Shown here: positions 1-64,000 of the stretch, in pieces
How positions within the stretch are numbered: the first letter of the stretch is position 1
Layout: every line of letters begins with the position of its first letter
IMG/VR virus record: IMGVR_UViG_3300032296_003307
Coordinates: 62,001 to 126,000 of that record
Strand: one strand, 5' to 3'
DNA length: 64,000 nucleotides
The notes under the pieces: generated by a model
What the model saw: the letters and a program-made list of their open reading frames with translations, nothing else
Database searches by the model: none
Told to the model about the DNA's origin: nothing
Position numbers and translations under genes: made by a program

Positions 1-573
1 ATAGAAGACCAAACAATTTATTCAGGTTATTATCATCAATTAAGCAATGGTAAATATTTCTCAGGTAAAACACCACAAGATACTCCTAGTTTTGAATTAA
101 CTACATTTACAAGAACTTCTTTTCCTTCTCCTATTACTCTAAATTCAGTACCTGTATATCCTGTTTTAACACCTGAGGGAACAGAAATATATGTTTCTTA
201 TCCTAATGATTTTAGTAGTCAAGAATACCCTAAATTTGAAGAGGTAACTCTTAATTCTCCCTCTTATAACCCAAATTATCCATCCCCTCAAGATTACCAA
301 ATAGGGGAATTTAGAAGATATTTCTGTAAAAAAACCAATGAAATAAAATATATAGAAATAGATAAAAATTATTTTGATTCATTAGTAGCCAAATCCACAA
401 ATGTGCTTTGGTCATTATATTTACCTTTTTATTTAGATTGGCAATTAACAGGAAACGAAGAACAAGTAGCTAGAGTCAATAAAAACAATGCTGAATTAAC
501 AGCCCAAAGATTAAAATTACCTGGTTTACTAGAATATCTAAGATTCGATTTTACAAAATATTATAAACCTTAA
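1..573 (+). CDS. 5'-truncated hypothetical phage protein
   Basis: Frame 1 is open from base 1 (IEDQTIYSGYYHQLSNGKYFSGKTP...) to TAA at 571-573; not in the ORF track because the start lies outside the window. Confidence 0.6.
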   Translation: MEDQTIYSGYYHQLSNGKYFSGKTPQDTPSFELTTFTRTSFPSPITLNSVPVYPVLTPEGTEIYVSYPNDFSSQEYPKFEEVTLNSPSYNPNYPSPQDYQIGEFRRYFCKKTNEIKYIEIDKNYFDSLVAKSTNVLWSLYLPFYLDWQLTGNEEQVARVNKNNAELTAQRLKLPGLLEYLRFDFTKYYKP

Positions 574-603
574 TTTGGCAACTTAAAACCTTGATGGTAC
601 ATT
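574..603 (+). promoter_or_regulatory. Early/middle promoter family (T/C/G)TTGG-N19-TA(C/T)ATT, representative copy
   Basis: Same two boxes with exactly 19 nt spacing, mostly just upstream of gene starts, at about 574, 2364, 4374, 9578, 11528, 14404, 18189, 19474, 20159, 23738, 26489, 26982, 30072, 32229, 33584, 45131, 47025, 49606, 52494 and 53895; resembles the Bacteroidota sigmaA -33 TTTG / -7 TAnnTTTG promoter. Confidence 0.85.
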
Positions 604-619
604 CATCTCAATCAAGGTT

Positions 620-1930
620 ATGTTTTGGTTAATTGAAAAAGAAGAGCATTTAGATTATTTAAGGCAAAGGCCAATCCAAGAAGCATTTGTTGAAATAATC
701 CCATATCACGACAACATACACCCTGCTTTAAACGATGTGTCTCTAGTGTATATTAGACCGTTTAATGACACGAAAGGTTATATGCTATGCGTTGACCATA
801 GTGAAACTGACTCGCTTAATAAAACGGTTATAAACGGTATACTACAAAATATAGATAAGGTGTGGGTACAAGATAAAAAACAAGCATTATATTATTTTCC
901 AATAAAATGTTTGCATGACCTATCCCAATTCTCTCCTCCGTATATACAAAACACTAAAGCACACGAACACTTTTATTTCAAAAATACGGATTATCCAAAA
1001 GTAAATAAACTTGTGCCCGTAAGCAAACACTATGAAAAATGCCAACATATTTATAATCACGTTCGTAGTGTTATACCTCAAGAGCTACCTTCATGGTTTG
1101 ATTTTTACAACAACAAGGTAGTATTGGCGTTTTTCGGAATAGAAAAGAACGGAATTAAAATAGATAAATATGAATTTGATAAACACTATGAGCTTAATCA
1201 CGAATTTTATTCAATCCAAGGCGATAGAACAATCCATCAGGATTGTTTCAGGATTTACACATGCTACAATTTGGCTACAACAACACGTAGACCAAGTAAC
1301 TCTTTTAATGGCATTAATTTTGCCGCAATAAATAAAGATAATGGCGCAAGGAGGAGCTTTAGATCGAGTCATGGTTTCATTGAGTTCGATATTAGCGCAT
1401 ACCATCCTCATCTTGTTTCTCGTATGGTTGCCTTTGATTTCCTCGATGGTGATGTCCACCAAACGTTCGCGAACCTCTATGGCACCTCGTATCAAGAGGC
1501 AAAAGAAATCACCTTCAAACAACTCTATGGTGGTGTATTTAAAGAGTACGCGCATTTGGAATTTTTTCAAAAAGTAAGTAAATTTGTAGACGATAACTGG
1601 AAAGAGTTCAATAACTCAGGCCAAGTTATTGTACCAATTTCAGGTTATTGTTTTGAAAAAGACAAGCTGGAGAATATGAATCCACAGAAACTGTTTAATT
1701 ATATGTTACAGAATGTGGAATCGGCTGTCAACACTTATATTTTAATGGATATACATAAGTTGTTGAGAGGCAAAAAAACAAAAATTGTATTATATACTTA
1801 CGATAGTTTCTTATTTGAAATGGGAGAGGGTGAGGAAGACATTGAAACAGATATACAAAACATTTTTAAAAAATATAAATTAACAACAAAAACAAAACGA
1901 GGTTACGATTATGACTTTACAGGAAAATAA
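620..1930 (+). CDS. polA: Minimal, divergent family-A DNA polymerase
   Basis: YNLATTTRRPSN, motif A-like FDISAYHP, motif B-like AKEITFKQLYGG, QNVES, motif C-like LYTYDSFLFE; only 436 aa. Confidence 0.75.
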   Translation: MFWLIEKEEHLDYLRQRPIQEAFVEIIPYHDNIHPALNDVSLVYIRPFNDTKGYMLCVDHSETDSLNKTVINGILQNIDKVWVQDKKQALYYFPIKCLHDLSQFSPPYIQNTKAHEHFYFKNTDYPKVNKLVPVSKHYEKCQHIYNHVRSVIPQELPSWFDFYNNKVVLAFFGIEKNGIKIDKYEFDKHYELNHEFYSIQGDRTIHQDCFRIYTCYNLATTTRRPSNSFNGINFAAINKDNGARRSFRSSHGFIEFDISAYHPHLVSRMVAFDFLDGDVHQTFANLYGTSYQEAKEITFKQLYGGVFKEYAHLEFFQKVSKFVDDNWKEFNNSGQVIVPISGYCFEKDKLENMNPQKLFNYMLQNVESAVNTYILMDIHKLLRGKKTKIVLYTYDSFLFEMGEGEEDIETDIQNIFKKYKLTTKTKRGYDYDFTGK

Positions 1931-2363
1931 ACATATGTATATGGGATACGATTTTGAACCCATAACTACGAGAGACGTGAATAATAAACTGTTTTGTACA
2001 TTTACAAACTTAGAGGAATTAGATTATTTGATCAGTCAACTGACAAAGTCGTACTCTATTATGTACAATAAAATGTTTGTTTTGTATGTAAAGAGTACAG
2101 ACGAGTATGTTGTTACTTACAATGTAGAACAAGGCAACGTTGATTCAATTCCTTTAAATACTATTTTAGTACATAGAAAGAAAGAAACCAACACATTATA
2201 TACAATTAATGCGTTGAATGATTTGATAAAAAAATTAAACGGTGGAGTGGTTGATCCTTCTTACCGTGTAAACTGGCAACACTATAAAAACTGTATTTTG
2301 TTAACCAACCACAATGAGTTGAAACAATTGAATACAAAAGTTTATAAGATTGTTGAACTTTAA
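1911..2363 (+). CDS. Hypothetical protein in the replication operon
   Basis: ORF between polA and SSB; true start may be a downstream Met. Confidence 0.65.
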   Translation: MTLQENKHMYMGYDFEPITTRDVNNKLFCTFTNLEELDYLISQLTKSYSIMYNKMFVLYVKSTDEYVVTYNVEQGNVDSIPLNTILVHRKKETNTLYTINALNDLIKKLNGGVVDPSYRVNWQHYKNCILLTNHNELKQLNTKVYKIVEL

Positions 2364-2422
2364 CTTGGTTATACAACACCTCGTTCTTACATTTCCGACA
2401 TTAAACTAATTAATTTATAATC

Positions 2423-3271
2423 ATGGATATTGCATCAATTAAACAACGACTAAATGCTTTACAGTCGACGAACAACACAGGCAAGAAAGAAAAAATCGAT
2501 TACTCAAAAGTTTACTGGAAACCAAAAGAGGAAGGCAAGTACCAAATTCGTATTGTGCCATCTAAACTAGATCCTAAAAACCCATTTAAAGAGGTTTTTG
2601 TTCACTATGGGTTTGGAAAATTTCCTATTTTTGCTTTAACCAACTGGGGTGAAAAAGATCCAATCGTAGAATTTGCCGCTCAATTAAGAAAAACTAATGA
2701 CAAAGAAAATTGGTCATTAGCTAAAAAATTGGACCCTAAAATGAGGATTTATGCTCCCGTTATTGTTAGGGGTGAAGAAGAAAAAGGTGTGCGCCTTTGG
2801 GAATTTGGTAAAGAAATTTACATGCAGCTTTTAGGTATTGCAGATGATGAAGATTATGGTGATTACACAGACATCAACGAAGGTAGAGACTTTACAGTTG
2901 AAGCTATTAAAGGTGATGTAGGTGGTCGTCAAGGATTGAAAACATCTATCCGTATTAAACCTAAAACCACTCCCGTAAGTACAGATGCTACTTTGATCGG
3001 TACTTTCCTTAGTGAACAACCCAATATTTTGGAAGTTCAACGTAAACGTACTTACGAAGAAATCAAAGAAATTCTCCAAAATTGGTTATCTCCAGAAGAA
3101 CCAGAAGAGGGTTCAATCATTGATGATGAGGACACACCCGAAGTAGAAGAAACAGTAACTACAAATGCTAAAGCTTATACTTTGAACCAACCTTTGGCTC
3201 CTAAAACATCAAAAGCAGACAAGTTCGATTCATTGTTTGAAGACGAGGACAACAACGATCTGCCTTTCTAA
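2423..3271 (+). CDS. Single-stranded DNA-binding protein (gp32-like)
   Basis: YWKP...QIRIVP...FKEVFVHY...DPIVEF...EGRDFTVE; acidic C-terminus ending DEDNNDLPF; sits upstream of recA. Confidence 0.75.
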   Translation: MDIASIKQRLNALQSTNNTGKKEKIDYSKVYWKPKEEGKYQIRIVPSKLDPKNPFKEVFVHYGFGKFPIFALTNWGEKDPIVEFAAQLRKTNDKENWSLAKKLDPKMRIYAPVIVRGEEEKGVRLWEFGKEIYMQLLGIADDEDYGDYTDINEGRDFTVEAIKGDVGGRQGLKTSIRIKPKTTPVSTDATLIGTFLSEQPNILEVQRKRTYEEIKEILQNWLSPEEPEEGSIIDDEDTPEVEETVTTNAKAYTLNQPLAPKTSKADKFDSLFEDEDNNDLPF

Positions 3272-3288
3272 TTAATTAAATTGAAGTT

Positions 3289-4371
3289 ATGGCTAGAACT
3301 AAGAAAAGCGAATCGCTAACGGCAGCAGTCTCCAAAGAGATTAAAGCCAATTTTAACCTTGATAAATTCAAGGAAAAGAAAATGCTTAATGGCAACGTTA
3401 AGTTTAAAGAACAAAAGTGGATTCCCCTTAGTCCAGCATTTCAAGAAGTAACAAGTGTGCCTGGTATTCCTACCGGGCACATTGTTCTACTTCGTGGACA
3501 TAGTGATACAGGTAAAACAACTGCTATGATTGAAGCAGCAGTTAATGCTCAAAAAATGGGTATTTTACCTGTGTTCATTGTTACAGAAATGAAATGGAAT
3601 TGGGAACACGCAATGCAAATGGGTTTGCAAGTTGAAATGGAAATGGATGAAGGAACAAATGAAGTTAATAACTACAGTGGTTTCTTCCTTTATGCCGATA
3701 GAGAAACTTTGCACACTATTGAAGATGTAGCAGCATTTATTTTGGATTTGTTGGATGAACAAAAGAAAGGTAATTTACCTTACGATTTGTGTTTCCTATG
3801 GGATTCAATTGGTTCAGTTCCTTGTGAATTGTCAGTTAAATCAAATAAAAACAACAATGAATGGAATGCTGGTGCTATGTCTACTCAGTTTGGTAATAAT
3901 GTAAACCAAAAAATTACATTATCACGTAAAGAATCATCACCTTATACTAATACCTTGGTATGTGTAAATAAGGTTTGGACAGCAAAAGCAGAAGTACCTA
4001 TGGGTCAACCTAAGTTGATGAACAAAGGTGGTTTTGCTATGTGGTTTGATGCTACGTTTGTTATTACTTTTGGTAATGTTTCAAATGCTGGTACATCTAA
4101 AATCAAAGCGATTAAGGATGGTAAGCAAGTTGAATTTGCTAAACGTACAAACATTCAGATTGATAAAAATCACATTAATGGTATTACTACTCGTGGTAAA
4201 ATCATTATGACTCCTCATGGCTTTATTAATGACACTGATAAAGAAATTAAGGCCTATAAGGATGAACATGCTAGTGAATGGATGAAAGTTTTAGGTGGAA
4301 TGGACTTCGATATTTTTGAAGAAGATGAAACCTTTGAAACATTAAATGTTTTTGAACAAGAACCAGATTAA
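3289..4371 (+). CDS. recA: RecA/UvsX-like recombinase
   Basis: Walker A GHSDTGKTT, Walker B FLWDSIGS, KGG loop, KNHING. Confidence 0.85.
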   Translation: MARTKKSESLTAAVSKEIKANFNLDKFKEKKMLNGNVKFKEQKWIPLSPAFQEVTSVPGIPTGHIVLLRGHSDTGKTTAMIEAAVNAQKMGILPVFIVTEMKWNWEHAMQMGLQVEMEMDEGTNEVNNYSGFFLYADRETLHTIEDVAAFILDLLDEQKKGNLPYDLCFLWDSIGSVPCELSVKSNKNNNEWNAGAMSTQFGNNVNQKITLSRKESSPYTNTLVCVNKVWTAKAEVPMGQPKLMNKGGFAMWFDATFVITFGNVSNAGTSKIKAIKDGKQVEFAKRTNIQIDKNHINGITTRGKIIMTPHGFINDTDKEIKAYKDEHASEWMKVLGGMDFDIFEEDETFETLNVFEQEPD

Positions 4372-4408
4372 TGTTGGCTTTGTTTAAAATTTTTATTACA
4401 TTTACAGT

Positions 4409-5446
4409 ATGAACAAGAGTGAACTATTAAACCTCCTAGATCAAATGGATAAACAGGAGTCTTCTCCTTCCAACCCACACGACAGAGTATTGCTTATTGA
4501 TGGGTTAAATTTGTTTTTTAGGAATTTTGCTATGATGAACTTTGTGAACGAACAAGGTGTTCACATTGGTGGTCTAGGAGGTTTTCTTCGCTCTTTAAAT
4601 TCTCTGATAAATCAAGTACAACCAACCTCTGTTTATGTAGTGTTTGATGGTGTTGGTTCTTCAACAAATCGTAAAAACATGCTACCTGAATATAAATCAG
4701 GTCGCAATTTAGTTCGTATTACCAACTGGGATGTGTTTGAGAGTTTGGACGACGAACATGATGCTAAAGTAGATCAAATTGTTCGTTTGATTCATTATCT
4801 CAAATGCCTACCAGTTAAAACATTGAGTTTAGATAAGGTGGAGGCCGATGATATAATCGCCTATTTAAGTGATATATTGCCTATAAAACACAATTCTCAA
4901 GTTTTCATAGTATCCAACGATAAGGACTTTGTTCAATTAGTAAACGATAAAGTTACGTTGTATCGTCCTGCTGAAAAGGAATATTATACACCTCAAACAG
5001 TAAGAGACAACTTTGGTATATTAGCTGAAAATTTTATTATTTATAAAACACTATTGGGAGACCAATCAGATAAAGTAGAGGGTGTAAAAGGATTAGGTCA
5101 AAAGGGTATATTGAAAAAATTCCCTGAATTAGCAGAACGATATATTAGTTTCCAAGAATTAATTGAAATATCTGCTGCTAAACATAAAGAACACGTTGTG
5201 TATTCAAGAGTAGTTTTTGATATGGAACGTTTGGAAAATAATTTCCGAATTATGGATTTAGAAAATCCATTGATTGATGACAATGACAAAGCATATCTTG
5301 AAGAAGAAACAGAAACCCCAACTCCAGCTTTGAATCTTGAAGGATTTTTACGACTTTACAATGAGGATGGTTTAGGAAAAATGATTAAAAATCCTGAATT
5401 TACAATCAACGATACATTTAAAATATTAAACAGTTTTAGAAAATAA
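4409..5446 (+). CDS. 5'-3' exonuclease / T4 RNase H-like flap nuclease
   Basis: LLIDGLN, VVFDG, YKSGR, VEADDII, SNDKDF, LLGDQSDKVEGVKGLG. Confidence 0.88.
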   Translation: MNKSELLNLLDQMDKQESSPSNPHDRVLLIDGLNLFFRNFAMMNFVNEQGVHIGGLGGFLRSLNSLINQVQPTSVYVVFDGVGSSTNRKNMLPEYKSGRNLVRITNWDVFESLDDEHDAKVDQIVRLIHYLKCLPVKTLSLDKVEADDIIAYLSDILPIKHNSQVFIVSNDKDFVQLVNDKVTLYRPAEKEYYTPQTVRDNFGILAENFIIYKTLLGDQSDKVEGVKGLGQKGILKKFPELAERYISFQELIEISAAKHKEHVVYSRVVFDMERLENNFRIMDLENPLIDDNDKAYLEEETETPTPALNLEGFLRLYNEDGLGKMIKNPEFTINDTFKILNSFRK

Positions 5447-5939
5447 GTTATATTTATGACCATGAAAAAATTAGAATTAATACAAATTATTAGAGAAGAA
5501 ATCAACAAGATTGTTAAAGAAGATTTTCGAATTGGTGGATTTCTACATTACACATATAATGAAAAAACACCAGATTTAGAATACCCCTTATCAAATCCAA
5601 AAGATGTTTGGACTTTTTTCTATTACAACTTTATACATCCTAGTAAAAATGCTGGATTTTATTTACCTCCCAGTATTAAAAAATGTAAAAATGAAATTGA
5701 TTTTTTTAAACTAAAAAATCAAAAAGAATCAGATGTCGATCCGAAATATAAAACAGAACTGAAAGACTATGATAGTCCGACTTTTACAGCAGGTTTGGTA
5801 GGAAGTATTGAAAGAGCTATGAAGCAAAGAAAATATACCGATAAGGAGACAACTTTTACTAAAATGGCTATGCAAATTCATAGAATACTTTAAATATTAA
5901 ACAGTTTTAGAAAAATAAGTTTTAGAAAATAAGTTATAT
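5421..5939 (+). repeat. Direct repeats flanking an inserted ORF
   Basis: AAATATTAAACAGTTTTAGAAAA at 5421-5443 and 5892-5914; AGTTTTAGAAAATAAGTTATAT at 5432-5453 and 5918-5939. Confidence 0.85.
5462..5893 (+). CDS. Inserted hypothetical protein with MKKLELIQIIREE leader
   Basis: ORF track starts at 5456; ATG 5462 gives a leader like that of 44390; TATTTATG just upstream. Confidence 0.7.
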   Translation: MKKLELIQIIREEINKIVKEDFRIGGFLHYTYNEKTPDLEYPLSNPKDVWTFFYYNFIHPSKNAGFYLPPSIKKCKNEIDFFKLKNQKESDVDPKYKTELKDYDSPTFTAGLVGSIERAMKQRKYTDKETTFTKMAMQIHRIL

Positions 5940-7299
5940 GACATTAAACAATTTATCTCAATATGGAATAGGATTCCAGATTAAGGTATTATCATCACTT
6001 TTAACACACAAAGAATTTCTTCTGAATATTCAAGATGTGTTGAGTGAGGAATACTTTGATAATCAAGCCCACAAATGGATTATTAAACAAATCCTAGATT
6101 ACTTCCAAAAGTATCATACTACTCCTTCAATGGATGTTTTGAAGGTAGAATTAAAGAAAATCGACAATGAAGTTCTACAAGTTTCTATTAAAGAACAATT
6201 AAGAGAGGCCTACAAATCCTCAGATGAAGATCTTAAGTATGTTGAGGAAGAATTTTCTAACTTTTGTAAAAACCAACAGCTTAAAAAAGCGTTGTTAACA
6301 AGCGTAGACTTTTTGAATGCAGGAGACTATGATTCAATCAGATCAATTGTTGATAACGCATTAAAAGCAGGTCAAGACAAAAATATGGGACACGAATACA
6401 ACAAAGATGTTGAATCTCGTTATCGTGAAGACCATAGAACAATTGTTCCTACCCCTTGGGAATCAATCAATGAATTACTACAGGGTGGTTTAGGAAATGG
6501 AGACTTTGGATTGATATTTGGTAATCCTGGTGGTGGTAAATCTTGGTCATTAGTTGCTTTAGGAGGATTTGCTGTTAAATTAGGTTACAATGTTTTACAC
6601 TATACTCTAGAATTAGGTTCTGATTATGTAGGACGAAGATATGATGCTTTCTTTACTGGAGTAGGAGTTCAAAACATTACCAAACATAAAGACCAAGTTG
6701 AAGAAGCAGTTACTCAATTACCAGGACAATTGATTATTAAAGAATACCCAACAGGTAAAGCCTCTATTTCAACAATTGAGTCCCATATTAAAAAATGTAT
6801 TGACCTAGACTTTAAACCAGATTTGATTATTATTGATTACGTAGATCTTCTCCGTTCAAAAAGAAAGAATCGTGAGCGTAAGGAAGAGATAGATGATATT
6901 TATATTAGTACTAAGGGACTTGCTAGAGAATTGAACCTACCAGTTTGGTCTGTTTCTCAAGTAAATCGAGCTGGTGCAAAAGATGATATTATTGAAGGTG
7001 ATAAAGCAGCAGGTAGCTATGATAAAATGATGGTTACCGATGTTGCTATATCCTTATCAAGGAAACGTCAAGACAAAGTAAATGGGACAGGAAGATTTCA
7101 CATCATGAAAAATAGATACGGTATGGACGGCCTAACGTTCTCAGTGAAAGCAGATACTTCTACAGGTCATTTTGAAGTATCAACCCATATTGAAGACGAC
7201 GAACCTGAAACATCATCTACACCCTCGTTTGGAAATCAGATAGATTCAGTAGACAAAGCCCTTATTAAACAAAAATTTTTCGAACTACAAACAGATTAA
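5938..7299 (+). CDS. dnaB: Replicative DnaB/gp41-like helicase
   Basis: Walker A GNPGGGKS, HYTLEL, IIIDYVDLL, SQVNR, KNRYG. Confidence 0.9.
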   Translation: MTLNNLSQYGIGFQIKVLSSLLTHKEFLLNIQDVLSEEYFDNQAHKWIIKQILDYFQKYHTTPSMDVLKVELKKIDNEVLQVSIKEQLREAYKSSDEDLKYVEEEFSNFCKNQQLKKALLTSVDFLNAGDYDSIRSIVDNALKAGQDKNMGHEYNKDVESRYREDHRTIVPTPWESINELLQGGLGNGDFGLIFGNPGGGKSWSLVALGGFAVKLGYNVLHYTLELGSDYVGRRYDAFFTGVGVQNITKHKDQVEEAVTQLPGQLIIKEYPTGKASISTIESHIKKCIDLDFKPDLIIIDYVDLLRSKRKNRERKEEIDDIYISTKGLARELNLPVWSVSQVNRAGAKDDIIEGDKAAGSYDKMMVTDVAISLSRKRQDKVNGTGRFHIMKNRYGMDGLTFSVKADTSTGHFEVSTHIEDDEPETSSTPSFGNQIDSVDKALIKQKFFELQTD

Positions 7300-7314
7300 A
7301 ATTATTAAAAAACA

Positions 7315-9171
7315 ATGTTAACAACAGAATCACAAATTTTGTCGGAAATTACTACCCATTTGAAATATGCTAAATTCGTACCCGAAAAGCATAGAAGGGA
7401 AACGTGGGATGAGTTGGTTACCCGAAACAAAGAAATGCACATCAAAAAGTTTCCCCAATTGGCTGAAGAGATTGAAGCCGCTTACAAGTACGTTTATGAC
7501 AAAAAGGTATTACCATCAATGCGTTCAATGCAATTTGCTGGTAAACCAATTGAAATAAACAATGCTCGTATTTTTAACTGTTCTTATTTACCAATTGATG
7601 ATTTTAGAGCATTTTCTGAAATCATGTTCTTATTACTTTCAGGTTGCGGAGTAGGTTATTCAGTACAAACACATCATGTAGAAAAGTTACCTGAAATTAG
7701 AAAACCACTTAAGTGGAAACGTTATTTAGTAGGTGATTCTATTGAAGGTTGGGCTGATGCAGTTCGTATGTTAACCAAAGCTTATTTTGGTCAAACATCA
7801 ACTGGTCCTTTATTTGATTTTAGAGACATTAGAGCAAAAGGTGCTTCATTAATTACAGTTGGAGGTAAAGCACCAGGTCCTGAACCATTGAAAATTGCTT
7901 TAATTCATATGCAAGCGATTTTAGACCATAAACAAGATGGTGAAAAATTAACTACTTTAGAATGTCACGATATTATTTGTCATTTGGCTGATGCTGTATT
8001 ATCAGGTGGTATTCGTAGAGCAGCTCTTATTGCTTTGTTCAATCTTCATGATGAAGATATGTTGACTTGTAAATTCGGTAACTGGTGGGAAAATAACCCT
8101 CAAAGAGGTAGAGCAAACAACTCAGCTGTATTACTTCGTAATATGATTGATAAAGAAACATTTATGAGTTTGTGGGGTAAAATTGAGGCATCTAATAGTG
8201 GAGAACCAGGTTTCTTATTTACAAATGATAAAGATGCTGGAACTAACCCTTGTGCCGAGATTAACTTAAAAGCTAATCAATTCTGTAACTTGTGTGAAAT
8301 CAATGCTTCAGATATTGAAACACAAGAGGAATATAATGCAAGAGCTAAAGCAGCAGCTTTCATTGGTACACTACAAGCTAGCTATACTGATTTCCATTAC
8401 TTGAGAGACATTTGGAGAAAAACAACCGAAAAAGAAGCATTGTTAGGTATTGGAATGACAGGTATTGCCTCAGGTGCTGTATTAAAACTTGATATGAAAC
8501 AAGCAGCTAAAGTAGCAGTATCAGAAAATGAAAGAGTAGCTGGTATTTTAGGTATCAATAAAGCAGCTCGTGTTACTACAGTTAAACCCTCAGGAACCAC
8601 TTCATTAGTATTAGGTACAAGTTCAGGTATTCACGCTTGGCACGATGATTACTATATGAGAAGAATTCGTTTAGGTAAAAATGAAGCTTTGTATACTTAT
8701 CTGAATGTTTACCATCCTGAAATGTTGGAAGATGATTTCTTTAAACCAAATCTTCAATCAATTGTTTCTGTTCCTCAACGTGCTCCAGAAGGTGCTATTA
8801 CACGTAAAGAATCAGCTATGGATTTGTTAGAACGTATTAAAACCATCAACAAAAACTGGATTAAACCAGGACATAGAAAAGGTGCTAACATGCATAACGT
8901 ATCAGCTACTGTTACTATCAAGCAAGATGAATGGCCTGCAGTTGGAGAATGGCTTTATGAAAATAAAGAATACTTTACAGCATTGTCTTTCTTACCATTT
9001 GACGGACACACCTATAAGCAAGCTCCTTTCGAAACTATAACAAAGGAAGAATTCGAAGCAGCAGTTAGTTCATTACATAAAGTAGATTTATCTTTAGTAA
9101 TTGAAATGAATGATAATACAGCATTAATGGAAAATCTTGCATGCTCTGGTGGGCAGTGTGAGATAGTTTAA
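7315..9171 (+). CDS. nrdJ: Class II (B12-dependent) ribonucleotide reductase
   Basis: VLPSMRS, FNCSY, TNPCAEI, VKPSGTTS, C-terminal ACSGGQCEIV; no beta subunit in the window. Confidence 0.85.
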   Translation: MLTTESQILSEITTHLKYAKFVPEKHRRETWDELVTRNKEMHIKKFPQLAEEIEAAYKYVYDKKVLPSMRSMQFAGKPIEINNARIFNCSYLPIDDFRAFSEIMFLLLSGCGVGYSVQTHHVEKLPEIRKPLKWKRYLVGDSIEGWADAVRMLTKAYFGQTSTGPLFDFRDIRAKGASLITVGGKAPGPEPLKIALIHMQAILDHKQDGEKLTTLECHDIICHLADAVLSGGIRRAALIALFNLHDEDMLTCKFGNWWENNPQRGRANNSAVLLRNMIDKETFMSLWGKIEASNSGEPGFLFTNDKDAGTNPCAEINLKANQFCNLCEINASDIETQEEYNARAKAAAFIGTLQASYTDFHYLRDIWRKTTEKEALLGIGMTGIASGAVLKLDMKQAAKVAVSENERVAGILGINKAARVTTVKPSGTTSLVLGTSSGIHAWHDDYYMRRIRLGKNEALYTYLNVYHPEMLEDDFFKPNLQSIVSVPQRAPEGAITRKESAMDLLERIKTINKNWIKPGHRKGANMHNVSATVTIKQDEWPAVGEWLYENKEYFTALSFLPFDGHTYKQAPFETITKEEFEAAVSSLHKVDLSLVIEMNDNTALMENLACSGGQCEIV

Positions 9172-9179
9172 TATTTATA
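9172..9179 (+). promoter_or_regulatory. Putative late promoter family TATTTATA, representative copy
   Basis: Sense-strand octamer shortly upstream of starts at 9172, 9247, 9808, 13726, 19500, 26515, 29837, 31574, 44375, 48142, 49468, 53103, 61200 and on the minus strand at 60581-60588; variants TATTTATT at 17427, 23540 and 54372, TATGTATA at about 46568. Confidence 0.8.
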
Positions 9180-9183
9180 CGGT

Positions 9184-9219
9184 ATGTGGAATAGTATAAA
9201 AGAAAGAATATTTTATTAA
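9184..9219 (+). pseudogene. First dead 5' stub (MWNSIKERIFY*) of the membrane-protein gene at 10403
   Basis: Shares AAAGAAAGAATATTT and IKERIF with the stub at 9622; has its own TATTTATA at 9172. Confidence 0.65.
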
Positions 9220-9257
9220 ACTTTGTAAATTAATAACAGAAAATAATATTTATAAAC

Positions 9258-9560
9258 ATGAATAATTTCGATTTAAAAAAATATTTAGTAGAAAATAAAT
9301 TAACTAAAAATAGTCAAGTAGAAGAAAATGAACTTGAAAATATATTTAAACTAGATAATCAAAACAGGCAAATTACTTTTGACTTGAGAAAACTATCTAA
9401 TTCAGAATTTGAAGAAATATATGATTCATTGACTAATAACCCTGATATATATAGAATAAGAACTTATGGAAATGGTTTTATAGAGGTTGATTTAAATGAA
9501 TTAAATAATGAAAATAAATTATTATTGTTGAAATACAAAGATAAGATAAAAATTAAATAA
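9258..9560 (+). CDS. Cassette ORF with MNNFDLKKYLVENK leader, putative virion-internal protein
   Basis: TATTTATA upstream, hairpin downstream; leader similar to 48863. Confidence 0.7.
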   Translation: MNNFDLKKYLVENKLTKNSQVEENELENIFKLDNQNRQITFDLRKLSNSEFEEIYDSLTNNPDIYRIRTYGNGFIEVDLNELNNENKLLLLKYKDKIKIK

Positions 9561-9574
9561 AAACAAATAAAGTT

Positions 9575-9601
9575 AAGCTTGGGAAACCAAGCTTTCTTTT
9601 T
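9575..9601 (+). terminator. Hairpin AAGCTTGG-GAAA-CCAAGCTT + T-tract, overlapping a TTGG-N19-TACATT promoter
   Basis: Perfect 8-bp stem with GAAA tetraloop; near-identical copies at 20155 and 26978. Confidence 0.85.
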
Positions 9602-9621
9602 TACATTATTGATTATAAATT

Positions 9622-9768
9622 ATGTTTCAAAAAATTAAAGAAAGAATATTTCCTTTCCTGATAGCATTTTCTGCCTTATCAGTTAGTGCATCAGCTGCTT
9701 TTTATAGCGTTACTGGTCTCAGCATGTTATTTGCTGGGGCTAGTTTCGCTGTAATTATTATTTTCTAA
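9622..9768 (+). pseudogene. Second dead 5' stub (48 aa) of the membrane-protein gene at 10403
   Basis: FLIAFSALSVSASAAFYSVTGLSMLFAGASFAVIII aligns without gaps to WLITFCALGLGGTAAYYSVIGLSKMFAGVSTAVIIM of the 10403 ORF; ends in TAA just before the HNH leader. Confidence 0.85.
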
Positions 9769-9775
9769 AGAATTA

Positions 9776-9829
9776 GTTTTTTCATTACTTTTTAATTAGA
9801 ATTAATATATTTATAATAAATGAAAAAAC
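9776..9829 (+). promoter_or_regulatory. Inverted repeat covering the HNH start codon, with the late promoter in the loop
   Basis: GTTTTTTCATT (9776-9786) pairs with AATGAAAAAAC (9819-9829); TATTTATA at 9808-9815. Confidence 0.75.
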
Positions 9830-10410
9830 GAGAACATTACACAGGAAGACCTAAGGGTTTATCCAAAAAATATAAAGAATTAATTTATATAGGGGCTAAA
9901 TTTGGTAGTTGGGAAGTAATTAGTGAAGAAGTAATAAAGAGTAATTACGGTAAAAACACAATTAGATGTAGATGTAGATGTGGTAATGAAAAAAATGTTG
10001 ATGTTTACACATTAGGCAAAGACTCACAAAGTTGTTTTAATTGTGGTCATAACAAAATAGGTTCTGAGCATCAAAATTATAAGGGATATAAAGAAATACC
10101 TCAAAAATGGTTTAGTAGATATACACGTAGAGATAGAGAATGCAATATTAAAATAGAAATGATATATGATTTATGGCTAGAGCAAGATAAAAAATGTGCT
10201 TTAAGTGGAATCCCTATTGACTTTAAAAATACAAACCCAAACCCAAAAAACTATAGATGTAATGCCTCTTTAGATAGAATAGATTCTACAAAAGGTTATA
10301 TAATAGGAAATATACAATTAGTACATAAAGACATTAATAGTATGAAAAGTGATTTTGAACAAAATTACTTTATTAAAATGTGTAAATTAATATCAATAAA
10401 TAATGAATAA
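9820..10410 (+). CDS. His-Me finger (HNH-like) homing endonuclease
   Basis: CRCRCG, CFNCG, CALSG and ASLDRIDSTKGYIIGNIQLVHKDINSMK. Confidence 0.8.
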   Translation: MKKREHYTGRPKGLSKKYKELIYIGAKFGSWEVISEEVIKSNYGKNTIRCRCRCGNEKNVDVYTLGKDSQSCFNCGHNKIGSEHQNYKGYKEIPQKWFSRYTRRDRECNIKIEMIYDLWLEQDKKCALSGIPIDFKNTNPNPKNYRCNASLDRIDSTKGYIIGNIQLVHKDINSMKSDFEQNYFIKMCKLISINNE

Positions 10411-11494
10411 AAAAATATTAGCATGGCTAATTACTTTTTGTGCTTTAGGATTAGGAGGCACAGCAGCTTATTACAGTGTAATAGGTTTGTCTAAAATGTT
10501 TGCTGGAGTTTCAACAGCTGTTATAATTATGGCTAGCTTTTTGGAAATTTCTAAATTGACTTTAGCTACTTTGTTACATACTTATTGGGAACCTTTAAGT
10601 AAACTTTCTAAAATATATTATATAATTTCATTAATTATATTATCTTTAATAACATCAGCAGGAATATACGGAATGCTTAGTAGTGGATACCAAAAAACAG
10701 CAGACCAAACCAGTATTGTTGAATCTAAAATTGCTGCTTTAGAATCTAAAAAGAAATTATTTGAGGAAACCAGAGACAATATTTTAAAAGAAAAACAATC
10801 TATAGCTAATTTACAAGGTAGTTTATCTCAAGCATCTACTACTCAATACACAGATAGAAAAGGTAATCTAGTAGTAAGATCAAATGATGCAGCTATCCGT
10901 AATATTGAATCAGCTTCTAAATCAAATGAAAAACTATCAGCCAAAATTGATGTGGTTAATGATTCTATTTTTTCTATTGAATCTAAAATTCTAGAGGTTA
11001 AAACAACATCAACTGCCGAAAGTGAATTAGGTCCATTAAAATACTTAAGTAAACTTACAGGAATTGCTATGGACCGAATCATTAACTGGTACATATTAGT
11101 TATTATATTTGTGTTTGATCCATTAGCTATTGCTCTTGTTATAGCCGCTAACTTTGCTTTTGCTCAACTTACTAAACGTGATAAAACACCTGTTGAAGAG
11201 CAAGTAGATGATTTAGAAGAGGAAATGAAAGAGTGGGAAGAAGCTAGTTTGACAGATCTTCATATTTTAGAAAAAGAGGAAGAGGAACAAGTTAAAGAAG
11301 AATCTATTGTAGAAAACCATGATACAGAACGTGAAAAAAAGGTAGAGGAATCTTTGGAAAGAATAGAACAAATGACTCATAATATAAACAGTGTGGAATT
11401 TTATAAAAAAGAAGCAACTTTGAATGAAATTCAAAAATTAAGGGAATTTTTAAAATCAAACAATAAAGACGAGGATACTATAACTTATTTTTAA
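10403..11494 (+). CDS. Multi-pass membrane protein with long coiled coil
   Basis: Three N-terminal hydrophobic helices, coiled coil, further TM segment (IFVFDPLAIALVIAA), acidic tail. Confidence 0.75.
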   Translation: MNKKILAWLITFCALGLGGTAAYYSVIGLSKMFAGVSTAVIIMASFLEISKLTLATLLHTYWEPLSKLSKIYYIISLIILSLITSAGIYGMLSSGYQKTADQTSIVESKIAALESKKKLFEETRDNILKEKQSIANLQGSLSQASTTQYTDRKGNLVVRSNDAAIRNIESASKSNEKLSAKIDVVNDSIFSIESKILEVKTTSTAESELGPLKYLSKLTGIAMDRIINWYILVIIFVFDPLAIALVIAANFAFAQLTKRDKTPVEEQVDDLEEEMKEWEEASLTDLHILEKEEEEQVKEESIVENHDTEREKKVEESLERIEQMTHNINSVEFYKKEATLNEIQKLREFLKSNNKDEDTITYF

Positions 11495-11530
11495 AGTTAT
11501 TTAGAATCATTCTAAATGAAAAAAAGATTT

Positions 11531-11550
11531 GGAGGGGCGAAAGCCCCTTC
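11531..11550 (+). promoter_or_regulatory. GC-rich GAAA-tetraloop hairpin inside a promoter spacer
   Basis: GGAGGGGC-GAAA-GCCCCTTC between TTTGG (11528) and TACATT (11552); similar stem-loops at 49443-49460 and 53891-53910. Confidence 0.7.
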
Positions 11551-11578
11551 GTACATTCATATCATAATAATAAGAGTT

Positions 11579-11809
11579 ATGTTGAATCACGAAATTTATG
11601 AAGCAGAGCAAGAGTACAATAAGTATCAAGAATTGATGTTTGGTAAAGAAATTCTTACTCAAGAAGAGTATGAGTTTTGTTTTTCTTGGGACCATGAAGA
11701 GACTCGTATTTCAACTACTAAAATAGGAGAAGGTCGTTACTTAAACCTTAATGTGTATTCTGAGGTTGAAAAAGAAGAATATGATTTAAGGAGAGAAATG
11801 GGTATATGA
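11579..11809 (+). CDS. Hypothetical protein
   Basis: ATG after promoter and AGTTATG context; the track's upstream extension is unlikely. Confidence 0.6.
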   Translation: MLNHEIYEAEQEYNKYQELMFGKEILTQEEYEFCFSWDHEETRISTTKIGEGRYLNLNVYSEVEKEEYDLRREMGI

Positions 11810-12318
11810 TTACAATTGAAGATTTTTGGGAGTGGAAGTCCACTTATGATCCTGCCCCTCCAAAACCAAATAAAACATACAATAAGTTTTTTTGGTGGAG
11901 GCGTTATCAAGAACACAAGTCACTACCAAAAATGGCCTCTATTTGGGATAAAGCAGCCAATGGTGATTATGATGTTTCACCTTATTGGAAACAACGTGAG
12001 TGGGAGTATTGGTTTGAAGATCAAGAAATTGCTAAATTCAAATCTACTTACACAGGTCATATAGAAAATTTTAGTTGGGCTGAAAGACAAATTACAAAAT
12101 TGTTTTGGGAGCGTAGAAAGCGTTTACTGAATGATGCTGAACGTGATGAATACAATCGTTGGCAATTGCTTATGAAGGATCTTAAAAATAATTTTGGTGG
12201 TAACGAAGATGATATCAAAGCAATGTTTGAATCGTTTGAAGGTACAATGATAGAATTTATCACCGCTTATCGTGATTCAAGAAATCTTCCTAAAATTCAA
12301 CCTCCTCCTAAATTTTAA
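11806..12318 (+). CDS. Hypothetical Trp-rich protein
   Basis: 170-aa ORF coupled to the upstream gene. Confidence 0.65.
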   Translation: MITIEDFWEWKSTYDPAPPKPNKTYNKFFWWRRYQEHKSLPKMASIWDKAANGDYDVSPYWKQREWEYWFEDQEIAKFKSTYTGHIENFSWAERQITKLFWERRKRLLNDAERDEYNRWQLLMKDLKNNFGGNEDDIKAMFESFEGTMIEFITAYRDSRNLPKIQPPPKF

Positions 12319-12354
12319 TTTGATAAACCCAGTATTTATTATTATATTACAGTT

Positions 12355-13131
12355 ATGAAAATAAGTCATGAAGTACCTTTATGTTTGCTAGAAGATAGTC
12401 TTTCATTTAACGATTATGATTATGCTTTAGTTCATTTATTAGATAAAGATGAAGACTACGCTAATTTTTTTATAAAAGCAAAACAACAAGGTCGTTATAT
12501 TATTTTAGATAACAGCTTACATGAACTTGGAACAGCATATCATGATTCAGGTCTAATACACTGGGTTGAAAAATTATTACCAAATGAATTTATTGTACCT
12601 GATGTTTGGCAAGATACAACTCAATCAATTGTTAATGCTAGAAAATGGGCACAAATTGAATTACCTAAAGAAGTTACTAAAGTAGCAGTAGTTCAAGCAG
12701 AAAGTTTAACAGGTGCTATGCTTTGTTATCAAACCTATAAAGATTTAGGTTATAAGAAAATAGCATTCTCTTATGGTGCTGATTATTATTTGAATCATTC
12801 ATCTCATCCTAATAAAAATATTGCCAAATCTTTAGGTAGAATTGAGGTAATAAGCAAATTATATAGTATGGGAATCATTTCAAAAAATGATAGAGTACAT
12901 TTATTAGGATGTCAGGTACCACAAGAATTTAGTTGGTATAAAGATATGCCCTTTATCGAAACAATTGATACATCTAATCCTGTTATGGCAACTTTAGATG
13001 GTATTAAATATGGTGAAAATGGTTTGACAGAAAAGCCAAAAGCAAATATGAATGACCATTTTTATACAACAGATATAGATTATGATTTGTTGGATTGGAA
13101 TTTAAAAATGTTTAGAAAATTATTAAAATAA
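12355..13131 (+). CDS. TGT/DpdA-like TIM-barrel base-exchange enzyme, divergent
   Basis: IILDNS, IVPDV, AVVQ, VHLLG and IDTSNP match the order of the TGT-fold D-S-G / H-x-L-G / D-S motifs; upstream of queC-queD-queE-folE. Confidence 0.6.
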   Translation: MKISHEVPLCLLEDSLSFNDYDYALVHLLDKDEDYANFFIKAKQQGRYIILDNSLHELGTAYHDSGLIHWVEKLLPNEFIVPDVWQDTTQSIVNARKWAQIELPKEVTKVAVVQAESLTGAMLCYQTYKDLGYKKIAFSYGADYYLNHSSHPNKNIAKSLGRIEVISKLYSMGIISKNDRVHLLGCQVPQEFSWYKDMPFIETIDTSNPVMATLDGIKYGENGLTEKPKANMNDHFYTTDIDYDLLDWNLKMFRKLLK

Positions 13132-13137
13132 AAGTAT

Positions 13138-13293
13138 ATGAGTAAGTTTGAAAAAATTTTTAACAAAGGTGTTATTATCATCAATGTTTTGGCTGGGCTG
13201 GTTAGTATTATCTGTCACAACTATGTGTTAGGTATGAATCAACTACTTGTGGCTTGGTTTGCATTTTTGTATTACAACGAAAGGAAAAAATAA
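13138..13293 (+). CDS. Small two-TM protein (51 aa)
   Basis: Translated by hand: MSKFEKIFNKGVIIINVLAGLVSIICHNYVLGMNQLLVAWFAFLYYNERKK. Confidence 0.55.
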   Translation: MSKFEKIFNKGVIIINVLAGLVSIICHNYVLGMNQLLVAWFAFLYYNERKK

Positions 13294-13296
13294 GTT

Positions 13297-13509
13297 ATGG
13301 AACAAATGTTATCACTTTTTGATTACCTAGGTTATGCTGCTGGTTCTAAATTAGGTAAAGATGTAGCAAAGGCCGCAGCAGCCGAAAAAGTTGGGTTCCA
13401 AACTAAAATAGTACAAAATCCAGCCTATTCAGGAGAAATAATGATGTATCCAAAATCATTTTTGGATAAATTTTTCAAAGGAGATGTTAACGACGATTTA
13501 CCCTTTTAA
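13297..13509 (+). CDS. Small protein ending in an SSB-like tail DDLPF
   Basis: C-terminus GDVNDDLPF. Confidence 0.65.
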   Translation: MEQMLSLFDYLGYAAGSKLGKDVAKAAAAEKVGFQTKIVQNPAYSGEIMMYPKSFLDKFFKGDVNDDLPF

Positions 13510-13511
13510 TT

Positions 13512-13673
13512 ATGAATACAAAATCACACCCTTCAAAACCAATGAAAGATATTAATTCGGCTTGGGAAGCAGAAATTAAAAAACAATTAGATGCCGTTTG
13601 GGAAAATCGTTTTCGCCTAAGCTTGAATAACCTAGAAACCTTACGTAAATTAGCTAATAAAACAAAAACATGA
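13512..13673 (+). CDS. Small hypothetical protein (53 aa)
   Basis: Translated by hand: MNTKSHPSKP...LANKTKT; stop overlaps the queC stub ATG. Confidence 0.5.
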   Translation: MNTKSHPSKPMKDINSAWEAEIKKQLDAVWENRFRLSLNNLETLRKLANKTKT

Positions 13674-13696
13674 ATAAACAAGCAGTATTGTTTTAA
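13670..13696 (+). pseudogene. Dead 5' stub of queC (MNKQAVLF*)
   Basis: AAACAAGCAGTA shared with the queC start (MNTNKKQAVLS) on the other side of the HNH gene. Confidence 0.7.
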
Positions 13697-13702
13697 AAGT
13701 TT

Positions 13703-13751
13703 ATGTTTTTTTATGGGGGTTATAATATTTATAACCGCCATAAAATTACAT
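13703..13751 (+). promoter_or_regulatory. 23-bp imperfect hairpin upstream of HNH containing the late promoter
   Basis: 13703-13725 pairs with 13729-13751 with 3 mismatches; TATTTATA at 13726-13733 spans loop and 3' arm; ATG at 13756. Confidence 0.75.
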
Positions 13752-13755
13752 TAAT

Positions 13756-14415
13756 ATGCCTAGTAAAGAATATATGAAAGAGTATAGGAGAAATAAAAAT
13801 CCTAAACTCAAAGAAAAAGAAGAACTTGCACAACAAGAAAAAAAACGTTGTACAAAATGTTTAGAAATAAAACCTTTTAATTCTTTCACCCCCCAAAAAG
13901 CAGGATTTATGGGATTAAAATCTCAATGTAAGGAGTGTGATTGTTTATATGATAAACATTTTCAATCTAAAACTAACTTTAGATCAGAACGAGATAAAAC
14001 AGATAAAGCTAAACAATATAGAAAAAATTATGTAGCTGAAAACTTAGACTGGTGGAGAAAATATGAAAGAGAATATAGATATAATCGTAGAAGAGAAGAT
14101 ATGTTTTTTAAAATAAAAGGAAACCTATCAGGACGACTATCTGATTTAATAAATAAAAGAAATTTATCTACTAATACTTTTGAACTTATAGGATGTGATA
14201 GAGAAACTTTTTTACAATATATTGAAAAACAATTTGTAGAAGGAATGACATGGGAAAATTATGGTTTAAAAGGATGGCATATAGATCACATAATTCCTTT
14301 ATCTTCTTTTGATTTAACTAACGAAGATGAAGTAAAGAAAGCATGTTATTATACTAATTTACAACCTCTTTGGTGGGAAGATAATTTAAAAAAAGGAAGT
14401 AAACTTGGAAATTAG
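13756..14415 (+). CDS. HNH homing endonuclease
   Basis: CTKC...CKEC zinc ribbon; WHIDHIIPLSSF...NLQPLWWEDNLKK. Confidence 0.88.
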   Translation: MPSKEYMKEYRRNKNPKLKEKEELAQQEKKRCTKCLEIKPFNSFTPQKAGFMGLKSQCKECDCLYDKHFQSKTNFRSERDKTDKAKQYRKNYVAENLDWWRKYEREYRYNRRREDMFFKIKGNLSGRLSDLINKRNLSTNTFELIGCDRETFLQYIEKQFVEGMTWENYGLKGWHIDHIIPLSSFDLTNEDEVKKACYYTNLQPLWWEDNLKKGSKLGN

Positions 14416-14439
14416 AAAAAGATTTATTATATTAATATT

Positions 14440-15318
14440 ATGAACACAAATAAAAAACAAGCAGTACTTAGCCTCTCAGGAGGATTAGATTCAAGTACTT
14501 TATTATTACATTTGTTAGCTAATGGGTATGAGGTTTGTGCCCTTTCTTTTGATTACGGACAAAAACACTCAGTTGAACTTGAACGTGCTAAAGAATTAGT
14601 AAATTATCTTAACCAAGAACAAGATTATCAATTGTCCTATATTGAATCTAAATTTAGCAAAATTAAATATCAAGTAATTAAACTTGATGGTTTATCTCAA
14701 TTACTTAATTCAGCACTTGTAACTGGTGGAGCAGAAGTTCCTGAAGGACACTATGCTGAAGAAAATATGAAAGCAACAGTTGTTCCTAATCGTAATAAAA
14801 TCTTTAGTTCAATTATTCAATCCGTTGCTTTATCAATTGCTAATGAAACTAAAGAAGAAGTTAAAATTGCTTTAGGGGTACACAGCGGTGATCATAGTAT
14901 TTACCCAGATTGTACTGAAGATTGGAGATCAGCAGATGAACATGCTTTTAAGGTAGGTAACTGGGATTCACATTTGGTAAATTATTATACTCCATATATG
15001 GAAGGAAACAAATTTACTATTTTACAAGATGGAGAAAAATGTTGTGAACAACTAGGTCTTGATTTTGATGCAGTATACAAACGTACTAATACATCTTACA
15101 AACCAATCAAACATGTAATTTTTTATGATGATGAAACCTCAAGTGAAGAATGGTTTTCTGATTACAAATCAGCATCTTCAGTAGAGCGAGTAGAGGCATT
15201 TATAAAATTAGGTAGAAAAGATGCTGTATCTTATGCTGACGAATTCGGACCAGTAACTTGGGAATTTGTAAAAGAGTACGTATCTTCCGTGTTAGATGAG
15301 TATCAGAAGACAATATAA
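14440..15318 (+). CDS. queC: 7-cyano-7-deazaguanine (preQ0) synthase
   Basis: SLSGGLDS PP-loop, FDYGQKH, VVPNRN, YPDC. Confidence 0.92.
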   Translation: MNTNKKQAVLSLSGGLDSSTLLLHLLANGYEVCALSFDYGQKHSVELERAKELVNYLNQEQDYQLSYIESKFSKIKYQVIKLDGLSQLLNSALVTGGAEVPEGHYAEENMKATVVPNRNKIFSSIIQSVALSIANETKEEVKIALGVHSGDHSIYPDCTEDWRSADEHAFKVGNWDSHLVNYYTPYMEGNKFTILQDGEKCCEQLGLDFDAVYKRTNTSYKPIKHVIFYDDETSSEEWFSDYKSASSVERVEAFIKLGRKDAVSYADEFGPVTWEFVKEYVSSVLDEYQKTI

Positions 15319-15511
15319 AAAATCAAAACCATTTCCTCAAATGTATGTAATACTTAACAAGTATGGACAAGTATTTACAGGAATGAAAAAAGGTTATATC
15401 CAATGGTCAGACAATTGGCTAGAGGCTAAACCTTTATTCGAAGAAAATACTACATTATTACTACAAGAAAACAAAGGAGCAGAACTAATTAAAGAAGAAG
15501 AATTAATATGA
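15296..15511 (+). CDS. Hypothetical protein
   Basis: 71-aa ORF overlapping both neighbours. Confidence 0.55.
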   Translation: MSIRRQYKKSKPFPQMYVILNKYGQVFTGMKKGYIQWSDNWLEAKPLFEENTTLLLQENKGAELIKEEELI

Positions 15512-15753
15512 AACAAATATTTTATTTTACAGCAGACTGGTGTCAACCCTGCCAATCATTAGGACCAATTATGGCTAAAGTAGCCCAACAAATACCTGTT
15601 GAAAAAATCAATATTGATTATGAAGCAGATAGAACAAAAGCAGCAAATGTAATGAGTGTTCCTACTGTTGTTTTGGCTCAAAACGGACAGGAACTTCGTC
15701 GATTTGTTGGTGTTAGAAGTTTTGAACAAATAATGCAATTTATCAATGGGTAG
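15508..15753 (+). CDS. Thioredoxin-family protein
   Basis: WCQPC active site, SVPT cis-Pro loop. Confidence 0.85.
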   Translation: MKQIFYFTADWCQPCQSLGPIMAKVAQQIPVEKINIDYEADRTKAANVMSVPTVVLAQNGQELRRFVGVRSFEQIMQFING

Positions 15754-16210
15754 TTTTAGATCAACAAAAGTATTTGATGGTTACTCAACAGTATTCCGTC
15801 AATGGAAAGCAGAAGGAACACATTGTAGGTTTCTTCATGGCTATGGAGTAAGTTTAAAGGTGTGGTTTGAAGGTGAACTTGATGAACGTAATTGGGTTTG
15901 GGATTTTGGAGGTATGAAACGCGCTAAAGGAACTATTGATGGTATGAATCCTAAAGCATGGTTAGATTATATGCTTGATCATACTACAATTGTAGCCGAA
16001 GATGATCCATATTTAGAAAGTTTCCAACTAATGGAAGAAAATGAACTCATCCAACTTCGTATCATTCCAGCTACAGGAGCAGAACGTTTTGCTGAATATT
16101 TTTATAATAAACTAAATGATTTTGTTCAAGCAGAAACAGAAGGTCGAGTTAAAGTAGTACAAGTTGAATTTAGAGAACACGAGAAAAACACAGCATTTTA
16201 TAAAGGATAA
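15746..16210 (+). CDS. queD: 6-carboxytetrahydropterin synthase-like (QueD/PTPS) variant
   Basis: HCRFLHGY, WVWDFGG, LDHTT, GAERFAE, FREHEKN. Confidence 0.78.
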   Translation: MGSFRSTKVFDGYSTVFRQWKAEGTHCRFLHGYGVSLKVWFEGELDERNWVWDFGGMKRAKGTIDGMNPKAWLDYMLDHTTIVAEDDPYLESFQLMEENELIQLRIIPATGAERFAEYFYNKLNDFVQAETEGRVKVVQVEFREHEKNTAFYKG

Positions 16211-16212
16211 TT

Positions 16213-17025
16213 ATGGATAGTAAAGTAACAGAAAAACAATGGTTAATTGAAGAACCAGGTCGTATTGAAGATTATAATAAAAAACTCCCAATACTTGAAA
16301 TTTATACCTGTGTACAATCAGAGGGTTCAAGACAAGGTCGTCCAACAGTAGCAGTTAGGGTAACAGGTTGTACTCATAGATGCTGGTTTGGTGCCGGAGG
16401 TTGGTGTGATTCTTGGTACACAAGTATTCATCCTGAAAAAGGTATTTACTGTTTTAATGACATTGTTAAAATATATGATGAAAATCCTCATATTAAGGAA
16501 ATGATGTTAACAGGTGGTTCCCCTACTATGCAACCAGCATTGGTTAATGAGTTGACTCGTTTTGCCTATAAAAGAGGTATTTTGATTACTATTGAAACCG
16601 AAGGTTCTCACTTTATTAAAACAGATTTTCCTATTGGTTTAATTTCTTTAAGCCCTAAATTCAGCAATTCAATTCCTAAAATTGATGTTAATACTCCTAT
16701 GGGAAAATTGGTTGACCAAAAAATGATTGATCAACATGAAAAGTTCCGTTTAAATAAAGAGGTAATGAAAATGATGATGGAATACCATACTGAATATCAT
16801 TTTAAACCTGTATGGGATGGAACAGAGGAAAACCTGGCTGAAATTGAGGCATTCAGAGTTGAAATGAATATTCCAAAATGGAAAACTTGGTTGATGCCTG
16901 CTGGTGATACTAGAGAAACTCTAATTGAAATGTATCCTATCTCAATTGAAAAATGTATGGAAATGGGTTACAACTGGACTGGTAGAGATCACATTATTGC
17001 TTACGATACTAAGAGAGCCGTTTAA
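16213..17025 (+). CDS. queE: 7-carboxy-7-deazaguanine synthase, radical SAM
   Basis: VQSEG, CTHRC-x7-C cluster motif, TGGSP, IETEG, SLSPK. Confidence 0.88.
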   Translation: MDSKVTEKQWLIEEPGRIEDYNKKLPILEIYTCVQSEGSRQGRPTVAVRVTGCTHRCWFGAGGWCDSWYTSIHPEKGIYCFNDIVKIYDENPHIKEMMLTGGSPTMQPALVNELTRFAYKRGILITIETEGSHFIKTDFPIGLISLSPKFSNSIPKIDVNTPMGKLVDQKMIDQHEKFRLNKEVMKMMMEYHTEYHFKPVWDGTEENLAEIEAFRVEMNIPKWKTWLMPAGDTRETLIEMYPISIEKCMEMGYNWTGRDHIIAYDTKRAV

Positions 17026-17426
17026 TGGATCTACTCTCAACTCATCCAGTCAAAAAATTAGATTTAGGTTTCCACGGCAATCTATTCGGAGGTAAATTAC
17101 TCTCCTGGATAGATGCCGCGGTTGCCGCTTATGCTATGGAAAAATGTAGAAGCCAAAACATGATTACTGTAGCAATGGACAGATGTGTTTTTAAAAAACC
17201 AGCCAAAGAAAAAAATCTAGTTAAAATTTATGCTGATGTTTTGAAAATAGGAAACACATCAGCTACTTTTAGGGTAGAGGCAAGAGCATACAATGTTTTT
17301 AGAGGTGATGAAGTTACATTATTAGAAACAAGCATGACTTTTGTAAGAGTAGATGACGAAGGAGCTCCTATATCCATTTCCCAAACAGTAAAAGACAAAT
17401 ACAAAATTCCTGAATCTAAACTTTAA
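17025..17426 (+). CDS. Hotdog-fold acyl-CoA thioesterase (YciA-like)
   Basis: DLGFHGNLFGGKLLSWID, FKKP, IGNTS, MTFVRVD. Confidence 0.8.
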   Translation: MDLLSTHPVKKLDLGFHGNLFGGKLLSWIDAAVAAYAMEKCRSQNMITVAMDRCVFKKPAKEKNLVKIYADVLKIGNTSATFRVEARAYNVFRGDEVTLLETSMTFVRVDDEGAPISISQTVKDKYKIPESKL

Positions 17427-17439
17427 TATTTATTAAAAA

Positions 17440-17685
17440 ATGAAACCAAAATTAACTTATTTTTATAGCGATACCTGCCCCAAATGCAGTGAATTAGAAC
17501 CCCTAGTAAAAGAATTAGAACAATTATTTGAAATTACTTATGTAGATACTTACGAAGATGATCTACTTACAGAATCAAACAACATTGAATGGATTCCTAC
17601 ATTTGTGTTGGAAGATAAAGATGGAAAACATAAATTTGAAGGCGCAAAACAAATTAAAGAGTTTTTAAGAAAAATCATTTCATGA
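17440..17685 (+). CDS. Thioredoxin/glutaredoxin-like protein
   Basis: CPKC motif, WIPT. Confidence 0.7.
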   Translation: MKPKLTYFYSDTCPKCSELEPLVKELEQLFEITYVDTYEDDLLTESNNIEWIPTFVLEDKDGKHKFEGAKQIKEFLRKIIS

Positions 17686-18182
17686 TACTATTTACAGAAA
17701 AAGAAATCCAAAACAAAGTAGGAGAGATTGCCTACAACCTTAAAAAAAGACATCACGAGGAACCTCCTGTGTTTATATGCGTTTTAAACGGCGCTTTCAT
17801 GTTTTTTACGGACTTGGTGAAACACATGGAAGATTGCCATATAGACTTTATACGCGCGAAATCTTACGAAGGAACCACACAGGGTGAAATATACATTACC
17901 AAACAAATAGAAAGTGATATTACTGGAAAAGATGTTTATTTGGTTGATGATATCTATGATTCAGGTAATACTATGAATCGTTTGATAAAAAACATTAGTT
18001 ATGGTAATCCAAAATCAATTACCCCAGTAACATTGTTTAAAAGACATACCTCCAAAAACCCTGATCTAATTTATGGTTTTGATTTAGAAAATGAATACTT
18101 TTTAGTGGGTTATGGTTTGGATGGAGAAAATGATTTAAAAAGGAACCAAAAATACATCACTGGTATAATGAGTGAAGATTAA
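17682..18182 (+). CDS. hpt: Hypoxanthine/guanine phosphoribosyltransferase
   Basis: CVLNGAFMFFTDL, KSYEG, PRPP loop VYLVDDIYDSGNT, FLVGYGLD. Confidence 0.88.
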   Translation: MILFTEKEIQNKVGEIAYNLKKRHHEEPPVFICVLNGAFMFFTDLVKHMEDCHIDFIRAKSYEGTTQGEIYITKQIESDITGKDVYLVDDIYDSGNTMNRLIKNISYGNPKSITPVTLFKRHTSKNPDLIYGFDLENEYFLVGYGLDGENDLKRNQKYITGIMSED

Positions 18183-18224
18183 TTTTAATTTGGTTTTTAT
18201 AAAAAATATTATTATATTATTGTT

Positions 18225-18959
18225 ATGACTATTGAAAATAAAAGAAGAAAAATTATTGATGTAGAAAAACTTGAACTGGCTCAACCTGGTTTTGCTAATG
18301 GTATTTCACTTCAGTTAGACAAAGTAATTAAAAATGGTGAACACCGTTCACTTACTGAAAATGAAAAATACGATATCATTGACAAAGCAGAAAAAGCATA
18401 TGGTGAGTTTTTAGATGCTTTAGGTGTTGATTGGAGAAACGATCCCAATTCAATGGAAACTCCTCGTCGTGTAGCAAAGGCTTATGTACTGGATTTGTGG
18501 AAAGGTCGTTATGATGTTCCTACTGAAATTACTGCTTTCCCAGCAGATGGTTACAATGGAATTATTTTAGAAAGAGATATTCCTATTGTAAGTATGTGTT
18601 CACACCACCACCAAGCTATTTTAGGAAAAGCCCACGTTGCTTATGTTCCTGGAAAAGATGGTAAGGTAATTGGATTGAGTAAATTGAACCGAATTGTAGA
18701 ACATTATGCTCGTAGAGGTGCTATTCAAGAACAACTTACAGTTGCTATTCACAATGCAATTAATGAAGTATGTGAAGGCAATATTGGAGTAATGGTTGTA
18801 GTTCATTCATTCCACAATTGTGTTTCATGTCGTGGTATTAAACATTTTGGAGCATCAATGGTTACAAGTGAAGTATCAGGTGTATTTGCTGACCACACCA
18901 AAACAGCAAAACAAGAAGTTATGGATATGTTAAAATTTAATATGGAGGGTTACAGATGA
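18225..18959 (+). CDS. folE: GTP cyclohydrolase I
   Basis: ETPRRVAK, SMCSHHH, GLSKLNR, IQEQLT, HNCVSCRG. Confidence 0.93.
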   Translation: MTIENKRRKIIDVEKLELAQPGFANGISLQLDKVIKNGEHRSLTENEKYDIIDKAEKAYGEFLDALGVDWRNDPNSMETPRRVAKAYVLDLWKGRYDVPTEITAFPADGYNGIILERDIPIVSMCSHHHQAILGKAHVAYVPGKDGKVIGLSKLNRIVEHYARRGAIQEQLTVAIHNAINEVCEGNIGVMVVVHSFHNCVSCRGIKHFGASMVTSEVSGVFADHTKTAKQEVMDMLKFNMEGYR

Positions 18960-19459
18960 TCCTAAACGCAGAACAACTTTTGGAACAAGGTCTAATAATT
19001 TTAGATGATGCCAAAGGTAAACCAGCACAAGTTGGTTATGATTTATCAATTAAAGAAGTTAATAAAGTAGGAGGTGAAATTGGAAGAGTTTTAAAAGACA
19101 AAACCATTGTAAACAAACATACTCCTGTTGAAAAAACTAGTTTGGAAGGTAAAAAAGGCTGGATACTATATCAGGGAGTTTATGATGTAATTATGAATGA
19201 AGGCTGTGATATTCATCCTGACAGAGTAGGACTAATTCGCCAACGTTCTTCTTTGATGAGAAACGGAGCAATTATTACCTCAAGTATTTTTGATCCTGGT
19301 TTTAAAACAGCAAATGTAGGAACTTACATGATTGTTTTTGAAACTATTTTTATTGAAGAGGATGCTCGAGTTGCTCAAATGTATTTCCACGAGTGTGAAC
19401 CAGTAAGCAAAGATCAGCTTTATAACGGTCAGTTCCAAAACGATAAACAAAGAGGTTAA
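18956..19459 (+). CDS. dCTP deaminase / trimeric dUTPase superfamily
   Basis: VGYDL, RSSLMRNG, FDPGF, RVAQ. Confidence 0.78.
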   Translation: MILNAEQLLEQGLIILDDAKGKPAQVGYDLSIKEVNKVGGEIGRVLKDKTIVNKHTPVEKTSLEGKKGWILYQGVYDVIMNEGCDIHPDRVGLIRQRSSLMRNGAIITSSIFDPGFKTANVGTYMIVFETIFIEEDARVAQMYFHECEPVSKDQLYNGQFQNDKQRG

Positions 19460-19527
19460 TTTTTTTTTTTTCATTTGGAAACCTTAATTTTCTTTCGTAT
19501 ATTTATAACAAATAAAAACTCAATAAA

Positions 19528-20130
19528 ATGAAAGACATAATTAGAATGAACCAGCTAGCTGGTATTATCACAGAAGGCCAAGCTAAAAAAATGATGGAAA
19601 TTTTAACTGAAGGAGAAGTAGATGAAATGGCTACCTTAATCAATAAAAAATCTTCAGAAGGAAGTGGAAAACCTGTACAAGTAGGTGATACAATCAAATG
19701 GCAACAAGCGGTGTCTAGTGGTGATAACTATTACGGTAAAAATTATGTAACAATGAAAGGTAAAGTAACCAAGTTGTTAGGATCAGCTAATGTAGAAGCT
19801 GAAGATCTTGAAACTGGTGATTTGTATAGAGTTTCTCGTAAAGAATTAACTGTGATTTCTGAAATGGAGGGAACTTTAAATGAAGCTAATCCTGATTTAA
19901 CAAAATTTAAAAATTACCTCAATAAAAAAAGTTTTGGTATGGAAGTATTAGATGAACCTGGACCAAACATTTATTTTGAATTCTGGACACCAGCTGGTTC
20001 ACAAGCTTTTGAAGATTTATTAAATAAATTAAGTCTAAAATTTAAGAAAAATACAGAAAGAGATGGTGGAAAGTTAGTAACTATGTATTATGTAGATAAA
20101 GCAAGTGCAAAACAACTTTTTGGAAAATAA
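19528..20130 (+). CDS. Cassette ORF with MKDIIRMNQLAGIITE leader, putative virion-internal protein
   Basis: Upstream DNA and first ~25 codons nearly identical to 26544; rest unrelated. Confidence 0.75.
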   Translation: MKDIIRMNQLAGIITEGQAKKMMEILTEGEVDEMATLINKKSSEGSGKPVQVGDTIKWQQAVSSGDNYYGKNYVTMKGKVTKLLGSANVEAEDLETGDLYRVSRKELTVISEMEGTLNEANPDLTKFKNYLNKKSFGMEVLDEPGPNIYFEFWTPAGSQAFEDLLNKLSLKFKKNTERDGGKLVTMYYVDKASAKQLFGK

Positions 20131-20154
20131 TTAAACAAACAAAAATCATAAATT

Positions 20155-20180
20155 AAGGCTTGGGAAACCAAGCCTTTTTT
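20155..20180 (+). terminator. Hairpin AAGGCTTGG-GAAA-CCAAGCCTT + T-tract, also the polB promoter
   Basis: 9-bp stem; TTGG at 20160-20163 lies 19 nt before TACATT at 20183. Confidence 0.88.
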
Positions 20181-20194
20181 ATTACATTGATGCT

Positions 20195-22789
20195 ATGTAT
20201 CAAGCAGTTTACTTTGATAGAGAGGAAAAACAATATTATCTAAGAGACGACAGATGGAAAGGTTTTAAAACAGTTCAACATTGGCCTACTCTTTATGTTG
20301 CTGATCCTGATGGTGACTTTGAAACACTAGAAGGTACCAAAGTATCCCCTGTTAAAAGAATGGATGATTGGAAAGATCCTAGATACTTTGAAAAAGACGT
20401 AGACAAACTTACTCGCTTACTTGTTGATTACTATTATGAATCTGATGATACACCAAAGTTTCATAATACAGTTTATTTAGATATTGAGTGTGAAATTGCC
20501 GGAGCATTAACTGAGGAAACAATTAAAGATCCTAAAGGTAAAATAACTGCTGTTGCTCTTTATGATGCTAATTCTAAAAAATATTATTGTTTACTTTTAG
20601 ATGAAAGTAAAACCTTTAAAGACATTGTTGAAGAAGATAAAGAGGTTATACCCTATGCCACTGAAAAAGAATTATTAAGTGGTTTTTTAGACAAATGGTA
20701 TGAATTAGACCCAACTATTATTACAGGTTGGAACAGTGGTTTCTTTGATATTCCTTACCTATACTATAGAATTTCTAAAGTATTAGGTGAAACACTTGCT
20801 CAAACCCTATCTCCAATAGGAAAAATTCAATTCACCCCCCAATTTCCAGATCAACCTGTTAATTTAGGAGGTATTAACCATCTTGACTATATGCTTTTGT
20901 TTAAAAAGTTTATTACAAAACAAGAGTCATCTTATCGTTTAGGTGATATTGGTAAAAAATATGCTAAATTAGAAAAAATAGAGTATCAAGGTTCACTTGA
21001 TAAATTATTTAAAGAAGATATTCATACATTTATTGAATATAACCTTCGAGACGTTGAAATTATTGTTGAGCTTGAAAAACGAATGAAGTTTATCGAACTA
21101 ACAGTTACAATTGGTCATTTATGTCATACAACTTACGAATCGATTTACTTTTCAACAGTATTAAATGAAGGTGCTATTTTAACTTACCTAAAACGTAAAG
21201 GAATAGTTTCACCTAATAAACCAACTACCTATAATCCAGCTCTAAAAACATTACAAGAGGAATATGCTGGTGGTTATTTGAAAGATCCTGTTCCTGGTTT
21301 ATATGAATGGGTTATTGATTTGGATTTTACATCTTTGTATCCCTCTATTATTCGTTCACTTAATATGGGAATTGAAACATTAGTTGGACGTGTTGTAAAC
21401 AGAGGTAAATTTGATAATCAATGGTCACTTAAAGAACTTAAAGCAATGAACCCTAGTACTATGGTTACTATTGAAAAAGTTAAAAAAGATCGTAGATTAG
21501 CCCAATCAGAAATTTCAGTAGGTGATTTAATAGAAATTATTGAAGGTAATGATTTAATTATTTCAGCACCCGGTGTTATGTTCCGTAAAGACAAATCAAG
21601 TGTTGTTTGTGAAATTCTAGCTGACTGGTTTGCTAAACGTCAAGAATATAAAAAGTTGATGAAAAAGGCATATAAAGAAGATAACGACCCTGTTATGGGA
21701 TCCTTTTATGATAGACGTCAACATGCTTATAAAATTAAATTAAATGATGTTTATGGTGTATTTGCAATTAATGGTTGGAGATACACTGATGGAAACAAAT
21801 TCATTAGTAAAGCAATTACTTTAACAGGTCAGCGCTTAACTCAAGAATCTATTAAGTTTGTAAACAATTGGATGAATGAGCAATTAGGTACAGACAATAA
21901 AGATTACATTGTTACCTCAGATACCGACTCATTATTCATTCAGGTTAAAGATTTAATTTTACAACGTAAACCTGAATTAGCTACAGCAGATCAAGAAACA
22001 ATTGTACAAGAGGTACTTAAAGTTGCTACTGAAATTCAAAAATTAGCAAATGAAAATCTACATACCATAGTACAAGAATTATTTAATGTTAAATACCCTA
22101 ATGAACCTCACTATTTTGAATTAAAACAAGAGGTTGTACTTGATAGAGGTTATTTTGCTGGTAAGCGTAGATACGCCCAACACATTGTTAATAAAGAAGG
22201 TGTACCAACAGATGAACTAGATGTTAAAGGATTGGATTTGATGAAATCAAATTTCCCACCATTGTTTAAAAAGTTTGGTGAACACATTATTAATGAAATT
22301 ATGTTTGGTAAACCTAAAACAGATATTGATAAACAAATACTTGATTTTAGAACCGAATTAAGAACAATTAATTGGAAACAAATTCTAAAACCTACTGGAT
22401 TAAAGAAAATGGGTGAATATTTGGCTTCACCTCCTAGAGCAGGTGAGGTATTTTCAAAATTAGGATTAAAATGTCCTATTAATACCAAAGCAGCTATTTA
22501 CTATAATGATATTTTAACTTTTAAAGGTTTAGATAAAAAATATCCAACATTCCAAATAGGTGATAAAATGTATATTGCTTATTTAAAAGATAATCCTTAT
22601 AGAATAGATGTTGTTGGTTTTAACGGATTTAATGACCCTCCTGAGGTAATGGAATTTATAGAAAAATACATTGATAGAGACGGTTTATTTGATTCAGTTA
22701 TGAAAAACAAATTAGAGTCATTATATTCAGATCTAGGATGGGGTGCTGTAGTACTCAATCAAAACATAAACAAGTTTTTTAAATTTTAA
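20195..22789 (+). CDS. polB: Family-B replicative DNA polymerase
   Basis: Exo I YLDIECE, Exo II GWNSGFFD, DLDFTSLYPS, KIKLNDVYG, SDTDS, KRRY. Confidence 0.95.
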   Translation: MYQAVYFDREEKQYYLRDDRWKGFKTVQHWPTLYVADPDGDFETLEGTKVSPVKRMDDWKDPRYFEKDVDKLTRLLVDYYYESDDTPKFHNTVYLDIECEIAGALTEETIKDPKGKITAVALYDANSKKYYCLLLDESKTFKDIVEEDKEVIPYATEKELLSGFLDKWYELDPTIITGWNSGFFDIPYLYYRISKVLGETLAQTLSPIGKIQFTPQFPDQPVNLGGINHLDYMLLFKKFITKQESSYRLGDIGKKYAKLEKIEYQGSLDKLFKEDIHTFIEYNLRDVEIIVELEKRMKFIELTVTIGHLCHTTYESIYFSTVLNEGAILTYLKRKGIVSPNKPTTYNPALKTLQEEYAGGYLKDPVPGLYEWVIDLDFTSLYPSIIRSLNMGIETLVGRVVNRGKFDNQWSLKELKAMNPSTMVTIEKVKKDRRLAQSEISVGDLIEIIEGNDLIISAPGVMFRKDKSSVVCEILADWFAKRQEYKKLMKKAYKEDNDPVMGSFYDRRQHAYKIKLNDVYGVFAINGWRYTDGNKFISKAITLTGQRLTQESIKFVNNWMNEQLGTDNKDYIVTSDTDSLFIQVKDLILQRKPELATADQETIVQEVLKVATEIQKLANENLHTIVQELFNVKYPNEPHYFELKQEVVLDRGYFAGKRRYAQHIVNKEGVPTDELDVKGLDLMKSNFPPLFKKFGEHIINEIMFGKPKTDIDKQILDFRTELRTINWKQILKPTGLKKMGEYLASPPRAGEVFSKLGLKCPINTKAAIYYNDILTFKGLDKKYPTFQIGDKMYIAYLKDNPYRIDVVGFNGFNDPPEVMEFIEKYIDRDGLFDSVMKNKLESLYSDLGWGAVVLNQNINKFFKF

Positions 22790-22791
22790 AG

Positions 22792-23532
22792 ATGATAAAT
22801 AAATTAGATTTAGTTTCAATTATTTCAAAGTATTTCCTTAACGGAATGAATGAGGCCGTTAAGTGGGAAATTAAAGACAATAACTTAACTATTAAGTTTA
22901 CGGCTCCTGATAGATCAATGATTGGAAAAGTAACTTATGAAGGGTTTGAATTAGAGGATTCAACAGTTGGTATTAGTAATACTACTCAATTAAACAAATT
23001 ACTTGCTATTACAAATGGTTATTTAAATTTAGAGTATTTTAAACAACACAAACTAATTACCAAACTTATTGTAGCAGATAACCAGTTTACTCTAAACTAT
23101 GCTTTAGCCGATACTATGATTATTCCTAAAGCAGGAGAGTATGTTGGTGATGGTCAATACAATATTGAAGCCACGTTAGATAACGAAAGTATAAACGCTA
23201 TAGTTAAAGCAAAATCAGCACTTGCGGAAACCGACACAGTTGTATTTAAACCATTTACTAACGATGATGGTGATTTACAATTGGAAATGCTATTTGGAGG
23301 CAATATTGAACACTCAAACAAAATATCTTTTTACCTTCCAGATATTACAACAAACAATTTACCTTCTGATTTTAAAGTCCATTATAATTCTAATTTAATT
23401 AAAGAAATTATGTACTGTAACAAAGATGTTTCCAGTGGGGTTATGGGAATTAATTTGGATGGAGTTATGAGATTGTTTTTTGATAGTGGAAAAACTAAAA
23501 GTGAGTATTATTTAGTTGCAAAAGAACTCTAA
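22792..23532 (+). CDS. Sliding clamp (gp45-like)
   Basis: 246 aa, beta-rich, directly after polB; clamp loader nearby. Confidence 0.7.
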   Translation: MINKLDLVSIISKYFLNGMNEAVKWEIKDNNLTIKFTAPDRSMIGKVTYEGFELEDSTVGISNTTQLNKLLAITNGYLNLEYFKQHKLITKLIVADNQFTLNYALADTMIIPKAGEYVGDGQYNIEATLDNESINAIVKAKSALAETDTVVFKPFTNDDGDLQLEMLFGGNIEHSNKISFYLPDITTNNLPSDFKVHYNSNLIKEIMYCNKDVSSGVMGINLDGVMRLFFDSGKTKSEYYLVAKEL

Positions 23533-23555
23533 TTAAATATATTTATTATAAAGTT

Positions 23556-23750
23556 ATGGGTTTTGAATTAATTAAGGTTGGTGACGACTTATATACAGTT
23601 GAGCGTAAAATTTCTGAAAATACAGGAATTGATACAAATCTTTACAAAGGATACACAAACACAACAAACGTATTTAGAAAAGATGGCAAATTTTGGTTTT
23701 GTCGTCTTATTGAAGAAGCACAAGTTATTGAAGAAAATTTGGAAAATTAA
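23556..23750 (+). CDS. Hypothetical protein
   Basis: ORF with upstream TATTTATT. Confidence 0.55.
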   Translation: MGFELIKVGDDLYTVERKISENTGIDTNLYKGYTNTTNVFRKDGKFWFCRLIEEAQVIEENLEN

Positions 23751-23773
23751 AAAATATTTCATATATTCCCGTT

Positions 23774-24067
23774 ATGAGTACTGAAAAAGAAAACCTACGA
23801 ATTATTACAGATCCAGTAATGGAACCTTATTTCATTTCAATGGATGATTATTGTATGACAGTTAATGTTAAAATTACACCTGATTCCCGTTACACCAATT
23901 CAGGAAAAGATTACAACAAAACAATTGGTCACTACAATAATTTAGCTAATGCTTTAAAAGCGATTGCAAGAGACAAAGTGAATTCAAAATCTTACGAATC
24001 ATTAAATGAGTACATTGATACTTACAAAAACACAATTAATTCAATCACAGAAAAAATAAGTATTTAA
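23774..24067 (+). CDS. Hypothetical protein
   Basis: First ORF after the promoter at 23738. Confidence 0.6.
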   Translation: MSTEKENLRIITDPVMEPYFISMDDYCMTVNVKITPDSRYTNSGKDYNKTIGHYNNLANALKAIARDKVNSKSYESLNEYIDTYKNTINSITEKISI

Positions 24068-24068
24068 T

Positions 24069-24392
24069 ATGAAACTAGAAGCATTATACAACGCAGTTAT
24101 CGTAAAACCTATTGAGGCAGAAGAAACCTCTTATGGTGGAATTATTGTTCCCGATTTGGGAAATGAGAAAAACAAACTTGGTAAAGTAGTAGCAGTTGGT
24201 AAAGGTTATTATTCAGTAACTGGAGCTTGGATTGAAACTGTACTAAAAGTTGGAGAAACTATTATTCTTCCTACTATGGGTTTTAGCAAACTAGAACACG
24301 AAGGAGAAGAGTATTGGATTGGTCCTGAAAACCAAGTACTAGGTAAACTAGTAGATGAAACTGAAGAAACAGAAGAAGAACTACCCTTTTAA
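24069..24392 (+). CDS. groES: Co-chaperonin GroES with acidic tail
   Basis: YNAVIVKP, mobile loop GGIIVPD, GKVVAVGKG, LKVGE. Confidence 0.9.
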   Translation: MKLEALYNAVIVKPIEAEETSYGGIIVPDLGNEKNKLGKVVAVGKGYYSVTGAWIETVLKVGETIILPTMGFSKLEHEGEEYWIGPENQVLGKLVDETEETEEELPF

Positions 24393-24397
24393 TTTAA

Positions 24398-26014
<1,617 letters not shown>

Positions 26015-26024
26015 ATTTAAAATT

Positions 26025-26213
26025 ATGAAGGATGCAGTAGCTTTAGAAGGTCAAATTCTTAAAATTGAAGGTGTTGACCATGTTATTAAAAACTTTTATT
26101 TTGTGCCCAATACTAATTATCTTTATGTAGGGCTGTTAACACCACAAAATACAACTATTAACTATGCCTTCGAAAAGCTACTGCCCTACTTAATTGAACA
26201 AATAAAGTTATGA
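26025..26213 (+). CDS. Hypothetical protein
   Basis: Short ORF in operon. Confidence 0.5.
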   Translation: MKDAVALEGQILKIEGVDHVIKNFYFVPNTNYLYVGLLTPQNTTINYAFEKLLPYLIEQIKL

Positions 26214-26479
26214 GTAAAACAGAAATCCAAGAAAAACTAATTGAAATTGCTCAACGTGTCCCACCAGGAGATCAATGGAAAGTAAATAATGTTAATGCTG
26301 TTCAAAAATCTTTAACAGATGCTTTAGAAGCATGGTTTCAAATAGCAACAGTTAAACCTAAAGCATTTCGTTTAGATTTGGCTCAAGGTAAACTTTTTGC
26401 TATATTACCTGAGGAAGTAGAAATACAAGAACCGGAACCTAAAAAATATTCAATTTACGGAGATTATACTTTAGATTAA
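26210..26479 (+). CDS. Hypothetical protein
   Basis: Short ORF in operon. Confidence 0.55.
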   Translation: MSKTEIQEKLIEIAQRVPPGDQWKVNNVNAVQKSLTDALEAWFQIATVKPKAFRLDLAQGKLFAILPEEVEIQEPEPKKYSIYGDYTLD

Positions 26480-26543
26480 GTTTTTTTATTTGGTGACTTA
26501 AATTCTTTTTCGTATATTTATAACAAAACAAAAACTCAATAAA

Positions 26544-26951
26544 ATGAAAGACATAATTAGAATAAATCAATTAGCTGGCATTATTACCGAAGGTCAAGCC
26601 AGAAAGATGATGCAAGTATTAAATGAAGAAGAAACTAATGAATATTCCTTAGAAAATCTAATTAAACAATGGGTTAATGATAATGCTGGGGGTTATGGTC
26701 CTGATAAAGATGATCCTCAATATTTCAAATTTAAGAAAGAAATGAATATGCTTCTTAATAATACTCTTGAAGAATTTAATCCTGATTATTATGGGGATGA
26801 TACAACAATGAGTCCTAATGATATATTAGAAGATTTTATAGAAGAAGCTGTTAATATTATTTCTAAATATACAATGGGTTACTATGGAGATGATACCTCA
26901 TTCAGTCCCGAAGATATTAAGGATGATTTTTATATTTTTATAAAAAGGTAA
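26544..26951 (+). CDS. Cassette ORF with MKDIIRINQLAGIITE leader, acidic
   Basis: Leader shared with 19528; internal repeat YYGDDT-x-x-SP-x-DI-x-(E/D)DF occurs twice. Confidence 0.75.
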   Translation: MKDIIRINQLAGIITEGQARKMMQVLNEEETNEYSLENLIKQWVNDNAGGYGPDKDDPQYFKFKKEMNMLLNNTLEEFNPDYYGDDTTMSPNDILEDFIEEAVNIISKYTMGYYGDDTSFSPEDIKDDFYIFIKR

Positions 26952-26977
26952 ATAAAACTTTATTTATATTTTAAACT

Positions 26978-27003
26978 AAGGCTTGGGAAACCAAGCCTTT
27001 TTT
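26978..27003 (+). terminator. Hairpin AAGGCTTGG-GAAA-CCAAGCCTT + T-tract, also the clamp-loader promoter
   Basis: Identical to the 20155 copy; TATATT 19 nt downstream of TTGG. Confidence 0.88.
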
Positions 27004-27017
27004 ATTATATTAATGTT

Positions 27018-27953
27018 ATGAGTAAAAAAGAACACACCCTTTGGGTTGAAAAATATCGTTCTAATACTTTAGAAAATTATGTTGGTAACGAAAATATCAA
27101 ACAAACAGTTCAAAAGTATTTAGATCAAAATGATATTCAAAACTTTTTGTTTTACGGACCTGCTGGTACTGGTAAAACTACTTTAGCAAAACTTATTGTT
27201 AACAATCTAGATTGTGATTATCTTTATATTAATGCAAGTGATGAAAGAGGTATTGACACAATTAGAGATAAAGTATCTGGTTTTGCCTCTGCTGCCTCAT
27301 TTAAACCACTTAAAGTAGTTATTTTAGATGAAGCCGATTTTATTACAATTCAGGGTCAAGCAGCACTTCGAAATGTAATTGAGACTTATTCACGTACTAC
27401 AAGATTTATTTTAACTTGTAACTTTGTTGAACGTATTATTGATCCTCTCCAATCACGTTGTCAGGTACTTAAAATTGTTCCTCCCTCTAAAAATGATATT
27501 GCAAAACACGTTTTCAATATTCTAAAACAAGAGGAAACAGAAATTCAATTAGAGGATCTAAAACTAGTAGTTAATCAGTTTTATCCTGATGTTCGTAAGA
27601 TACTTAATACCCTACAAATGGGTGCCAAAGACGGACAGATAGTTGTTGATAAAACTATATTAGTGTCTAGTAACTACAAAAACCAAATTCTCACCGAGTT
27701 ATGCAAACCATCACAAAAATCGTTTAATAACATTAGACAAATAATTGCTGATGCTGGTGTAAGTGATTTTGAGGATTTATTTAGATTCCTATACGATAAT
27801 GTAGAAAAATATGCTCCCTTAAGTGTAGGTGAGGTAGTAATTTTTATCGAAGAATATCAATACCACTCCAACTTTCGTATCGATAAAGAGATAAATCTTA
27901 TGGCTTTGATATCCAGAATTTTATCATTAATTTTAAATAAAAGAATAATATGA
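27018..27953 (+). CDS. Clamp loader AAA+ subunit (gp44/RFC-like)
   Basis: LWVEKYR, GPAGTGKTT, NASDERG, ILDEAD, LQSRC. Confidence 0.92.
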   Translation: MSKKEHTLWVEKYRSNTLENYVGNENIKQTVQKYLDQNDIQNFLFYGPAGTGKTTLAKLIVNNLDCDYLYINASDERGIDTIRDKVSGFASAASFKPLKVVILDEADFITIQGQAALRNVIETYSRTTRFILTCNFVERIIDPLQSRCQVLKIVPPSKNDIAKHVFNILKQEETEIQLEDLKLVVNQFYPDVRKILNTLQMGAKDGQIVVDKTILVSSNYKNQILTELCKPSQKSFNNIRQIIADAGVSDFEDLFRFLYDNVEKYAPLSVGEVVIFIEEYQYHSNFRIDKEINLMALISRILSLILNKRII

Positions 27954-28198
27954 ACAATAAACAACAACAATTGAACGTCAACATCGACATTAAAAACACT
28001 AGACCTATTGTGTCTGAGGATGGAAATCAAGTATTTGCAGAAGGTGTTATCCTTCGTAAAGTATCTCGTTTTGTAACTGGTACTCAAGAAGATGGAATTA
28101 TTCCTATTCCCTGTTTTTATGATGTAAAAAGCGGTAAGGTATTGGTTGAATTGCTTCCTAAGGAACTTAGAGAGGAATTTGAGAGTGACAATATTTGA
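27950..28198 (+). CDS. Hypothetical protein
   Basis: Coupled ORF. Confidence 0.6.
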   Translation: MNNKQQQLNVNIDIKNTRPIVSEDGNQVFAEGVILRKVSRFVTGTQEDGIIPIPCFYDVKSGKVLVELLPKELREEFESDNI

Positions 28199-28604
28199 TT
28201 GGCTAAAACATATCACAGTAGATAAAAAACCCTGGTCATCTTTCACAGAGGTACAGCAAGAGTCATTTAATTCTTACATGGTTCATCGGTTTGTTAGTAT
28301 GTATGAAGGATACACTGAGGTTGCAAATTACGGCCAAAGAATCCCCTATCCTGAAAAAGAAAAAACTTATAAATACTATTGCCATATGTTGCCTAAAAAG
28401 AATGTCTTCCTCAAGTACGTAAAAAGTTCACGTAAAAAACCAAGTGAAAAACTATTACATCACATTGCTGACCATTATACTATTTCACTGGGAGAGGCAG
28501 AAGATTATATTTACATTCTTAAAAAAGAAGGAGTAGAGATGATTCTTGAAAAATCAGGTATTGAAGATAAAGAAATTAAAAAGTTACTAAAAGAAATACA
28601 ATGA
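28185..28604 (+). CDS. Probable clamp loader small subunit (gp62-like)
   Basis: GTG start in frame with the track ORF; FNSYMVHRFVSM and FLKYVK; position after the AAA+ subunit. Confidence 0.5.
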   Translation: MTIFDWLKHITVDKKPWSSFTEVQQESFNSYMVHRFVSMYEGYTEVANYGQRIPYPEKEKTYKYYCHMLPKKNVFLKYVKSSRKKPSEKLLHHIADHYTISLGEAEDYIYILKKEGVEMILEKSGIEDKEIKKLLKEIQ

Positions 28605-28867
28605 CAAAAAATAGTGAAATCTATGGTACTAGAATTTATACTGATATAAACAATACCAATAGAACTATAGAAAAAACAGACTCAATTGTAGATTCAGTTA
28701 TTGATGAACACATTAAGAGAGCTAAATTAGGTAAAACAAAGTACAACAATACTTTAGATAGAACAGATTTATCAGTAATAGAGTATTTACAACATGCTAA
28801 AGAAGAAGCAATGGATTTAGCTCTGTATCTAGAGAAAACAATCCAAATGTTGCAAGGAAAAAAATAA
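28601..28867 (+). CDS. Possible all-alpha (MazG-like) nucleotide pyrophosphatase
   Basis: GKTKYNNTLDR and HAKEEAMDLALY with an EExxD acidic motif. Confidence 0.4.
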   Translation: MTKNSEIYGTRIYTDINNTNRTIEKTDSIVDSVIDEHIKRAKLGKTKYNNTLDRTDLSVIEYLQHAKEEAMDLALYLEKTIQMLQGKK

Positions 28868-28870
28868 GTT

Positions 28871-29827
28871 TTGCCAAAAAAGAAGAAAATACCTTCCATA
28901 GTAAAACAAATTCAAAAACACACTCTTAAGGAAATCAATTATTCTACGGAAAAACAGATTTCCTATAGCCAGGTGTCTATGTTTTTGAATTGTCCTCGTA
29001 AATGGTCTTTACAGTATAGAGACGGTTATTATCAATCCGAATCCTCTATTCATATGACATTCGGAACTGCTTTACACGAGGCATTACAACACTATATAAC
29101 AACTATATACGAAGTTAGTGGTGCGGAAGCCGACCGAATTAATTTAGAGGAATACTTTGAAGAACGTTTTAGAGAAACTTACCAAAAAGACTACAAATCA
29201 AACAAAAAAGTCCATTTTTCTGATCCTGTTGAAATGAGAGAATTTTATGAAGACGGATTAGAAATTTTAAACTTTGTTAAGAAAAAAAGAGGTGGTTATT
29301 TTGGTAAGCGAGGTTGGTATTTAGTAGGTTGTGAAGTTCCTTTATTATTGAACCCACATCCTGAATACAAGAATATTTTGTATAAGGGTTATTTGGATGT
29401 TGTTTTATATCACGAACCAACCAACACTTTTAAAATTTTAGATATTAAAACCTCTAGAAGTGGATGGGATGACAAAACAAAAAAAGACGAAACAAAACAG
29501 CTCCAATTAATCCTTTACAAAAAATTCTACAGCCAACAATTTGGAGTTCCTGAAGACAATATTAGTGTTGAATTCTTTATTGTTAAAAGAAAAGTATGGG
29601 AAGAATCCCCATTCCCAATCTCAAGGATACAAGAATACAAACCAGCAAGTGGTAAGGTTAAAATGAATAAGGCAACTAATACAATCAATTCATTTATTGA
29701 AGAGGTGTTTAATTATGATGGTTCACACAAAAATAAAATATTTGAACCAAACCCTTCATCCCACAATTGTCGTTTCTGTCCTTTTAAAAATAATAAGGAG
29801 CTTTGTCCATTAGGTGTATCTTCATAG
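28871..29827 (+). CDS. Cas4/RecB-like PD-(D/E)xK nuclease
   Basis: SYSQ...NCPRK, FGTALHE, GYLD...ILDIKT, QLILY, C-terminal CRFCPF...CP; TTG start. Confidence 0.82.
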   Translation: MPKKKKIPSIVKQIQKHTLKEINYSTEKQISYSQVSMFLNCPRKWSLQYRDGYYQSESSIHMTFGTALHEALQHYITTIYEVSGAEADRINLEEYFEERFRETYQKDYKSNKKVHFSDPVEMREFYEDGLEILNFVKKKRGGYFGKRGWYLVGCEVPLLLNPHPEYKNILYKGYLDVVLYHEPTNTFKILDIKTSRSGWDDKTKKDETKQLQLILYKKFYSQQFGVPEDNISVEFFIVKRKVWEESPFPISRIQEYKPASGKVKMNKATNTINSFIEEVFNYDGSHKNKIFEPNPSSHNCRFCPFKNNKELCPLGVSS

Positions 29828-29865
29828 ATCCCAATATATTTATATACAACAAATAAATAAAGATT

Positions 29866-30066
29866 ATGACAAATAAAAAAGAAATGACATTAACCTCTGT
29901 AAAAGTACAGAGTGGATTGTTTGAAGAATTTAAAGTTGCTACAGTTCGTTACAAGTTTTCTCTTCAAAAATTGACCGAAAGATCTATTCACCTTTATCTC
30001 ACAGATGATGATTTTAGAAAAAAATTACATTCACACACAAACACAGAGTTTGAACAAAACGACTAA
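29866..30066 (+). CDS. Small putative ribbon-helix-helix DNA-binding protein
   Basis: TLTSVKV strand followed by two helices; late promoter upstream. Confidence 0.45.
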   Translation: MTNKKEMTLTSVKVQSGLFEEFKVATVRYKFSLQKLTERSIHLYLTDDDFRKKLHSHTNTEFEQND

Positions 30067-30110
30067 TTAAATTTGGTTTTTACAAGAAAAAAAGTTATAT
30101 TAAAACATAT

Positions 30111-31547
30111 ATGAATTCAAGTTTTGCTTATTTGCCTCCTGACAAAAGGAAAAAGATTATGCTTATTTGTGATGATATTCGAGTTCACTCGGGTATAGCA
30201 ACAGTAGGCAGAGAAGTAGTTATTCACACAGCCCAACATTTTAATTGGGTTAACATTGGAGGAGCCATTAACCATCCTGAAATGGGAAAACGTTTGGATC
30301 TTTCTCAATCAACAAACGATACAACTGGATTGAAAGATTCATCTGTAATAATGTATCCTGTTCATGATTATGGAAACCCTGATCTTTTAAGACAACTAAT
30401 TCAGATTGAAAAACCTGATGCAATAATGTTGATTACTGATCCTCGTTATTTTGTTTGGTTGTTTTCAATGGAAAATGAAATTAGAAAACACATTCCAATT
30501 GCTTACCTTAATATTTGGGATGATTATCCTGCTCCTCACTACAATAAAGCTTTTTATGAGGCATGTGATTTGTTGATGGGAATTTCAAAACAAACAGTAA
30601 ATATCAATAAATTGGTTTTGAGAGAAAAAGCAGCCAATAAAATCATTAAGTATGTTCCTCATGGTTTGAACCACGAAATTTTTAAACCAATTGACAAAAA
30701 CGATTCTAAATTAAAAGAATTTAAGAAAACCTTATTCAAAGGTAAAGAATATGATTTTGCTCTGTTGTTTAACTCTAGAAACATTAGAAGAAAACAAATT
30801 CCAGATACCATTTTATCTTACAAATACTTTATTGATTCTCTTCCAGTTGAAAAAGCTAAAAAATGTGCTTTAGTTCTTCATACAGAACGTGTAAGTGATC
30901 ATGGTACTGATTTGGATGCTGTTATTGAATTGCTTTGTAATGATGAAAAATATAATATTATCTTTACAGATGCAAAATACGATCCAATATCAATGAATTT
31001 GCTTTACAATAGTACTGATTGTCAAATCCTTTTGACCTCAAACGAAGGTTGGGGATTGAGTTTGACAGAAGCTATTTTGTGTGGTAATCCTATTATTGCA
31101 AATACAACAGGTGGTATGCAAGACCAAATGAGATTTGAAGATGAAAATGGAAATTGGTTTACACCATCATCAAAAATCCCTTCTAACCATAGAGGTACTT
31201 ACAAAAAACATGGTGAATGGGCATTTCCAGTTTATCCCGTAACACGTACTCTTGTAGGTTCACCTCCCACTCCTTACATTTGGGACGACCTTTGTAAAGC
31301 AGAAGATGCAGCTCAACGTATTATGGAAGTTTATAATTTAACCCCTGAAGAACGTAAAGCTAGAGGTTTAAAAGGTAGAGAATGGGCAATTGGAGAAGAA
31401 GCAGGTTTTACAGGAGAAACTCAAGGTAAAAGAGTAATAGATGCTTTTGATGAATTGTTTACCACCTGGAAGCCAAGAGAAAAATATGAATTGATAAATG
31501 CAAATCAAGTAGAAGATAGAACCTTAAACCACGAATTATTATATTAA
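30111..31547 (+). CDS. Glycosyltransferase (GT-B, GT4-like)
   Basis: HSGIATVGRE, NSRNIRRK, NEGWGLSLTEA. Confidence 0.85.
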   Translation: MNSSFAYLPPDKRKKIMLICDDIRVHSGIATVGREVVIHTAQHFNWVNIGGAINHPEMGKRLDLSQSTNDTTGLKDSSVIMYPVHDYGNPDLLRQLIQIEKPDAIMLITDPRYFVWLFSMENEIRKHIPIAYLNIWDDYPAPHYNKAFYEACDLLMGISKQTVNINKLVLREKAANKIIKYVPHGLNHEIFKPIDKNDSKLKEFKKTLFKGKEYDFALLFNSRNIRRKQIPDTILSYKYFIDSLPVEKAKKCALVLHTERVSDHGTDLDAVIELLCNDEKYNIIFTDAKYDPISMNLLYNSTDCQILLTSNEGWGLSLTEAILCGNPIIANTTGGMQDQMRFEDENGNWFTPSSKIPSNHRGTYKKHGEWAFPVYPVTRTLVGSPPTPYIWDDLCKAEDAAQRIMEVYNLTPEERKARGLKGREWAIGEEAGFTGETQGKRVIDAFDELFTTWKPREKYELINANQVEDRTLNHELLY

Positions 31548-31558
31548 AATGAAATCCT

Positions 31559-31600
31559 TTTGACACTCATACATATTTATAACAAAATGAGTGTCAAATG
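31559..31600 (+). promoter_or_regulatory. Perfect 12-bp hairpin over the HNH start region with the late promoter in the loop
   Basis: TTTGACACTCAT (31559-31570) pairs with ATGAGTGTCAAA (31587-31598); TATTTATA at 31574-31581; ATG at 31598. Confidence 0.82.
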
Positions 31601-32251
31601 GATTATCAAAAAATATACCACCAAATAGTAGAAAGAGCAAAAAACAGAGTGTTAGAAGGTTATAAAGAAAAACATCATATTATTCCTAAATGTTTAGGTG
31701 GTAGTAATGATAAAAATAACTTAGTGGAACTAACAGCTAGAGAACATTTTTTATGTCATATGTTACTTTGTGAAATATATCCTAACGAAAATAAATTAAG
31801 ACATGCTTTATTTTTAATGGCTATAGGAAAGAAAAAAATTAAAGAAAAAACATATGTTATAAGTTCAAGAGTATATGAAAGATTAAAATGTGAATATTCT
31901 CAAATGTTAACTGGTAAAAAACAATCTGAAGAAACAAGAAATAAGAAATCCAAATCCATGATAGGTCATTCTATGTATACTGAAGAATGGAAACAAAAAA
32001 TAAGTAAATCTAATACTGGAAGAGAAATAACATGGGGTGATAAAATATCTTCTTCTTTAAAAGGAAGAAAAATTGATTGGGATAGAGGAATAAATAAAAC
32101 TATCATACAGTATGATTTAGAAGGTAATTTTATTAAAGAATATTCCTCAATAAATGAAGCTAAAAGACAAATCAAAGGAGATATAGGAGCCATGCTTTCA
32201 GGAAGACAAAAAACTGCTGGTGGTTATATTTGGAAATTTAAAGAAAATTAA
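31598..32251 (+). CDS. HNH homing endonuclease with NUMOD3/NUMOD1-type DNA-binding modules
   Basis: EKHHIIPKCLGGSNDKNNLVELTAREHFLCH, KKQSEETRNK, IIQYDLEGNFIKEYSSINEA...GGYIWKF. Confidence 0.9.
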   Translation: MDYQKIYHQIVERAKNRVLEGYKEKHHIIPKCLGGSNDKNNLVELTAREHFLCHMLLCEIYPNENKLRHALFLMAIGKKKIKEKTYVISSRVYERLKCEYSQMLTGKKQSEETRNKKSKSMIGHSMYTEEWKQKISKSNTGREITWGDKISSSLKGRKIDWDRGINKTIIQYDLEGNFIKEYSSINEAKRQIKGDIGAMLSGRQKTAGGYIWKFKEN

Positions 32252-32274
32252 TTATATTATTTAAAATAAAAAAC

Positions 32275-33570
32275 ATGAATAAGCCGTTATTTGTAATAAG
32301 TTGTGCCTATGATACCTATAGTGGGTATGGGGCTAGAAGTCGCGATTTGGTTAAAGCCATTATTGAAACAGACAAATATGAAGTTAAATTGATGTCTCAA
32401 AGATGGGGAAATACACCTTTTGGATTCTGCAAAGACAATCCCGAATGGACATTCTTATCAAGCCATAACCTACCTAACAATCAGTTGACTCAACAACCTG
32501 ATATTTGGATGCAGATTACTGTTCCAAATGAATTCCAACCAGTAGGAAAATTTAGTATTGGTTGTACAGCAGGTATTGAAAGTACAGTTGCTCCTGGTGA
32601 TTGGATTGAAGGAATAAATAGAATGAATCTGACTTTAGTTTCGTCTGAATTTTCTAAAAAAGTGTTATTGGATTCCAAGTTTGAAAAAAGAAACAAACAA
32701 ACCAATGCTTTAGAAGCTCATGTTCAAGTTGAAAAGCCTCTTGAAGTATTGTTTGAAGGAGCCAACACAAACATCTATAAACAAACAGATGAACCTTGTT
32801 TAATTGATTTCAATATTCCAGAATCATTTGCTTACTTGTTTGTAGGCCACTGGATGGAAGGTGATTTGGGAGAAGATAGAAAAAATGTAGGATTATTAGT
32901 TAAAGCATTCTATGAAACATTTAAAAACAAACCTAAAAAACCAGCTTTGATTTTGAAAGCAGCTCAAGTAGGTGCCTCTTATGTTGATAGAGAAAGTATT
33001 TTAAATAAAATTAAACAAGTTCGTAAAACAGTAAATTCAAAAGATCTACCAAATATTTACCTTTTACATGGTGAATTTTCAGATGAGGAAATGAACTCTC
33101 TTTATAACCATTCTAAAGTAAAAGCAATGGTTAGTTTGACTAAAGGAGAAGGATATGGTCGTCCATTACTTGAATTCACTTTAGTTAAAAAACCTTTAAT
33201 ATGTTCAGGTTGGTCAGGACAAATGGACTTTTTAAATCCTGAATTTACTAATTTGTTAGGAGGTACTTTAACTCCTGTTCACCCAAGTACTAAAAATCAG
33301 TTCTTGATTGAAGGTTCTCAATGGTTCTCTCCTGATCATGGTCAAATAGGTTTTTATTTGAAAGATGTTTTTGAAAACTATAAAAACTATACTGAAAAAG
33401 CAAAACGCCAAGCCTACAAATCAAAAACAGAATTTAACTGGGATAAAATGAAGGAAAAAGTAGATGAATTATTTACTCAATACATTCCTGAGTTCCCAAA
33501 ACAAGTTCCTTTAGCACTTCCAAAATTAAAGAAAATAGAGTTACCCTCTTTGAAAAAAATTGAATCCTAA
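32275..33570 (+). CDS. Glycosyltransferase (GT-B, GT4-like)
   Basis: SGYGARSRD, FVGHW...DRKN, KGEGYGRPLLE. Confidence 0.85.
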   Translation: MNKPLFVISCAYDTYSGYGARSRDLVKAIIETDKYEVKLMSQRWGNTPFGFCKDNPEWTFLSSHNLPNNQLTQQPDIWMQITVPNEFQPVGKFSIGCTAGIESTVAPGDWIEGINRMNLTLVSSEFSKKVLLDSKFEKRNKQTNALEAHVQVEKPLEVLFEGANTNIYKQTDEPCLIDFNIPESFAYLFVGHWMEGDLGEDRKNVGLLVKAFYETFKNKPKKPALILKAAQVGASYVDRESILNKIKQVRKTVNSKDLPNIYLLHGEFSDEEMNSLYNHSKVKAMVSLTKGEGYGRPLLEFTLVKKPLICSGWSGQMDFLNPEFTNLLGGTLTPVHPSTKNQFLIEGSQWFSPDHGQIGFYLKDVFENYKNYTEKAKRQAYKSKTEFNWDKMKEKVDELFTQYIPEFPKQVPLALPKLKKIELPSLKKIES

Positions 33571-33620
33571 TAAAAGGGGTATATTTGGAAATATAAAAAT
33601 AATTAATTACATTTAATAAT

Positions 33621-34082
33621 ATGAATTTTGATGAATTAACAATATGTCCTCGATGTGGAGGAGATGCCAATTATGTAGATGAAGTAAATGAAAGCATATC
33701 TACTCAGTTTTGCTTTTCATGTGGTTTTCAAACCAACTCATTAATGAAAGAAGGTGAAACCTTTTATGAAGAACAAATTTCAATTTTACCTGAGCTTTAT
33801 AAAGATTTGCTTTACAAAGATGAAAATGAAAATGTTTGGATGCCAACTACAGTAAATGTTCCTACTCAAGGAATGATATTTGCAAATGGTCCTTCTAAAG
33901 AACAATGGAAATGGGCAGCTGTAAAAGCAATTCAAGTAACAGAAGAAGAAAAAACTAAATACCCTATCCCAGGAAAACAAGGACAATACTATGAATGGAG
34001 AATGGATATGACAACTTTGAAAGAATATCATGAGCGTGAGTTTATGGATTGTTTAAGCTATATTGGAGTACTTCCAGAATGA
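33621..34082 (+). CDS. Hypothetical protein with zinc ribbon
   Basis: CPRCG...CFSCG. Confidence 0.65.
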   Translation: MNFDELTICPRCGGDANYVDEVNESISTQFCFSCGFQTNSLMKEGETFYEEQISILPELYKDLLYKDENENVWMPTTVNVPTQGMIFANGPSKEQWKWAAVKAIQVTEEEKTKYPIPGKQGQYYEWRMDMTTLKEYHEREFMDCLSYIGVLPE

Positions 34083-34687
34083 TTAGCTTGGCTATAACTG
34101 TATGTAATGAAGCTCATGAGCTAGAAACACTACTAACTTATTTAGAAGATAGAGCTTTATCTCATGAATATGAAATAGTAATTCAAATTGATAAAGACAA
34201 TCACACCGATGAAGTATTGAGTGTTATTGTCAACAGAGGAATAAAACATTGGTTTTATCCTTTAAATAAAGACTTTGCTGGTTACAAAAATGAATTAGCA
34301 AAACACTGTTCAGGAGAATATATCTTCCAAATCGATGCTGATGAAATTCCAGCAATAGAATTACTTGATATACTTCCAGGCATATTAGAAAGTAATCCTG
34401 AGGTGGATGTATACTTAGTTCCTCGGATTAATACCGTAAGTGGTATCACCGAGGAACATATCCTGAAATGGGGTTGGAAATATGAAAATGAAAGAGTAAA
34501 TTTTCCTGATTATCAGTGGAGAATTTATAGAAACTCTCCTTCAATAAAATGGATAAATAAAGTTCACGAGCGTTTGGAAGGTTATAAACTATTTAGTACA
34601 TTACCTCCACAGGATGAATTCTGTTTATTACATCCAAAAACAATAGAAAGACAAGAAAAACAAAACCAGTTTTATAATACATTGTGA
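34079..34687 (+). CDS. Glycosyltransferase family 2
   Basis: ISLAITVCNE, YIFQIDADE, FPDYQWR, VHE. Confidence 0.82.
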   Translation: MISLAITVCNEAHELETLLTYLEDRALSHEYEIVIQIDKDNHTDEVLSVIVNRGIKHWFYPLNKDFAGYKNELAKHCSGEYIFQIDADEIPAIELLDILPGILESNPEVDVYLVPRINTVSGITEEHILKWGWKYENERVNFPDYQWRIYRNSPSIKWINKVHERLEGYKLFSTLPPQDEFCLLHPKTIERQEKQNQFYNTL

Positions 34688-35496
34688 AAATAAAAGCAGC
34701 TCATTTTGATAAAAATGTATTTGAAGATAAATTAAAACATTTGTCTCATTTAGATTTTTCTCTATTTATTGATACTCCCCCTCAATCCCAAGATGAATTA
34801 TCTCCAATAAACATCATCTCGTTCCAGGAACCAAATGAATATTTTGGTCTTCATGATTGGACTATTCAAAATAAAGACCTATTTCAAATTATTTTAACTC
34901 AAAGTGATAAAGTATTAAATAATTGTGATAATGCTGTTTATCAACCTTTTGGACATACTTGGTTACAACCAAATCAATATGAAAAAAAACATAAAAAAGA
35001 ATTTAAAATAGCTCATCTTCAAGGTAAGTTACTTAAAACATATGGTCATTCTTTAAGACATGAAGTAACAGCTAGAAAAAATGAATTTAATATTCCTACT
35101 AAGTTTTATGAAACATATGGAGACAGAAATAATATTGAAGATGCTCGTTTAGGCAAAGAATTTATTTTTGGGGGTTCTCAATTTGGAGTGGTAATTGAAA
35201 ATACTTCCCATAGAGGTTATTTTACTGAAAAAATATTAGATTGTTTATTATTGAAAACAATTCCTTTATATTGGGGTTGCTCAAATATAGGTGATTATTT
35301 TGATATAGACGGTATTATACCGTTTAATAATGTAGATGATTTAATTTACATATCAAATAATTTAACTGAGGAATTTTATGAATCTAAAAAAGAAATAATT
35401 AATAAAAATTGGAAATTGGCTTTAAATTACGTAAATTATGAACAAAATATAGTTAACACAATTACAAACATTTTTAAACACAATAATATTATATGA
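34684..35496 (+). CDS. GT10 (fucosyltransferase)-like glycosyltransferase
   Basis: FGVVIEN...YFTEKILD...TIPLYWG. Confidence 0.7.
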   Translation: MKIKAAHFDKNVFEDKLKHLSHLDFSLFIDTPPQSQDELSPINIISFQEPNEYFGLHDWTIQNKDLFQIILTQSDKVLNNCDNAVYQPFGHTWLQPNQYEKKHKKEFKIAHLQGKLLKTYGHSLRHEVTARKNEFNIPTKFYETYGDRNNIEDARLGKEFIFGGSQFGVVIENTSHRGYFTEKILDCLLLKTIPLYWGCSNIGDYFDIDGIIPFNNVDDLIYISNNLTEEFYESKKEIINKNWKLALNYVNYEQNIVNTITNIFKHNNII

Positions 35497-36635
35497 AAAA
35501 AATATGGTATGCTCCTTATAAATTTGAATCTTATGGGGAAGAAGAAATTAAAGCAGTAGAAGAATCACTCCGTTCAGGATGGTTAGGTGGACAAGGTCCA
35601 AAATCTGTTGAGTTTGAAGAAAAAATAGCAAAACGTTTTGGAAAAAAATACGGTGTATTTGTTAATTCAGGCTCTTCGGCTTGTTTACTTGCATTAGCTA
35701 GTTTACAATTACCAAAAGGTACTAAAGTAATTACTCCTGCTTGTACGTTTTCCACAACATTAGCACCTATTATTCAACTAGGACTTATTCCGGTATTTGT
35801 AGATGTAGGGTTAAATGATTATGTAGCAGATATTGAACAAGTGATAGAGGCTGTTACTCCTGAAGTAAAAATAATTATGTTACCTAATTTAATTGGTAAT
35901 AAACCAGATTGGAAAAAATTAAAAAATGATTTAAAATATTTAGGTAGAAAAGATATAATATTAATTGAAGACTCAGCAGATACTGTAACCTATACTCCTG
36001 AATCCGATATTGCTACAACTAGTTTCTATGCTTCACATGTTATCACAGCTGGTGGTTCAGGTGGGATGGTAATGTTTAATGATAAAAAATTAGTAAATGT
36101 TTGTTTACAATTTAGAGATTGGGGTAGATTAGGAGGTGATTCTGAAATTATGTCTGAACGTTTTAATCATATGGTAGATGGTATTCCTTATGACCATAAA
36201 TTCTTGTATAGTGTCTTAGGATATAATTTTAAATCATCTGAAATGAATGCTGCTTTTGGTTTAGTTCAATTAGAACGTTTTAAAACATTCGAACAAATTA
36301 GAAGAGCAAATGTTGAGCGTTATATTGAAAATCTTAAAGATGTAGAAGAAATTTTGTTACCTGATGATTCAATTAAACCAAATTGGTTAGCTATTCCTTT
36401 GCAAACTGAAAGACGTTTTGAACTACTTAACTTCCTTGAAGATAATAACATCCAAACCAGAGTAACCTTTGCTGGAAATGTAACACGTCACCCTGTTTAT
36501 AGAGAATATCTACAAGAATTTACTAATTCAGATACTATTATGAAAAACGGATTCTTGTTAGGTGCTCATCATGGAATGACTATCGAGGATGTAGATTATG
36601 TTTGTGATAAAATCAAAGAATTCTTTAAAAAATGA
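35493..36635 (+). CDS. PLP/PMP-dependent NDP-4-keto-6-deoxysugar 3-dehydratase (DdhC/RfbH/ColD-like)
   Basis: VNSGSSA, IEDSAD, SFYASH (His in place of the Schiff-base Lys), FRDWGR, YDHKF...GYN. Confidence 0.8.
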   Translation: MKKIWYAPYKFESYGEEEIKAVEESLRSGWLGGQGPKSVEFEEKIAKRFGKKYGVFVNSGSSACLLALASLQLPKGTKVITPACTFSTTLAPIIQLGLIPVFVDVGLNDYVADIEQVIEAVTPEVKIIMLPNLIGNKPDWKKLKNDLKYLGRKDIILIEDSADTVTYTPESDIATTSFYASHVITAGGSGGMVMFNDKKLVNVCLQFRDWGRLGGDSEIMSERFNHMVDGIPYDHKFLYSVLGYNFKSSEMNAAFGLVQLERFKTFEQIRRANVERYIENLKDVEEILLPDDSIKPNWLAIPLQTERRFELLNFLEDNNIQTRVTFAGNVTRHPVYREYLQEFTNSDTIMKNGFLLGAHHGMTIEDVDYVCDKIKEFFKK

Positions 36636-37240
36636 TAGATTTAAAAAAACGTATATTAGAAATAGCCTATAAAAATAAATTAAGTCACTTGGGTTCATAT
36701 CTCTCTAGTTTAGAAATAATAGAAGAAATATACAAAAAGAAAAACCCAGAAGACATATTTATCTTATCTTCAGGACATGCTGCTTTAGCTTTATATGTTG
36801 TTTTAGAAGCATATGAAGGTAGAAATGCTGAAGAATTATTTAAAAAACATGGTGGTCATCCTCATAGAGATGAAAAAAACGGATTGTATTGCTCCACAGG
36901 AAGCTTAGGTTTGGGGATAACAATAGCAGTAGGTAGAGCATTAGCTAATCCGAAACGTAAAGTTTATGTTTTGATTAGTGATGGTGAAGCTGCTGAAGGT
37001 TCCATTTGGGAATCTTTAAGATTTATTTATGAACAAAATATAAAAAATATAGAAGTATATGCTAATATAAATGGTTATGCTGCTTATGATAAAATAGATG
37101 TTGAATATTTAAGTAAAAGATTATTATCTTTTTTACCTAACATAAATCTACGTTATACATCAGTAAACCAATATCCCTTTTTAAAAGGTATAAATGCTCA
37201 TTACCATGTAATGTCAGAGGAGGACTATAAATTAATATGA
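36632..37240 (+). CDS. Transketolase-like N-terminal (TPP-binding) subunit
   Basis: SHLGS, LSSGHA, STGSLGLG, SDGEAAEGSIWE. Confidence 0.85.
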   Translation: MIDLKKRILEIAYKNKLSHLGSYLSSLEIIEEIYKKKNPEDIFILSSGHAALALYVVLEAYEGRNAEELFKKHGGHPHRDEKNGLYCSTGSLGLGITIAVGRALANPKRKVYVLISDGEAAEGSIWESLRFIYEQNIKNIEVYANINGYAAYDKIDVEYLSKRLLSFLPNINLRYTSVNQYPFLKGINAHYHVMSEEDYKLI

Positions 37241-37707
37241 GAAAAGAATTCGCTTCAATACTCCATTCAGAAATGTCTCAAAATGAAAATATTATTTTGT
37301 TAACTGGAGACTTAGGGTATGGAATGTGGGATAAAATTAAAATAGATTATCCTGATAGGTTTTATAATACTTTATCAGCTGAACAATTAATGATGGGGGC
37401 AGCCATAGGAATGGCTATGGAAGGTAAAATTCCTATAGTTTATTCAATAACTCCTTTTGCTATTTATAGACCATTTGAATTAATAAGAAATTATTTGAAC
37501 CATGAAAATATACCTGTAAAAATAGTAGGTGGAGGTAGAGATAAAGAATATGGATACTTAGGTTTTTCACACTGGGCTGAAGAAGATATTGATGTTTTGT
37601 CAAATTTTAAAAATTTGGCCTTATTTAAACCAAAAGAATTCTCTGATAAAATATTTAGTGATTTTTTATATAACCAGAAACCATCTTATTTAAATTTGTC
37701 TCGATGA
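37237..37707 (+). CDS. Transketolase-like pyrimidine-binding subunit, short
   Basis: LTGDLG, AEQLMMGAAIGMA, RPFELIR, GFSHWAEED. Confidence 0.82.
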   Translation: MRKEFASILHSEMSQNENIILLTGDLGYGMWDKIKIDYPDRFYNTLSAEQLMMGAAIGMAMEGKIPIVYSITPFAIYRPFELIRNYLNHENIPVKIVGGGRDKEYGYLGFSHWAEEDIDVLSNFKNLALFKPKEFSDKIFSDFLYNQKPSYLNLSR

Positions 37708-38483
37708 AAATATTAATCACAGGGGGTAATGGATATATAGGTAAGTCATTATATAATGCTTTAAAAGATAAATATGATGTTACTTCTGTAAGTCGAAAAG
37801 ATTTTGATTTAACTGCTTTTGAAGCAATGAATAAATTTTTTCAAGGAAAATATTTTAATGTAGTTATTCATTGTGCTGTTGTAGGAGGTAGTAGATTAAA
37901 AACAGATTCACATAAAGATATGGATGTGAATTTAGTTATGTATTATAATCTCCTTCAACATAAACCCCATTTTAACAAATTAATACATTTTGGTTCAGGA
38001 GCAGAAATACATAATCCTGAATCCCCCTATGGTTTAAGTAAAAAAGTTATATCCAATTCAATATCTGAAATAGATAATTTTTATAATATAAGAATATATG
38101 GGGTATTTGATGAAAATGAATTAGACACTAGATTTATTAAAACTTGTATTAAGAAATACATTAATAAAGAACCAATGTTAGTTCAAGATAAGAAAATGTC
38201 CTTTTTTTACATGAAGGATTTAATAACATTAGTAGATTATTATATCCAATCTTCCCCAAGTACATTATTAAAGGAAAGCAATTGTGCCTATATCAATTCA
38301 ACATCTTTATTAGATATAGCTAATATTATAAATGAATTAGAAGATTATAAAGTTCCTATTTACTTGGATACACAAGTAGGTAAAGATTATGAATCAAAGT
38401 ATAATGCTCCTTACGGATTAAAATACATAGGACTAAAACAAGGTATTATAGAAACATATAATAAATTAAAAAATGAATATTAA
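37704..38483 (+). CDS. NAD-dependent epimerase/dehydratase
   Basis: ITGGNGYIG, YGLSK. Confidence 0.85.
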   Translation: MKILITGGNGYIGKSLYNALKDKYDVTSVSRKDFDLTAFEAMNKFFQGKYFNVVIHCAVVGGSRLKTDSHKDMDVNLVMYYNLLQHKPHFNKLIHFGSGAEIHNPESPYGLSKKVISNSISEIDNFYNIRIYGVFDENELDTRFIKTCIKKYINKEPMLVQDKKMSFFYMKDLITLVDYYIQSSPSTLLKESNCAYINSTSLLDIANIINELEDYKVPIYLDTQVGKDYESKYNAPYGLKYIGLKQGIIETYNKLKNEY

Positions 38484-39414
38484 AATAATGTTCCATATAA
38501 TGCCATGGGATATAGATTGCGCATTATTAGTTTTTGATAAATTAAAACAATCTTCTTATTTTATTGATAATGAAGATAAAATTTATATTGATTCTTTTTT
38601 AAATTTATCACATGATATTATTGATTGGGATAATTCTTCGTTCCCAAAAGAATATTTTATTAAAAAATACCAAATATTAGATGATTTAGTTAAAGATATT
38701 TTTGTACATAAACCTTTTGTATACGATAAAGAAGGTATTTATGGTCATTTAGATTCTCAAAAAACTATAATCGAACCCCACATTGATTATTATGTAGGAT
38801 TATGTCCTGATGTTGACTTTCAAGAACATCTTCTCTATTACCTAATAGAATCAGCAAAACAGATAAAAAATGAATACTTTGTTTTAACTCCACAAATATT
38901 TAAAAGTTGGGATTCAAGTTGGGACCTTTTAGTAAATGACAAATTTCAAAATATTCCCTACAATCAATGTTATAATATTGATATCCATAAAATAAGACAT
39001 GATTGTTTAGAATTAGATACTCCTGCACTTAAACTTTCTCCTGGTTTTAAATTTGCTGGTTGGCTTGATTTGTATAGTAAAAATTTTTATGAAAAATTAA
39101 TACCTACTTTAGATGAATGGAAAGGATATGGTCCTTGGGATTTGTATGCTATGAATGTGTGTAATATTGCAAAATCTAAAGGAGTAGATATTGAACAATA
39201 TATTTTAGAAAATCAAGTAATATGGTTTAAAGATGTAGGTTGTTGGCAAAATGAAGAAGAACATGCAGGTCATGGAAAAATAAGATTAATTTATAAAGAT
39301 TTTTTAACACTAAAACTTGGAAGACAAGAACAAAGATCATACATTGATAAAAATCTTCTTCATTATTTAAATAAATGGATAGAATACGCTAAAAATAATA
39401 ACATAATTAAGTAA
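38473..39414 (+). CDS. Hypothetical protein in the glycan island
   Basis: 313-aa ORF; no firm motif. Confidence 0.6.
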   Translation: MNIKIMFHIMPWDIDCALLVFDKLKQSSYFIDNEDKIYIDSFLNLSHDIIDWDNSSFPKEYFIKKYQILDDLVKDIFVHKPFVYDKEGIYGHLDSQKTIIEPHIDYYVGLCPDVDFQEHLLYYLIESAKQIKNEYFVLTPQIFKSWDSSWDLLVNDKFQNIPYNQCYNIDIHKIRHDCLELDTPALKLSPGFKFAGWLDLYSKNFYEKLIPTLDEWKGYGPWDLYAMNVCNIAKSKGVDIEQYILENQVIWFKDVGCWQNEEEHAGHGKIRLIYKDFLTLKLGRQEQRSYIDKNLLHYLNKWIEYAKNNNIIK

Positions 39415-39417
39415 AAC

Positions 39418-40113
39418 ATGAAAACAATTACAACGTATGAAGATCTAGTTCAAGATCTTATCGACAACAAAATTACAATGGTCCGTCCAGATGAATTCAA
39501 AACAATATTTAAACATTATCCCAAAATATCTGAGGTTGAAGGTGATATAGTAGAATGTGGGGTTTGGAGAGGTGGGTTTTCAATATTTCTAAGTTATGTA
39601 TTTCAAGATAAAAATATTTGGGTATGTGATTCATATGAAGGATTTCAACCTTTAGAAACAGCTAAACATAAATACGATAAAGAAAGACATACTCCTCAAT
39701 TTACACATAACGCTGTAGGTCCATTAGGTATTAGTTTAGAAGAAGTTCAAACCCATTTTAGAAATTATGGTTTAGGAGATCAAGATCGAATTAAATTTTT
39801 AAAAGGATTTGTTAAAGATACTTTACCAACTTCAGGAATTGAGAAAATAGCTTTATTAAGAATAGATGTAGACGCATATTCAGCTACATTAGAAACTTTA
39901 GAAGAATTATATGATAAAGTTCAACCTGGAGGGTATATTATATTTGATGATTCTTGTTTATATGAAACTCTAGATGCTATTAAAGCATTCTTTAAACAAA
40001 GAAATTTACCCGAATTTATAAACCATCCAGTGACTAGTCAACCTTTAAATATTAATGAAAAACACACTAATGATAATTCAGGGTTACCAGCAGGATGTTA
40101 TATTGTAAAATAG
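39418..40113 (+). CDS. TylF/NovP-family sugar O-methyltransferase
   Basis: GDIVECGVWRGG, DSYEG, LKGFVKDTLP, LLRIDVD, GGYIIFDD. Confidence 0.88.
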   Translation: MKTITTYEDLVQDLIDNKITMVRPDEFKTIFKHYPKISEVEGDIVECGVWRGGFSIFLSYVFQDKNIWVCDSYEGFQPLETAKHKYDKERHTPQFTHNAVGPLGISLEEVQTHFRNYGLGDQDRIKFLKGFVKDTLPTSGIEKIALLRIDVDAYSATLETLEELYDKVQPGGYIIFDDSCLYETLDAIKAFFKQRNLPEFINHPVTSQPLNINEKHTNDNSGLPAGCYIVK

Positions 40114-40120
40114 ATAAGAT

Positions 40121-40828
40121 ATGAAAAAAACACTAACACAAATCGCAAATTCAATTGGAATTGATAAAGGAACAATTGCAAATTCATGTCATGGATTTAC
40201 AAAAATGTATGATGATATATTAACTCCTTTAAGAGAAAAACCTATTATTATGTTAGAAATAGGAGTATCTGGAGGTGGTTCTCTTAAAATGTGGGAAGAA
40301 TATTTTTCAGATGCTATAATTATCGCTCTAGACATTGTTAATGAGACTCATTTATCAAATGATAAAACTTTTGTTTACCAATTAGATCAATCTGATGAAA
40401 CTCAATTACAAAATTTTGTAAATCAATGTAAAGAAAATGGATACGAATTTGATTTTATTATTGATGATGGAAGTCATCATATGCGAGATCAACAATTAAC
40501 ATTAGCTTATCTCTTTCCATTATTAAAGTCTCAAGGAATATATGTTATAGAAGATCTCCATACATCTTTACTTCCTAACGGTTATTCATTATATGGAAAA
40601 CTTACAGAAATTTCCCCAGATAGACATAATACCACATTAAATTATCTTTCTCATGGTATAAATAGTATTTATATTACCCCAGAACAAAATATGTATTTAA
40701 ATAAAAATATTGATTCTATTAATATACATAATATATTTAATCCTATTATAGATACATGGCATGAATCTTTAGGTGTAGGAAAACCATATATGGGAAGAAG
40801 TATAACATCCTTTATAATTAAAAAATAA
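40121..40828 (+). CDS. Class I SAM-dependent methyltransferase, sugar O-MTase-like
   Basis: LEIGVSGGGSL, DQSD, FIIDDGSH, YVIEDL. Confidence 0.8.
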   Translation: MKKTLTQIANSIGIDKGTIANSCHGFTKMYDDILTPLREKPIIMLEIGVSGGGSLKMWEEYFSDAIIIALDIVNETHLSNDKTFVYQLDQSDETQLQNFVNQCKENGYEFDFIIDDGSHHMRDQQLTLAYLFPLLKSQGIYVIEDLHTSLLPNGYSLYGKLTEISPDRHNTTLNYLSHGINSIYITPEQNMYLNKNIDSINIHNIFNPIIDTWHESLGVGKPYMGRSITSFIIKK

Positions 40829-40832
40829 GAAT

Positions 40833-41414
40833 ATGAAAATAATTCAAATAGGAGCTAATAATGGAAAGGATAATGTTTTTGATTTTATTAAAGAAAACCA
40901 AAAATCTTTAGAGTTAGCAATATTAATAGAACCTATACCTTTTATTATTGACGAATTAAAATTTCAATATAAAGATATAAATAATGTTATAGTAGAAAAT
41001 ATAGCTATAACTGATGAGGAAAATCTTGAAAAAATGACTTTGTATTATTTAGGAGACAGTAATTATGAGGTAAGTTCATTCAGTAAGAATCATGTTATAA
41101 CCCACAAACCCCCAGGCTCATCATTCCCCTTAGAATCATTAGAAGTTTCTTGCTTAACTATTAATAATATTATGACTAAATATGATCTGGAAGTAATAGA
41201 TTATCTATTTATAGATACTGAAGGATTGGACGTTCATATAATAGCTAGTATCGATTTTGCAAAATATAAAATTAAAAATATAATATTTGAAGCTGTTCAT
41301 ACTGATGGAGCATTTAGTAGAGGTGAAAATTTTAATAAAATATGTAACTATTTAAATCAATTAGGGTATAATTTATCAAATATGGACCAATTAAATATAA
41401 AAGCCAGTCTATGA
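40833..41414 (+). CDS. FkbM-family methyltransferase
   Basis: QIGANNG, LIEP, FIDTEGLD. Confidence 0.8.
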   Translation: MKIIQIGANNGKDNVFDFIKENQKSLELAILIEPIPFIIDELKFQYKDINNVIVENIAITDEENLEKMTLYYLGDSNYEVSSFSKNHVITHKPPGSSFPLESLEVSCLTINNIMTKYDLEVIDYLFIDTEGLDVHIIASIDFAKYKIKNIIFEAVHTDGAFSRGENFNKICNYLNQLGYNLSNMDQLNIKASL

Positions 41415-42148
41415 AAATCATCTACCGTATCTCAGACACAGGTTATAACAAAGTAAAACCAAATTACGTTAACAATGAAAATTGTTTGAGAAATTTCTGT
41501 AATGTATTTTTTGATCATATTTATGATATTATAGTTTTAGCAGACAATTGTAGTGAACCTACTTTAGATATAATTAAAAAATTTATTGACCCAATCAATA
41601 TAGAAAAAGTATCTGTAGGACATGGTGCTGGAACTTTTAATTTGGCTTTAGATAAAGCATTAAAATGGGAAGATGATGAAATAGTTTACTTTGTAGAAAA
41701 CGATTATATTCATTTACAAGGTTCTCCCCAAATTATAAAAGAAGGAATTAAATTAGGAGCACCTTATGTTACTTTATATCTTCATCCTGATAAATTTATG
41801 TCACCTTCTCAAGGAGGTAATCCTGAGGTTGATGAAGATGGAGGTTATTTAACAAGAATTTATAGAGGTGAAACTCAATTATTTGGAATGTTTAATAGCA
41901 CAACTATGACTTTTGCTTCAACAGTAAAAACATTAAGAGAAGACGAATCTATTTTAAGAAAACATACCAACAAAGGTCATTATCCTGATGATTTTAAAAT
42001 GTTTTTGGAGTTAAGAGATAATGGAAAAGCATTATTGTGTCCCTTAAATACTTTTTCCACTCATGGAGAAACAAATTGGTTAGCTCCTTTATATAAAGTA
42101 AAACAAGAAAACCTAGTTGAGGAATGGAAAAAGCATATATTTCAGTAA
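41411..42148 (+). CDS. GT-A-like glycosyltransferase
   Basis: VLADN, YFVENDYIH, STHGE. Confidence 0.6.
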   Translation: MKIIYRISDTGYNKVKPNYVNNENCLRNFCNVFFDHIYDIIVLADNCSEPTLDIIKKFIDPINIEKVSVGHGAGTFNLALDKALKWEDDEIVYFVENDYIHLQGSPQIIKEGIKLGAPYVTLYLHPDKFMSPSQGGNPEVDEDGGYLTRIYRGETQLFGMFNSTTMTFASTVKTLREDESILRKHTNKGHYPDDFKMFLELRDNGKALLCPLNTFSTHGETNWLAPLYKVKQENLVEEWKKHIFQ

Positions 42149-42903
42149 TAATACCTACTTATAAATCACCAGAGGCACTTGATTTGTGTTTACGTTCGGC
42201 TATTGAAGGACAACAAAACAAAAACCAAATCATAGTAGTGGTTGATGGTTTTTATGATTTAAATAAAGAGGTATTAGAAAAATGGAGTCAACATATTGAT
42301 ATTCTAAATTTAGAAGAAAATGTTGGTTTGTGTAGAGGTACTAATTTAGGTGTTTACAACTCTCAGTACGACAAAATACTGATAGTGAATGATGATAATA
42401 TTTTTCCTAAAAATTGGGATGTTGATTTACTAAATTCCTATAAGGAAAATAGTGTTATCTCTCCTAACCAAATTGAACCTATTCCCTCTATATTCAAACA
42501 ATTTAAAATTGAAAATTTAGGTCGTGACCCAAAAACATTTGATTTGGAGGCTTTTTGGGATTATGCTTCAAAAACTTCTTCTCAATTAAACGAGGAATCT
42601 GGCTCTACTTTACCTATATTCATGAAAAAATACGACTATTTAAAAGTGGGAGGTTGGGACGAAAATTATGATATGGGAGTTGTAGCCGATTGGGATTTCT
42701 TTCTAAAATGCACTATCTCAGGAATGAAAATGATAAGAACATATAGTTGTCATTTTTATCATTTTGTTTCTCTAACCACTATGACCCCAGAAAAAGAACA
42801 ACAAAGAAGACAATCAGAACAAAATGGTCATGAATATGCAAAATACAAATGGGGTAGTTATATTTATTCTCATCCTGAAACTAATTTAAAATTTATTCTA
42901 TGA
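42124..42903 (+). CDS. Glycosyltransferase family 2
   Basis: ISVIIPTY, VVVDG, VNDD, GGWDENY, DWDF. Confidence 0.85.
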   Translation: MEKAYISVIIPTYKSPEALDLCLRSAIEGQQNKNQIIVVVDGFYDLNKEVLEKWSQHIDILNLEENVGLCRGTNLGVYNSQYDKILIVNDDNIFPKNWDVDLLNSYKENSVISPNQIEPIPSIFKQFKIENLGRDPKTFDLEAFWDYASKTSSQLNEESGSTLPIFMKKYDYLKVGGWDENYDMGVVADWDFFLKCTISGMKMIRTYSCHFYHFVSLTTMTPEKEQQRRQSEQNGHEYAKYKWGSYIYSHPETNLKFIL

Positions 42904-43058
42904 TATTTGGATTTTATAATAAAAGAGATAAAACACAAGAAACAATTGGACGCACAGTTGGACTTTCAAGATTGGAGGCAGCAAAATACTTTGCCGAGCG
43001 TAAACAACTGTCATTAAAAGAATTTTTAAAAATATTTGGTGTTAAAACAATCATATGA
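42900..43058 (+). CDS. Small hypothetical protein (52 aa)
   Basis: Translated by hand: MIFGFYNKRDK...FGVKTII; coupled at both ends. Confidence 0.5.
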   Translation: MIFGFYNKRDKTQETIGRTVGLSRLEAAKYFAERKQLSLKEFLKIFGVKTII

Positions 43059-43423
43059 AAGAGTTTGGTAAAAATTTAAAAATACAACAAAAGAAAAAAC
43101 AAACCAGTGATAAAGAACTATTTGTTGACCTAATTAATCTTTTTGACGAGTGCAACTCAAGAACAGATGCTTTAGAAAATGACTTTTTATTAGGGATATC
43201 ATCATATGATGAATCGTTTTATATATTAATAGAAAACCTTTTAGTCGTGGCCTATGGTGATTGGAAAGCAGACATCATTTTATGGTGGGTATATGACCGT
43301 TATGACGGTGAAGGAAATTTGTTACCCGTGGAATTAAATTTCCATGATGAAAACAAACAAGAAGAAATTCTGATTGAAACAGCAGAACAATTGTGGGACA
43401 TACTTAAAAAAATAGAAGAATAA
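43055..43423 (+). CDS. Hypothetical protein
   Basis: 122-aa acidic ORF. Confidence 0.6.
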   Translation: MKEFGKNLKIQQKKKQTSDKELFVDLINLFDECNSRTDALENDFLLGISSYDESFYILIENLLVVAYGDWKADIILWWVYDRYDGEGNLLPVELNFHDENKQEEILIETAEQLWDILKKIEE

Positions 43424-43720
43424 ATGAAAAATTGTGTTAAATGTGGAGGGATGATTCCTGAGGGAAGACTCAAAGCACTACCAGGAACTAAAACATGTGT
43501 GAATTGCTCTAGTGCCAAAATGAAAGGTACAGTAACAGTAATGAAAGGTGAGGGAGATCACACTTGGATTGAAACTATTCATTTGGAACATGAAGACTAC
43601 AAAGCCTATGTTGAGGCAGAAAACAAAATGAGAAAAGGAGGAATGAGATTACTTGACGATCCTGACGATAGTAAAGATGTTCCTTACGGATTCCACGAAA
43701 CAAAAATAGATAAAGAGTAA
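43424..43720 (+). CDS. Protein with DksA/TraR-type C4 zinc finger
   Basis: CVKCGGMIPEGRLKALPGTKTCVNC. Confidence 0.7.
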   Translation: MKNCVKCGGMIPEGRLKALPGTKTCVNCSSAKMKGTVTVMKGEGDHTWIETIHLEHEDYKAYVEAENKMRKGGMRLLDDPDDSKDVPYGFHETKIDKE

Positions 43721-44364
43721 TGCCAAAAGCAAGACCACTTGGTAAAGAAATGATTTTAGCTGCAATGGCTAAAACTAAATCAAATCGTAGTGCTGCTCGC
43801 TATTTGAATTGTAGTTATATTCATTATAAAATGTGGGCAAAACGATATGATGCAACCGAACCTGGTTATGCTAATTTATTTGAACAACATAAAAACCAAT
43901 CAGGCAAAGGTATTCCCAAATTCTTAAGCAACGGAAAACCAAGAAGTGATTTTTCTTTATTAGACATTATTGAAGGAAGAGTAGATCCCTCCTCTTTTAA
44001 CCCAGATAAAATTAAATGGAGATTGTTACAAGAGGGTTATATGAAAGAGGAATGTTATTCATGTGGTTTTCATGAGCATCGAGTTTTGGATTACAAAATG
44101 CCTCTTTTATTAAATTTTAAGGATGGCAATAAACAACATTACAGACTAGAAAATTTGGAAATGCTTTGTTACAATTGCTATTTCCTCCAAATTGGCAATT
44201 TATTTACTGATAAACAATTAGAGGGAATAGAGGATCACGTTGTTAAAAATGAATCTAAAGTTGATTGGGAAGTAGATTCTTATACCCAAGAACGTTTACG
44301 AGAACTAGGATTGTATGATCCTAAGCCTCTTGACGATGGTAGTGAGTATATATCTCGTTTGTAA
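43720..44364 (+). CDS. HTH plus degenerate HNH-fold protein
   Basis: SNRSAARYL; CYSCG...LLNFKDGN...LENLEMLCYNCY, lacking the usual His residues. Confidence 0.55.
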   Translation: MPKARPLGKEMILAAMAKTKSNRSAARYLNCSYIHYKMWAKRYDATEPGYANLFEQHKNQSGKGIPKFLSNGKPRSDFSLLDIIEGRVDPSSFNPDKIKWRLLQEGYMKEECYSCGFHEHRVLDYKMPLLLNFKDGNKQHYRLENLEMLCYNCYFLQIGNLFTDKQLEGIEDHVVKNESKVDWEVDSYTQERLRELGLYDPKPLDDGSEYISRL

Positions 44365-44389
44365 TAAAATCTAATATTTATAACAAAAT

Positions 44390-44590
44390 ATGAAAAAATC
44401 TGAATTAATGCGAATAGTTAAAGAAGAGATGGAAAAATCTCTAATTAAAAAAGAGATAGAAAAATCTAAAGATAATAATCTTAAAGAAAAATTAAAAAAA
44501 GCTTTAGATGCACTTAAAAATAGTGGAAAAGTTACTAAAGAAGCCTTATTAGATTTTTTAGAAGGTTTTTTAAAAAACATAGACGATTAA
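44390..44590 (+). CDS. Small late protein with MKKSELMRIVKEE leader
   Basis: TATTTATA upstream; leader like 5462. Confidence 0.6.
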   Translation: MKKSELMRIVKEEMEKSLIKKEIEKSKDNNLKEKLKKALDALKNSGKVTKEALLDFLEGFLKNIDD

Positions 44591-44600
44591 ATTTACAACT

Positions 44601-44789
44601 GTGGGAAAAAAACGAGTACCTCTACTAAAAAAAGGAAAGCATAAAAAACACGATGCTATTGTCAATGATTTTGATGCTCAAAAGGAAAAACACCTTGAAA
44701 AACTAGCCACCAAAACATTACAAGAGCAGGAAAAACTTAGTAGATTGAAAGAAAAGAACATTAAAACAGACTTTTTTAAATTATTTTAA
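44601..44789 (+). CDS. Small basic hypothetical protein
   Basis: GTG start, Lys-rich. Confidence 0.5.
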   Translation: MGKKRVPLLKKGKHKKHDAIVNDFDAQKEKHLEKLATKTLQEQEKLSRLKEKNIKTDFFKLF

Positions 44790-44791
44790 CT

Positions 44792-45130
44792 ATGGTAGCA
44801 GAGATAACAGTTAACAACACTGAAGAATTTCAGGAATTAGTTGACAATAAAGATATCAGAATAGCAAAAGCTATTGTTGGAGGAATACTAGATAACATAA
44901 ACACAAACAAAAAACATGTTCATGTATTATCTGTAACTTGTTTAGAGGAGGGAGAGGTTTATGATATTACTGTTGAAAGGAAATACTTTGCTTCAACCCT
45001 AGAAGAAAACCTACCATACTATATCCGAGAAGAATTATATGAGGATTGTCAACGTATTGTTGAAACAGTAAATAAATTAAAAAATGCTGTTCCTGTGAAA
45101 AGAGGAAGACCAAAAAAGAATCCATCTTAA
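44792..45130 (+). CDS. Hypothetical protein with C-terminal AT-hook-like KRGRPKK
   Basis: Ends VKRGRPKKNPS. Confidence 0.6.
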   Translation: MVAEITVNNTEEFQELVDNKDIRIAKAIVGGILDNINTNKKHVHVLSVTCLEEGEVYDITVERKYFASTLEENLPYYIREELYEDCQRIVETVNKLKNAVPVKRGRPKKNPS

Positions 45131-45178
45131 TTTGGTTTTCTAAAATCCGTTTATTATATTTCCAACAAAAAAACAGTT

Positions 45179-45502
45179 ATGAAAAATCTATTGACAGAAG
45201 AATTCAAGGAAAAAGTTAAAGTAGCGTTTACTCGCTTCATGAACATTATCATTGTTACCTCAACTTTGATTGCTGGTTTTGGTTTGGGCTACTATTTTCA
45301 AGAACTGAAAATGAAACCAAAAGCCGTTAATGAAACTATCTTAAACAAAGAAGTTAGAATTGCAATCGATTCAGAAGACAAGTTGATTATTATGGATCGC
45401 AAAACAGGTGGTTATACTATTTACAGTGATTCAATTGGTAAAATTGTTTTCAAAATGTATGCCACTAAAATTGCTGCTCCTGTAACTACTAGTACTAAAT
45501 AA
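45179..45502 (+). CDS. Single-TM hypothetical protein
   Basis: IIIVTSTLIAGFGLGYYF. Confidence 0.6.
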   Translation: MKNLLTEEFKEKVKVAFTRFMNIIIVTSTLIAGFGLGYYFQELKMKPKAVNETILNKEVRIAIDSEDKLIIMDRKTGGYTIYSDSIGKIVFKMYATKIAAPVTTSTK

Positions 45503-45824
45503 AATGAGATATATAGGATATAATATAATTGCAATTTGTTTTTTAGCCCTGGCTGCCTTTATGATACATACCAAAACTCCAGGATGGGGATGGTGTGTTT
45601 TTGGAGCCATCATAACAACAGTTATACCCTCAGGCAAAGAAAATACTAAATAAAAATCATAAAAATTATGGAAACAGGAACTTTATTTGAGGTAATACGT
45701 TGGGGATTTTCTATCTTTATTGTTGTATGGTATTTTTCTATTTTATACACAGGAATTAAAGATAGAAATGATATTGATGATGTTATGAAAAATAGAAAAT
45801 CTAAATAATTAATAAATTAAAAAT

Positions 45825-46025
45825 ATGGAAGATAAAATTTTCAAAGCAGATGCTAAACAAATAGTTGATATGGCATTTGACAACAAATTATTTAAGGACA
45901 AATTAACTCGTGATGATTTTAATGCTTTTGAGGACTTAATACAGTACTTGTTACAAAGTAGGTTTGAAAGCTATCAGAGAGTTGAAAAGTTAATGAAGTC
46001 TATTGAGGGTCGAGAGAAAAAATGA
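45825..46025 (+). CDS. Hypothetical protein
   Basis: Coupled to the SLT gene. Confidence 0.5.
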   Translation: MEDKIFKADAKQIVDMAFDNKLFKDKLTRDDFNAFEDLIQYLLQSRFESYQRVEKLMKSIEGREKK

Positions 46026-46555
46026 ACTTTTTTTCAAAAATAAAAAATTGGTATTTAATACTAGTCCTAGCAATTGTAGGCTTGATGTACTACAATATAA
46101 ACAGGAAACTAGATTATTTTGAGGATCGTTTAGATTTAGCTAAAGGAACTATTTCACTCCAGATGTTTGAAAGTATTGAACACTGGAGTGATAGTTTCAA
46201 TGTTCCTAAATACATTGCTTACAATGTAGCTTATTTGGAAACTGGCTATAGAGGTCCATTTGATTTCAATTACAATCCTTATTTAACATCATCTGCTGGA
46301 GCAGTAGGACCTATGCAAATTATTACTCAGTGGGCTCATCCTTATGCAGGTCGTCGTTTAACTGACAAAGAATTGAAAACCAACATTGATTTAAATGTTA
46401 AAATAAGTATGCAAATGCTTAATGTTTGGTATAAAATTCATAAGGACTGGACATTGGCTTGTGGAGCATATAACAGTGGACAGCCAATAAGAAATGATTA
46501 TGCTGTTTATGCCTCTAGTAATAAAAATTATAAAAATAAATGGGTGAAACTTTAA
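46022..46555 (+). CDS. Lytic transglycosylase (SLT-like) with N-terminal TM anchor
   Basis: AYLETG catalytic Glu, SSAGAVGPMQI, GAYNSG. Confidence 0.8.
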   Translation: MNFFSKIKNWYLILVLAIVGLMYYNINRKLDYFEDRLDLAKGTISLQMFESIEHWSDSFNVPKYIAYNVAYLETGYRGPFDFNYNPYLTSSAGAVGPMQIITQWAHPYAGRRLTDKELKTNIDLNVKISMQMLNVWYKIHKDWTLACGAYNSGQPIRNDYAVYASSNKNYKNKWVKL

Positions 46556-46579
46556 CAAAAAATCCATGTATGTATAAGC

Positions 46580-46732
46580 ATGGCAACAAAGAAAAAATCA
46601 TCATCGGCAAGTGCTTTTTCGCACTACAAGAAAAAACCCAAAGTTCGCAGACCTGGAGTACACGCTAAAACAAAAACAAGCAAATCAAAAAACGCAACAA
46701 ATTATAAAAAGTTATCAGTCGGACAAGGTTAA
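46580..46732 (+). CDS. 50-aa highly basic late protein
   Basis: Translated by hand: MATKKKSSSASAFSHYKKKPKVRRPGVHAKTKTSKSKNATNYKKLSVGQG; 15 K/R and no D/E. Confidence 0.6.
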   Translation: MATKKKSSSASAFSHYKKKPKVRRPGVHAKTKTSKSKNATNYKKLSVGQG

Positions 46733-47072
46733 TTAAAAAAAGTTTATGTCAAAAACAAGTAACAAACAAAAATTAGAAACACTCAAAATTTGGTTAGACA
46801 ATCTTAAAAAGAAAAATCCAAAACCTAAAAAACAGCCTAAGTGGGTAAAAGATCTAGAATATGAAGACTAATCCAGGTGGTGCTATAGAGTTTTTTCATA
46901 GCATCCCTGATGATGTTTTAGTAAAAATAGCTCTATATGATTGGAGAGCTTTAGAATCACTATGTATTGCTCTTACTTTAGATCTTCAACTTCTTAGAGA
47001 AGAGACAGAAAGAGAAAAGAAAAATTTGGCTTCTTAAAGGATTGTTCGTACATTTATGTCATAATAAAGGTT

Positions 47073-47510
47073 ATGGCAATTTTAGAATTTTCACACAAAA
47101 CAGGTAAAGGAAATATAAGAAAACGTTTGTTTTATAATCCTACTACCTCTTACGGAGTAAAAAATCCTACTGCTTATGGCTCTACAGTAGCAATAAGGGT
47201 TCATAAATATGTTTATGAGCATCCTTACCTAGCTCCTACTTTATTTACTAACTTTAAAGGAGAAAAATTCATAACACCAGGTTGGATTCCAGTTTTACCT
47301 GAAACCACTTATAATGATATTGAATGGATTAAACCAGAGATTGTTAAAGTTAAAGAAGAACCACAAACTTGGAAATTTGAATCCTCTAGTGATCCTGGTT
47401 CATTTTATATTGTAAGAAAAGCTGGTGAGACACTTAAGTGTAATTGTATGGGGTTTTTTAGATCTCGTGGTAATTGCAAGCACGTTCAAGAAGTAAAAAA
47501 ATTAAAGTAA
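47073..47510 (+). CDS. SWIM zinc-finger protein
   Basis: CNCMGF...CKH. Confidence 0.7.
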   Translation: MAILEFSHKTGKGNIRKRLFYNPTTSYGVKNPTAYGSTVAIRVHKYVYEHPYLAPTLFTNFKGEKFITPGWIPVLPETTYNDIEWIKPEIVKVKEEPQTWKFESSSDPGSFYIVRKAGETLKCNCMGFFRSRGNCKHVQEVKKLK

Positions 47511-47725
47511 TGATAAAAAGTAAAAGTAAAAAATCTAAAATCGAAATCGATTTAACAGGTCCTGATGGTAATGCATTTGTATTGCTTGGTATTGCAAAAG
47601 ATTTATGTCATAAAACAGGTATTGAATGGAGTAAAGTTCAAGCCGAAATGACAAGTGGTGATTACGAGAACTTGATTCAAACACTAGACAGATATTTTGG
47701 TAGTATAATTGTAATGTATAGATAA
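47510..47725 (+). CDS. Hypothetical protein
   Basis: IDLTGPDGNAFVLLG; ATG overlaps the previous stop. Confidence 0.6.
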   Translation: MIKSKSKKSKIEIDLTGPDGNAFVLLGIAKDLCHKTGIEWSKVQAEMTSGDYENLIQTLDRYFGSIIVMYR

Positions 47726-48141
47726 TGGCAGAAAGAGGTAGACCAAAAGAAACACCAATAGTTCAACTTGATAAGTGGACTAGAGAATTTTACGAAGTAC
47801 CATCAAAACCCGAATTAGGTTGGAAAATGGTTTGGCACTATGATTTGAATAAAAGTGTAAGTGGTCCTTTTAAAACAGAAATGAATTATCCTAAAAACTT
47901 TAAACACGAAAAAGTAAAAGCAGATAAAGGTAAAGCCTATAGTGGACAACCTGTTGTAATGGTATTTAAAACATCCGAACGCTCAAACGCTAAAACCAAA
48001 ATGAAAGTTTGGAACAATGAAAATATTGATTATATCCTTACTGCCCCTACTCTTCCAGGTGTTCCTGATAATGCTGTTATTTTGGAAATAGCAGTAGGTG
48101 AAAGTTTTATTGATAATTTTAAACAGAAATACTCTTTATAA
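47725..48141 (+). CDS. Hypothetical protein
   Basis: N-terminal ERGRPKE. Confidence 0.6.
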   Translation: MAERGRPKETPIVQLDKWTREFYEVPSKPELGWKMVWHYDLNKSVSGPFKTEMNYPKNFKHEKVKADKGKAYSGQPVVMVFKTSERSNAKTKMKVWNNENIDYILTAPTLPGVPDNAVILEIAVGESFIDNFKQKYSL

Positions 48142-48164
48142 TATTTATAACATATAATTAAACT

Positions 48165-48863
48165 ATGGGAACTAGAGCTCTTATTGGTTATTTAGACACA
48201 GATGGTGATCTAAAATTAACTTCAACATACAACCACTACGATGGTTATCCTCAAAACTTAGGTAAAGGTTTAGAAAATTTCTACAACAGTGATGCTAAAG
48301 CAGAAGAAGTTGCTAATGTAGGATATATTTCATTTTTAGATGGTGAAACAGGTGAAATTGAATCTAAAAACCAACAAATGCCTGATGTAACTAAATTGAC
48401 TGATAATTTTGAAGAAGCTATGATGGAAATAGCTGGAGAAATTGATGGAATGAGTGCTGATTATGGTTATATTTGGGATAATGAAAATCAAGAATGGATT
48501 ACTGTTAAAAACGAAGGCATTGGGTTAATGGCCAAAAATTTAGCATTGGATTTATCCCACCTAAAAGGCAAATTTGAAATGTCTCCCGAACAAACTATGG
48601 AAGCTAAAAAAGAAGTAAAAGAAGGTTATTATGGTACCACTAATGCTGAATACTATCTCCAAACCATAGGATATGATTCATTTGAAGATTTTTTTAATGA
48701 CAACCCAGGTGGTGAAGAGGCTTTAATTAATTGGATTGAAAGTGTTCCTGAATTTAGAAAAATGCTTATGCAACAAGGAATGATGGAAGCTAAAAAAGAT
48801 AAAGAAGAATTAGATGAATATTTCATCAACAAAATGAAATTTAGAGCTGGTATTATAAAATAA
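48165..48863 (+). CDS. Acidic late protein with C-terminal KMKFRAGIIK tag
   Basis: TATTTATA upstream; MGTR...YNHYDGYP; C-terminus resembles the RMxxLAGII leaders. Confidence 0.65.
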   Translation: MGTRALIGYLDTDGDLKLTSTYNHYDGYPQNLGKGLENFYNSDAKAEEVANVGYISFLDGETGEIESKNQQMPDVTKLTDNFEEAMMEIAGEIDGMSADYGYIWDNENQEWITVKNEGIGLMAKNLALDLSHLKGKFEMSPEQTMEAKKEVKEGYYGTTNAEYYLQTIGYDSFEDFFNDNPGGEEALINWIESVPEFRKMLMQQGMMEAKKDKEELDEYFINKMKFRAGIIK

Positions 48864-49408
48864 TGAAAAAAGCAGATAACTTCAACCCTGGTAAATGGCT
48901 AGTAGAAAATAAAATTACTACCCAATCTCGTTTAAACGAGGCTTTAGCTGGTCAAATGGGAGCTGTTGCTGCTGCTACTAAAAACATTAAAACACCATCA
49001 GGAGAAGAACCTTCATCTAAACCAGATGAATTCAATTTATCTGTATTGGTAAATCCTTTATATAAAAGATATGCTAATTACAACTACAAACTTAAAGATG
49101 TAGTATTTGAAAAAGCAAAAGTAAAAGAAGGATTTTTCTCCGGTATATTTAGTAGTAATCCTACTATTAAATTTGTTTTCACCAAAGTTGCTGATGGTAA
49201 AGAAGCAACAATCCAAGTAAAACTTAAAGGTGATAAATTTGTATTAAGTAATTCCTCAACCTCAGATGACGTAATAGGTAGTATTCCCGACAGTGGTGAA
49301 GCCACTAAGTTTATAAATTACTTATTAGGACAATCCGAGTGGAAAGATGACTTAAACAATTCATTTGAAAATATCAAAGACAAATTAACACCTGAATCTT
49401 TCAAATAA
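48863..49408 (+). CDS. Late protein with NFNPGKWLVENK...LNE leader
   Basis: Leader similar to 9258. Confidence 0.65.
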   Translation: MKKADNFNPGKWLVENKITTQSRLNEALAGQMGAVAAATKNIKTPSGEEPSSKPDEFNLSVLVNPLYKRYANYNYKLKDVVFEKAKVKEGFFSGIFSSNPTIKFVFTKVADGKEATIQVKLKGDKFVLSNSSTSDDVIGSIPDSGEATKFINYLLGQSEWKDDLNNSFENIKDKLTPESFK

Positions 49409-49480
49409 TCTTATTTGGAATTATTCTAAATGAAAAACTTTTGGGCCTCGCATGAGGCCCTTTCGTATATTTATACCATA

Positions 49481-49618
49481 ATGAAAGAGCAAGATAAAAT
49501 AAATGGTTTAAATAAAAGGCACGTTGCCCAAATTATAAGAAGAAACATGGTTACTCGTACTAAGCCAAGTAAAAAAGTTTACGACAGAAAAGCTTTTAAG
49601 AAAGGTTTGGAATCCTGA
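49481..49618 (+). CDS. Small basic late protein
   Basis: ATG after TATTTATA at 49468. Confidence 0.5.
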   Translation: MKEQDKINGLNKRHVAQIIRRNMVTRTKPSKKVYDRKAFKKGLES

Positions 49619-49666
49619 GATCCTGTTCGTACATTCACAATATAGAGATAATAAATAATAAAGGTT

Positions 49667-49939
49667 ATGAATAAAATAGAAGTAAATCCCGATTTTAAAT
49701 TTTCATTTGATGATGATTATCAATTGTTTGATGTTCAAGTAGCAAGAGGTTATATTGAGTCATATGATATGGTTCGTGCTTGTGTTAAGTACAAAGATGG
49801 TCCTCAAATTGATTATCCATTAAAGACTAAAGAAAATTACTTTAATGAAATTGCTCGCTTAAATGGAAGAGCAAGTGATATTGAATCAGTGGAAATTTAT
49901 CAATCCACTCATATGTTTGATATTAATGATTATCTATAA
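49667..49939 (+). CDS. Hypothetical protein
   Basis: After the promoter at 49606. Confidence 0.6.
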   Translation: MNKIEVNPDFKFSFDDDYQLFDVQVARGYIESYDMVRACVKYKDGPQIDYPLKTKENYFNEIARLNGRASDIESVEIYQSTHMFDINDYL

Positions 49940-49954
49940 TAAAAAATAAAAGTT

Positions 49955-50248
49955 ATGAAAAAAACAATTTGGAAATTCAGTACAATCGAAGATGGTTTTA
50001 AAGAATCATTTACCATCAAAATGCCTAAGGGAGCAGAAATATTAACAATCCAAACCGATCAAAAAAATAACCATCCAACAATTTGGGCTCTAGTCAATCC
50101 TGAGGCCGAATTGGAAGAAAGATACTTTGAGTTATTTGGAACAGGTCATGAGGTTTATTGTGATATGGGTATTGAAAGAAAATACATTGGTACCTACCAG
50201 TATCAAAGAGGTGAGTTTGTAGGACATATTTTTGAAAGAATTAATTAA
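49955..50248 (+). CDS. Hypothetical protein
   Basis: MPKGAEILT...IWALVNP...FGTGH. Confidence 0.65.
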   Translation: MKKTIWKFSTIEDGFKESFTIKMPKGAEILTIQTDQKNNHPTIWALVNPEAELEERYFELFGTGHEVYCDMGIERKYIGTYQYQRGEFVGHIFERIN

Positions 50249-50849
50249 AATAAAAGTTATGGAAAACATAATCAAAACAGACAACTATCTTCTTATTGTA
50301 AGTGATGAGGAGATTAAAGAAGGTGATTTCCTTTTATCTAAAGAAGGATTTATTCATAATAATTTTGGATGGAATTATGGTGATAAAAAAATCACCGCAC
50401 ACCTACCACTCAACAACTCACCTATTCTTGAAGGTGTGGACTTATTGCCCCTAATGCAAGATGAAACCATAGGTAAGCCATTGGTGGATTATGTATTTTT
50501 GAAGCATACCCAAGAAGAATGTATTGGATTTATAGATGGCTACAACAAAGCCAAAGAGAAGTATAATTTAACTTTAGATAAGTTGCTTGACTTATACATT
50601 GAAGAAAGCGGTTATGGTATGGATATGTGGAGTAAAGAAGAAAATGCAACAATGAATATTGTAACTAAAATCATCCAATCCCTCCAACAACCGAAATATC
50701 CTATTGGGTTTGAGTGTGAAATGGAAGCACCTTATACAGACGGTTATGCTGATGATAGGGTAAGAAGATTTTATGGTGTTCCTGAACCCAAAACCACAAC
50801 CAACTCACAAGGACAAACAGTATTAGTAGGAACTTACATTTACGAATAA
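50232..50849 (+). CDS. Hypothetical protein
   Basis: Long ORF; true start probably the second Met after AAAAGTTATG. Confidence 0.6.
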   Translation: MKELIKIKVMENIIKTDNYLLIVSDEEIKEGDFLLSKEGFIHNNFGWNYGDKKITAHLPLNNSPILEGVDLLPLMQDETIGKPLVDYVFLKHTQEECIGFIDGYNKAKEKYNLTLDKLLDLYIEESGYGMDMWSKEENATMNIVTKIIQSLQQPKYPIGFECEMEAPYTDGYADDRVRRFYGVPEPKTTTNSQGQTVLVGTYIYE

Positions 50850-50860
50850 AAATAAAAGTT

Positions 50861-51088
50861 ATGAAAAAAACAAATATAGTAACCCCTATGTGGGAAAATT
50901 GCAGATCAATTATCGCAACCGGTGATATAGAACTTGCCGACCAAAAACTAATGGAATTGGTTTGGAAACTAGCCGATTACACAATGTTAGGTTATAAAGA
51001 TACCGATAAAGTTGAAGGTGTGAAAATGGAAGTTTGGAAAGAGCGATGTTGGAGTCAAATAGAAAATCTTGGTTTGCTTCCTGAATAA
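50861..51088 (+). CDS. Hypothetical protein
   Basis: AAAAGTTATG start context. Confidence 0.55.
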   Translation: MKKTNIVTPMWENCRSIIATGDIELADQKLMELVWKLADYTMLGYKDTDKVEGVKMEVWKERCWSQIENLGLLPE

Positions 51089-51107
51089 TCTTTCGTACAT
51101 TTAAGTT

Positions 51108-51422
51108 ATGGCAGAAAAAAAGGGTCACACAGAAACCATAAAATATGATTTCAATACTATTCCCGAATGTCAAGTTCAACTTGACAACGGGAAGTGGTAT
51201 AGAGCAACTCCTTTACATTTTAGATCATTCAATGGTCCAAGACGATTTGTAAGATATAAAGGTGAAGAAGTTACTTATGAGGAATACGATGGAACACTTT
51301 ATTATTGGAATACAAACATTAAGGTTAAAGAACCTAATGGTTTTGGTGTTCAATATATTGAATCAATGCCTCGAAAAACTCAAATAAGACCACATGAAAG
51401 GCATTTACTTGACTATATCTAA
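51108..51422 (+). CDS. Hypothetical protein
   Basis: AAGTTATG start context. Confidence 0.55.
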   Translation: MAEKKGHTETIKYDFNTIPECQVQLDNGKWYRATPLHFRSFNGPRRFVRYKGEEVTYEEYDGTLYYWNTNIKVKEPNGFGVQYIESMPRKTQIRPHERHLLDYI

Positions 51423-51625
51423 TGATATGTATATCCATGACTAATGAGGAATTAATTGAGGAATTATACCACAAAGCCCACCAAAAAGGGTTTTTCAATG
51501 AATTACACCAAAAAGTGGATGAAATCAAAAAACAAAATCCAAGAATGCCTTTATGTGATGTAACACAATCGGCATATAGAGAAGTTAAACAAAACAAGCT
51601 TGCATTACCTACCCCACAATCTTAA
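51422..51625 (+). CDS. Hypothetical protein
   Basis: Short ORF. Confidence 0.45.
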   Translation: MICISMTNEELIEELYHKAHQKGFFNELHQKVDEIKKQNPRMPLCDVTQSAYREVKQNKLALPTPQS

Positions 51626-51637
51626 TCCGTATATACG

Positions 51638-51820
51638 ATGGACTTAGTACATAATTACGTTTTTTGGTACAATACGTATGACAACCTTTGGTATGCAATT
51701 CCAAGAGACCAATACACGAGTTTTTTCTCCGGACACCTACCTTATGAGGGAGTAATAAAATCAAATAAAATAGATACTTTAATACTAATAATCGAACATC
51801 CCGAACAATTAAATAAATAA
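51638..51820 (+). CDS. Hypothetical protein
   Basis: Short ORF. Confidence 0.45.
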   Translation: MDLVHNYVFWYNTYDNLWYAIPRDQYTSFFSGHLPYEGVIKSNKIDTLILIIEHPEQLNK

Positions 51821-51825
51821 AAAAT

Positions 51826-52515
51826 ATGAAATTCAAAGATTATGTTATGTTAATGGGTGCCAGTTTGGCACTAGGTTTTGTTTTAAGTTGGTCTATACCC
51901 TCATTTAAACCAAAAAGAGCAATCGATACACTAAAAACAGACACTACCCAAGTAGTGGTTAAAAAAGACACTACAGTCAATGTTAAAGATAAAACAGCCA
52001 TTTACATTGGAGATTCTCATACTGCCAACAATACTCAAGGTTGGCAAGTCCAACTATCAAAACTAGTGGGTTTTAAAATGACAAATGTTTCGGTTGGTGG
52101 AAAGATGACATACTGGATGTTGCAACAGGCCAAATTGCATTTGACTCCAAAATACGATTATTGTTTTATATATGGTGGGGCAAATGATATGTATTCGGTG
52201 GGTATTAAACCACAGACGGCAGTCGATAATATAAAGTCTATTGCGCGTATATGCAGGGAAAAAGAAATTGTATGTGTGGTGTTAACCGGGTTTGATGCTA
52301 AAACTTGTACCAAGTCCAATAACTTGGAATATCCGACAAGATATACAGAGTTTCAGAAATTGTTAATGAGTCAGGATATGGAAGGGGCTGTTGTTATAGA
52401 CACTAGAGTGGTGGATAGGAGAGACTGTTGGGACTATTTGTGTCATATGGCACCTAGTGGACATAAAAAGATTGCAGAAAAAATTGTGAAAGATTTGGCT
52501 TTGCAAAGGATTTGA
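51826..52515 (+). CDS. Exported SGNH/GDSL hydrolase
   Basis: N-terminal hydrophobic segment, IGDSHT, GGANDM, DYLCH. Confidence 0.75.
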   Translation: MKFKDYVMLMGASLALGFVLSWSIPSFKPKRAIDTLKTDTTQVVVKKDTTVNVKDKTAIYIGDSHTANNTQGWQVQLSKLVGFKMTNVSVGGKMTYWMLQQAKLHLTPKYDYCFIYGGANDMYSVGIKPQTAVDNIKSIARICREKEIVCVVLTGFDAKTCTKSNNLEYPTRYTEFQKLLMSQDMEGAVVIDTRVVDRRDCWDYLCHMAPSGHKKIAEKIVKDLALQRI

Positions 52516-52706
52516 CGTACATTCACGGAAATAATAAGTTATGTTTGCATTGTGGTTTAAGGGGAGTTTGGCTCTAATGTTGGGATTGAGTGTTGGGGGT
52601 GCTTTAAAAACCCGTAAGGAAATTAGAAAAGGGAATGTTCAATGGACAGCTTGGAAAGGCAAACATGATTCATTATATTTGGCTAAACAGAAAAATAAAT
52701 AAACAT

Positions 52707-53102
52707 ATGAAAAAATTAATATTTGCACTATTGCTGATTCCCTTTACCTCTAAAGCACAGGAGGTAAGACACTTTTGTAGTTATGATGCTGAAACTACAG
52801 CCAAACACATTATGATGCTTCACATTACTGATCATCTACATGATACAGTGGAGTTTTCTGTTGAGAAAAAAGGATACAAGTACAGTAAAAAGTACTTGAC
52901 ACCTGTTCAAGCAGAAAAGAAGTTGAAGAAAGTATTGAAAAAAGGTAAATCTGCTTATTCAAGTAGAACTAATGCTGGGTATGTGTTCAATATTGTGGTT
53001 GTGAGTTTGGCTGATGATACTGAAATATTGAATTTTGTTAAATTTGAGGTAGATCATTTTAGTCAGAAAATTATATCAATTGAAGTATCTAAAGGGCAAT
53101 GA
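52707..53102 (+). CDS. Secreted hypothetical protein
   Basis: Signal peptide MKKLIFALLLIPFTSKA-Q. Confidence 0.6.
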   Translation: MKKLIFALLLIPFTSKAQEVRHFCSYDAETTAKHIMMLHITDHLHDTVEFSVEKKGYKYSKKYLTPVQAEKKLKKVLKKGKSAYSSRTNAGYVFNIVVVSLADDTEILNFVKFEVDHFSQKIISIEVSKGQ

Positions 53103-53146
53103 TATTTATAGACACGACAATATTTGAAAATTAAATAAATAAACAT

Positions 53147-53875
53147 ATGAAAAAACTATTATTTGCTCTTACTCTTATTGGAATGATTTCCTTTATAGGT
53201 TGTAAAAAGGAACTTATTACTCCTGATCCCGAAGTTGTTGTTTTATTGATGGATGAAGAACCACAGGCCTTAGTTGATACATTAGGGGTTGTTTTTGATA
53301 ATCCTGTAACTACTGAGGTAACACCATTAACAGATGCTGTTATAATGGATTATCCATTATTTTTAGATTATGACCCATTTACAATGGTTGTTTCTAGAAC
53401 TAATAAGGGAATTGATTCTTGTGTTAGAGGTATTGAAACTACAAAAGCTGAAAAAGAATTACTTAATAAAGCGTTTTTAGCTAAATTAGAGTGTCAAAAA
53501 TACAATAAAGAAATCATTGCTAAAATTCATAGGGAAATTGAATCTTGGGCTAAAACTCAAAAAGAAAATTATTATAAAAATTGGTATTTGGTTGAAAAAG
53601 GAAAACTCGATGATTCATTGAAAAGAGGTTTATTGACTCAAACACAATATAAAGAAAAATTGGCTTCTTTGGATAGAACCTGGTCCAGCAAAATGTCTTA
53701 TTTAAATGGTCAAGTTAAAGAAAAAATTAAATTGAGTATTGAAAGAGCCGAAGCTAGTGGTAAAATAAAAGATTGTGAAAAAATCTATTTGAATAAAGTT
53801 TTAGATATTTTAGGTAAAACTAGATATAAAAAGTGGATTGAGTGTTATAAACACAATTATAAATCAAGAAAATAA
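53147..53875 (+). CDS. Lipoprotein
   Basis: MKKLLFALTLIGMISFIG-CKKE lipobox; late promoter upstream. Confidence 0.7.
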   Translation: MKKLLFALTLIGMISFIGCKKELITPDPEVVVLLMDEEPQALVDTLGVVFDNPVTTEVTPLTDAVIMDYPLFLDYDPFTMVVSRTNKGIDSCVRGIETTKAEKELLNKAFLAKLECQKYNKEIIAKIHREIESWAKTQKENYYKNWYLVEKGKLDDSLKRGLLTQTQYKEKLASLDRTWSSKMSYLNGQVKEKIKLSIERAEASGKIKDCEKIYLNKVLDILGKTRYKKWIECYKHNYKSRK

Positions 53876-53939
53876 AAAAAAAATTACAAGAGGGTTGGTT
53901 TTCCAACCCTTTTTTTGTACATTCACGTAAATAAAAGTT

Positions 53940-54362
53940 ATGAAAGTAGAATATAAAAATCGTTACAATGATGTTTTTACATTTAGTAAAACAGAAGATG
54001 GAAACATCTTATGGGAAGGTAATTTTGAGTATAGCAGAAGAGGTTGGCCAAATGTTTACACTGAGGCTTATAACCAGTATGTTTTAGATGGTGGTGATAT
54101 GGATCTTAAACAGTTTAAAAAAGAGGTTCACGAGGCTGTTTATGATGAAAATGGAAAATATTTACATATGAGTGAAACAAGCCAAAAGTATTGTAAATTA
54201 GTTTATTCAGATTTAAATACAATTGATTTTGCGGATCCATCAGGTGGTCCATATATATCTTCAAATATGGATATGGGAAGATTTGATGAGGAATTTAAAG
54301 GAATGATTGTTGAAAAATTTGAACGAGTAGAAACAGGATATAAAATAATAATTAAAAAATAA
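53940..54362 (+). CDS. Hypothetical protein
   Basis: After the promoter/hairpin at 53891. Confidence 0.6.
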   Translation: MKVEYKNRYNDVFTFSKTEDGNILWEGNFEYSRRGWPNVYTEAYNQYVLDGGDMDLKQFKKEVHEAVYDENGKYLHMSETSQKYCKLVYSDLNTIDFADPSGGPYISSNMDMGRFDEEFKGMIVEKFERVETGYKIIIKK

Positions 54363-54368
54363 TTTTTG

Positions 54369-54480
54369 CAATATTTATTACCGAATGCCGAGTCGCAGCG
54401 GTAATAGTATTGAAAATAAACCAAAATACCCAAGCATGAGTAGGGAACTGCGACCCCGAAAGTGCTTGGGTTTTTTATTT
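54369..54480 (+). ncRNA. Candidate structured leader RNA: two stem-loops with a 7-bp kissing interaction, followed by a U-tract
   Basis: P1 TATTACCG/CGGTAATA; P2 CCCAAGCA/TGCTTGGG with inner GGG/CCC; loop GTCGCAG (54392-54398) is complementary to loop CTGCGAC (54448-54454); GC-rich island in AT-rich DNA. Confidence 0.7.
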
Positions 54481-54481
54481 T

Positions 54482-55123
54482 ATGAAAAAATGTACAAAAT
54501 GTAAAGAAGAAAAACAATTAACTGAGTTTAATAAAGCTAAAAATCAAAGAAATGGATTAAGTCCATGGTGTAAAGAATGTATTAATCAAAATGGTAAAGA
54601 TTGGTATCTCAAAAATAAAGAAAAACACATGGTGTATGTTCTTGAATATAGAAAAAAATGGGATAAAGAAAATAAAGAACATATTAAGAGTTATGGGAAA
54701 GAATATAGGCAAAATAATAAAGACAAAATTAGACAAAGAGAAAAACTATATAGAGAAAAAAACAACCATGTCTCCAGATGGAGAGATATTCTTAAAAGTA
54801 CTTTAAAAAGATTTCATAGAGGAAAAACAGCCTCAACCCAAACTTTATTAGGTTATTCAGCCCAAGAATTAAAAGAACATTTAGATAAATTAGGAATGAA
54901 TTGGGATACTGATCATATTGATCATATAATACCTTTGAGTTGGTTTAAGAAAAGCACCCCCATTCATGTTGTAAATGACTTAAGAAATCTTCAACCATTA
55001 TTTTCAGAAGAAAATCTAAAAAAGCATAATAAGTTTGGAGATTTAAAAGATATTTCGTATATTAATGATGTAAAAAAATATATAAAAAAAGATAAATTAA
55101 AGTTATGTTTACCTATCATTTAA
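54482..55123 (+). CDS. HNH homing endonuclease, same family as 13756
   Basis: CTKC...CKEC; DHIDHIIPLSWF...NLQPLFSEENLKK. Confidence 0.85.
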   Translation: MKKCTKCKEEKQLTEFNKAKNQRNGLSPWCKECINQNGKDWYLKNKEKHMVYVLEYRKKWDKENKEHIKSYGKEYRQNNKDKIRQREKLYREKNNHVSRWRDILKSTLKRFHRGKTASTQTLLGYSAQELKEHLDKLGMNWDTDHIDHIIPLSWFKKSTPIHVVNDLRNLQPLFSEENLKKHNKFGDLKDISYINDVKKYIKKDKLKLCLPII

Positions 55124-55461
55124 GCGAAACTGAATATTTGGTTTTTAAAACCTACAACAATCATTTTGAGCTATTTTCAGGACACGAAGGTGGTGCTGAG
55201 TTAAAGAAAATTGCTAACTATCAAGGTGGTAAATGGTTTTTTGATTCATATGATCAACAAAAGTTGTTTTGGTTTTTATTTAATTTGTTTAAAATGGATT
55301 TTGGAAAAGCATTAAAAAAGTTTTCTAGATCATTGAATGAAAAACCTAAAACATATGTTTTTACTTGTGCTAAACGTAGGTTTGATATTAAAGTACAAAA
55401 GATGAAACGTGGTTGGAGTAATTTGTTTTACGGATTTTATGAAGGGAATAGACGTGGCTAA
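55105..55461 (+). CDS. Hypothetical protein
   Basis: AAGTTATG start context. Confidence 0.55.
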   Translation: MFTYHLSETEYLVFKTYNNHFELFSGHEGGAELKKIANYQGGKWFFDSYDQQKLFWFLFNLFKMDFGKALKKFSRSLNEKPKTYVFTCAKRRFDIKVQKMKRGWSNLFYGFYEGNRRG

Positions 55462-55702
55462 ACCTATTTTTATTATCAGATTTCCTTATGTTAAAGAACA
55501 ACATATAGTAGATAAGTACTTAAAAATGTATAAGGAACTTGGTGAGCAAATGACTGATTATCACGTACTATGTCCTATGGACAATAGTGTTGAAAGAGTT
55601 GAATTTGAATGTTACAATGCTATCAATGCAACCGATGTTGAAATTGAAGAATTGAAGCAAATAATACTTGAAAAAATTAAAACAATAGAAAGTTATGAAT
55701 AA
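55409..55702 (+). CDS. Hypothetical protein, cassette array
   Basis: Ends KTIESYE within a junction repeat; true start probably a downstream GTG. Confidence 0.5.
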   Translation: MVGVICFTDFMKGIDVAKPIFIIRFPYVKEQHIVDKYLKMYKELGEQMTDYHVLCPMDNSVERVEFECYNAINATDVEIEELKQIILEKIKTIESYE

Positions 55703-56081
55703 AGAACAACAAGAATTATTGGATGATGTCTATAAAAATTGGTTTGAAAAAGGTAGAACTGAATTTGAAGAGTTTGCTGATCCTATGTTTATGAGTGAAG
55801 ATGCTTTAGGGGAGGAAAAATTTCATAAAATTTCTAAAGAATGGTTTATTGAACAAATCAAAACCGATACAGAGTTCTCTGAAAAGTGGGGATTAAAGAT
55901 TGAAGAACGAGAGTTGTTTAGATTAGAACGAATAAATATTGCTATTGAGAAAAAATTAACTCATAAAACTGCACACTTAACAAAAGACTTTGATTATCAG
56001 AAATGGTGCGATGAACATAATATCCCAACCAAACTAATTACAGTAACATACAACAATAAAACAATAGAAAGTTATGAATAA
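55695..56081 (+). CDS. Hypothetical protein, cassette array
   Basis: Starts MNKE and ends KTIESYE, both inside junction repeats. Confidence 0.65.
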   Translation: MNKEQQELLDDVYKNWFEKGRTEFEEFADPMFMSEDALGEEKFHKISKEWFIEQIKTDTEFSEKWGLKIEERELFRLERINIAIEKKLTHKTAHLTKDFDYQKWCDEHNIPTKLITVTYNNKTIESYE

Positions 56082-56232
56082 AGAAACTATAGTAATATCT
56101 ATTAACTTTACGGTTAAAGAATTCAACGAACATTATTGTATATTACAATATGATGATGAGAGAACTTTAAAATTATATTCCTTTGATAAGGAATACAAAA
56201 CAATTAAAGAATATTATGAACAATATAGATAA
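56074..56232 (+). CDS. Small hypothetical protein (52 aa), cassette array
   Basis: Translated by hand, starts MNKETIVI. Confidence 0.5.
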   Translation: MNKETIVISINFTVKEFNEHYCILQYDDERTLKLYSFDKEYKTIKEYYEQYR

Positions 56233-56431
56233 ACTAATAGAACAAGGAGCTGAATTAGCACGTAAACATGAAGAACTACGTGATGAAATTCTAAATAATC
56301 CTGATATGCCACAGGAGTTAAAAGATATTATCAATAAAAGTAGAATACCTGATGATAAGATAGTTGATTTAACTAGTGGTAAAAAAATAAAATATATTAA
56401 TCCTGATACATTTGAAATTGAATATGAATAA
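56216..56431 (+). CDS. Small hypothetical protein starting MNNIDK
   Basis: First 6 codons mimic the thyA start. Confidence 0.55.
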   Translation: MNNIDKLIEQGAELARKHEELRDEILNNPDMPQELKDIINKSRIPDDKIVDLTSGKKIKYINPDTFEIEYE

Positions 56432-56645
56432 TCTAGACAAAAAATACATTATTGATGGTATTACTATCGATAAAACAAAAGAGGGGTATAGAGTTTTTAC
56501 AATACCAACCCAACATTTTGATATTGTTAATTTAGATGAACTAACTAACGATAGATTTGATTTGGAAATTAAAAGACAGGAACAATATAAAAAAGATAGT
56601 TCCGAATTAATTAACTTATGGTTAAATGAAAATGAACAACATTGA
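56424..56645 (+). CDS. Small hypothetical protein starting MNNLDKKY
   Basis: First 8 codons mimic the thyA start. Confidence 0.55.
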   Translation: MNNLDKKYIIDGITIDKTKEGYRVFTIPTQHFDIVNLDELTNDRFDLEIKRQEQYKKDSSELINLWLNENEQH

Positions 56646-56709
56646 TAAACAATACCAACAACTACTCAAAGACATTATTGAGTATGGTGTAGAAAAACAA
56701 GACAATTGA
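56632..56709 (+). pseudogene. Dead 5' stub of thyA (MNNIDKQYQQLLKDIIEYGVEKQDN*)
   Basis: Near-identical to 56863-56938: 2 substitutions and one 3-nt indel. Confidence 0.9.
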
Positions 56710-56714
56710 AAGTT

Positions 56715-56873
56715 ATGAATAAAGAAAGAAGAATAATTAAAGTACCTATACCAAAAGAAATTTGGGATGCTGACATGTCAATATGGAATGTACTCTTTGG
56801 AAGAAGATATATTATGAGAGCTTGGATGAATAGTATAAAAGATGTAATTAACCAAATGAGTGATGAACAATAA
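56715..56873 (+). CDS. Small hypothetical protein (52 aa) between the two thyA starts
   Basis: Translated by hand, starts MNKERRII within the junction repeat. Confidence 0.55.
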   Translation: MNKERRIIKVPIPKEIWDADMSIWNVLFGRRYIMRAWMNSIKDVINQMSDEQ

Positions 56874-58014
56874 CATTGACAAACAATACCAGCAACTACT
56901 CAAAGACATTATTGAGTATGGTGTAGAAAAACAAGACAGGACAGGAACTGGAACTAAAAGTATATTTGGTTATACCATCCGTCATAATATGAGAGATGGT
57001 TTTCCTCTTTTAACAACTAAAAAACTTCATTGGCCTTCTATAGTAAGTGAGCTTTTATGGTTTCTGCAAGGCAGAACTGACTTGAGATGGTTATTGGAAC
57101 AAGGGAATACGATTTGGGTTGGTGATTGTTATGAGAACTATTTGAATGTAGTTATGTATGAAAAACCTGATTATCTTCATGAAAAACACGGGCATCTTAA
57201 AATGAGTGTGAAAAAAGAAGATGATAATTATTTACCACTTACACAGGAGGAATTTATTAACAGAATTAAAACTGATGATAAATTTAGACATTGGGGTGAA
57301 TTAGGTCCAATTTATGGTAAACAATGGAGGGATTGGGGTGGTAGAAAGACAGATGGGTTTATTGAGTTTGAAAGTAATGGATATAGTGACCATATTAAAG
57401 GTAAAGACCAAATCCAAAATCTAATCAACGACCTTAAAACAAATCCAGACTCAAGACGATTAATGGTTAATGCTTGGAATGTTGGTGAATTAGACCAAAT
57501 GGTTCTTCCACCTTGTCATTATGGATTTCAAGTTTATACAAGAGAGCTAAGTTTAAAAGAGAGAAGACTGTTAGTTACACAAGAAATGTTCAACCAAATT
57601 TACAATGGTGGAGGTCCAGAAAGCTTATCTCATAAAGAAATAGATAAGTGGAACGTACCAACTAGAGCAATCTCTTTAATGTGGAATCAACGTTCAGTAG
57701 ATGTAGGTTTAGGTCTCCCATTCAACATAGCATCTTACGGACTATTACTTGAAATTATTGCCAAAATTACAAATATGGTTCCTGATGAATTGATTGGAAA
57801 CTTGGGTGATACACACCTTTATTTAAACCACATTGAACCAATTAAGGAACAATTAACAAGAGAACCATTTGAATTACCTAAATTGGTTCATATGAAAACA
57901 GATGAGTTTTGGAAAGAATTTAACATAAGTTTAATTGGACATTTGGACCCTAAAGATTTCACATTAGAAAACTATCAATCACACCCAACAATTAAATTAC
58001 CATTAAGTAACTAA
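56863..58014 (+). CDS. thyA: Thymidylate synthase
   Basis: DRTGTGT, FPLLTTKK, ELLWFL, LGPIYGKQWR, LPPCHY, QRSVD, GLPFNIASY, HLYLNH. Confidence 0.96.
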   Translation: MNNNIDKQYQQLLKDIIEYGVEKQDRTGTGTKSIFGYTIRHNMRDGFPLLTTKKLHWPSIVSELLWFLQGRTDLRWLLEQGNTIWVGDCYENYLNVVMYEKPDYLHEKHGHLKMSVKKEDDNYLPLTQEEFINRIKTDDKFRHWGELGPIYGKQWRDWGGRKTDGFIEFESNGYSDHIKGKDQIQNLINDLKTNPDSRRLMVNAWNVGELDQMVLPPCHYGFQVYTRELSLKERRLLVTQEMFNQIYNGGGPESLSHKEIDKWNVPTRAISLMWNQRSVDVGLGLPFNIASYGLLLEIIAKITNMVPDELIGNLGDTHLYLNHIEPIKEQLTREPFELPKLVHMKTDEFWKEFNISLIGHLDPKDFTLENYQSHPTIKLPLSN

Positions 58015-58850
58015 TGTCTTACATCTATAATATATTCAAAAAATATAAGTGTTCACTTTTAATGATATATCTTTTTGTGTTCATAGCACAAATTGAATAT
58101 CTTATTGAACCCTATGTTTTGGGTAAAATGATAGATGGACTATTGATTGGTGAGTACTATTGGTTAATGATATTTTTTATTACATCCATGGTTGCAAATG
58201 TTTTTATGTATAAAAGAATGGTTTTGGATACAAAAATATACACAACAATTTATAATGATATTGTTTTTGAATATCTTAAAAATGATAAAACATCCGAACC
58301 ATCAGCCAAAATAGCAAGGACAGAAATGGCTAACAATATAATTAACTTCTTAGAAAACGATTTACAGTATTACATTATGGCAATTATGTCCTTGATTGGT
58401 ACGTTATTTTTTGTATTTTTACAGGACTATATTACAGGATTTGTGGTTGCGTTGTGTTTGATTCCTGTATTATACATTATTAAGAAACTTTACAAAAAAA
58501 TCGCACAAGGAACTAAAGTGGCATTTAACCAATACGAAAAGAAGATAGGTACCATGAACGAAGGTAATGATAAAAATATTAACAGTTTTTTTGAAAGAAG
58601 AAGAAAAATCTTTATTCACCTATCAACCCTACAAGGTAAAAATTGGTTCTCACTTAATTCAGTTAAAACCTTGTTTTTAGTTATCGCTTTAGTTGTATTT
58701 ACAAGTAGACACACTAATATATCTCAAGGACAAGCCGTAACAATATACACATACATAAATCAGTTTTTAATATCATTAATGTCAATACCAATTGGAGTTG
58801 AAACATTTACTAGAATTAAAGATGTGATACACAGAATAAAAACAACATAA
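58014..58850 (+). CDS. Stand-alone ABC-transporter-type transmembrane domain protein
   Basis: About 5-6 hydrophobic helices, PYVLGKMIDGLL; no ATPase domain. Confidence 0.55.
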   Translation: MSYIYNIFKKYKCSLLMIYLFVFIAQIEYLIEPYVLGKMIDGLLIGEYYWLMIFFITSMVANVFMYKRMVLDTKIYTTIYNDIVFEYLKNDKTSEPSAKIARTEMANNIINFLENDLQYYIMAIMSLIGTLFFVFLQDYITGFVVALCLIPVLYIIKKLYKKIAQGTKVAFNQYEKKIGTMNEGNDKNINSFFERRRKIFIHLSTLQGKNWFSLNSVKTLFLVIALVVFTSRHTNISQGQAVTIYTYINQFLISLMSIPIGVETFTRIKDVIHRIKTT

Positions 58851-58851
58851 A

Positions 58852-59046
58852 GTGGCAACATTAAAAACACAATATAACCTTTTTATTAAAAAACATCCTG
58901 ATAAATCACATTGGACGTATCAAATGTGGTTAGATTGGTGGAGTAATGAAGTAACTGAAGCAATAAAGAACGGATTTGAGCCTACGATATCAGATGATTT
59001 TCAAATAGGACCTGACGGAGCATATGAACACACAGAAGAAAACTAA
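58852..59046 (+). CDS. Hypothetical protein
   Basis: Ends DDFQIGPDGAYEH. Confidence 0.5.
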   Translation: MATLKTQYNLFIKKHPDKSHWTYQMWLDWWSNEVTEAIKNGFEPTISDDFQIGPDGAYEHTEEN

Positions 59047-59053
59047 ATAAAAT

Positions 59054-59602
59054 ATGAAAGTAGAAACAACACCAATTAAAGACCTTTTGGTAATCACACC
59101 AAAGGTGTATGAAGACGACAGAGGATATTTCTTAGAGTCATTTAACTCAAGAGCATTTCGAGATGCCGGACTATATTACAATTTTGTTCAAGACAATCAA
59201 TCCGTAAGTCTAAAAAACGTAATTAGAGGGTTACATTTTCAAAAAAGTGTACCTCAGGCTAAATTAGTCAGGGTAATTGCCGGTGCAATTTGGGATGTGG
59301 CGGTAGATTTAAGAAAAGGTAGTAAGACCTATGGACAATGGTTCGGTATTGAACTTAATGAAGATAATTTCAAACAACTATTAGTACCAAGAGGATTTGC
59401 ACACGGTTTCTCAGTACTATCGGATGTTGCCGTTGTAAGCTATAAATGTGATGAGATATATATGTTGTCCGCTAGTGGAGGAATTATTTATTCAGACCCA
59501 ACCTTGAAAATAGATTGGAAGATAACAGAAAAACCAATAGTCTCAGATAAAGACGGTGAATTACCTAAATATGAGGATATAATAAAGGAACTTAACTTTT
59601 AG
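59054..59602 (+). CDS. rmlC: dTDP-4-dehydrorhamnose 3,5-epimerase
   Basis: DDRGYF, QDNQS, RGLHFQ, QAKLVR, DVAVDLR, PRGFAHGF. Confidence 0.92.
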   Translation: MKVETTPIKDLLVITPKVYEDDRGYFLESFNSRAFRDAGLYYNFVQDNQSVSLKNVIRGLHFQKSVPQAKLVRVIAGAIWDVAVDLRKGSKTYGQWFGIELNEDNFKQLLVPRGFAHGFSVLSDVAVVSYKCDEIYMLSASGGIIYSDPTLKIDWKITEKPIVSDKDGELPKYEDIIKELNF

Positions 59603-59951
59603 AAAGTTCCATTACCATTTTTCTTTTTATTTCCTTTAATAATGAATAAATTTCTTTCATCGCTGAATCATTTTTGATTTTTGTTAACACCGAAGATATT
59701 CTCGTTGGATTAACATCGTCAAATAGTTCCATTAAATCATCAGTTGTTTCAACATCAAATAAGGCGAAAAGTTGTTTTTTAGTCATTTCGTTTTTTTCAT
59801 CCTCCAATATATCTCTAACATTAAACTCACCATTAATTTGTTGAGATGTTGGTTTTTGTATTTTAAGACCCTGAAACGAGGGTGAATTGATTGAAATCTG
59901 TTCATTAAGACCCATCAATTTTAACATTCTTTTTTGGCTTTCGTTAATCAT
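59592..59951 (-). CDS. Late protein with RMLKLMGLNEQ leader
   Basis: Directly downstream of the M23 gene; shared leader. Confidence 0.65.
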   Translation of the reverse strand: MINESQKRMLKLMGLNEQISINSPSFQGLKIQKPTSQQINGEFNVRDILEDEKNEMTKKQLFALFDVETTDDLMELFDDVNPTRISSVLTKIKNDSAMKEIYSLLKEIKRKMVMELSKS

Positions 59952-59952
59952 T

Positions 59953-60576
59953 TTATTTTTTTGGACAGAAGTTTTTATTTATTATTTTATCCGGGTCTAC
60001 AAATTGACCATTCTTTTTTAATTCAAAATGTAAATGAGGTGCTTGTGAATTTCCTTTCTTTGATGGTGAGTCACTCTTAGCACCACCACTAACACCAACA
60101 ACTTCACCTCTTTTAACAGTTCCTGACATTTTATCAATTTTAGACATGTGACAGAATTTGGCTTGAAGTTTTTTCTCATCGTTCTTGATGATTATCATTC
60201 CACCACAATCACCGTTAGTTGGATTGGATGAGTTACCAAAACTACCTGAAATTGTTCCATCAAAAGGTGCAACAACTTTTTCATAATTTGCGGCTAAATC
60301 AACCGCAGGATGATATGAATATCCTAAAAGTTTTCTTGGACCAAAAGGACTTGTAACGTTCCAAGGGTTAGACGCACCACACATTGGAGATATAACATCA
60401 TCAGGTTTAGACACAGATTCAGTGTCGACCTCAGAATCAACGTCTTTTTTCTCGTCAGAGTCACCTGAAAATAAGTTACCGATAAAAGATTTAATTTTAT
60501 CTAAAACGGACTGTTCATTTAAACCCATTAAGGTTAATATTCTTTCCGTTTCTTCATTTAGTGGTTGTTTAGACAT
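59953..60576 (-). CDS. M23-family peptidoglycan endopeptidase with leader
   Basis: VTSPFG, HPAVD, KFCHM, GNSQAPHLHFE; ATG at 60576 after minus-strand TATTTATA. Confidence 0.85.
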   Translation of the reverse strand: MSKQPLNEETERILTLMGLNEQSVLDKIKSFIGNLFSGDSDEKKDVDSEVDTESVSKPDDVISPMCGASNPWNVTSPFGPRKLLGYSYHPAVDLAANYEKVVAPFDGTISGSFGNSSNPTNGDCGGMIIIKNDEKKLQAKFCHMSKIDKMSGTVKRGEVVGVSGGAKSDSPSKKGNSQAPHLHFELKKNGQFVDPDKIINKNFCPKK

Positions 60577-60590
60577 ATTGTATAAATACA

Positions 60591-61163
60591 TCAATCCCAC
60601 CAATTTTCAATACGTCGTTCTAATATTTTAAATAGTAGTTTTTTAGCCTTTTCATGTCTTACAATCCCAACCGCTAAATAACCCTTTCTTCCTTCAATAA
60701 AATAATTAACAAATCTTGGGTCCCTTTTCGCCACTCTTAGTGAGTGCGGATACTTTTCTAAGTATTGGTCTATATCGTCTCTTTTTGTGTCAAATACGAC
60801 TTCATACAAATTGTTTTCTGTAGGAACAAATTTCATATCCACATCACGATAATCAAAGTGTTCTGATTGATAATATTCTTCTTGAATCCTACCAATTAAT
60901 TTTTCACAAATTCTCATATAACGAACTTCGTTTTCCCATCCAACAAACCTCTGATTTTTTTCAAAAAGGTCTGCAGTATTTTTAATCTTGAACTTCAAAA
61001 CTTCAAAAATGAAATGGTCGTCCCAATCACGGTCTTTCCAAATTATTGGAAACCATCTCCAAAGATTTCTAAATCCTTGAAAAATGTCACGATGTAAGTG
61101 TTTTGCATCCCATTTAAACCATCTATATAGTTTCCAATACCACTGATTATATTCTTTTTTCAT
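60591..61163 (-). CDS. Hypothetical Trp-rich protein
   Basis: 190-aa ORF. Confidence 0.65.
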   Translation of the reverse strand: MKKEYNQWYWKLYRWFKWDAKHLHRDIFQGFRNLWRWFPIIWKDRDWDDHFIFEVLKFKIKNTADLFEKNQRFVGWENEVRYMRICEKLIGRIQEEYYQSEHFDYRDVDMKFVPTENNLYEVVFDTKRDDIDQYLEKYPHSLRVAKRDPRFVNYFIEGRKGYLAVGIVRHEKAKKLLFKILERRIENWWD

Positions 61164-61210
61164 ATTGATAAAGATATTAAATTATTATGAGTTAACAAGT
61201 ATTTATATTT

Positions 61211-62698
61211 GTGGGACAAAGATTTCTTATATCTGAAAGTGAAAAAAAAGATATATTAGGGTTATATGAAGACATCATAAGACCTTACCATAAATTAATG
61301 CAATGTAAATTTAGTTCCGATGGTAAAGTAATTGTTTATGAAAATGTTGCATATAGTACTGAAACAGGTGAAGAACTACTCATTAATGAAGGTTGGTCTT
61401 TAAGTGATATATTACATGCGGGTGCAGATGTTTTGTCTGCGGGTTTGGATTTTGTAATACCAGGTTCAGGGGCAATTGTTGATATATTGAACGGACTAAG
61501 TTATATAATTGAAGCTCAGTTCAAAAGCGAAGCGGAAAAAGATAGTTTATATCTTATGGCAGCGGTAACATTTGCATTTGTTGTTTTGCCAGGTCCATTA
61601 CAAACTGTTGCGGTACCACTAAAACAATTTTTGAAAGGAGGTGCAAAAGGTGCATCAAAATTAGTTTTATTAGCACTTAAAGTTGTTGGAGGGATTCTAG
61701 ATAAAGTTTTACTTGGAATACCCAAATTGATTAATAAAGCATTGAGTACCAAATTAGGGAAAGGTATATTAGGTAAGTGGGGTAAAAAAATATCTGACTT
61801 TTTTTCAGCGTTTTCCGCAAGGGTAAAAAATTTATTTAACAAAATGACTGGAGGCTCCGCAGCACAAACCGTAACGAAGAAAACTTTGACAGGTGCTGAA
61901 AAATTAGCAGTCAAGTCGTCCAAATTAACACCCAAAGCGTTAAGTAAGATGACCGTTATGTCGCAAAAATTAGTTGGAAAGATAATTGGTAACAAGGCGG
62001 TGGCACTTAAAGCTCTAGGATTTAAGCCAGGAAAAATGTATAGATATTTGGGAAAAAACGGAAAAATGAATACAGTTTACATCAAAGAAATAAAACCTGA
62101 TGGGACTGTGATAGGACTTTTTGGAAAAAAATCGGGAGATACTGTTCTTGGAACCCAAGCTGCGGTTCCCGCAGAAACATTTTTAGGAAGAGGAATAGGG
62201 GGTCCATGGGGTAGAAGAGGTTCATCAGTCATGGTTCCTTTATTTGTTAAAAGAATGACTGATGCTATGAGAGATGATGGTACTATTGATGCGAATGTTT
62301 TAGCCGCTGGTGGTGAATTAAACGCCGATGAAGTTTCCGCGGCATCTTTAGAGTTTGCACCTGAGGATGTGGTTGCTGATTACCAAGGGGATACCGGTCA
62401 GTACGATGTTTCAAGTAACGTAACATCAATTCAAAATGCGTTAATGGAGTTAGACCCTAATTCATTACCCAAATTTGGCGCTGATGGTAAATTCGGACCT
62501 GAAACATTATCCGCAATTGAAAAATTCCAAAAAGATAATGGACTTACACCAAACAAAAAGGCTGATAAAGCTTTTGTCAAAAAATTAATAGAAAAATTAC
62601 CGGCTAATAGTCCAAACAAAGAAGAATTAAATTCATTATTAACTAAACCATCTGAGGTTAAATCAACTGAAACAGATGCTGAAATTGAAACAACATAA
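61211..62698 (+). CDS. Putative virion protein: leader, hydrophobic Gly/Ala-rich region, C-terminal peptidoglycan-binding domain
   Basis: MGQRFLISESEKKDILGLY leader; IQNALMEL...GADGKFGPETLSAIEKFQKDNGL. Confidence 0.7.
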   Translation: MGQRFLISESEKKDILGLYEDIIRPYHKLMQCKFSSDGKVIVYENVAYSTETGEELLINEGWSLSDILHAGADVLSAGLDFVIPGSGAIVDILNGLSYIIEAQFKSEAEKDSLYLMAAVTFAFVVLPGPLQTVAVPLKQFLKGGAKGASKLVLLALKVVGGILDKVLLGIPKLINKALSTKLGKGILGKWGKKISDFFSAFSARVKNLFNKMTGGSAAQTVTKKTLTGAEKLAVKSSKLTPKALSKMTVMSQKLVGKIIGNKAVALKALGFKPGKMYRYLGKNGKMNTVYIKEIKPDGTVIGLFGKKSGDTVLGTQAAVPAETFLGRGIGGPWGRRGSSVMVPLFVKRMTDAMRDDGTIDANVLAAGGELNADEVSAASLEFAPEDVVADYQGDTGQYDVSSNVTSIQNALMELDPNSLPKFGADGKFGPETLSAIEKFQKDNGLTPNKKADKAFVKKLIEKLPANSPNKEELNSLLTKPSEVKSTETDAEIETT

Positions 62699-62702
62699 AA
62701 AA

Positions 62703-63101
62703 ATGGGAAAAAGATTTATTATAACAGAAGAAGAGAAAAAAAGAATTCTCGGACTTTATGAACAGGACGAACCAACACCTGAAACAACTGATGAAAAACC
62801 ATCATTAATTGACACCTTAAAACAAATGGGATTTGAAGAAAGTTCTGACCGTATTGGTTTGTGGCAAATAAAAAAAGACGACAATACATATGCTGCGGTT
62901 TTAACGTTGAATCCAACAAAAGACCAAATTAGCAAAGCGGAAATTGTAGGAACTCCAGATATCCTTTCCACAATACAAAAGGCATTCAACGAGGTCAACA
63001 TTCCAAATATTATTTCAGGTGAAAAACTAATTACTCGAGCACCATTTAAAGAAGAAAATTTAATTAAGAAATTATCAGAACCGGCAAAAAGTGAGTTTTA
63101 A
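62703..63101 (+). CDS. Protein with MGKRFIITEEEKKRILGLYE leader
   Basis: Leader paralogous to 61211. Confidence 0.65.
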   Translation: MGKRFIITEEEKKRILGLYEQDEPTPETTDEKPSLIDTLKQMGFEESSDRIGLWQIKKDDNTYAAVLTLNPTKDQISKAEIVGTPDILSTIQKAFNEVNIPNIISGEKLITRAPFKEENLIKKLSEPAKSEF

Positions 63102-64000
63102 TGAAATTCAAAATAACCCATACACAATATAAAAAATTAACAGAATCATTGGACCCTGATGTTCAAGATTTTTTTAGTGCTGAAAAGGGTAAGTTTCATT
63201 TGTTGGCACCAATTCCAATTAGTAGAACAACCGCTTCTGAGGTTATAAAAAGAATTTTGAAATCAGAAAACAAAAAGTATTTTTTTGGTGATGATATTGA
63301 CCTTAATGAATTATCTTTAGTTAACAGATTAAGATTTGGTGTTTATTTAGAAGAGGTCTTAAGCGAGGTTGGTACAAGAGGTCATAACTATGAAGGATTT
63401 ATGGCAGGTCTTTTTGATGGATATCTACCTAAAGACACTAATTATTGGTTTGATTATAGGATTAGAGAGGGTTCGGTAGAACAAAAGTTTATAAAAAGTA
63501 GTGGAGAATCACCACAACTTAAAACATATGCTAATTTCATAAAAAACAATCCTCAATACGAAGGTTTATTAGATAAACAAAATACTCCTGAAATCATCAA
63601 ACAGAAAATACAAATGTTAAACAGTCCTGAGTTTTTAACAGACATTTACATTTTTTCAACTAAAACACCTGAACCAGGAAAAGGTTATAGAATCGATAAT
63701 TATGTTGTTTACAAAGATGAGATGATTAAGATTTTAATGAATCCTAATAATCTTAGAGAGCCTAAACAAAAAGGACAAACCGCTTTGAGAATACCGGCAA
63801 GTGTCTTGGGGGGAATTGATTTTACCATAATAACTCCAAGATATAAATCGTCCGAACTACAGGAACTTGTAAAATTGGACGAAAAAGAACGTGCGGTGTT
63901 AAGTGCGTTTGGTAAACATAGTGAACACATAAGACCAGATGTAATTAAAGATTTGAGTAAAAACTTAGATGAGTTTATCGAATCACTTATTGAAATACAA
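63101..64000 (+). CDS. 3'-truncated protein with MKFKITHTQYKKLTE leader and possible PD-(D/E)xK nuclease fold
   Basis: 300 open codons to the window end; GHNYEGFMAGLFDG...FDY-x7-EQK. Confidence 0.6.
   Translation, partial: MKFKITHTQYKKLTESLDPDVQDFFSAEKGKFHLLAPIPISRTTASEVIKRILKSENKKYFFGDDIDLNELSLVNRLRFGVYLEEVLSEVGTRGHNYEGFMAGLFDGYLPKDTNYWFDYRIREGSVEQKFIKSSGESPQLKTYANFIKNNPQYEGLLDKQNTPEIIKQKIQMLNSPEFLTDIYIFSTKTPEPGKGYRIDNYVVYKDEMIKILMNPNNLREPKQKGQTALRIPASVLGGIDFTIITPRYKSSELQELVKLDEKERAVLSAFGKHSEHIRPDVIKDLSKNLDEFIESLIEIQ

What the first reader, a model, noticed from the sequence alone, without database searches (positions are those of the whole stretch)
30111..42903. 13-kb phage glycan-building island with deoxy-, branched- and methyl-sugar enzymes
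Seen: about six glycosyltransferases of at least three types, a 3-dehydratase, a two-gene transketolase, an epimerase and three methyltransferases in a coupled run; rmlC occurs separately at 59054. Known: this enzyme mix makes dideoxy and branched sugars in O-antigen loci, and giant viruses glycosylate their own capsids. Inference: the target is the virion surface, the phage DNA, or host surface glycan (superinfection exclusion). Co-occurrence with a deazaguanine pathway raises possible double protection.
Basis: partly seen in the sequence, partly recalled or inferred. Interest (0 to 1): 0.65.

Follow-up and report, generated by a model that had tools for sequence, protein, structure and literature searches.

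The report
Swappable sugar-coat locus of aquatic phage
A widespread group of large aquatic phages, probably of Flavobacteria, carries a fixed set of sugar-attaching enzymes around a swappable cassette that makes rare deoxy, branched and methylated sugars, most likely to coat the virus particle.

Summary
Window 30111-42903 is a tightly packed + strand run of 16 ORFs: five to seven glycosyltransferases, an RfbH/E1-like PMP 3-dehydratase, a minimal split transketolase, an SDR reductase, three methyltransferases, an orphan zinc-ribbon protein and a homing endonuclease.

Eighty relatives show a conserved frame (GT1a-GT1b-Zn-GT2a, often u245-GT2b) around a 4.4-9.4 kb variable cassette. Directly after the dehydratase, relatives carry either the split transketolase (9 loci), an acetolactate-synthase/YerE-like ThDP enzyme (24) or neither (31), never both. 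That matches yersiniose-type branched 3,6-dideoxyhexose synthesis.

All island proteins are soluble. The record has no initiating phosphoglycosyltransferase, flippase or polymerase, and no enzyme that would put a hydroxyl on a DNA base.

The frame is kept in Flavobacterium phage immuto and Microcystis phage Mel-JY01. Published LC-UV-MS of immuto DNA reports dA, dC, dT and fdPreQ1 and no other peak. So a phage-encoded acceptor, most likely a virion protein, is favoured (inferred). Host-surface remodelling is the main rival; DNA is unlikely.

Caveat: the 268.7-kb record looks chimeric. The second sugar island with GMD lies in the other part, and rmlC sits at the break.

Verdict: a new variant of a known kind, of moderate interest.

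The parts
30111..31547 (+). GT1a: GT-B (GT4-like) glycosyltransferase, 478 aa. Part of the conserved frame.
   Evidence: Pfam Glycos_transf_1, E 1.5e-7. Found in 73 of 82 related loci at a median 67% identity. 56% identical to immuto gp181 and 37-51% to Mel-JY01.
31598..32251 (+). HNH/NUMOD homing endonuclease. A mobile insert, not part of the pathway.
   Evidence: Pfam NUMOD1, HNH and NUMOD3. Present in only 6 of 82 loci.
32275..33570 (+). GT1b: GT-B glycosyltransferase, 431 aa. Part of the conserved frame.
   Evidence: Pfam Glycos_transf_1. Found in 73 loci. 58% identical to immuto gp180 and 45% to Mel-JY01.
33621..34082 (+). 'Zn': an acidic 153-aa protein with an N-terminal Cys4 zinc ribbon and a beta-rich domain. 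Conserved frame member of unknown role.
   Evidence: Invariant or near-invariant Cys9/12/31/34 (alignment A2). AF2 pLDDT 93. No PDB relative: best Foldseek E 0.43, best VIA Z 4.1. One uncharacterised phage relative in BFVD. 44% identical to immuto gp179.
34049..34687 (+). GT2a: GT-A (GT2) glycosyltransferase. Part of the conserved frame.
   Evidence: Pfam Glycos_transf_2, E 2.1e-8. Found in 76 loci. 50% identical to immuto and 42% to Mel-JY01.
34684..35496 (+). Possible GT10-like transferase, 270 aa. A lead only.
   Evidence: Pfam Glyco_transf_10, E 0.0013, below the cut-off. No PHROG or NCBIfam hit. Found in 36 loci, always just upstream of the dehydratase.
35493..36635 (+). DH3: PMP-dependent NDP-4-keto-6-deoxyhexose 3-dehydratase (RfbH/E1-like) without the E1 Fe-S ligands.
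   Evidence: DegT family 245 bits; RfbH model 279 bits. Best PDB hit is E1 (3bcx, E 9e-60), with His aligned to E1 His220. The segment holding E1's cluster cysteines has no Cys in the query. 78-97% identical in 244 viral contigs. More than 6,600 metagenomic homologues.
36632..37240 (+). TKn: the diphosphate-binding (PP) half of a minimal split transketolase, 202 aa.
   Evidence: Pfam Transketolase_N. Motifs SSGHAA, GHPH, STGSLGLG and SDGE-x26-NING. Best PDB hit is the N-terminal component of a split-chain transketolase (6yak).
37237..37707 (+). TKc: the pyrimidine-binding half of the split transketolase, 156 aa. It has no third domain.
   Evidence: Pfam Transket_pyr, E 7e-13. The 'AEQ' glutamate is present. 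It occurs together with TKn in 9 of 64 loci.
37704..38483 (+). SDR reductase (RmlD/Fcl-like N-terminus). Proposed side-chain or 4-keto reductase, equivalent to YerF.
   Evidence: Pfam Epimerase, E 6e-17, and RmlD_sub_bind. It co-occurs with either kind of ThDP enzyme.
38473..39414 (+). u313: GT-A fold glycosyltransferase, partner of the SDR. Proposed transferase for the branched sugar.
   Evidence: No Pfam hit. AF2 pLDDT 91.5. Foldseek gives 233 PDB hits at E<=1e-3, including LARGE1, Mimivirus R699, LH3, GalNAc-T2 and TarS. Found in 28 loci next to the SDR.
39418..40113 (+). TylF-family sugar O-methyltransferase.
   Evidence: Pfam TylF, E 3.5e-45.
40121..40828 (+). Class I SAM methyltransferase.
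   Evidence: PHROG 21658 methyltransferase, E 2.7e-24. Weak Pfam Methyltransf_31.
40833..41414 (+). FkbM-family methyltransferase.
   Evidence: Pfam Methyltransf_21, E 2.7e-19. TIGR01444 above its cut-off.
41411..42148 (+). u245: unknown, possibly a divergent GT2-like protein. Paired with GT2b.
   Evidence: No Pfam or PHROG hit. Atlas: five of the top 30 clusters (scores up to 0.98) are ones in which about 30% of members carry GT2. 27% identical to the Mel-JY01 gene that precedes the GT2b homologue.
42124..42903 (+). GT2b: GT2 glycosyltransferase that closes the island.
   Evidence: Pfam Glycos_transf_2, E 2.4e-15. 50% identical to Mel-JY01.
59054..59602 (+). rmlC (dTDP-4-dehydrorhamnose 3,5-epimerase). 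Its link to the island is uncertain.
   Evidence: TIGR01221, 234.7 bits against a cut-off of 155.75. It lies 1 kb beyond ThyA, the last gene colinear with the complete relative G001. RmlC homologues do occur inside relatives' cassettes.

Best explanation
The island is the glycan locus of an immuto-like, T4-type myovirus of aquatic bacteria, probably Flavobacteriia.

Organisation. A vertically inherited frame of soluble glycosyltransferases (GT1a, GT1b, the Zn protein, GT2a and, in many relatives, u245-GT2b) brackets a cassette that related phages exchange by recombination.

Proposed pathway in this phage:
1. The cassette takes a host-made NDP-4-keto-6-deoxyhexose, most likely dTDP-4-keto-6-deoxyglucose.
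2. A PMP-dependent dehydratase removes the 3-hydroxyl. It has the catalytic His but no Fe-S cluster, so it probably works like ColD without a partner reductase.
3. A minimal two-piece transketolase adds a two-carbon branch to the C4 carbonyl.
4. The SDR reduces the product.
5. The GT-A enzyme u313 transfers the sugar.
6. Three methyltransferases add methyl groups.

The glycan is assembled in the cytoplasm on a phage-encoded acceptor, most likely a virion protein. Different cassettes give related phages different surface sugars.

Shown: gene identities, catalytic motifs, synteny, cassette variability and the alternation of ThDP enzymes.
Inferred: the nucleotide carrier, the exact sugar, the order of methylation and the acceptor.
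For: Enzyme identities.

Pathway logic:
- Among 64 loci with at least 4 kb downstream of the dehydratase, 9 have the split transketolase, 24 have a 597-aa three-domain ThDP enzyme (acetolactate-synthase-like, 350 bits) and 31 have neither. None has both. The ThDP enzyme almost always comes with the SDR, and usually with u313.
- This reproduces E1 then YerE then YerF of yersiniose and other acyl-branched sugars (PMC9306805).

Precursor supply:
- The DTR-complete relatives G001 and G003 have no 4,6-dehydratase and no nucleotidyltransferase.
- In about 20 or more relatives an RmlB-like 4,6-dehydratase (281 bits) sits directly after the dehydratase, and 7 loci have a bPGM-RmlA-like fusion.

Frame and cassette:
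- In 36 loci with both borders, the cassette spans 4.4-9.4 kb and holds 66 protein families.
- L070 is 97-99% identical in the flanks but carries a different cassette, with the dehydratase at 82%.
- L004 and L008 have more distant flanks but a 96-97% identical transketolase.

Cytoplasmic, phage-intrinsic acceptor:
- No island ORF reaches the multi-helix threshold of a crude hydropathy scan; two have one borderline segment each. The whole record has only three ORFs of 80 aa or more with at least three predicted membrane-spanning segments.
- No Bac_transf or Glycos_transf_4.
- The frame GTs are 42-58% identical in a Flavobacterium phage and a Microcystis phage. That is as conserved as, or more than, the neighbouring clamp loader and nuclease at about 40%.

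DNA disfavoured: and immuto DNA LC-UV-MS (PMC10516641).
Against: - No glycan has been measured on any phage of this group. The acceptor is inferred by elimination.
- The island sits in the replication/nucleotide-metabolism module, not next to structural genes. In mycobacteriophages the virion GTs do sit next to structural genes.
- Soluble GTs could equally extend a host undecaprenyl-linked glycan on the cytoplasmic face.
- The nucleotide carrier is unproven. The dehydratase is closest to CDP-specific E1, and some relatives carry GMD in the cassette.
- Whether this transketolase accepts an NDP-ketosugar is untested. No split transketolase has been characterised in that role, to my knowledge.
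- immuto has a true aminotransferase-like DegT (25% identity) at the dehydratase position, so its glycan differs.
- No expression data could be obtained.
Confidence: 0.5

Rival explanations
1. Host-surface remodelling. The soluble phage GTs and sugar enzymes feed into the host's own lipid-linked assembly line (O-antigen, capsule or the Bacteroidota general O-glycosylation pathway). The infected cell then displays an altered glycan that blocks superinfection or stops progeny from sticking to debris.
For: - The same enzyme mix occurs in bacterial O-antigen loci.
- This is the long-standing reading of 'LPS' clusters in cyanomyoviruses (P-SSM2, PMC1079782; S-SCSM2R, PMC12801897).
- The island lies among early/middle-type replication genes.
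- Cassette hypervariability resembles O-antigen loci.
- The precursor is host-derived.
Against: - The record has no initiating phosphoglycosyltransferase, flippase, polymerase or ligase.
- The acceptor-defining GT frame is conserved at 42-58% identity in phages of Flavobacterium and Microcystis, whose envelope glycans differ. It behaves as a vertically inherited core, not as a host-derived moron.
- These are lytic T4-type phages.
Confidence: 0.25
2. DNA hypermodification. The GTs glycosylate phage DNA bases, adding a second layer of protection to the 7-deazaguanine replacement.
For: - Phage GTs related to LPS enzymes do put mono- to trisaccharides on 5hmC (bioRxiv 10.1101/2023.12.21.572611) and arabinose on 5hoC (PMC13326640).
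- YerA41 carries an approximately 1-kDa modification on thymidine that the authors interpret as a novel type of oligosaccharide (PMC9023294).
- The island lies in the DNA-metabolism module, and the phage has DpdA3/QueCDE/FolE.
Against: - No TET/JBP and no C5-methyltransferase in the record.
- Only one ThyA homologue. It keeps the dUMP-type Asn and a thymidylate-synthase-like C-terminus, and its best PDB matches are all true thymidylate synthases at about 220-230 bits.
- immuto shares the GT frame, and its DNA is reported as dA, dC, dT plus fdPreQ1, with no other peak reported (PMC10516641).
- Five to seven GTs plus tailoring enzymes is far more than known DNA glycans need.
Confidence: 0.06
3. 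Another cytoplasmic acceptor. The glycan is built on a non-structural phage protein (for example the conserved Zn protein), on a host protein, or on a small molecule. It would then serve takeover or anti-defence rather than coating the particle.
For: - An orphan, acidic, highly conserved zinc-ribbon protein sits inside the GT frame.
- All enzymes are soluble.
- TylF, 3-dehydratase and branched-sugar chemistry is typical of glycosylated secondary metabolites.
Against: - The Zn protein is absent from Mel-JY01, which keeps the GT frame.
- There is no aglycone-type biosynthetic gene in the island.
- No precedent is known to me.
Confidence: 0.15

Closest known systems
Yersiniose / acyl-branched 3,6-dideoxyhexose pathway (E1/RfbH, then ThDP enzyme YerE, then reductase YerF) of Yersinia, Pectobacterium and Mycobacterium glycans
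   Same: The same three steps are encoded side by side: a PMP 3-dehydratase with His in place of Lys, a ThDP-dependent C-C bond-forming enzyme, and an NAD(P)H reductase. Twenty-four relatives use an acetolactate-synthase-type enzyme, the fold class of YerE.
   Different: - The dehydratase lacks the E1 Fe-S cysteines, and no E3 reductase is present.
- In this window the ThDP step is a 358-aa two-piece transketolase instead of a YerE-type enzyme. That implies a ketol donor rather than pyruvate.
- The carrier is probably dTDP, not CDP.
- The locus is viral.
Glycosylation gene clusters of giant viruses (Megavirinae fibrils, chloroviruses)
   Same: The virus encodes nucleotide-sugar pathways for rare bacterial-type sugars plus GTs and methyltransferases. 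The genes are clustered and clade-specific, act in the cytoplasm independently of host glycosylation, and coat the particle (PMC10117803).
   Different: - Those are viruses of eukaryotes with a demonstrated glycan. Here the virus is a tailed phage and the glycan is not demonstrated.
- Cassette exchange here happens between close relatives around a fixed GT frame.
'LPS' / cell-wall gene clusters of large marine cyanomyoviruses (P-SSM2, S-SCSM1, S-SCSM2R)
   Same: T4-type aquatic phages with one or two clusters of up to 24 sugar genes, many GTs, epimerases and rmlC. Gene content varies, and the function is unproven (PMC1079782, PMC12801897).
   Different: - A different phage lineage and host phylum.
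- This island adds the 3-dehydratase plus ThDP branching chemistry.
- It has a defined frame-and-cassette architecture.
Mycobacteriophage virion glycosylation (Freeman et al. 2023, cited in PMC12619734)
   Same: Phage-encoded GTs glycosylate capsid and tail-tube proteins in the cytoplasm. This is the only demonstrated case of tailed-phage virion glycosylation that I know of.
   Different: Only one or two GTs, next to the structural genes, using host nucleotide sugars. There is no sugar-tailoring pathway and no cassette variation.
Bacterial O-antigen / capsule loci
   Same: The enzyme repertoire, and hypervariable gene content between conserved flanks that act as recombination anchors.
   Different: No initiating transferase, Wzx/Wzy, ABC exporter or ligase. 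All products are soluble. The locus is carried by a lytic phage.

Membership tests
PMP-dependent NDP-hexose 3-dehydratases (E1/RfbH, ColD, SpnQ) | DegT/DnrJ/EryC1 fold, with the Schiff-base Lys replaced by His | tested here: met
   PF01041 at 245 bits. In the query, 'SFYASHVIT' aligns with E1 'SFYPAHHIT'; the H220K mutant chain 3bb8 marks the position.
E1 (CDP-6-deoxy-L-threo-D-glycero-4-hexulose 3-dehydrase) proper | [2Fe-2S] cluster cysteines and a partner E3 reductase | tested here: not met
   The query has no Cys opposite E1 'DCYCAPGCDNTC' or 'EDCCD'. It scores 279 bits against the RfbH equivalog cut-off of 423. No E3-like gene is in the island.
ColD (GDP-4-keto-6-deoxymannose 3-dehydratase) | Close sequence relation to ColD, and GDP-sugar supply (GMD) in the same genome | tested here: inconclusive
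   143 bits to ColD against 206 bits to E1. GMD is found in the cassette of only 5 relatives and in the probably foreign part of this record. An RmlB-like dehydratase is the usual neighbour.
Transketolase-type ThDP enzymes (split form) | PP-domain GDG-x(25-30)-N ThDP/Mg motif, TK His motifs, and the Pyr-domain catalytic Glu | tested here: met
   SDGE-x26-NING (first Gly is Ser), SSGHAA, GHPH and STGSLGLG. 'AEQ' in TKc. Best PDB hit is split-chain transketolase 6yak. Both halves are much shorter than usual, and the C-terminal domain is missing.
Yersiniose-type branched-sugar pathway | 3-dehydratase, ThDP carboligase and reductase acting in sequence on an NDP-4-keto-3,6-dideoxyhexose | not testable with these tools
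   Gene adjacency and the mutually exclusive TK/ALS alternation support it. The chemistry needs enzyme assays.
O-antigen / capsule (Wzx/Wzy or ABC) loci | Initiating polyprenyl-phosphate transferase plus flippase/polymerase or ABC exporter | tested here: not met
   No PF02397 or PF00953. No island ORF has more than one borderline hydrophobic segment; the record has only 3 ORFs with at least three predicted membrane-spanning segments.
Phage DNA glycosylation systems | An enzyme that creates a hydroxylated base (hm/ho-pyrimidine synthase of the ThyA family with Asp for dCMP, or TET/JBP plus C5-methyltransferase), next to the GTs | tested here: not met
   No PF12851 or PF00145. There is a single ThyA with Asn in 'PFNIASY' and a thymidylate-synthase-like C-terminus. 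The DNA of relative immuto is reported as dA, dC, dT plus fdPreQ1, with no other peak.
Virion glycosylation systems (giant viruses, mycobacteriophages) | Glycan demonstrated on a structural protein | not testable with these tools
   No proteomic or sugar data exist for this lineage. The assignment rests on elimination and on cross-host conservation.

The most novel reading that the evidence does not exclude
Tailed phages have 'serotypes' of their own. A fixed glycosyltransferase frame decorates the virion, and a recombining cassette, anchored on an ultra-conserved 3-dehydratase, swaps the terminal rare sugar between co-occurring phages. That sugar can be unbranched, branched by a YerE-type enzyme, or branched by a previously undescribed minimal two-piece transketolase. 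The result would be population-level glycan diversity on virus particles, comparable to bacterial O-antigens. The minimal split transketolase would also be a new class of NDP-sugar branching enzyme, giving a hydroxylated C2 branch not yet described.
Probability: 0.3. Interest if true: 0.75.

Novelty: new variant of a known kind. Interest (0 to 1): 0.55.

Why it matters
Sugar-gene clusters in large aquatic phages have been called 'LPS genes' for twenty years without a test of what they modify.

- **Abundance.** This lineage is common: 244 viral contigs carry the dehydratase, and it has thousands of metagenomic homologues.
- **A testable model.** The lineage has a cultured member, Flavobacterium phage immuto, whose DNA composition is already known. 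The virion-versus-host-surface question can therefore be tested directly.
- **If the virion is the target.** It would extend self-encoded particle glycosylation from giant viruses and mycobacteriophages to T4-type phages of environmental bacteria. It would also imply cassette-driven antigenic diversity of phage particles.
- **Enzymology.** The interchangeable ThDP enzymes offer a natural experiment on how branched sugars are made. The 358-aa two-piece transketolase may be useful as a small carboligase.

Tried and rejected
- **GMD as precursor supplier.** I first took the second sugar island (record 246-262 kb; GMD, DegT, acetyltransferase, several GTs) to supply the dehydratase with GDP-4-keto-6-deoxymannose. 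I dropped this when the record proved probably chimeric and complete relatives lacked GMD.
- **'Jumbo phage' label.** Dropped. DTR-complete relatives are 155-172 kb.
- **Near-identical DNA in cultured phages.** None found.
- **Sigma-70 promoter and terminator scan.** At chance level: 91 sites against 90 expected, and 6 against 4.8.
- **Bacteroidota -7 box TAnnTTTG.** Present 36 and 34 nt upstream of GT1a and Zn, but not significantly enriched in intergenic DNA (6 against 3.2 +/- 1.9).
- **Zn protein fold searches.** PDB Foldseek, VIA wide and BFVD gave no informative relative.
- **Genome-collection scan with the dehydratase.** It returned only MAG/SAG contigs at 74-78% identity, of incoherent taxonomy and without other island genes. 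This gives neither a host nor a cellular origin. The method finds close relatives only.
- **Moraphage paper (PMC12619734).** It describes a different large-phage lineage with core GTs. I could not link it to this record.

Full report
**1. What is there**

Window 30111-42903 holds 16 + strand ORFs. They are separated by gaps of at most 50 nt or overlap by 4-34 nt. Family scans, motif checks and two structure predictions gave the following.

| Coordinates | Assignment | Evidence |
|---|---|---|
| 30111-31547, 32275-33570 | Two GT-B/GT4-like transferases (GT1a, GT1b) | |
| 31598-32251 | HNH/NUMOD homing endonuclease | |
| 33621-34082 | 153-aa Cys4 zinc-ribbon protein ('Zn') | |
| 34049-34687, 42124-42903 | Two GT2 enzymes (GT2a, GT2b) | |
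| 34684-35496 | Weak GT10-like candidate | |
| 35493-36635 | DegT-family dehydratase (DH3) | |
| 36632-37240 + 37237-37707 | Two-piece transketolase (TKn, TKc) | |
| 37704-38483 | SDR reductase | |
| 38473-39414 | 313-aa protein with no family hit, GT-A fold by structure (u313) | |
| 39418-40113, 40121-40828, 40833-41414 | TylF, class I and FkbM methyltransferases | |
| 41411-42148 | Unknown 245-aa protein with a GT2-like Atlas lead (u245) | |

The u313 model has pLDDT 91.5 and gives 233 PDB matches at E<=1e-3, including LARGE1, Mimivirus R699, LH3 and GalNAc-T2.

The homing endonuclease and the zinc-ribbon protein are additions.

**2. The dehydratase**

DH3 scores best against RfbH/E1 (279 bits, below the 423-bit equivalog cut-off). 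Its best solved relatives are E1 (E 9e-60) and then ColD.

In the alignment, His stands where aminotransferases have the Schiff-base Lys. The H220K mutant chain 3bb8 marks that column. So DH3 is a 3-dehydratase, not a transaminase.

The E1 segments that carry the [2Fe-2S] cysteines have no Cys in the phage protein, and no E3-type reductase is nearby. I infer a ColD-like, partner-independent mechanism.

**3. The transketolase**

TKn has the transketolase motifs SSGHAA, GHPH, STGSLGLG and SDGE-x26-NING. TKc has the 'AEQ' glutamate. The best solved match is the N-terminal component of a split-chain transketolase.

At 202 + 156 aa, the pair is far shorter than usual and has no third domain.

**4. 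Comparative anatomy**

The dehydratase recovers 244 IMG/VR contigs at 78-97% identity. I studied 80 loci. They share two conserved blocks:
- Left block: clamp loader, PD-(D/E)XK nuclease, small ORF, GT1a, GT1b, Zn, GT2a, (GT10-like), DH3.
- Right flank: homologues of window 43055-46555.

Between DH3 and the right flank lies a variable segment. In 36 loci with both borders it spans 4.4-9.4 kb and holds 66 protein families among 276 ORFs.

A Pfam tally of one representative per family shows:
- many methyltransferases, plus GT2s, RmlC and epimerases;
- TylF, UDP-galactopyranose mutase and UDP-glucose dehydrogenase;
- PanB, a DHQ-synthase-like enzyme and a KAS III.

Cassettes do not follow the flanks:
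- L070 is 97-99% identical in the clamp loader, nuclease and GT1a. Yet its DH3 is only 82% identical and its cassette is different.
- L004 and L008 have much more distant flanks, but their DH3 is 93-95% and their transketolase 96-97% identical.

I read this as cassette exchange by recombination, with the highly conserved DH3 as the left anchor.

**5. The branching module**

Directly after DH3, relatives carry one of three arrangements, counted over 64 loci with at least 4 kb downstream:

| Gene after DH3 | Loci |
|---|---|
| Split transketolase | 9 |
| 597-aa three-domain ThDP enzyme (acetolactate-synthase-like) | 24 |
| Neither | 31 |
| Both | 0 |

Either ThDP enzyme comes with the SDR, and usually with u313. 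Two unrelated ThDP enzymes replacing each other in one slot, between a 3-dehydratase and a reductase, is the yersiniose scheme. In that scheme E1 makes CDP-4-keto-3,6-dideoxyglucose, YerE adds a C2 branch and YerF reduces it (PMC9306805).

The transketolase version should transfer a ketol (dihydroxyethyl) unit rather than acetyl. That part is inference.

**6. Precursor supply**

Two relatives with direct terminal repeats have no 4,6-dehydratase and no sugar nucleotidyltransferase. One is G001 (171.7 kb), which has the same cassette type as this window. The other is G003 (154.8 kb). In these phages the host must provide the NDP-4-keto-6-deoxyhexose.

Other relatives carry their own supply genes:
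- In about 20 or more loci, an RmlB-like dehydratase (281 bits to dTDP-glucose 4,6-dehydratase) sits directly after DH3.
- Seven loci add a beta-phosphoglucomutase-RmlA-like fusion.
- Five loci add a GMD.

A dTDP-glucose-derived substrate is the most economical reading. CDP or GDP is not excluded.

**7. What is the acceptor?**

*No membrane machinery.*
- A crude hydropathy scan finds no multi-helix island protein; two ORFs have one borderline segment each.
- The whole record has only three ORFs of 80 aa or more with at least three predicted membrane-spanning segments.
- It has no Bac_transf or Glycos_transf_4 initiating transferase.

*No route to a hydroxylated DNA base.*
- There is no TET/JBP and no C5-methyltransferase.
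- The single ThyA has the dUMP-type Asn and a thymidylate-synthase-like C-terminus.

[quoted passage not shown] PD-(D/E)XK nuclease, then GT gp181, GT gp180, gp179, GT2 gp178, then a DegT enzyme, a methyltransferase and more GTs. Identities to this window are 56%, 58%, 44% and 50% for the four frame genes.

Its DNA was analysed by LC-UV-MS. The paper reports peaks for dA, dC and dT, with dG fully replaced by fdPreQ1 (PMC10516641). No other peak is reported.

*Conservation across host phyla.* Microcystis phage Mel-JY01 keeps nuclease, GT1a, GT1b, GT2a ... u245, GT2b at 27-51% identity.

The frame GTs are thus as conserved as, or more than, the adjacent replication genes (about 40%), in phages of hosts from different phyla. 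That fits a phage-encoded acceptor better than a host envelope glycan.

By elimination I favour a virion protein, as in giant viruses (PMC10117803) and mycobacteriophages. No tool result shows this directly.

**8. The zinc-ribbon protein**

It is conserved in nearly all relatives and models with pLDDT 93. It has no structural relative in the PDB (best Foldseek E 0.43, best VIA Z 4.1). BFVD holds one uncharacterised phage homologue. Its role is open.

**9. Caveat on the record**

The window lies in a 268.7-kb IMG/VR record. That record is probably two phages joined.
- It has two Gp23-type capsid genes. It also has colinear second copies of three other head-module genes at 27-47% identity.
- Nine relatives, including both DTR-complete ones and both cultured phages, have one capsid gene.
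- Positions 1-120 kb are colinear with G001 at about 70% amino-acid identity, up to ThyA (window 56860-58014).
- Beyond that almost nothing matches, and G001 108-155 kb has no counterpart.

Consequences:
- The island and the deazaguanine genes lie safely in the colinear part. Those genes are DpdA3 12355-13131, QueC, QueD, QueE and FolE, with no QueF or DpdN.
- rmlC lies 1 kb past the break.
- A second sugar island lies in the other part. It carries GMD, a DegT enzyme, a hexapeptide acetyltransferase, a GFO/IDH/MocA oxidoreductase, an FkbM methyltransferase and six or more GTs.

**10. Comparison with what is known, and verdict**

Sugar-gene clusters in large aquatic myoviruses are known, but their function is unproven (PMC1079782, PMC12801897). 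Virus-encoded particle glycosylation is established for giant viruses and mycobacteriophages.

New here:
- the frame-plus-cassette architecture with evidence of exchange;
- yersiniose-type branching chemistry in a phage, with two interchangeable ThDP enzymes, one of them a minimal split transketolase;
- an Fe-S-free E1-like dehydratase that is extremely abundant in metagenomes;
- a cultured relative whose published DNA analysis already argues against the DNA target.

I rate it a new variant of a known kind, with interest 0.55.

No expression data could be obtained.

Noticed in passing
whole record G000:C1 (window = 62001-126000); break near window 58000-69000: The 268.7-kb record is probably a chimera of two T4-type phages. 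It has two Gp23 capsid genes (C1:33138-34976 and 236064-237947) and a second colinear head module at 27-47% identity. Only positions 1-120 kb are colinear with a DTR-complete 171.7-kb relative. Relatives have one capsid gene and genomes of 155-172 kb.
   Followed up: yes
L090 (G000:C1:242001-262000), minus strand: A second glycan island in the non-colinear part of the record. It carries GT2, PhoH, GMD (395 bits), an RfbH/PseC-like DegT enzyme, an SDR, an FkbM methyltransferase, a GFO/IDH/MocA oxidoreductase and a hexapeptide acetyltransferase. It also has RXYLT1-like, GT15-like, GT2_5 and GT92-like GTs and a further PHROG GT.
   Followed up: partly
window 12355-19459: 7-Deazaguanine DNA-modification set: DpdA3 homologue 12355-13131 (36% identical to immuto DpdA3; missed by Pfam TGT), QueC 14440-15318, QueD 15746-16210, QueE 16213-17025 and FolE 18225-18959. 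No QueF or DpdN is in the window, so a preQ0-type base is predicted rather than immuto's fdPreQ1.
   Followed up: partly
window 20195-22789 versus NC_055915 37898-40231: A family B DNA polymerase sits here in the slot just upstream of GroES/GroEL. The syntenic relative immuto has a family A polymerase in that slot. This is a case of polymerase swapping within one lineage.
   Followed up: no
window 31598-32251: An HNH/NUMOD homing endonuclease is inserted between the two frame glycosyltransferases. It is present in only 6 of 82 related loci.
   Followed up: partly
window 33621-34082: A conserved, acidic zinc-ribbon protein inside the GT frame. It models confidently (pLDDT 93) but has no structural relative in the PDB. 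It is absent from Microcystis phage Mel-JY01.
   Followed up: yes
window 35493-36635 and L094-L096: The dehydratase is more conserved than the replication genes around it: 78-97% identical where GT1a falls to 44%. It has more than 6,600 metagenomic homologues. It also occurs at 74-78% identity, without other island genes, on contigs binned as SAR86, Pacearchaeota and Ignavibacteria. Why it is so constrained is unexplained.
   Followed up: partly
window 56860-58850: ThyA is 384 aa, with an approximately 40-aa insert and extra length compared with cellular enzymes. The next gene (58014-58850) is a five-helix membrane protein of the ABC_membrane_3 family with no ATPase partner nearby, directly before rmlC.
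   Followed up: no
L040, L021, L035, L019 and other related loci (variable cassettes): Relatives' cassettes include ketopantoate hydroxymethyltransferase (PanB), a DHQ-synthase-like enzyme, KAS III and short-chain dehydrogenases. These could make longer or hydroxylated keto-acid donors for the YerE-like enzyme, as proposed for erwiniose and caryophyllose.
   Followed up: no
window 30068-30075 and 33580-33587: Bacteroidota-type -7 boxes (TAnnTTTG) lie 36 and 34 nt upstream of the GT1a and Zn start codons. The motif is not significantly enriched in intergenic DNA of the window.
   Followed up: yes

What the first reader, a model, noticed from the sequence alone, without database searches (positions are those of the whole stretch)
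54369..54482. Kissing-loop structured RNA leading an HNH endonuclease gene
Seen: a ~110-nt GC-rich element. Stem P1 (8 bp core, extendable to ~14 bp) has loop AATGCCGAGTCGCAG. Stem P2 (8 bp plus an inner 3 bp) has loop AACTGCGAC. The loops share a perfect 7-bp complement. P2 is followed by a terminator-like U-tract 11 nt before the ATG, and TATTTATT lies in the 5' arm of P1. This is far more elaborate than the other three HNH leaders. Inference: an attenuator or autoregulatory switch, a small self-cleaving or processing RNA, or an RNA partner of the nuclease. I do not recognise it as a named family.
Basis: partly seen in the sequence, partly recalled or inferred. Interest (0 to 1): 0.8.

Follow-up and report, generated by a model that had tools for sequence, protein, structure and literature searches.

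The report
Kissing-loop leader RNA of homing-endonuclease cassettes
A folded RNA of about 100 nt, held together by a loop-loop "kiss" and ending in a transcription stop signal, forms the front end of a mobile nuclease-gene cassette in a lake phage; it belongs to an RNA family that I found in no database or paper, and that sits ahead of three unrelated kinds of homing endonuclease genes and of some phage replication-region genes.

Summary
The element (window 54363-54481) is one member of an RNA family of at least 100 copies, seen only in viral and metagenome contigs and matching no Rfam 15 family. Covariation proves the kiss: at least 20 different 7-nt loop sequences each have a matching partner about 44 nt away, and 98% of cells are paired. 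The second hairpin has an outer stem, an invariant internal loop with the AGUA/GAA sarcin-ricin sequence, a covarying 3-bp helix and the kissing loop. A U-tract always follows it, and the start codon comes 3-11 nt later. Downstream genes are zinc-finger HNH, GIY-YIG or NUMOD4-HNH homing endonucleases, or DUF6291, primase-like or HTH genes. This argues against an RNA partner of one nuclease and against autoregulation. Lake-water DNA contigs contain the empty site (54360 joined to 55100). The RNA is therefore the 5' end of a mobile cassette: promoter-like box, RNA with terminator, HNH gene, embedded promoter for the next gene. My best reading is a portable promoter-proximal attenuator or insulator in which the kiss pre-organises an oversized terminator. 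This mechanism is inferred, not shown. The kiss evolves much faster than the rest of the RNA, and I cannot explain why. A P4-CI-like specificity code is the most novel reading still open.

The parts
54363..55101 (+). Whole mobile cassette: leader RNA, HNH gene and embedded promoter. The boundary is ambiguous by 2 nt.
   Evidence: Lake-water DNA contigs in runs X2 and X4 join 54360 to 55100, skipping 739 nt with 2 nt of microhomology. That leaves stop codon TAA followed by GTTATG of the next gene. A parallel case is L344 against L345.
54371..54381 (+). Promoter-like box ATATTTATTAC (a -7/-10 type element), overlapping the 5' arm of the long P1.
   Evidence: Seven exact copies of ATATTTATWAC occur in the window, all on the + strand. 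Five lie 14-21 nt before an ATG (gene starts 13756, 19528, 26544, 31598, 48165), one is intergenic just after the ORF ending 44364, and one is here. The box resembles the repeated motif TTTGG-N19-GTATATTTAT. Function is inferred.
54370..54411 (+). P1 hairpin. Long form: 54370-54383 with 54399-54411. Short form: 54387-54390 with 54399-54402, with an 8-nt loop.
   Evidence: Fold. The three loop-proximal pairs are 99% paired, with changes on both sides. RNAalifold predicts the same helix.
54392..54398 (+). K1, the kissing heptamer GUCGCAG in the P1 loop.
   Evidence: 98.1% of cells paired, and 5 of 7 pairs show changes on both sides.
54403..54428 (+). A/U-rich linker.
   Evidence: Variable in sequence. 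The K1-K2 spacing is 37-49 nt, mode 44.
54429..54470 (+). P2: outer stem 54429-54436 with 54463-54470; internal loop UGAGUA (54437-54442) opposite GAAAG (54458-54462); inner helix 54443-54445 with 54455-54457.
   Evidence: UGAGUA and GAAAG are invariant in A1. The outer stem is 92% paired and the inner helix 100% paired, with G-C replaced by A-U in 21 of 45 sequences. AGUA/GAA is a sarcin-ricin motif sequence (PMC1865062); that the loop adopts this fold is inference.
54448..54454 (+). K2, the kissing heptamer CUGCGAC in the P2 loop, preceded by an invariant AA.
54471..54481 (+). U-tract of the terminator-like P2.
   Evidence: A T-run of 5-9 is present in every member, directly after the outer stem. 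Ordinary terminators of this phage have the same form.
54482..55123 (+). HNH / endonuclease VII-like homing endonuclease gene (213 aa).
   Evidence: phrog_1035 at E = 4e-22, with weak Pfam HNH. Present or absent in natural populations.
55034..55063 (+). Promoter-like motif (TTTGG-N17-TATATTAA) embedded in the 3' end of the HNH ORF, ahead of the next gene (ATG 55105).
   Evidence: Repeat families D1 and D4. It lies inside the inserted segment. The same kind of motif occurs in 11 of 35 cassettes, against 5% of background windows.

Best explanation
The element is a cis-acting, promoter-proximal leader RNA that forms the 5' end of a free-standing homing-endonuclease cassette.

Transcripts enter from the upstream gene or start at the box at 54371-54381. 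They first make P1, which displays the heptamer K1. When the P2 loop emerges, K1 pairs with K2. Together with the 3-bp helix and the AGUA/GAA internal loop, this pairing ties up the 26-nt interior of P2. The 8-bp outer stem can then close next to the U-tract and act as an intrinsic terminator.

Most transcripts therefore stop 11 nt before the HNH start codon. The nuclease is made only from read-through, and upstream transcription is insulated from the insert. A promoter embedded in the 3' end of the HNH ORF restarts transcription for the next phage gene.

Shown: the fold, the kiss, the conserved U-tract, the fixed position before start codons, the mobility of the cassette, and the variety of genes served. 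Inferred: termination itself, the helping role of the kiss, and the activity of both promoters.
For: 1. Structure. Five helices, including the kiss, covary: 92% of cells are paired against 72% in shuffles (0 of 500 shuffles reach it), slid controls give 30-38%, and the kiss is 98% paired with up to 5 pair types per position. RNAalifold agrees.
2. Terminator form. The outer stem plus T-run is invariant in all members and resembles this phage's ordinary terminators. Nearest-neighbour energy is -20.8 kcal/mol for P2, -12.0 if its interior is left open, and -10.5 for the kiss.
3. Position. The ATG lies 3-11 nt after the T-run in 44 of the 45 distinct copies where a downstream ORF was found. About 35 of 80 DUF6291 loci carry the RNA ending about 10 nt before that gene's ATG, with a canonical TAnnTTTG box just 5' of K1.
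4. Promoter box.
5. Cassette. Empty site in lake DNA; L344 against L345; at least 22 unrelated upstream gene families, with the RNA starting within about 13 nt of their stop codons in most copies.
6. Embedded promoter. 55034-55063, and enrichment of 11 of 35 against 5%.
7. Precedent. In T4, homing endonuclease genes carry terminators, embedded promoters for downstream genes and regulatory RNA hairpins (PMC2988022).
Against: - No transcript ends were seen. The only RNA-library evidence is one 248-nt contig from a relative. It spans the element and runs on into the gene, which shows read-through at best and may be DNA carry-over.
- A plain hairpin would terminate as well, so the elaborate and conserved interior and the fast-evolving kiss are not explained by termination alone.
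- If the box is the promoter, the 5' arm of the long P1 is not transcribed, yet some members have perfect 9-bp long forms.
- This phage also places ordinary terminator-like hairpins directly before essential genes such as the DNA polymerase gene (family D3). Such hairpins may therefore be leaky or have another role here.
Confidence: 0.55

Rival explanations
1. An RNA-coded specificity (immunity-like) system. The terminated leader accumulates, and K1 or K2 also pairs in trans with nascent leaders that carry the same code. This would set termination of the downstream nuclease or replication gene, as P4 CI RNA does with seqA and seqC. The variable heptamer would be an address that keeps different cassettes or phages from cross-regulating.
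For: - The kiss is hypervariable. Leaders with 2-3 differences in about 70 other positions differ at 6 of 14 kiss positions, always compensated (p = 2e-4 to 5e-4).
- At least 20 codes sit on nearly identical scaffolds.
- Sub-classes precede primase-like and replication-region genes.
- P4 precedent: (PMC4825925).
Against: - Both partners lie on the same molecule at a tightly kept spacing of 37-49 nt. This favours pairing in cis and makes a trans partner redundant.
- Only one copy was found per window or locus.
- There is no evidence for a stable RNA product.
Confidence: 0.17
2. A stand-alone stable small RNA gene (its own promoter, two hairpins, a terminator) with a trans function unrelated to the downstream gene, for example host takeover or anti-defence. 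Endonuclease genes would merely travel with it or home next to it.
For: - The architecture from promoter-like box to terminator is that of an sRNA gene.
- In L214 it lies inside a tRNA gene cluster.
- The structure is compact and highly ordered.
Against: - It is always immediately 5' of a start codon (3-11 nt in all but one copy) and never seen alone.
- It is absent from the endonuclease-free allele.
- The most variable part is the only long single-stranded candidate for target pairing, and that part is paired internally.
Confidence: 0.12
3. A sensor leader: a riboswitch or a protein-binding antitermination or termination site. A ligand or a phage or host protein would bind the AGUA/GAA loop or the kissing junction and switch read-through.
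For: The invariant nucleotides are concentrated in the internal loop and the purines flanking the kiss. Sarcin-ricin modules are frequent protein-binding sites (established knowledge).
Against: - No alternative, mutually exclusive helix was found.
- The associated genes share no metabolic theme.
- No Rfam riboswitch matches.
Confidence: 0.1
4. A small self-cleaving or processing RNA, or a DNA-level signal such as a cruciform or recombination site.
For: Many conserved nucleotides in a small fold. A sub-threshold Pistol hit. The minus strand folds equally well.
Against: - The Pistol hit scores 23 bits against a threshold of 34.5, lies on the antisense strand and fits only the 5' half of the model.
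- The T-run is conserved on one strand only.
- G.U wobbles occur in the kiss (L319, L333) and G.U outnumbers A.C by 20 to 6.
- Protein recognition of at least 20 different heptamers is implausible.
Confidence: 0.04

Closest known systems
Regulatory architecture of T4-type homing endonuclease genes (I-TevI-III, segB, mobE, segF, segG; review PMC2988022)
   Same: - RNA structures directly upstream of the endonuclease gene.
- Intrinsic terminators that limit endonuclease transcripts.
- Promoters for the downstream phage gene embedded in the endonuclease ORF.
- A phage promoter placed inside a hairpin arm or loop. Another endonuclease gene in this window, at 31598, shows that classic form.
   Different: - T4 hairpins are simple, gene-specific, and act by hiding the ribosome-binding site.
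- Here one conserved two-hairpin kissing RNA is shared by three endonuclease families in many phages.
- It does not cover the start codon, and it ends in a U-tract.
Satellite phage P4 CI RNA with seqA/seqC, and the P1/P7 c4 antisense RNAs (P4: PMC4825925; P1/P7: own knowledge)
   Same: Short complementary RNA segments within the leader of replication or early genes cause premature termination or repression. Their sequence sets specificity and differs between relatives.
   Different: - P4 CI is processed and acts in trans on two targets.
- There is no sequence or Rfam similarity.
- Here both partners are hairpin loops in one roughly 100-nt unit at fixed spacing, and one of them lies inside the terminator hairpin itself.
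PeSL mobile regulatory cassettes of T4-type phages (PMC2839356, found)
   Same: Conserved promoter plus stem-loop modules that flank and travel with accessory ORFs in T4-like genomes.
   Different: - PeSLs are repeated many times per genome and mediate recombination between copies.
- This RNA is single-copy in the window, lies only on the 5' side, and has a tertiary fold supported by covariation.
Countertranscript-driven attenuation in plasmids pT181 and pIP501, and ColE1 RNA I/RNA II kissing (own knowledge)
   Same: A loop-loop kiss of about 7 nt decides whether a leader terminator forms. The loop sequence defines incompatibility or specificity and diverges quickly.
   Different: Those kisses form between two RNAs transcribed from opposite strands. 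Here both loops are on the same strand and molecule.
HEARO / IscB omega RNA (HNH-endonuclease-associated RNA; own knowledge; no Rfam family reached threshold)
   Same: A structured RNA next to an HNH nuclease gene.
   Different: HEARO is about 300 nt and guides a RuvC-HNH protein. Here the protein is a 213-aa EndoVII-like HNH, and the RNA also serves GIY-YIG and non-nuclease genes.

Membership tests
Any Rfam 15 family | Score at or above the family's gathering threshold | tested here: not met
   No hits in the whole window. In 20 member loci only tRNAs were found. At permissive E-values nothing is consistent.
Pistol ribozyme (RF02679) | Full model match on the transcribed strand, including the P2/P3 core and the G-U cleavage site | tested here: not met
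   23.3 and 20.1 bits against a threshold of 34.5. The hit is antisense to the box plus P1, only the 5' half aligns, and it appears only in L290 and L328.
Intrinsic (rho-independent) terminator | G+C-rich stem immediately followed by a U-tract on the transcribed strand | tested here: met
   An outer stem of about 8-10 bp and a T-run of 5-9 in all members.
Intrinsic (rho-independent) terminator | Compact hairpin with a short loop (3-8 nt) | tested here: not met
   The stem encloses a structured 26-nt module. The consensus scan finds only a window-specific mini-hairpin. Other terminators of this phage have 4-nt loops.
Intrinsic (rho-independent) terminator | Transcripts end in the U-tract | not testable with these tools
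   Only one RNA-library contig of a relative was available, and it has no end information.
T4-type endonuclease translational hairpin | [quoted passage not shown] | tested here: not met
   The start codon lies 11 nt 3' of P2. Only 7 of 62 genes in the window have a Shine-Dalgarno core.
T4-type endonuclease translational hairpin | A phage promoter inside the hairpin, so that its own transcripts lack the 5' arm | tested here: inconclusive
   The box at 54371-54381 lies in the 5' arm of the long P1. Promoter activity and the transcription start site are unknown.
P4 CI-type RNA immunity | Complementary segments in the leader of a replication or early operon linked to termination | tested here: met
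   K1/K2 complementarity with covariation. Leaders of DUF6291, primase-like and HTH genes carry the RNA.
P4 CI-type RNA immunity | A processed stable RNA that acts in trans and defines immunity | not testable with these tools
   No expression data. The fixed cis spacing argues against a need for trans action.
PeSL mobile regulatory cassette | Multiple near-identical copies per genome flanking variable ORFs | tested here: not met
   One copy in 64 kb and one per fetched locus.
Sarcin-ricin / loop E (bulged-G) module | AGUA opposite GAA, next to a Watson-Crick helix | tested here: met
   UG-AGUA and GAA-AG are invariant in the homing-endonuclease class, and nAGUA/GAAAG is kept in nearly all of the DUF6291 class. 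The motif sequence is listed in PMC1865062. L344 is an exception, with UGAUA/UUGA.
Sarcin-ricin / loop E (bulged-G) module | The S-turn three-dimensional geometry | not testable with these tools
   No RNA 3D tool or probing data were available.
Riboswitch | Conserved ligand pocket, an alternative expression-platform helix and a coherent gene set | tested here: not met
   No alternative pairing. The genes are heterogeneous. No Rfam riboswitch hit.
Free-standing homing endonuclease cassette | Presence/absence polymorphism at a precise intergenic site in otherwise collinear genomes | tested here: met
   Joint 54360 to 55100 in two lake metagenomes. L344 and L345 are about 89-93% identical on both sides and differ only in the insert.

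The most novel reading that the evidence does not exclude
The 7-nt kiss is a rapidly diversifying RNA address code. Each cassette or phage lineage has its own K1/K2 pair, so that termination control of its nuclease or replication gene responds only to RNAs with the same code. This would be an RNA-only specificity or immunity system, carried by homing-endonuclease cassettes and by the early regions of aquatic phages whose hosts are probably Bacteroidota. It would be analogous in logic to P4 CI or plasmid incompatibility RNAs, but built as a single kissing-loop terminator module.
Probability: 0.18. Interest if true: 0.9.

Novelty: new variant of a known kind. Interest (0 to 1): 0.75.

Why it matters
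Homing endonuclease genes must be expressed just enough to spread without harming the phage they live in. Until now the known controls, from T4, were simple gene-specific hairpins, terminators and embedded promoters.

This finding gives three new things:
- A conserved, portable RNA module with a tertiary contact proven by covariation. Three unrelated endonuclease families and several phage early genes share it, which implies that regulatory RNA leaders are exchanged as modules among mobile genes.
- A natural terminator whose loop has been expanded into a folded domain docked to an upstream hairpin. This is a compact model for how tertiary structure tunes termination.
- A clear case of accelerated, always-compensated evolution of a 7-bp RNA contact. 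It makes the question of whether such contacts carry specificity information directly testable with a handful of mutants.

It also adds a well-supported family to the thin catalogue of structured RNAs from uncultured aquatic phages.

Tried and rejected
- **Known RNA family.** The Rfam gathering scan of the window and of 20 member loci, and permissive scans of several members, gave nothing. The exceptions were chance-level sRNA and terminator look-alikes and a sub-threshold antisense Pistol hit.
- **Cultured relatives.** blastn of the window region and of a consensus-like member against 50,697 phage records found no match. The DNA polymerase is at most 33% identical to any isolate.
- **Cellular genomes.** Eight pattern hits in 185,579 species genomes were all rejected by the covariance model.
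- **Other copies in the window.** None, so the other endonuclease genes do not use it.
- **A third partner for the heptamers (switch model).** No occurrence within 400 nt upstream or 1200 nt downstream in 45 members.
- **RNA partner or autoregulation by the HNH.** Rejected because of the variety of downstream genes.
- **Transcript evidence.** One metatranscriptome run holds a relative's copy as a contig with different flanks. It is uninformative about RNA ends.
- **Literature.** No paper links kissing loops, or any RNA motif, to free-standing endonuclease genes of this kind. DUF6291 is not mentioned anywhere.
- **P1 register.** Both the long (11-15-nt loop) and short (8-nt loop) forms occur as perfect helices in different members, and I could not choose between them (by eye on the listings).
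Full report
**1. The observation**

The intergenic stretch 54363-54481 lies between a 140-aa ORF (53940-54362) and an HNH / endonuclease VII-like ORF (54482-55123; phrog_1035 at E = 4e-22).
- P1 has its 5' arm at 54370-54383, its 3' arm at 54399-54411 and a 15-nt loop.
- P2 has an 8-bp outer stem (54429-54436 with 54463-54470) and an inner 3-bp helix (54443-54445 with 54455-54457).
- A T-run starts 11 nt before the ATG.
- The heptamer at 54392-54398 and its reverse complement at 54448-54454 are the only two occurrences in the 64-kb window.

The fold is far better than shuffles: -40.9 against -22.0 +/- 3.2 kcal/mol, z = -5.9. The opposite strand folds as well. The strand is therefore decided by other evidence, given in section 2.

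**2. It is a family, and the kiss is real**

Exact-pattern scans first found two relatives, L027 and L103. They then found a variant with a different but again self-complementary loop pair, L153-L155. A looser pattern followed: the internal-loop motifs, a stem and a T-run. It was run over viral contigs, species genomes and metagenomes. Together with a script that required the helices, it gave 65 instances, 47 of them distinct. They carry 19 different loop sequences, each with an exact reverse complement 33-45 nt upstream.

A covariance model built from these finds:
- one copy in the window (83.5 bits);
- 66 copies in the fetched loci;
- none in the eight species-genome pattern hits.

The family has therefore been seen only in viral and metagenome contigs from lakes, coastal water and the sea.

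On the model-fitted alignment, 92.2% of cells form pairs against 72% in column shuffles (0 of 500 shuffles reach it) and 30-38% when partners are slid.
- The kiss is 98.1% paired. Five of its seven pairs change on both sides, with up to five pair types at one position.
- The inner helix is 100% paired (G-C 24, A-U 21 at its middle pair).
- The outer stem of P2 is 92% paired.
- The three loop-proximal pairs of P1 are 99% paired.

RNAalifold independently returns the same P1 and P2, plus an invariant U.G pair closing the internal loop.

Three facts place the structure in RNA of the gene strand: G.U wobbles within the kiss (L319, L333), an excess of G.U over A.C of 20 to 6, and the one-sided T-run.

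No Rfam 15 family matches the window copy or any other member. A Pistol hit is sub-threshold, antisense and partial. Literature searches found no description.

**3. Anatomy of the family**

From 5' to 3':
- **A promoter-like box.** In the window this is ATATTTATTAC at 54371-54381. The 11-mer ATATTTATWAC has seven exact copies in the window, all on the coding strand. Five lie 14-21 nt before a start codon, including two other endonuclease genes at 13756 and 31598, one is intergenic, and one is the copy here. The box matches the -7 part of the window's repeated TTTGG-N19-GTATATTTAT motif. In the divergent sub-classes the corresponding box is a perfect TAnnTTTG, the Bacteroidota -7 consensus (own knowledge), 5-10 nt before K1.
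- **K1.** It is usually the 3' part of an 8-nt hairpin loop (A plus the heptamer). In the DUF6291 class it is near the 5' end and not in a hairpin, which gives an H-type pseudoknot.
- **An A/U-rich linker.** The K1-K2 spacing is narrowly kept at 37-49 nt, mode 44.
- **P2.** It has an outer stem and an internal loop UG-AGUA opposite GAA-AG, invariant in the endonuclease class. AGUA/GAA is a canonical sarcin-ricin (bulged-G) sequence (PMC1865062). That the loop adopts this fold is my inference. Then come a covarying 3-4-bp helix and a loop of AA plus K2.
- **A T-run of 5-9.**
- **The start codon**, 3-11 nt further on in all but one copy.

**4. Genes served**

Downstream ORFs of 45 distinct copies fall into these groups:
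- 22 zinc-finger HNH proteins of the window's type (HNH_4 / EndoVII-like);
- 10 GIY-YIG proteins with NUMOD1/NUMOD3;
- 3 NUMOD4 plus HNH_3 proteins;
- DUF6291 proteins;
- a BT4734-like/PriCT primase-like protein;
- an HTH_36 protein;
- two unknowns.

Fetching 80 loci by the DUF6291 protein showed that about 35 carry the RNA ending about 10 nt before that gene. This holds down to about 55% protein identity, and the kiss pairs still covary. There are thus two contexts. In one the RNA is a vertically inherited leader of early or replication-region genes in siphophage-like contigs; NinG and DNA methylases lie nearby. In the other it is the leader of mobile endonuclease genes. This variety rules out an RNA partner of, or autoregulation by, one nuclease family.

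**5. The RNA is part of a mobile cassette**

Of 27 relatives that carry the upstream gene, only one (L344) has such an RNA after it, besides the window's close kin L316, L027 and L278.

L344 and L345 are about 89-93% identical on both sides. Their homology stops at the stop codon of the upstream gene and resumes at the next gene's start. L344 holds the RNA plus a NUMOD4-HNH gene (594 bp), whereas L345 holds an unrelated 197-aa ORF.

For the window itself, contigs from two lake-water DNA runs join 54360 to 55100, skipping 739 nt with 2 nt of microhomology. This leaves TAA followed directly by GTTATG of the next gene, which is the tight gene spacing usual in this phage.

The insert therefore runs from the first base of the leader to within the last codons of the HNH ORF. 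It includes the promoter-like motif at 55034-55063 that faces the next gene. Such a motif lies in the last ~100 nt of the endonuclease ORF, or just after its stop, in 11 of 35 cassettes, against 5% of background windows.

Across the family the upstream genes fall into at least 22 unrelated families, and the RNA begins within about 13 nt of their stop codon in most copies. One upstream gene family can carry different endonucleases and different kiss codes. In L214 the cassette sits in a tRNA gene cluster, as T4 segB does (PMC2330249, listed).

**6. Mechanism**

The arrangement is a promoter-like box, then about 95 nt of RNA ending in a hairpin and U-tract, then the start codon. That is the arrangement of a promoter-proximal attenuator. 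P2's outer stem and U-tract look like this phage's plain terminators, but the stem encloses 26 nt. Nearest-neighbour energies are -12.0 kcal/mol for the outer stem with an open interior and -20.8 for P2 as folded. The kiss adds about -10.5.

I infer that the kiss, the small helix and the AGUA/GAA loop pre-organise the interior, so that the terminator stem closes in time. The result would be that:
- most transcripts end before the endonuclease gene;
- upstream transcription is insulated from the insert;
- the embedded promoter restores expression of the next gene.

This follows principles documented for T4 endonuclease genes: terminators in mobE and segF, embedded promoters in segG and others, and hairpin-plus-late-promoter control (PMC2988022).

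Translation is probably not blocked directly. The start codon is 11 nt beyond the stem, and this phage hardly uses Shine-Dalgarno sequences (7 of 62 genes).

None of the functional steps has been observed. The single RNA-library contig, from a relative, spans the element and continues into the gene, and it may be DNA carry-over. I give this model 0.55.

**7. What the model does not explain**

The kiss evolves much faster than the scaffold. Pairs of leaders that differ at 2-3 of about 70 other positions differ at 6 of 14 kiss positions, always compensated (Fisher p = 2e-4 to 5e-4). A contig in run X4 shares the window's T-run and HNH start but has a different code. No third copy of either heptamer lies nearby, so this is not a two-state switch.

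Possible reasons:
- selection for orthogonal codes, as with P4 CI/seqA-seqC, P1/P7 c4 or plasmid copy-control RNAs (own knowledge);
- template-switch correction of a quasi-palindrome (own knowledge);
- merely relaxed sequence constraint.

The fixed cis spacing argues for an intramolecular contact, but it does not exclude additional trans pairing.

**8. Setting**

The window is part of a 268,739-bp viral contig (L100 and L338 are identical pieces).
- It is 30% G+C, and nearly all long ORFs lie on one strand.
- It encodes a T4-type family B DNA polymerase, a UvsX-like recombinase, DnaB, RNR, GroEL and thymidylate synthase.
- Its DNA polymerase is at most 33% identical to that of any isolate.
- It recurs in many lake-water metagenomes.

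The TTTG / TAnnTTT(A/G) promoter-like motifs, the lack of Shine-Dalgarno sequences and the Bacteroides-type primase domain in one sub-class suggest Bacteroidota hosts. This is inference only.

**9. Verdict**

As a kind of system it is a new variant of known things, namely RNA control of homing endonuclease genes and terminator-containing leaders. It has two unusual properties: it is portable across unrelated mobile genes, and its tertiary contact is hypervariable.

Noticed in passing
window 56631-56938: The first ~70 nt of the thymidylate synthase gene (56869-56938) are duplicated at 96% identity at 56635-56704. There they form a 25-codon stub ending in a stop. Between the two copies lies a 55-aa ORF (56706-56873) whose start region belongs to a three-copy repeat (55670, 56049, 56690). 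This looks like a small ORF inserted into the 5' end of thyA, with duplication of the target so that thyA stays intact.
   Followed up: partly
window 56860-58014: The thymidylate synthase ORF is 384 aa, whereas the Pfam model of about 264 positions is spanned end to end. That implies insertions totalling roughly 100 aa. Rfam gave no group I intron hit.
   Followed up: no
window 31555-31600: Another homing endonuclease gene (31598-32251, phrog_655) has the classic T4-style control. An 11-bp hairpin ends directly at the start codon, and its loop carries the promoter-like box ATATTTATAAC.
   Followed up: partly
window 13715-13756: The EndoVII-like HNH gene at 13756 is preceded by a short palindrome (GGTTATAA/TTATAACC) that contains the same box. 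The kissing RNA is absent.
   Followed up: partly
window 575-611, 19466-19518, 26481-26533, 47017-47062, 49598-49635, 51073-51109, 52486-52531, 55026-55071: A repeated promoter-like motif TTTGG-N19-(C)GTA(T/C)ATTTAT lies just upstream of many genes. It is close to the Bacteroidota TTTG / TAnnTTTG promoter form. The same consensus recurs in unrelated contigs that carry the RNA family.
   Followed up: partly
window 9568-9616, 20149-20197, 26972-27020: Near-identical terminator-like hairpins (GGCTTGGG-AAA-CCAAGCC plus a T-run) sit only about 14 nt before start codons, including that of the DNA polymerase gene (ATG 20195). Expression of those genes must involve read-through, or a promoter overlapping the T-run region.
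   Followed up: no
L290:1159-1225 (+) and L328:854-890 (+): Sub-threshold Pistol ribozyme hits (23.3 and 20.1 bits; gathering threshold 34.5) on the strand antisense to the box plus P1 of the leader. Only the 5' half of the model fits. I take them as chance.
   Followed up: yes
L325:5083-5188, and L371:133-236: Natural leaders with an imperfect kiss. L325 combines K1 of one code with K2 of another, leaving 5 of 7 pairs, and looks recombinant. L371 has one mismatch.
   Followed up: partly
L344:3531-3631: A divergent member whose internal loop is UGAUA/UUGA instead of UGAGUA/GAAAG. It keeps the kiss, the inner helix, the U-tract and a perfect TATATTTG box, so the AGUA/GAA module is not universal.
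   Followed up: partly
window 24404-26014: The phage encodes a full-length GroEL-type chaperonin (phrog_5725, E = 1e-160).
   Followed up: no

What the first reader, a model, noticed from the sequence alone, without database searches (positions are those of the whole stretch)
55409..56938. Gene-accretion hotspot at the thyA start: integrase-free cassette array with two junction motifs
Seen: seven tiny ORFs stacked before thyA. Three start inside a 25-28 bp repeat (MNKE...), and two upstream ORFs therefore both end KTIESYE. Three others start with thyA-like codons (MNNIDK, MNNLDKKY, and a 25-aa near-exact dead thyA stub). The stub runs straight into the junction repeat. Inference: repeated recombination using translation-start regions as the homology unit, so each new gene arrives with a working start and thyA is regenerated downstream. 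This is the clearest snapshot of the 5'-replacement process seen at 9184, 9622 and 13670.
Basis: partly seen in the sequence, partly recalled or inferred. Interest (0 to 1): 0.72.

Follow-up and report, generated by a model that had tools for sequence, protein, structure and literature searches.

The report
Recombination-built gene island upstream of phage thyA
In an uncultured 269-kb lake phage, the stretch just before the thymidylate synthase gene is a real, fast-changing island of small genes, stitched together by recombination at a short conserved gene-to-gene joint that belongs to a large, unannotated family of thyA-derived mini-genes.

Summary
There are three copies of a 22-29 nt joint, called J here (ending ..KTIESYE-stop and overlapping an ATG that starts MNKE). 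There is a 70-nt, 96% identical copy of the thyA 5' end that runs straight into J. Two further ORFs start like thyA.

An independent assembly is 100% identical across the array, so it is not an assembly artefact.

J is not a generic cassette site. It is the conserved tail-to-head joint of a large phage gene family typified by ORF 55695-56081, with about 4,300 protein clusters and no Pfam or PHROG entry. This family is usually arrayed upstream of thyA. It equals the two phage-specific insert segments of ThyA without the catalytic core (hhalign 99.1%).

In relatives, J links unrelated genes, and thyA 5' stubs of 6-34 codons recur. GIY-YIG homing endonuclease genes sit between stub and thyA. A 90%-identical relative has different genes between the family gene and thyA.

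In one relative, a family copy and thyA share a 117-nt identical tract, which indicates gene conversion.

Best reading: short-homology recombination at J and at the thyA start, anchored by thyA and probably triggered by homing endonucleases.

This is a new variant of known modular shuffling, such as the PeSL cassettes of T4-type phages.

The parts
54482..55123 (+). Free-standing HNH / endonuclease VII-like gene, a candidate homing endonuclease
   Evidence: PHROG 1035 E 4e-22; weak Pfam HNH hit. The segment 54369-55079 is missing from the 90%-identical relative L155. A 71% homolog lies 1 kb downstream of thyA in L059. A 37% paralog lies at window 13843-14457.
55105..55461 (+). ORF of 118 aa, function unknown; left conserved flank of the island
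   Evidence: Orthologs in L155, L040 and L059; dN/dS 0.10-0.17.
55409..55702 (+). ORF of 97 aa (GTG start; ATG at 55439) whose last residues, TIESYE, are borrowed from the joint
   Evidence: The L155 ortholog ends KIKTDE and lacks 9 nt of J. The paralog in the own genome at 153.5 kb has no such tail.
55678..55706 (+). J copy 1: stop of the upstream ORF overlapping the ATG of 55695
55695..56081 (+). Member of the thyA-derived mini-gene family (MNKEQQELL...NKTIESYE, 128 aa)
   Evidence: 4,309 relatives at E <= 0.001, with no Pfam or PHROG entry. hhalign to phage ThyA gives 99.1%, E 7e-19, covering ThyA 86-145 and 223-282. Bases 55724-55891 are 86% identical to the thyA of L019. dN/dS 0.14.
56057..56085 (+). 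J copy 2
56074..56232 (+). ORF of 52 aa; carries the family start MNKE, but its body is unrelated to the family
   Evidence: Partial 60% homolog in L119.
56216..56431 (+). ORF of 71 aa with a thyA-like first six codons (MNNIDK)
   Evidence: Homologs abut thyA directly in L006 and L087, and lie in another order in L109. dN/dS 0.02-0.17.
56424..56645 (+). ORF of 73 aa whose first 9 codons (MNNLDKKYI) equal the start of a thyA allele seen as a stub in L054. A further thyA-like patch lies at 56442-56455.
   Evidence: A contig of run X4 joins 56437 to 56887, which reads as an uninterrupted thyA start right after ORF 56216.
56632..56709 (+). Dead thyA 5' stub: 25 codons, then a stop
   Evidence: 96% identical to 56869-56938. 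The same stub is present in the independent assembly L159.
56697..56726 (+). J copy 3, fused to the end of the stub
   Evidence: The last 15 nt of the stub match a family 3' end at 12 of 15 positions when read against the L054 975 junction.
56715..56873 (+). ORF of 52 aa (MNKERR...). Its stop overlaps the thyA start.
   Evidence: 92% nt homolog in L109, also behind a thyA stub plus J. Two copies in L006. dN/dS 0.12-0.38. No depth (0-0.9) in runs X2-X4, which hold its neighbours.
56863..58014 (+). Intact thyA (383 aa), with two phage-specific inserts at about 57118-57297 and 57529-57708
   Evidence: Pfam PF00303 E 3e-91; PPCH catalytic motif present. The gene is mosaic: it is identical to L159 up to about 57546 and then 14-59% divergent. 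Compared with L155, the insert 1 region is not alignable.

Best explanation
This is a hypervariable island of small genes directly 5' of thyA in an uncultured 268.7-kb lake-water phage. The nearest cultured relatives by thyA are Flavobacterium phages.

The island grows and reshuffles by recombination between short, nucleotide-conserved gene-boundary modules. There are two such modules.

1. Module J is the tail-to-head joint (..NKTIESYE stop, overlapping ATG AAT AAA GAA) of a large family of mini-genes. These genes are derived from thyA: they consist of its two lineage-specific insert segments without the catalytic core. They normally stand in tandem upstream of thyA.
2. The second module is the thyA start itself. 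It shares TATGAAYAA and an A-rich patch with J.

thyA, which is conserved between phages, supplies the right-hand homologous crossover. The left-hand crossover falls in J or at a short homology inside the first 6-34 codons of the resident thyA.

Each such event adds or swaps a gene, gives it a ready-made start (MNKE or MNN[IL]DK), leaves a thyA 5' relic, and restores a full thyA downstream.

In this window the order of events was probably as follows. ORF 56216 once abutted thyA. Then the body of ORF 56424 was inserted. Then J plus ORF 56715 was inserted at codon 25.

Shown: the repeats, the family, the homology to ThyA, the variability between relatives, the recurrence of stubs, and the mosaic thyA.

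Inferred: the crossover mechanism. It could be unequal or microhomology-mediated exchange, or integration of a small circle, carried out by the phage's own recombination machinery. Also inferred is that double-strand breaks made by free-standing homing endonucleases around thyA are a frequent trigger.
For: J is the family's own termini. Of 80 distinct family members in the fetched loci, 48 start MNKE and 57 end IESYE. The exact 22-mer occurs in 59 IMG/VR stretches, up to 5 per locus, and thyA lies within the fetched locus in 27 of them.

J is portable. Of 134 non-redundant joints, 22 link family to family, 40 family to other, 36 other to family and 36 other to other. Many upstream frames are only 6-14 codon relics. 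62 of 98 ORFs starting ATGAATAAAGAA have the exact upstream 10-mer, against 24 of 4,124 other starts.

J spreads onto foreign genes. The TIESYE tail of ORF 55409 is absent from its L155 ortholog and from its paralog in the own genome.

The island varies. L155 matches both flanks at about 90% but has a different interior and no HNH gene. Synonymous divergence (dS) to L109 is 0.13 for ORF 56715 and 0.90 for ORF 56216.

Stubs recur: 25 codons here, 28 in L109 (followed by J and the 56715 homolog, but with a different breakpoint and a stub only roughly two-thirds identical to ours by eye, not computed), 26 in the L054 type, 34 in L076, 19 in L111, 13 in L115, and 6 in L109.

Homing endonuclease link. 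GIY-YIG/SegE-like genes lie between stub and thyA in the L054 type and in L111, directly upstream of thyA in L100, inside thyA in L129, and downstream in L117, L125 and L139. All 3 thyA alleles with such a gene directly upstream carry the minority TRNG variant at codons 25-29 (11 of 70 overall), while the stubs carry the majority DRTGTG type.

thyA is a crossover site: L159 is identical up to about 57546 and divergent beyond.

The genome encodes a RecA/UvsX-like protein and no tyrosine integrase.
Against: No homing endonuclease gene lies between the stub and thyA in this window, and both stub and resident thyA are of the majority allele type. The endonuclease trigger therefore rests on relatives only.

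Stub lengths vary from 6 to 34 codons, so no single cleavage or crossover site is defined.

The array is fixed, at 100% identity, in the closest relative found, so no ongoing turnover was seen.

Conservation of J could partly reflect selection on a translation signal or on the family's protein termini rather than recombination.

No recombination intermediate, such as a circle or a read-level variant, was observed. The read tool gave only assembled unitigs.
Confidence: 0.7

Rival explanations
1. J is kept by selection as a functional signal, for example for translational coupling or initiation at the overlapping stop and start, or as a phage promoter. Its recurrence would then be convergence or retention rather than a footprint of recombination.
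For: The upstream half of J is kept in front of MNKE genes even where the upstream frame is only a 6-codon relic. The association is tight: 62 of 98. All genes in the array overlap stop to start.
Against: Only three copies exist in a 268.7-kb genome with about 377 genes, so J is not a general signal. The L155 ortholog of 55695 lacks 9 nt of the upstream half. The upstream half encodes the family's conserved C-terminus. No promoter-like enrichment was found. This rival does not explain the thyA stubs or the differing dS of neighbouring genes.
Confidence: 0.15
2. The array arose by local tandem duplication of one ancestral gene followed by divergence. Only the conserved ends would remain recognisable, and no exchange between phages is needed.
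For: Tandem arrays of true family members exist in relatives, for example three in a row in L142 and up to eight hits in L110. One real family member sits in this array.
Against: The bodies of 56074, 56216, 56424 and 56715 show no similarity to the family HMM. They have their own homologs, 60-96% identical, in phages whose thyA is only 50-54% identical to ours. Neighbouring genes differ seven-fold in dS to the same relative. The thyA stub cannot come from duplication of a family gene.
Confidence: 0.08
3. A site-specific system moves the cassettes: either an integron-like recombinase, or an endonuclease with a precise target at J or at thyA codon 25.
For: Two phages, ours and L109, carry the order stub, J, 56715 homolog. 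Stubs in several phages end near codons 25-28.
Against: No tyrosine integrase is present. No inverted repeat or hairpin lies at J. The breakpoints differ between ours and L109 by 13 nt, and range over 6-34 codons overall.
Confidence: 0.05
4. The duplicated thyA start is an assembly chimera of two co-occurring strains.
For: The 46-nt exact repeat breaks the unitigs of run X1 at 56636 and 56675.
Against: An independent assembly from another sample has the identical structure. The unitig 56675-56922 carries 30 nt of stub joined to J3. L109, the L054 type, L076, L111 and L115 show analogous stubs.
Confidence: 0.02

Closest known systems
PeSL cassettes (promoter-early stem-loops) of T4-type phages (Arbiol et al. 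2010, PMC2839356; Comeau et al. 2014, PMC4122927)
   Same: Short conserved motifs flank small, mostly unknown genes in hyperplastic regions. Recombination between motif copies explains insertions, deletions and replacements between close relatives. The genes are exchanged between phages.
   Different: J is not a promoter plus terminator in an intergenic space. It is a coding stop/start overlap belonging to a gene family, so cassette genes inherit 4 N-terminal and/or 5-7 C-terminal codons. The right boundary is the start of a conserved enzyme gene, which leaves coding stubs. Mini-circles were not looked for here.
Free-standing homing endonucleases of T-even phages: intronless homing, co-conversion and genes in pieces (review PMC2988022)
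   Same: GIY-YIG and HNH genes sit beside or inside a conserved nucleotide-metabolism gene. Close relatives differ in their presence. Flanks are mosaic. In L129, thyA is split in two by an endonuclease gene, as nrdA is in phage Aeh1.
   Different: In this window the HNH gene lies 1.7 kb from thyA, and no endonuclease gene lies at the stub. Classical homing copies the donor precisely and is not known for leaving nested 5' stubs with accreted genes. Cleavage was not tested.
Integron gene cassettes
   Same: A one-directional stack of small, promoterless, unrelated genes next to a fixed anchor.
   Different: There is no integrase and no attC-type hairpin. The joint is 22-29 nt of plain homology, and the breakpoints are not precise.
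Silent-cassette gene conversion loci (Neisseria pilE/pilS, Borrelia vlsE); named from general knowledge, not tested
   Same: Arrays of partial paralogs stand upstream of a full-length gene. A perfect conversion tract, 117 nt identical, joins a cassette and thyA insert 2 within one contig (L054).
   Different: The cassettes here are complete ORFs under purifying selection, not silent fragments. The target is an enzyme's accessory module. No such tract is seen in this window's own genome.

Membership tests
PeSL-type mobile regulatory cassette | The motif consists of a sigma-70-like early promoter followed by a terminator stem-loop in an intergenic space. | tested here: not met
   J lies in a stop/start overlap. 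There are no inverted repeats at J. Promoter-like sites are not enriched: 39 found against 35.9 expected. No terminator-like site lies at J.
PeSL-type mobile regulatory cassette | Insertions, deletions and replacements between close relatives are bounded by motif copies. | tested here: met
   Between L155 and the window, 90% identity ends at J copy 2 (56085) and resumes at the thyA start.
PeSL-type mobile regulatory cassette | Small circles are formed by exchange between neighbouring motifs. | not testable with these tools
   Only assembled unitigs were available.
Integron | A tyrosine recombinase (IntI) lies next to the array. | tested here: not met
   PF00589 has no match in the whole 268.7-kb genome. 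Serine recombinases were not searched.
Integron | attC-type imperfect inverted repeats lie at cassette ends. | tested here: not met
   No inverted repeat lies at or around J.
Free-standing homing endonuclease locus (intronless homing) | An endonuclease gene of a known homing family lies beside a conserved target gene and is present or absent among relatives. | tested here: met
   HNH at 54482-55123 is absent from L155. GIY-YIG genes are adjacent to thyA in the L054 type, L100, L111 and L129.
Free-standing homing endonuclease locus (intronless homing) | The enzyme cleaves the endonuclease-less allele near the insertion site, and the linked allele is resistant. | not testable with these tools
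   Only indirect evidence: 3 of 3 alleles with an upstream GIY-YIG carry the TRNG variant, while the stubs carry DRTGTG.
Thymidylate synthase (PF00303), for ORF 56863-58014 | Full-length match to the family profile, with the catalytic Cys motif. | tested here: met
   E 2.8e-91 over profile positions 1-264 of 266; PPCH present. Model pLDDT 83.6.
Thymidylate synthase (PF00303), for ORF 55695-56081 | Catalytic core present. | tested here: not met
   No Pfam hit. hhalign shows homology only to ThyA 86-145 and 223-282, and the core 146-222 is missing. It is a derivative of thyA, not an enzyme of the family.
Group I intron in thyA (T4 td type) | A structured intron RNA lies between two exon parts. 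| tested here: not met
   No Rfam intron match in 54000-58500 at E <= 1. The resident thyA has its own complete 5' end.

The most novel reading that the evidence does not exclude
The arrays of thyA-derived mini-genes upstream of thyA may be more than a dumping ground. They may form a cassette reservoir that exchanges sequence with the two hypervariable surface inserts of the phage thymidylate synthase by gene conversion, while also being expressed as free-standing copies of that accessory module (for example as decoys or partners). The J-flanked slots would double as an integrase-free exchange platform for small accessory genes across many freshwater phages.

Support: a 117-nt perfect tract between a family copy and thyA insert 2 within one contig; 141 family-to-thyA nucleotide matches confined to the insert regions; and breakpoints at the insert borders between near-identical phages.
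Probability: 0.25. Interest if true: 0.8.

Novelty: new variant of a known kind. Interest (0 to 1): 0.62.

Why it matters
How phages acquire and shuffle their many small genes of unknown function is still argued mostly from examples in T4-like and lambdoid phages.

This locus gives a clean, datable series in an unrelated group of uncultured freshwater phages. An essential-type enzyme gene serves as the fixed anchor. A coding joint serves as the portable homology. Nested 5' stubs record successive insertions.

It also uncovers a large, unannotated protein family of about 4,300 clusters that corresponds to the accessory inserts of phage ThyA. These inserts trade sequence with the family genes.

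Together these make three questions testable:
- whether homing endonucleases drive gene gain, not only gene conversion;
- what the ThyA inserts and their free-standing copies do;
- whether the small cassette genes are accessory functions such as counter-defence.

Tried and rejected
Complex prediction of ThyA with the 55695 protein gave no verdict (score 0.01). It counts neither for nor against binding.

Fold searches with the family model (pLDDT 80.6) against PDB and AlphaFold clusters gave nothing below E 0.09, so no function could be assigned by fold.

Pfam and PHROG gave nothing usable for 55105, 55409, 55695, 56074, 56216, 56424 or 56715.

tblastn of 55695 against 50,697 cultured phage records found no match, so no cultured model with the family was identified.

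The Rfam scan found no intron or other RNA family. The promoter and terminator scan found nothing associated with J.

Laying reads gave only Logan unitigs, so read-level copy-number or junction variants could not be counted.

A first automatic survey of stubs was polluted by two loci (L044, L072) where an upstream ORF runs in frame into thyA. Those hits were set aside by hand.

Considered and dropped: that ours and L109 share one ancestral stub-J event. The breakpoints differ by 13 nt, and the stubs look only about two-thirds identical by eye (not computed) while the adjacent gene is 92% identical. However, a shared event followed by a deletion and conversion of the stub by the resident thyA cannot be excluded.
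Full report
WHAT IS THERE

The window is bases 62001-126000 of a 268,739-bp IMG/VR phage record rated complete. GC is 32%, with about 377 genes, mostly on one strand. The nearest cultured sequences by thyA are Flavobacterium phages of the immuto group, at about 70% nt. The phage is found in lake-water metagenomes.

Between 54482 and 58014, all on the + strand and nearly all overlapping stop to start, lie:
- an HNH/endonuclease VII-like gene, 54482-55123;
- ORFs 55105-55461, 55409-55702, 55695-56081, 56074-56232, 56216-56431 and 56424-56645;
- a 25-codon thyA stub, 56632-56709;
- ORF 56715-56873;
- thyA, 56863-58014.

The 22-mer ATAGAAAGTTATGAATAAAGAA, called J here, occurs three times in the window with 0, 0 and 1 mismatches, against 0.01 expected. 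It occurs nowhere else in the genome.

Bases 56635-56704 are 96% identical to the thyA 5' end at 56869-56938, and they run straight into J copy 3. Starts of the form MN[NK]+[IL]D occur in the genome only at 56216, 56424 and thyA.

An independent ENA assembly (L159) is 100% identical from 55860 to about 57540. A unitig of run X1 carries the joint between the stub end and J3. The structure is therefore real DNA, not an assembly chimera.

The small ORFs evolve as genes, with dN/dS of 0.02-0.38.

WHAT THE JUNCTION REPEAT IS

ORF 55695-56081 belongs to a very large family: 4,309 protein clusters at E <= 0.001, all hypothetical, with no Pfam or PHROG entry. No member was found in cultured phage records.

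In the loci fetched here there are 80 distinct members. 48 start MNKE and 57 end IESYE. They often stand in tandem upstream of thyA, for example in L098, L110 and L142. J is therefore the tail-to-head joint of this family. The exact 22-mer occurs in 59 IMG/VR stretches, up to five per locus.

THE FAMILY IS DERIVED FROM thyA

A profile-profile comparison of the family with 70 phage ThyA sequences gives probability 99.1% and E 7e-19. The family aligns to ThyA residues 86-145 and 223-282, and the catalytic core 146-222 is cleanly missing.

These two segments are the lineage-specific inserts that make these ThyA proteins about 115 residues longer than the Pfam model. They include the canonical strand that precedes QRS, so the direction of descent is from ThyA to the family (inference).

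Secondary-structure elements of the two AlphaFold models match one to one in order.

Family genes and thyA inserts still trade sequence:
- Bases 55724-55891 are 86% identical to the thyA of L019.
- There are 141 family-to-thyA nucleotide matches of 60 nt or more, and they fall in the insert regions.
- Within the single contig L054, a family copy and thyA share 117 identical bases covering insert 2, while the rest is barely alignable. This is a fresh gene-conversion tract.

J IS PORTABLE

Among 134 non-redundant joints:
- 22 link two family genes;
- 40 link a family gene to an unrelated gene;
- 36 link an unrelated gene to a family gene;
- 36 link two unrelated genes.
The upstream frame is often just a 6-14 codon relic such as KIESYE or MNNIDKTIESYE.

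62 of 98 ORFs that begin ATGAATAAAGAA carry the exact upstream 10-mer, against 24 of 4,124 other starts.

In this window, the TIESYE tail of ORF 55409 is not ancestral. The L155 ortholog lacks 9 nt of it, and the paralog in the own genome has no such tail.

THE ISLAND VARIES BETWEEN RELATIVES

L155 matches 55080-56085 at 90% and the first 280 nt of thyA at 89%. However, it lacks the HNH gene, and between the 55695 ortholog and thyA it has two different genes. One of these is again flanked by J on both sides.

Homologs of 56216 and 56715 occur in L006, L087, L109 and L113 in other orders and copy numbers, next to thyA genes only 50-60% identical to ours. Synonymous divergence from L109 is 0.13 for ORF 56715 and 0.90 for ORF 56216, so neighbouring genes have different histories.

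In L006 and L087 (and, by my reading of one contig in run X4), the 56216 homolog abuts thyA directly. This suggests that in our phage two later insertions were made behind it, each preceded by a relic of the thyA start.

STUBS AND HOMING ENDONUCLEASES

thyA 5' relics upstream of an intact thyA recur:
- L109: 28 codons, then J and the 56715 homolog, at a breakpoint 13 nt from ours. L109 also has a 6-codon relic.
- L054, L055, L071: 26 codons.
- L076: 34 codons.
- L111: 19 codons.
- L115: 13 codons.

In the L054 type and in L111, a GIY-YIG/SegE-like homing endonuclease gene fills the space between stub and thyA. In L100 such a gene abuts thyA. In L129 it splits thyA inside insert 1 into 106-aa and 323-aa pieces. 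In L117, L125 and L139 it lies downstream.

All three thyA alleles with such a gene directly upstream carry the minority TRNG variant at codons 25-29, which is found in 11 of 70 alleles. The stubs beside them carry the majority DRTGTG type. This pattern is expected if the enzyme cuts the majority allele near there.

Established knowledge of T-even phages says that such enzymes drive repair by recombination, with co-conversion of flanks, and that they can split genes (PMC2988022).

thyA itself is a crossover site. L159 is identical to ours up to about 57546, at the start of insert 2, and is 14-59% divergent beyond, with different downstream genes.

MECHANISM PROPOSED

thyA gives the right-hand homology. 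The upstream regions of different phages share little except J and the thyA start, so the left-hand join is made there or at a chance patch of similarity. The last 15 nt of our stub match a family 3' end at 12 of 15 positions.

A single unequal exchange would give exactly stub-J-gene-thyA. So would integration of a small circle carrying J, a gene and the first 25 codons of thyA. The circle route is known for PeSL cassettes (PMC2839356).

The genome has a RecA/UvsX-like gene and no tyrosine integrase.

The endonuclease trigger is an inference from relatives. In this window no endonuclease gene lies at the stub.

WHAT IT IS NOT

- It is not an intron.
- It is not an integron.
- It is not a PeSL in the strict sense.
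- It is not simple duplication and divergence of one gene.

VERDICT

The junction motif is reinterpreted as the joint of a thyA-derived gene family, and homing endonucleases are added as the probable driver.

It is a new variant of known modular shuffling. An unexpected by-product is a large, undescribed family that equals the accessory inserts of phage ThyA and exchanges sequence with them.

Noticed in passing
L129:6449-8488: thyA is in two pieces. A 106-aa N-terminal ORF is followed by a 240-aa GIY-YIG endonuclease gene, then a 323-aa C-terminal ORF that starts inside insert 1. This resembles the split nrdA of phage Aeh1.
   Followed up: partly
L054:826-950 and L054:3755-3879: A family gene 2.5 kb upstream of thyA and thyA insert 2 share 122 of 125 bases, 117 of them in an unbroken run. 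This is a recent gene-conversion tract within one contig.
   Followed up: yes
window 57118-57297 and 57529-57708: The two ThyA insert segments are where near relatives and lake populations differ most. The insert 1 region is not alignable with L155. L159 diverges from about 57546. Many contigs in runs X1-X4 skip 57329-57405 and 57546-57665, while the thyA core between them is extremely deep.
   Followed up: partly
window 9168-9213 and 9606-9651: A 46-nt direct repeat (72% identity) covers two ORF starts that share ..IKERIF. No repeat was found around 13400-13800.
   Followed up: partly
window 13843-14457 (genome 75843-76457): A second HNH endonuclease paralog, 37% identical to the one at 54482. 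The search reported one TAG inside a 524-aa read-through frame there.
   Followed up: no
genome G000:C1:20566-21396 (outside the window): Two GIY-YIG matches, one with a TAA inside the matched frame. These are possible further homing endonuclease genes, one perhaps broken.
   Followed up: no
window 58014-58850: The gene downstream of thyA is a 278-aa membrane protein with an ABC_membrane_3 match. It is conserved next to thyA in L019, L104, L114 and L115, but is replaced by unrelated genes in the otherwise identical L159.
   Followed up: partly
L044:5857-7047 and L072:5923-7038: An upstream small ORF runs in frame into thyA. In L044 it starts at a J-like joint. This gives an N-terminally extended ThyA, either a fusion or a lost stop.
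   Followed up: no
L001:4004-5272 (Flavobacterium phage immuto thyA): Insert 1 of this cultured phage's thyA is 86% nt identical over 137 nt to a family gene of L113. No free-standing family gene was found in cultured phage records.
   Followed up: partly
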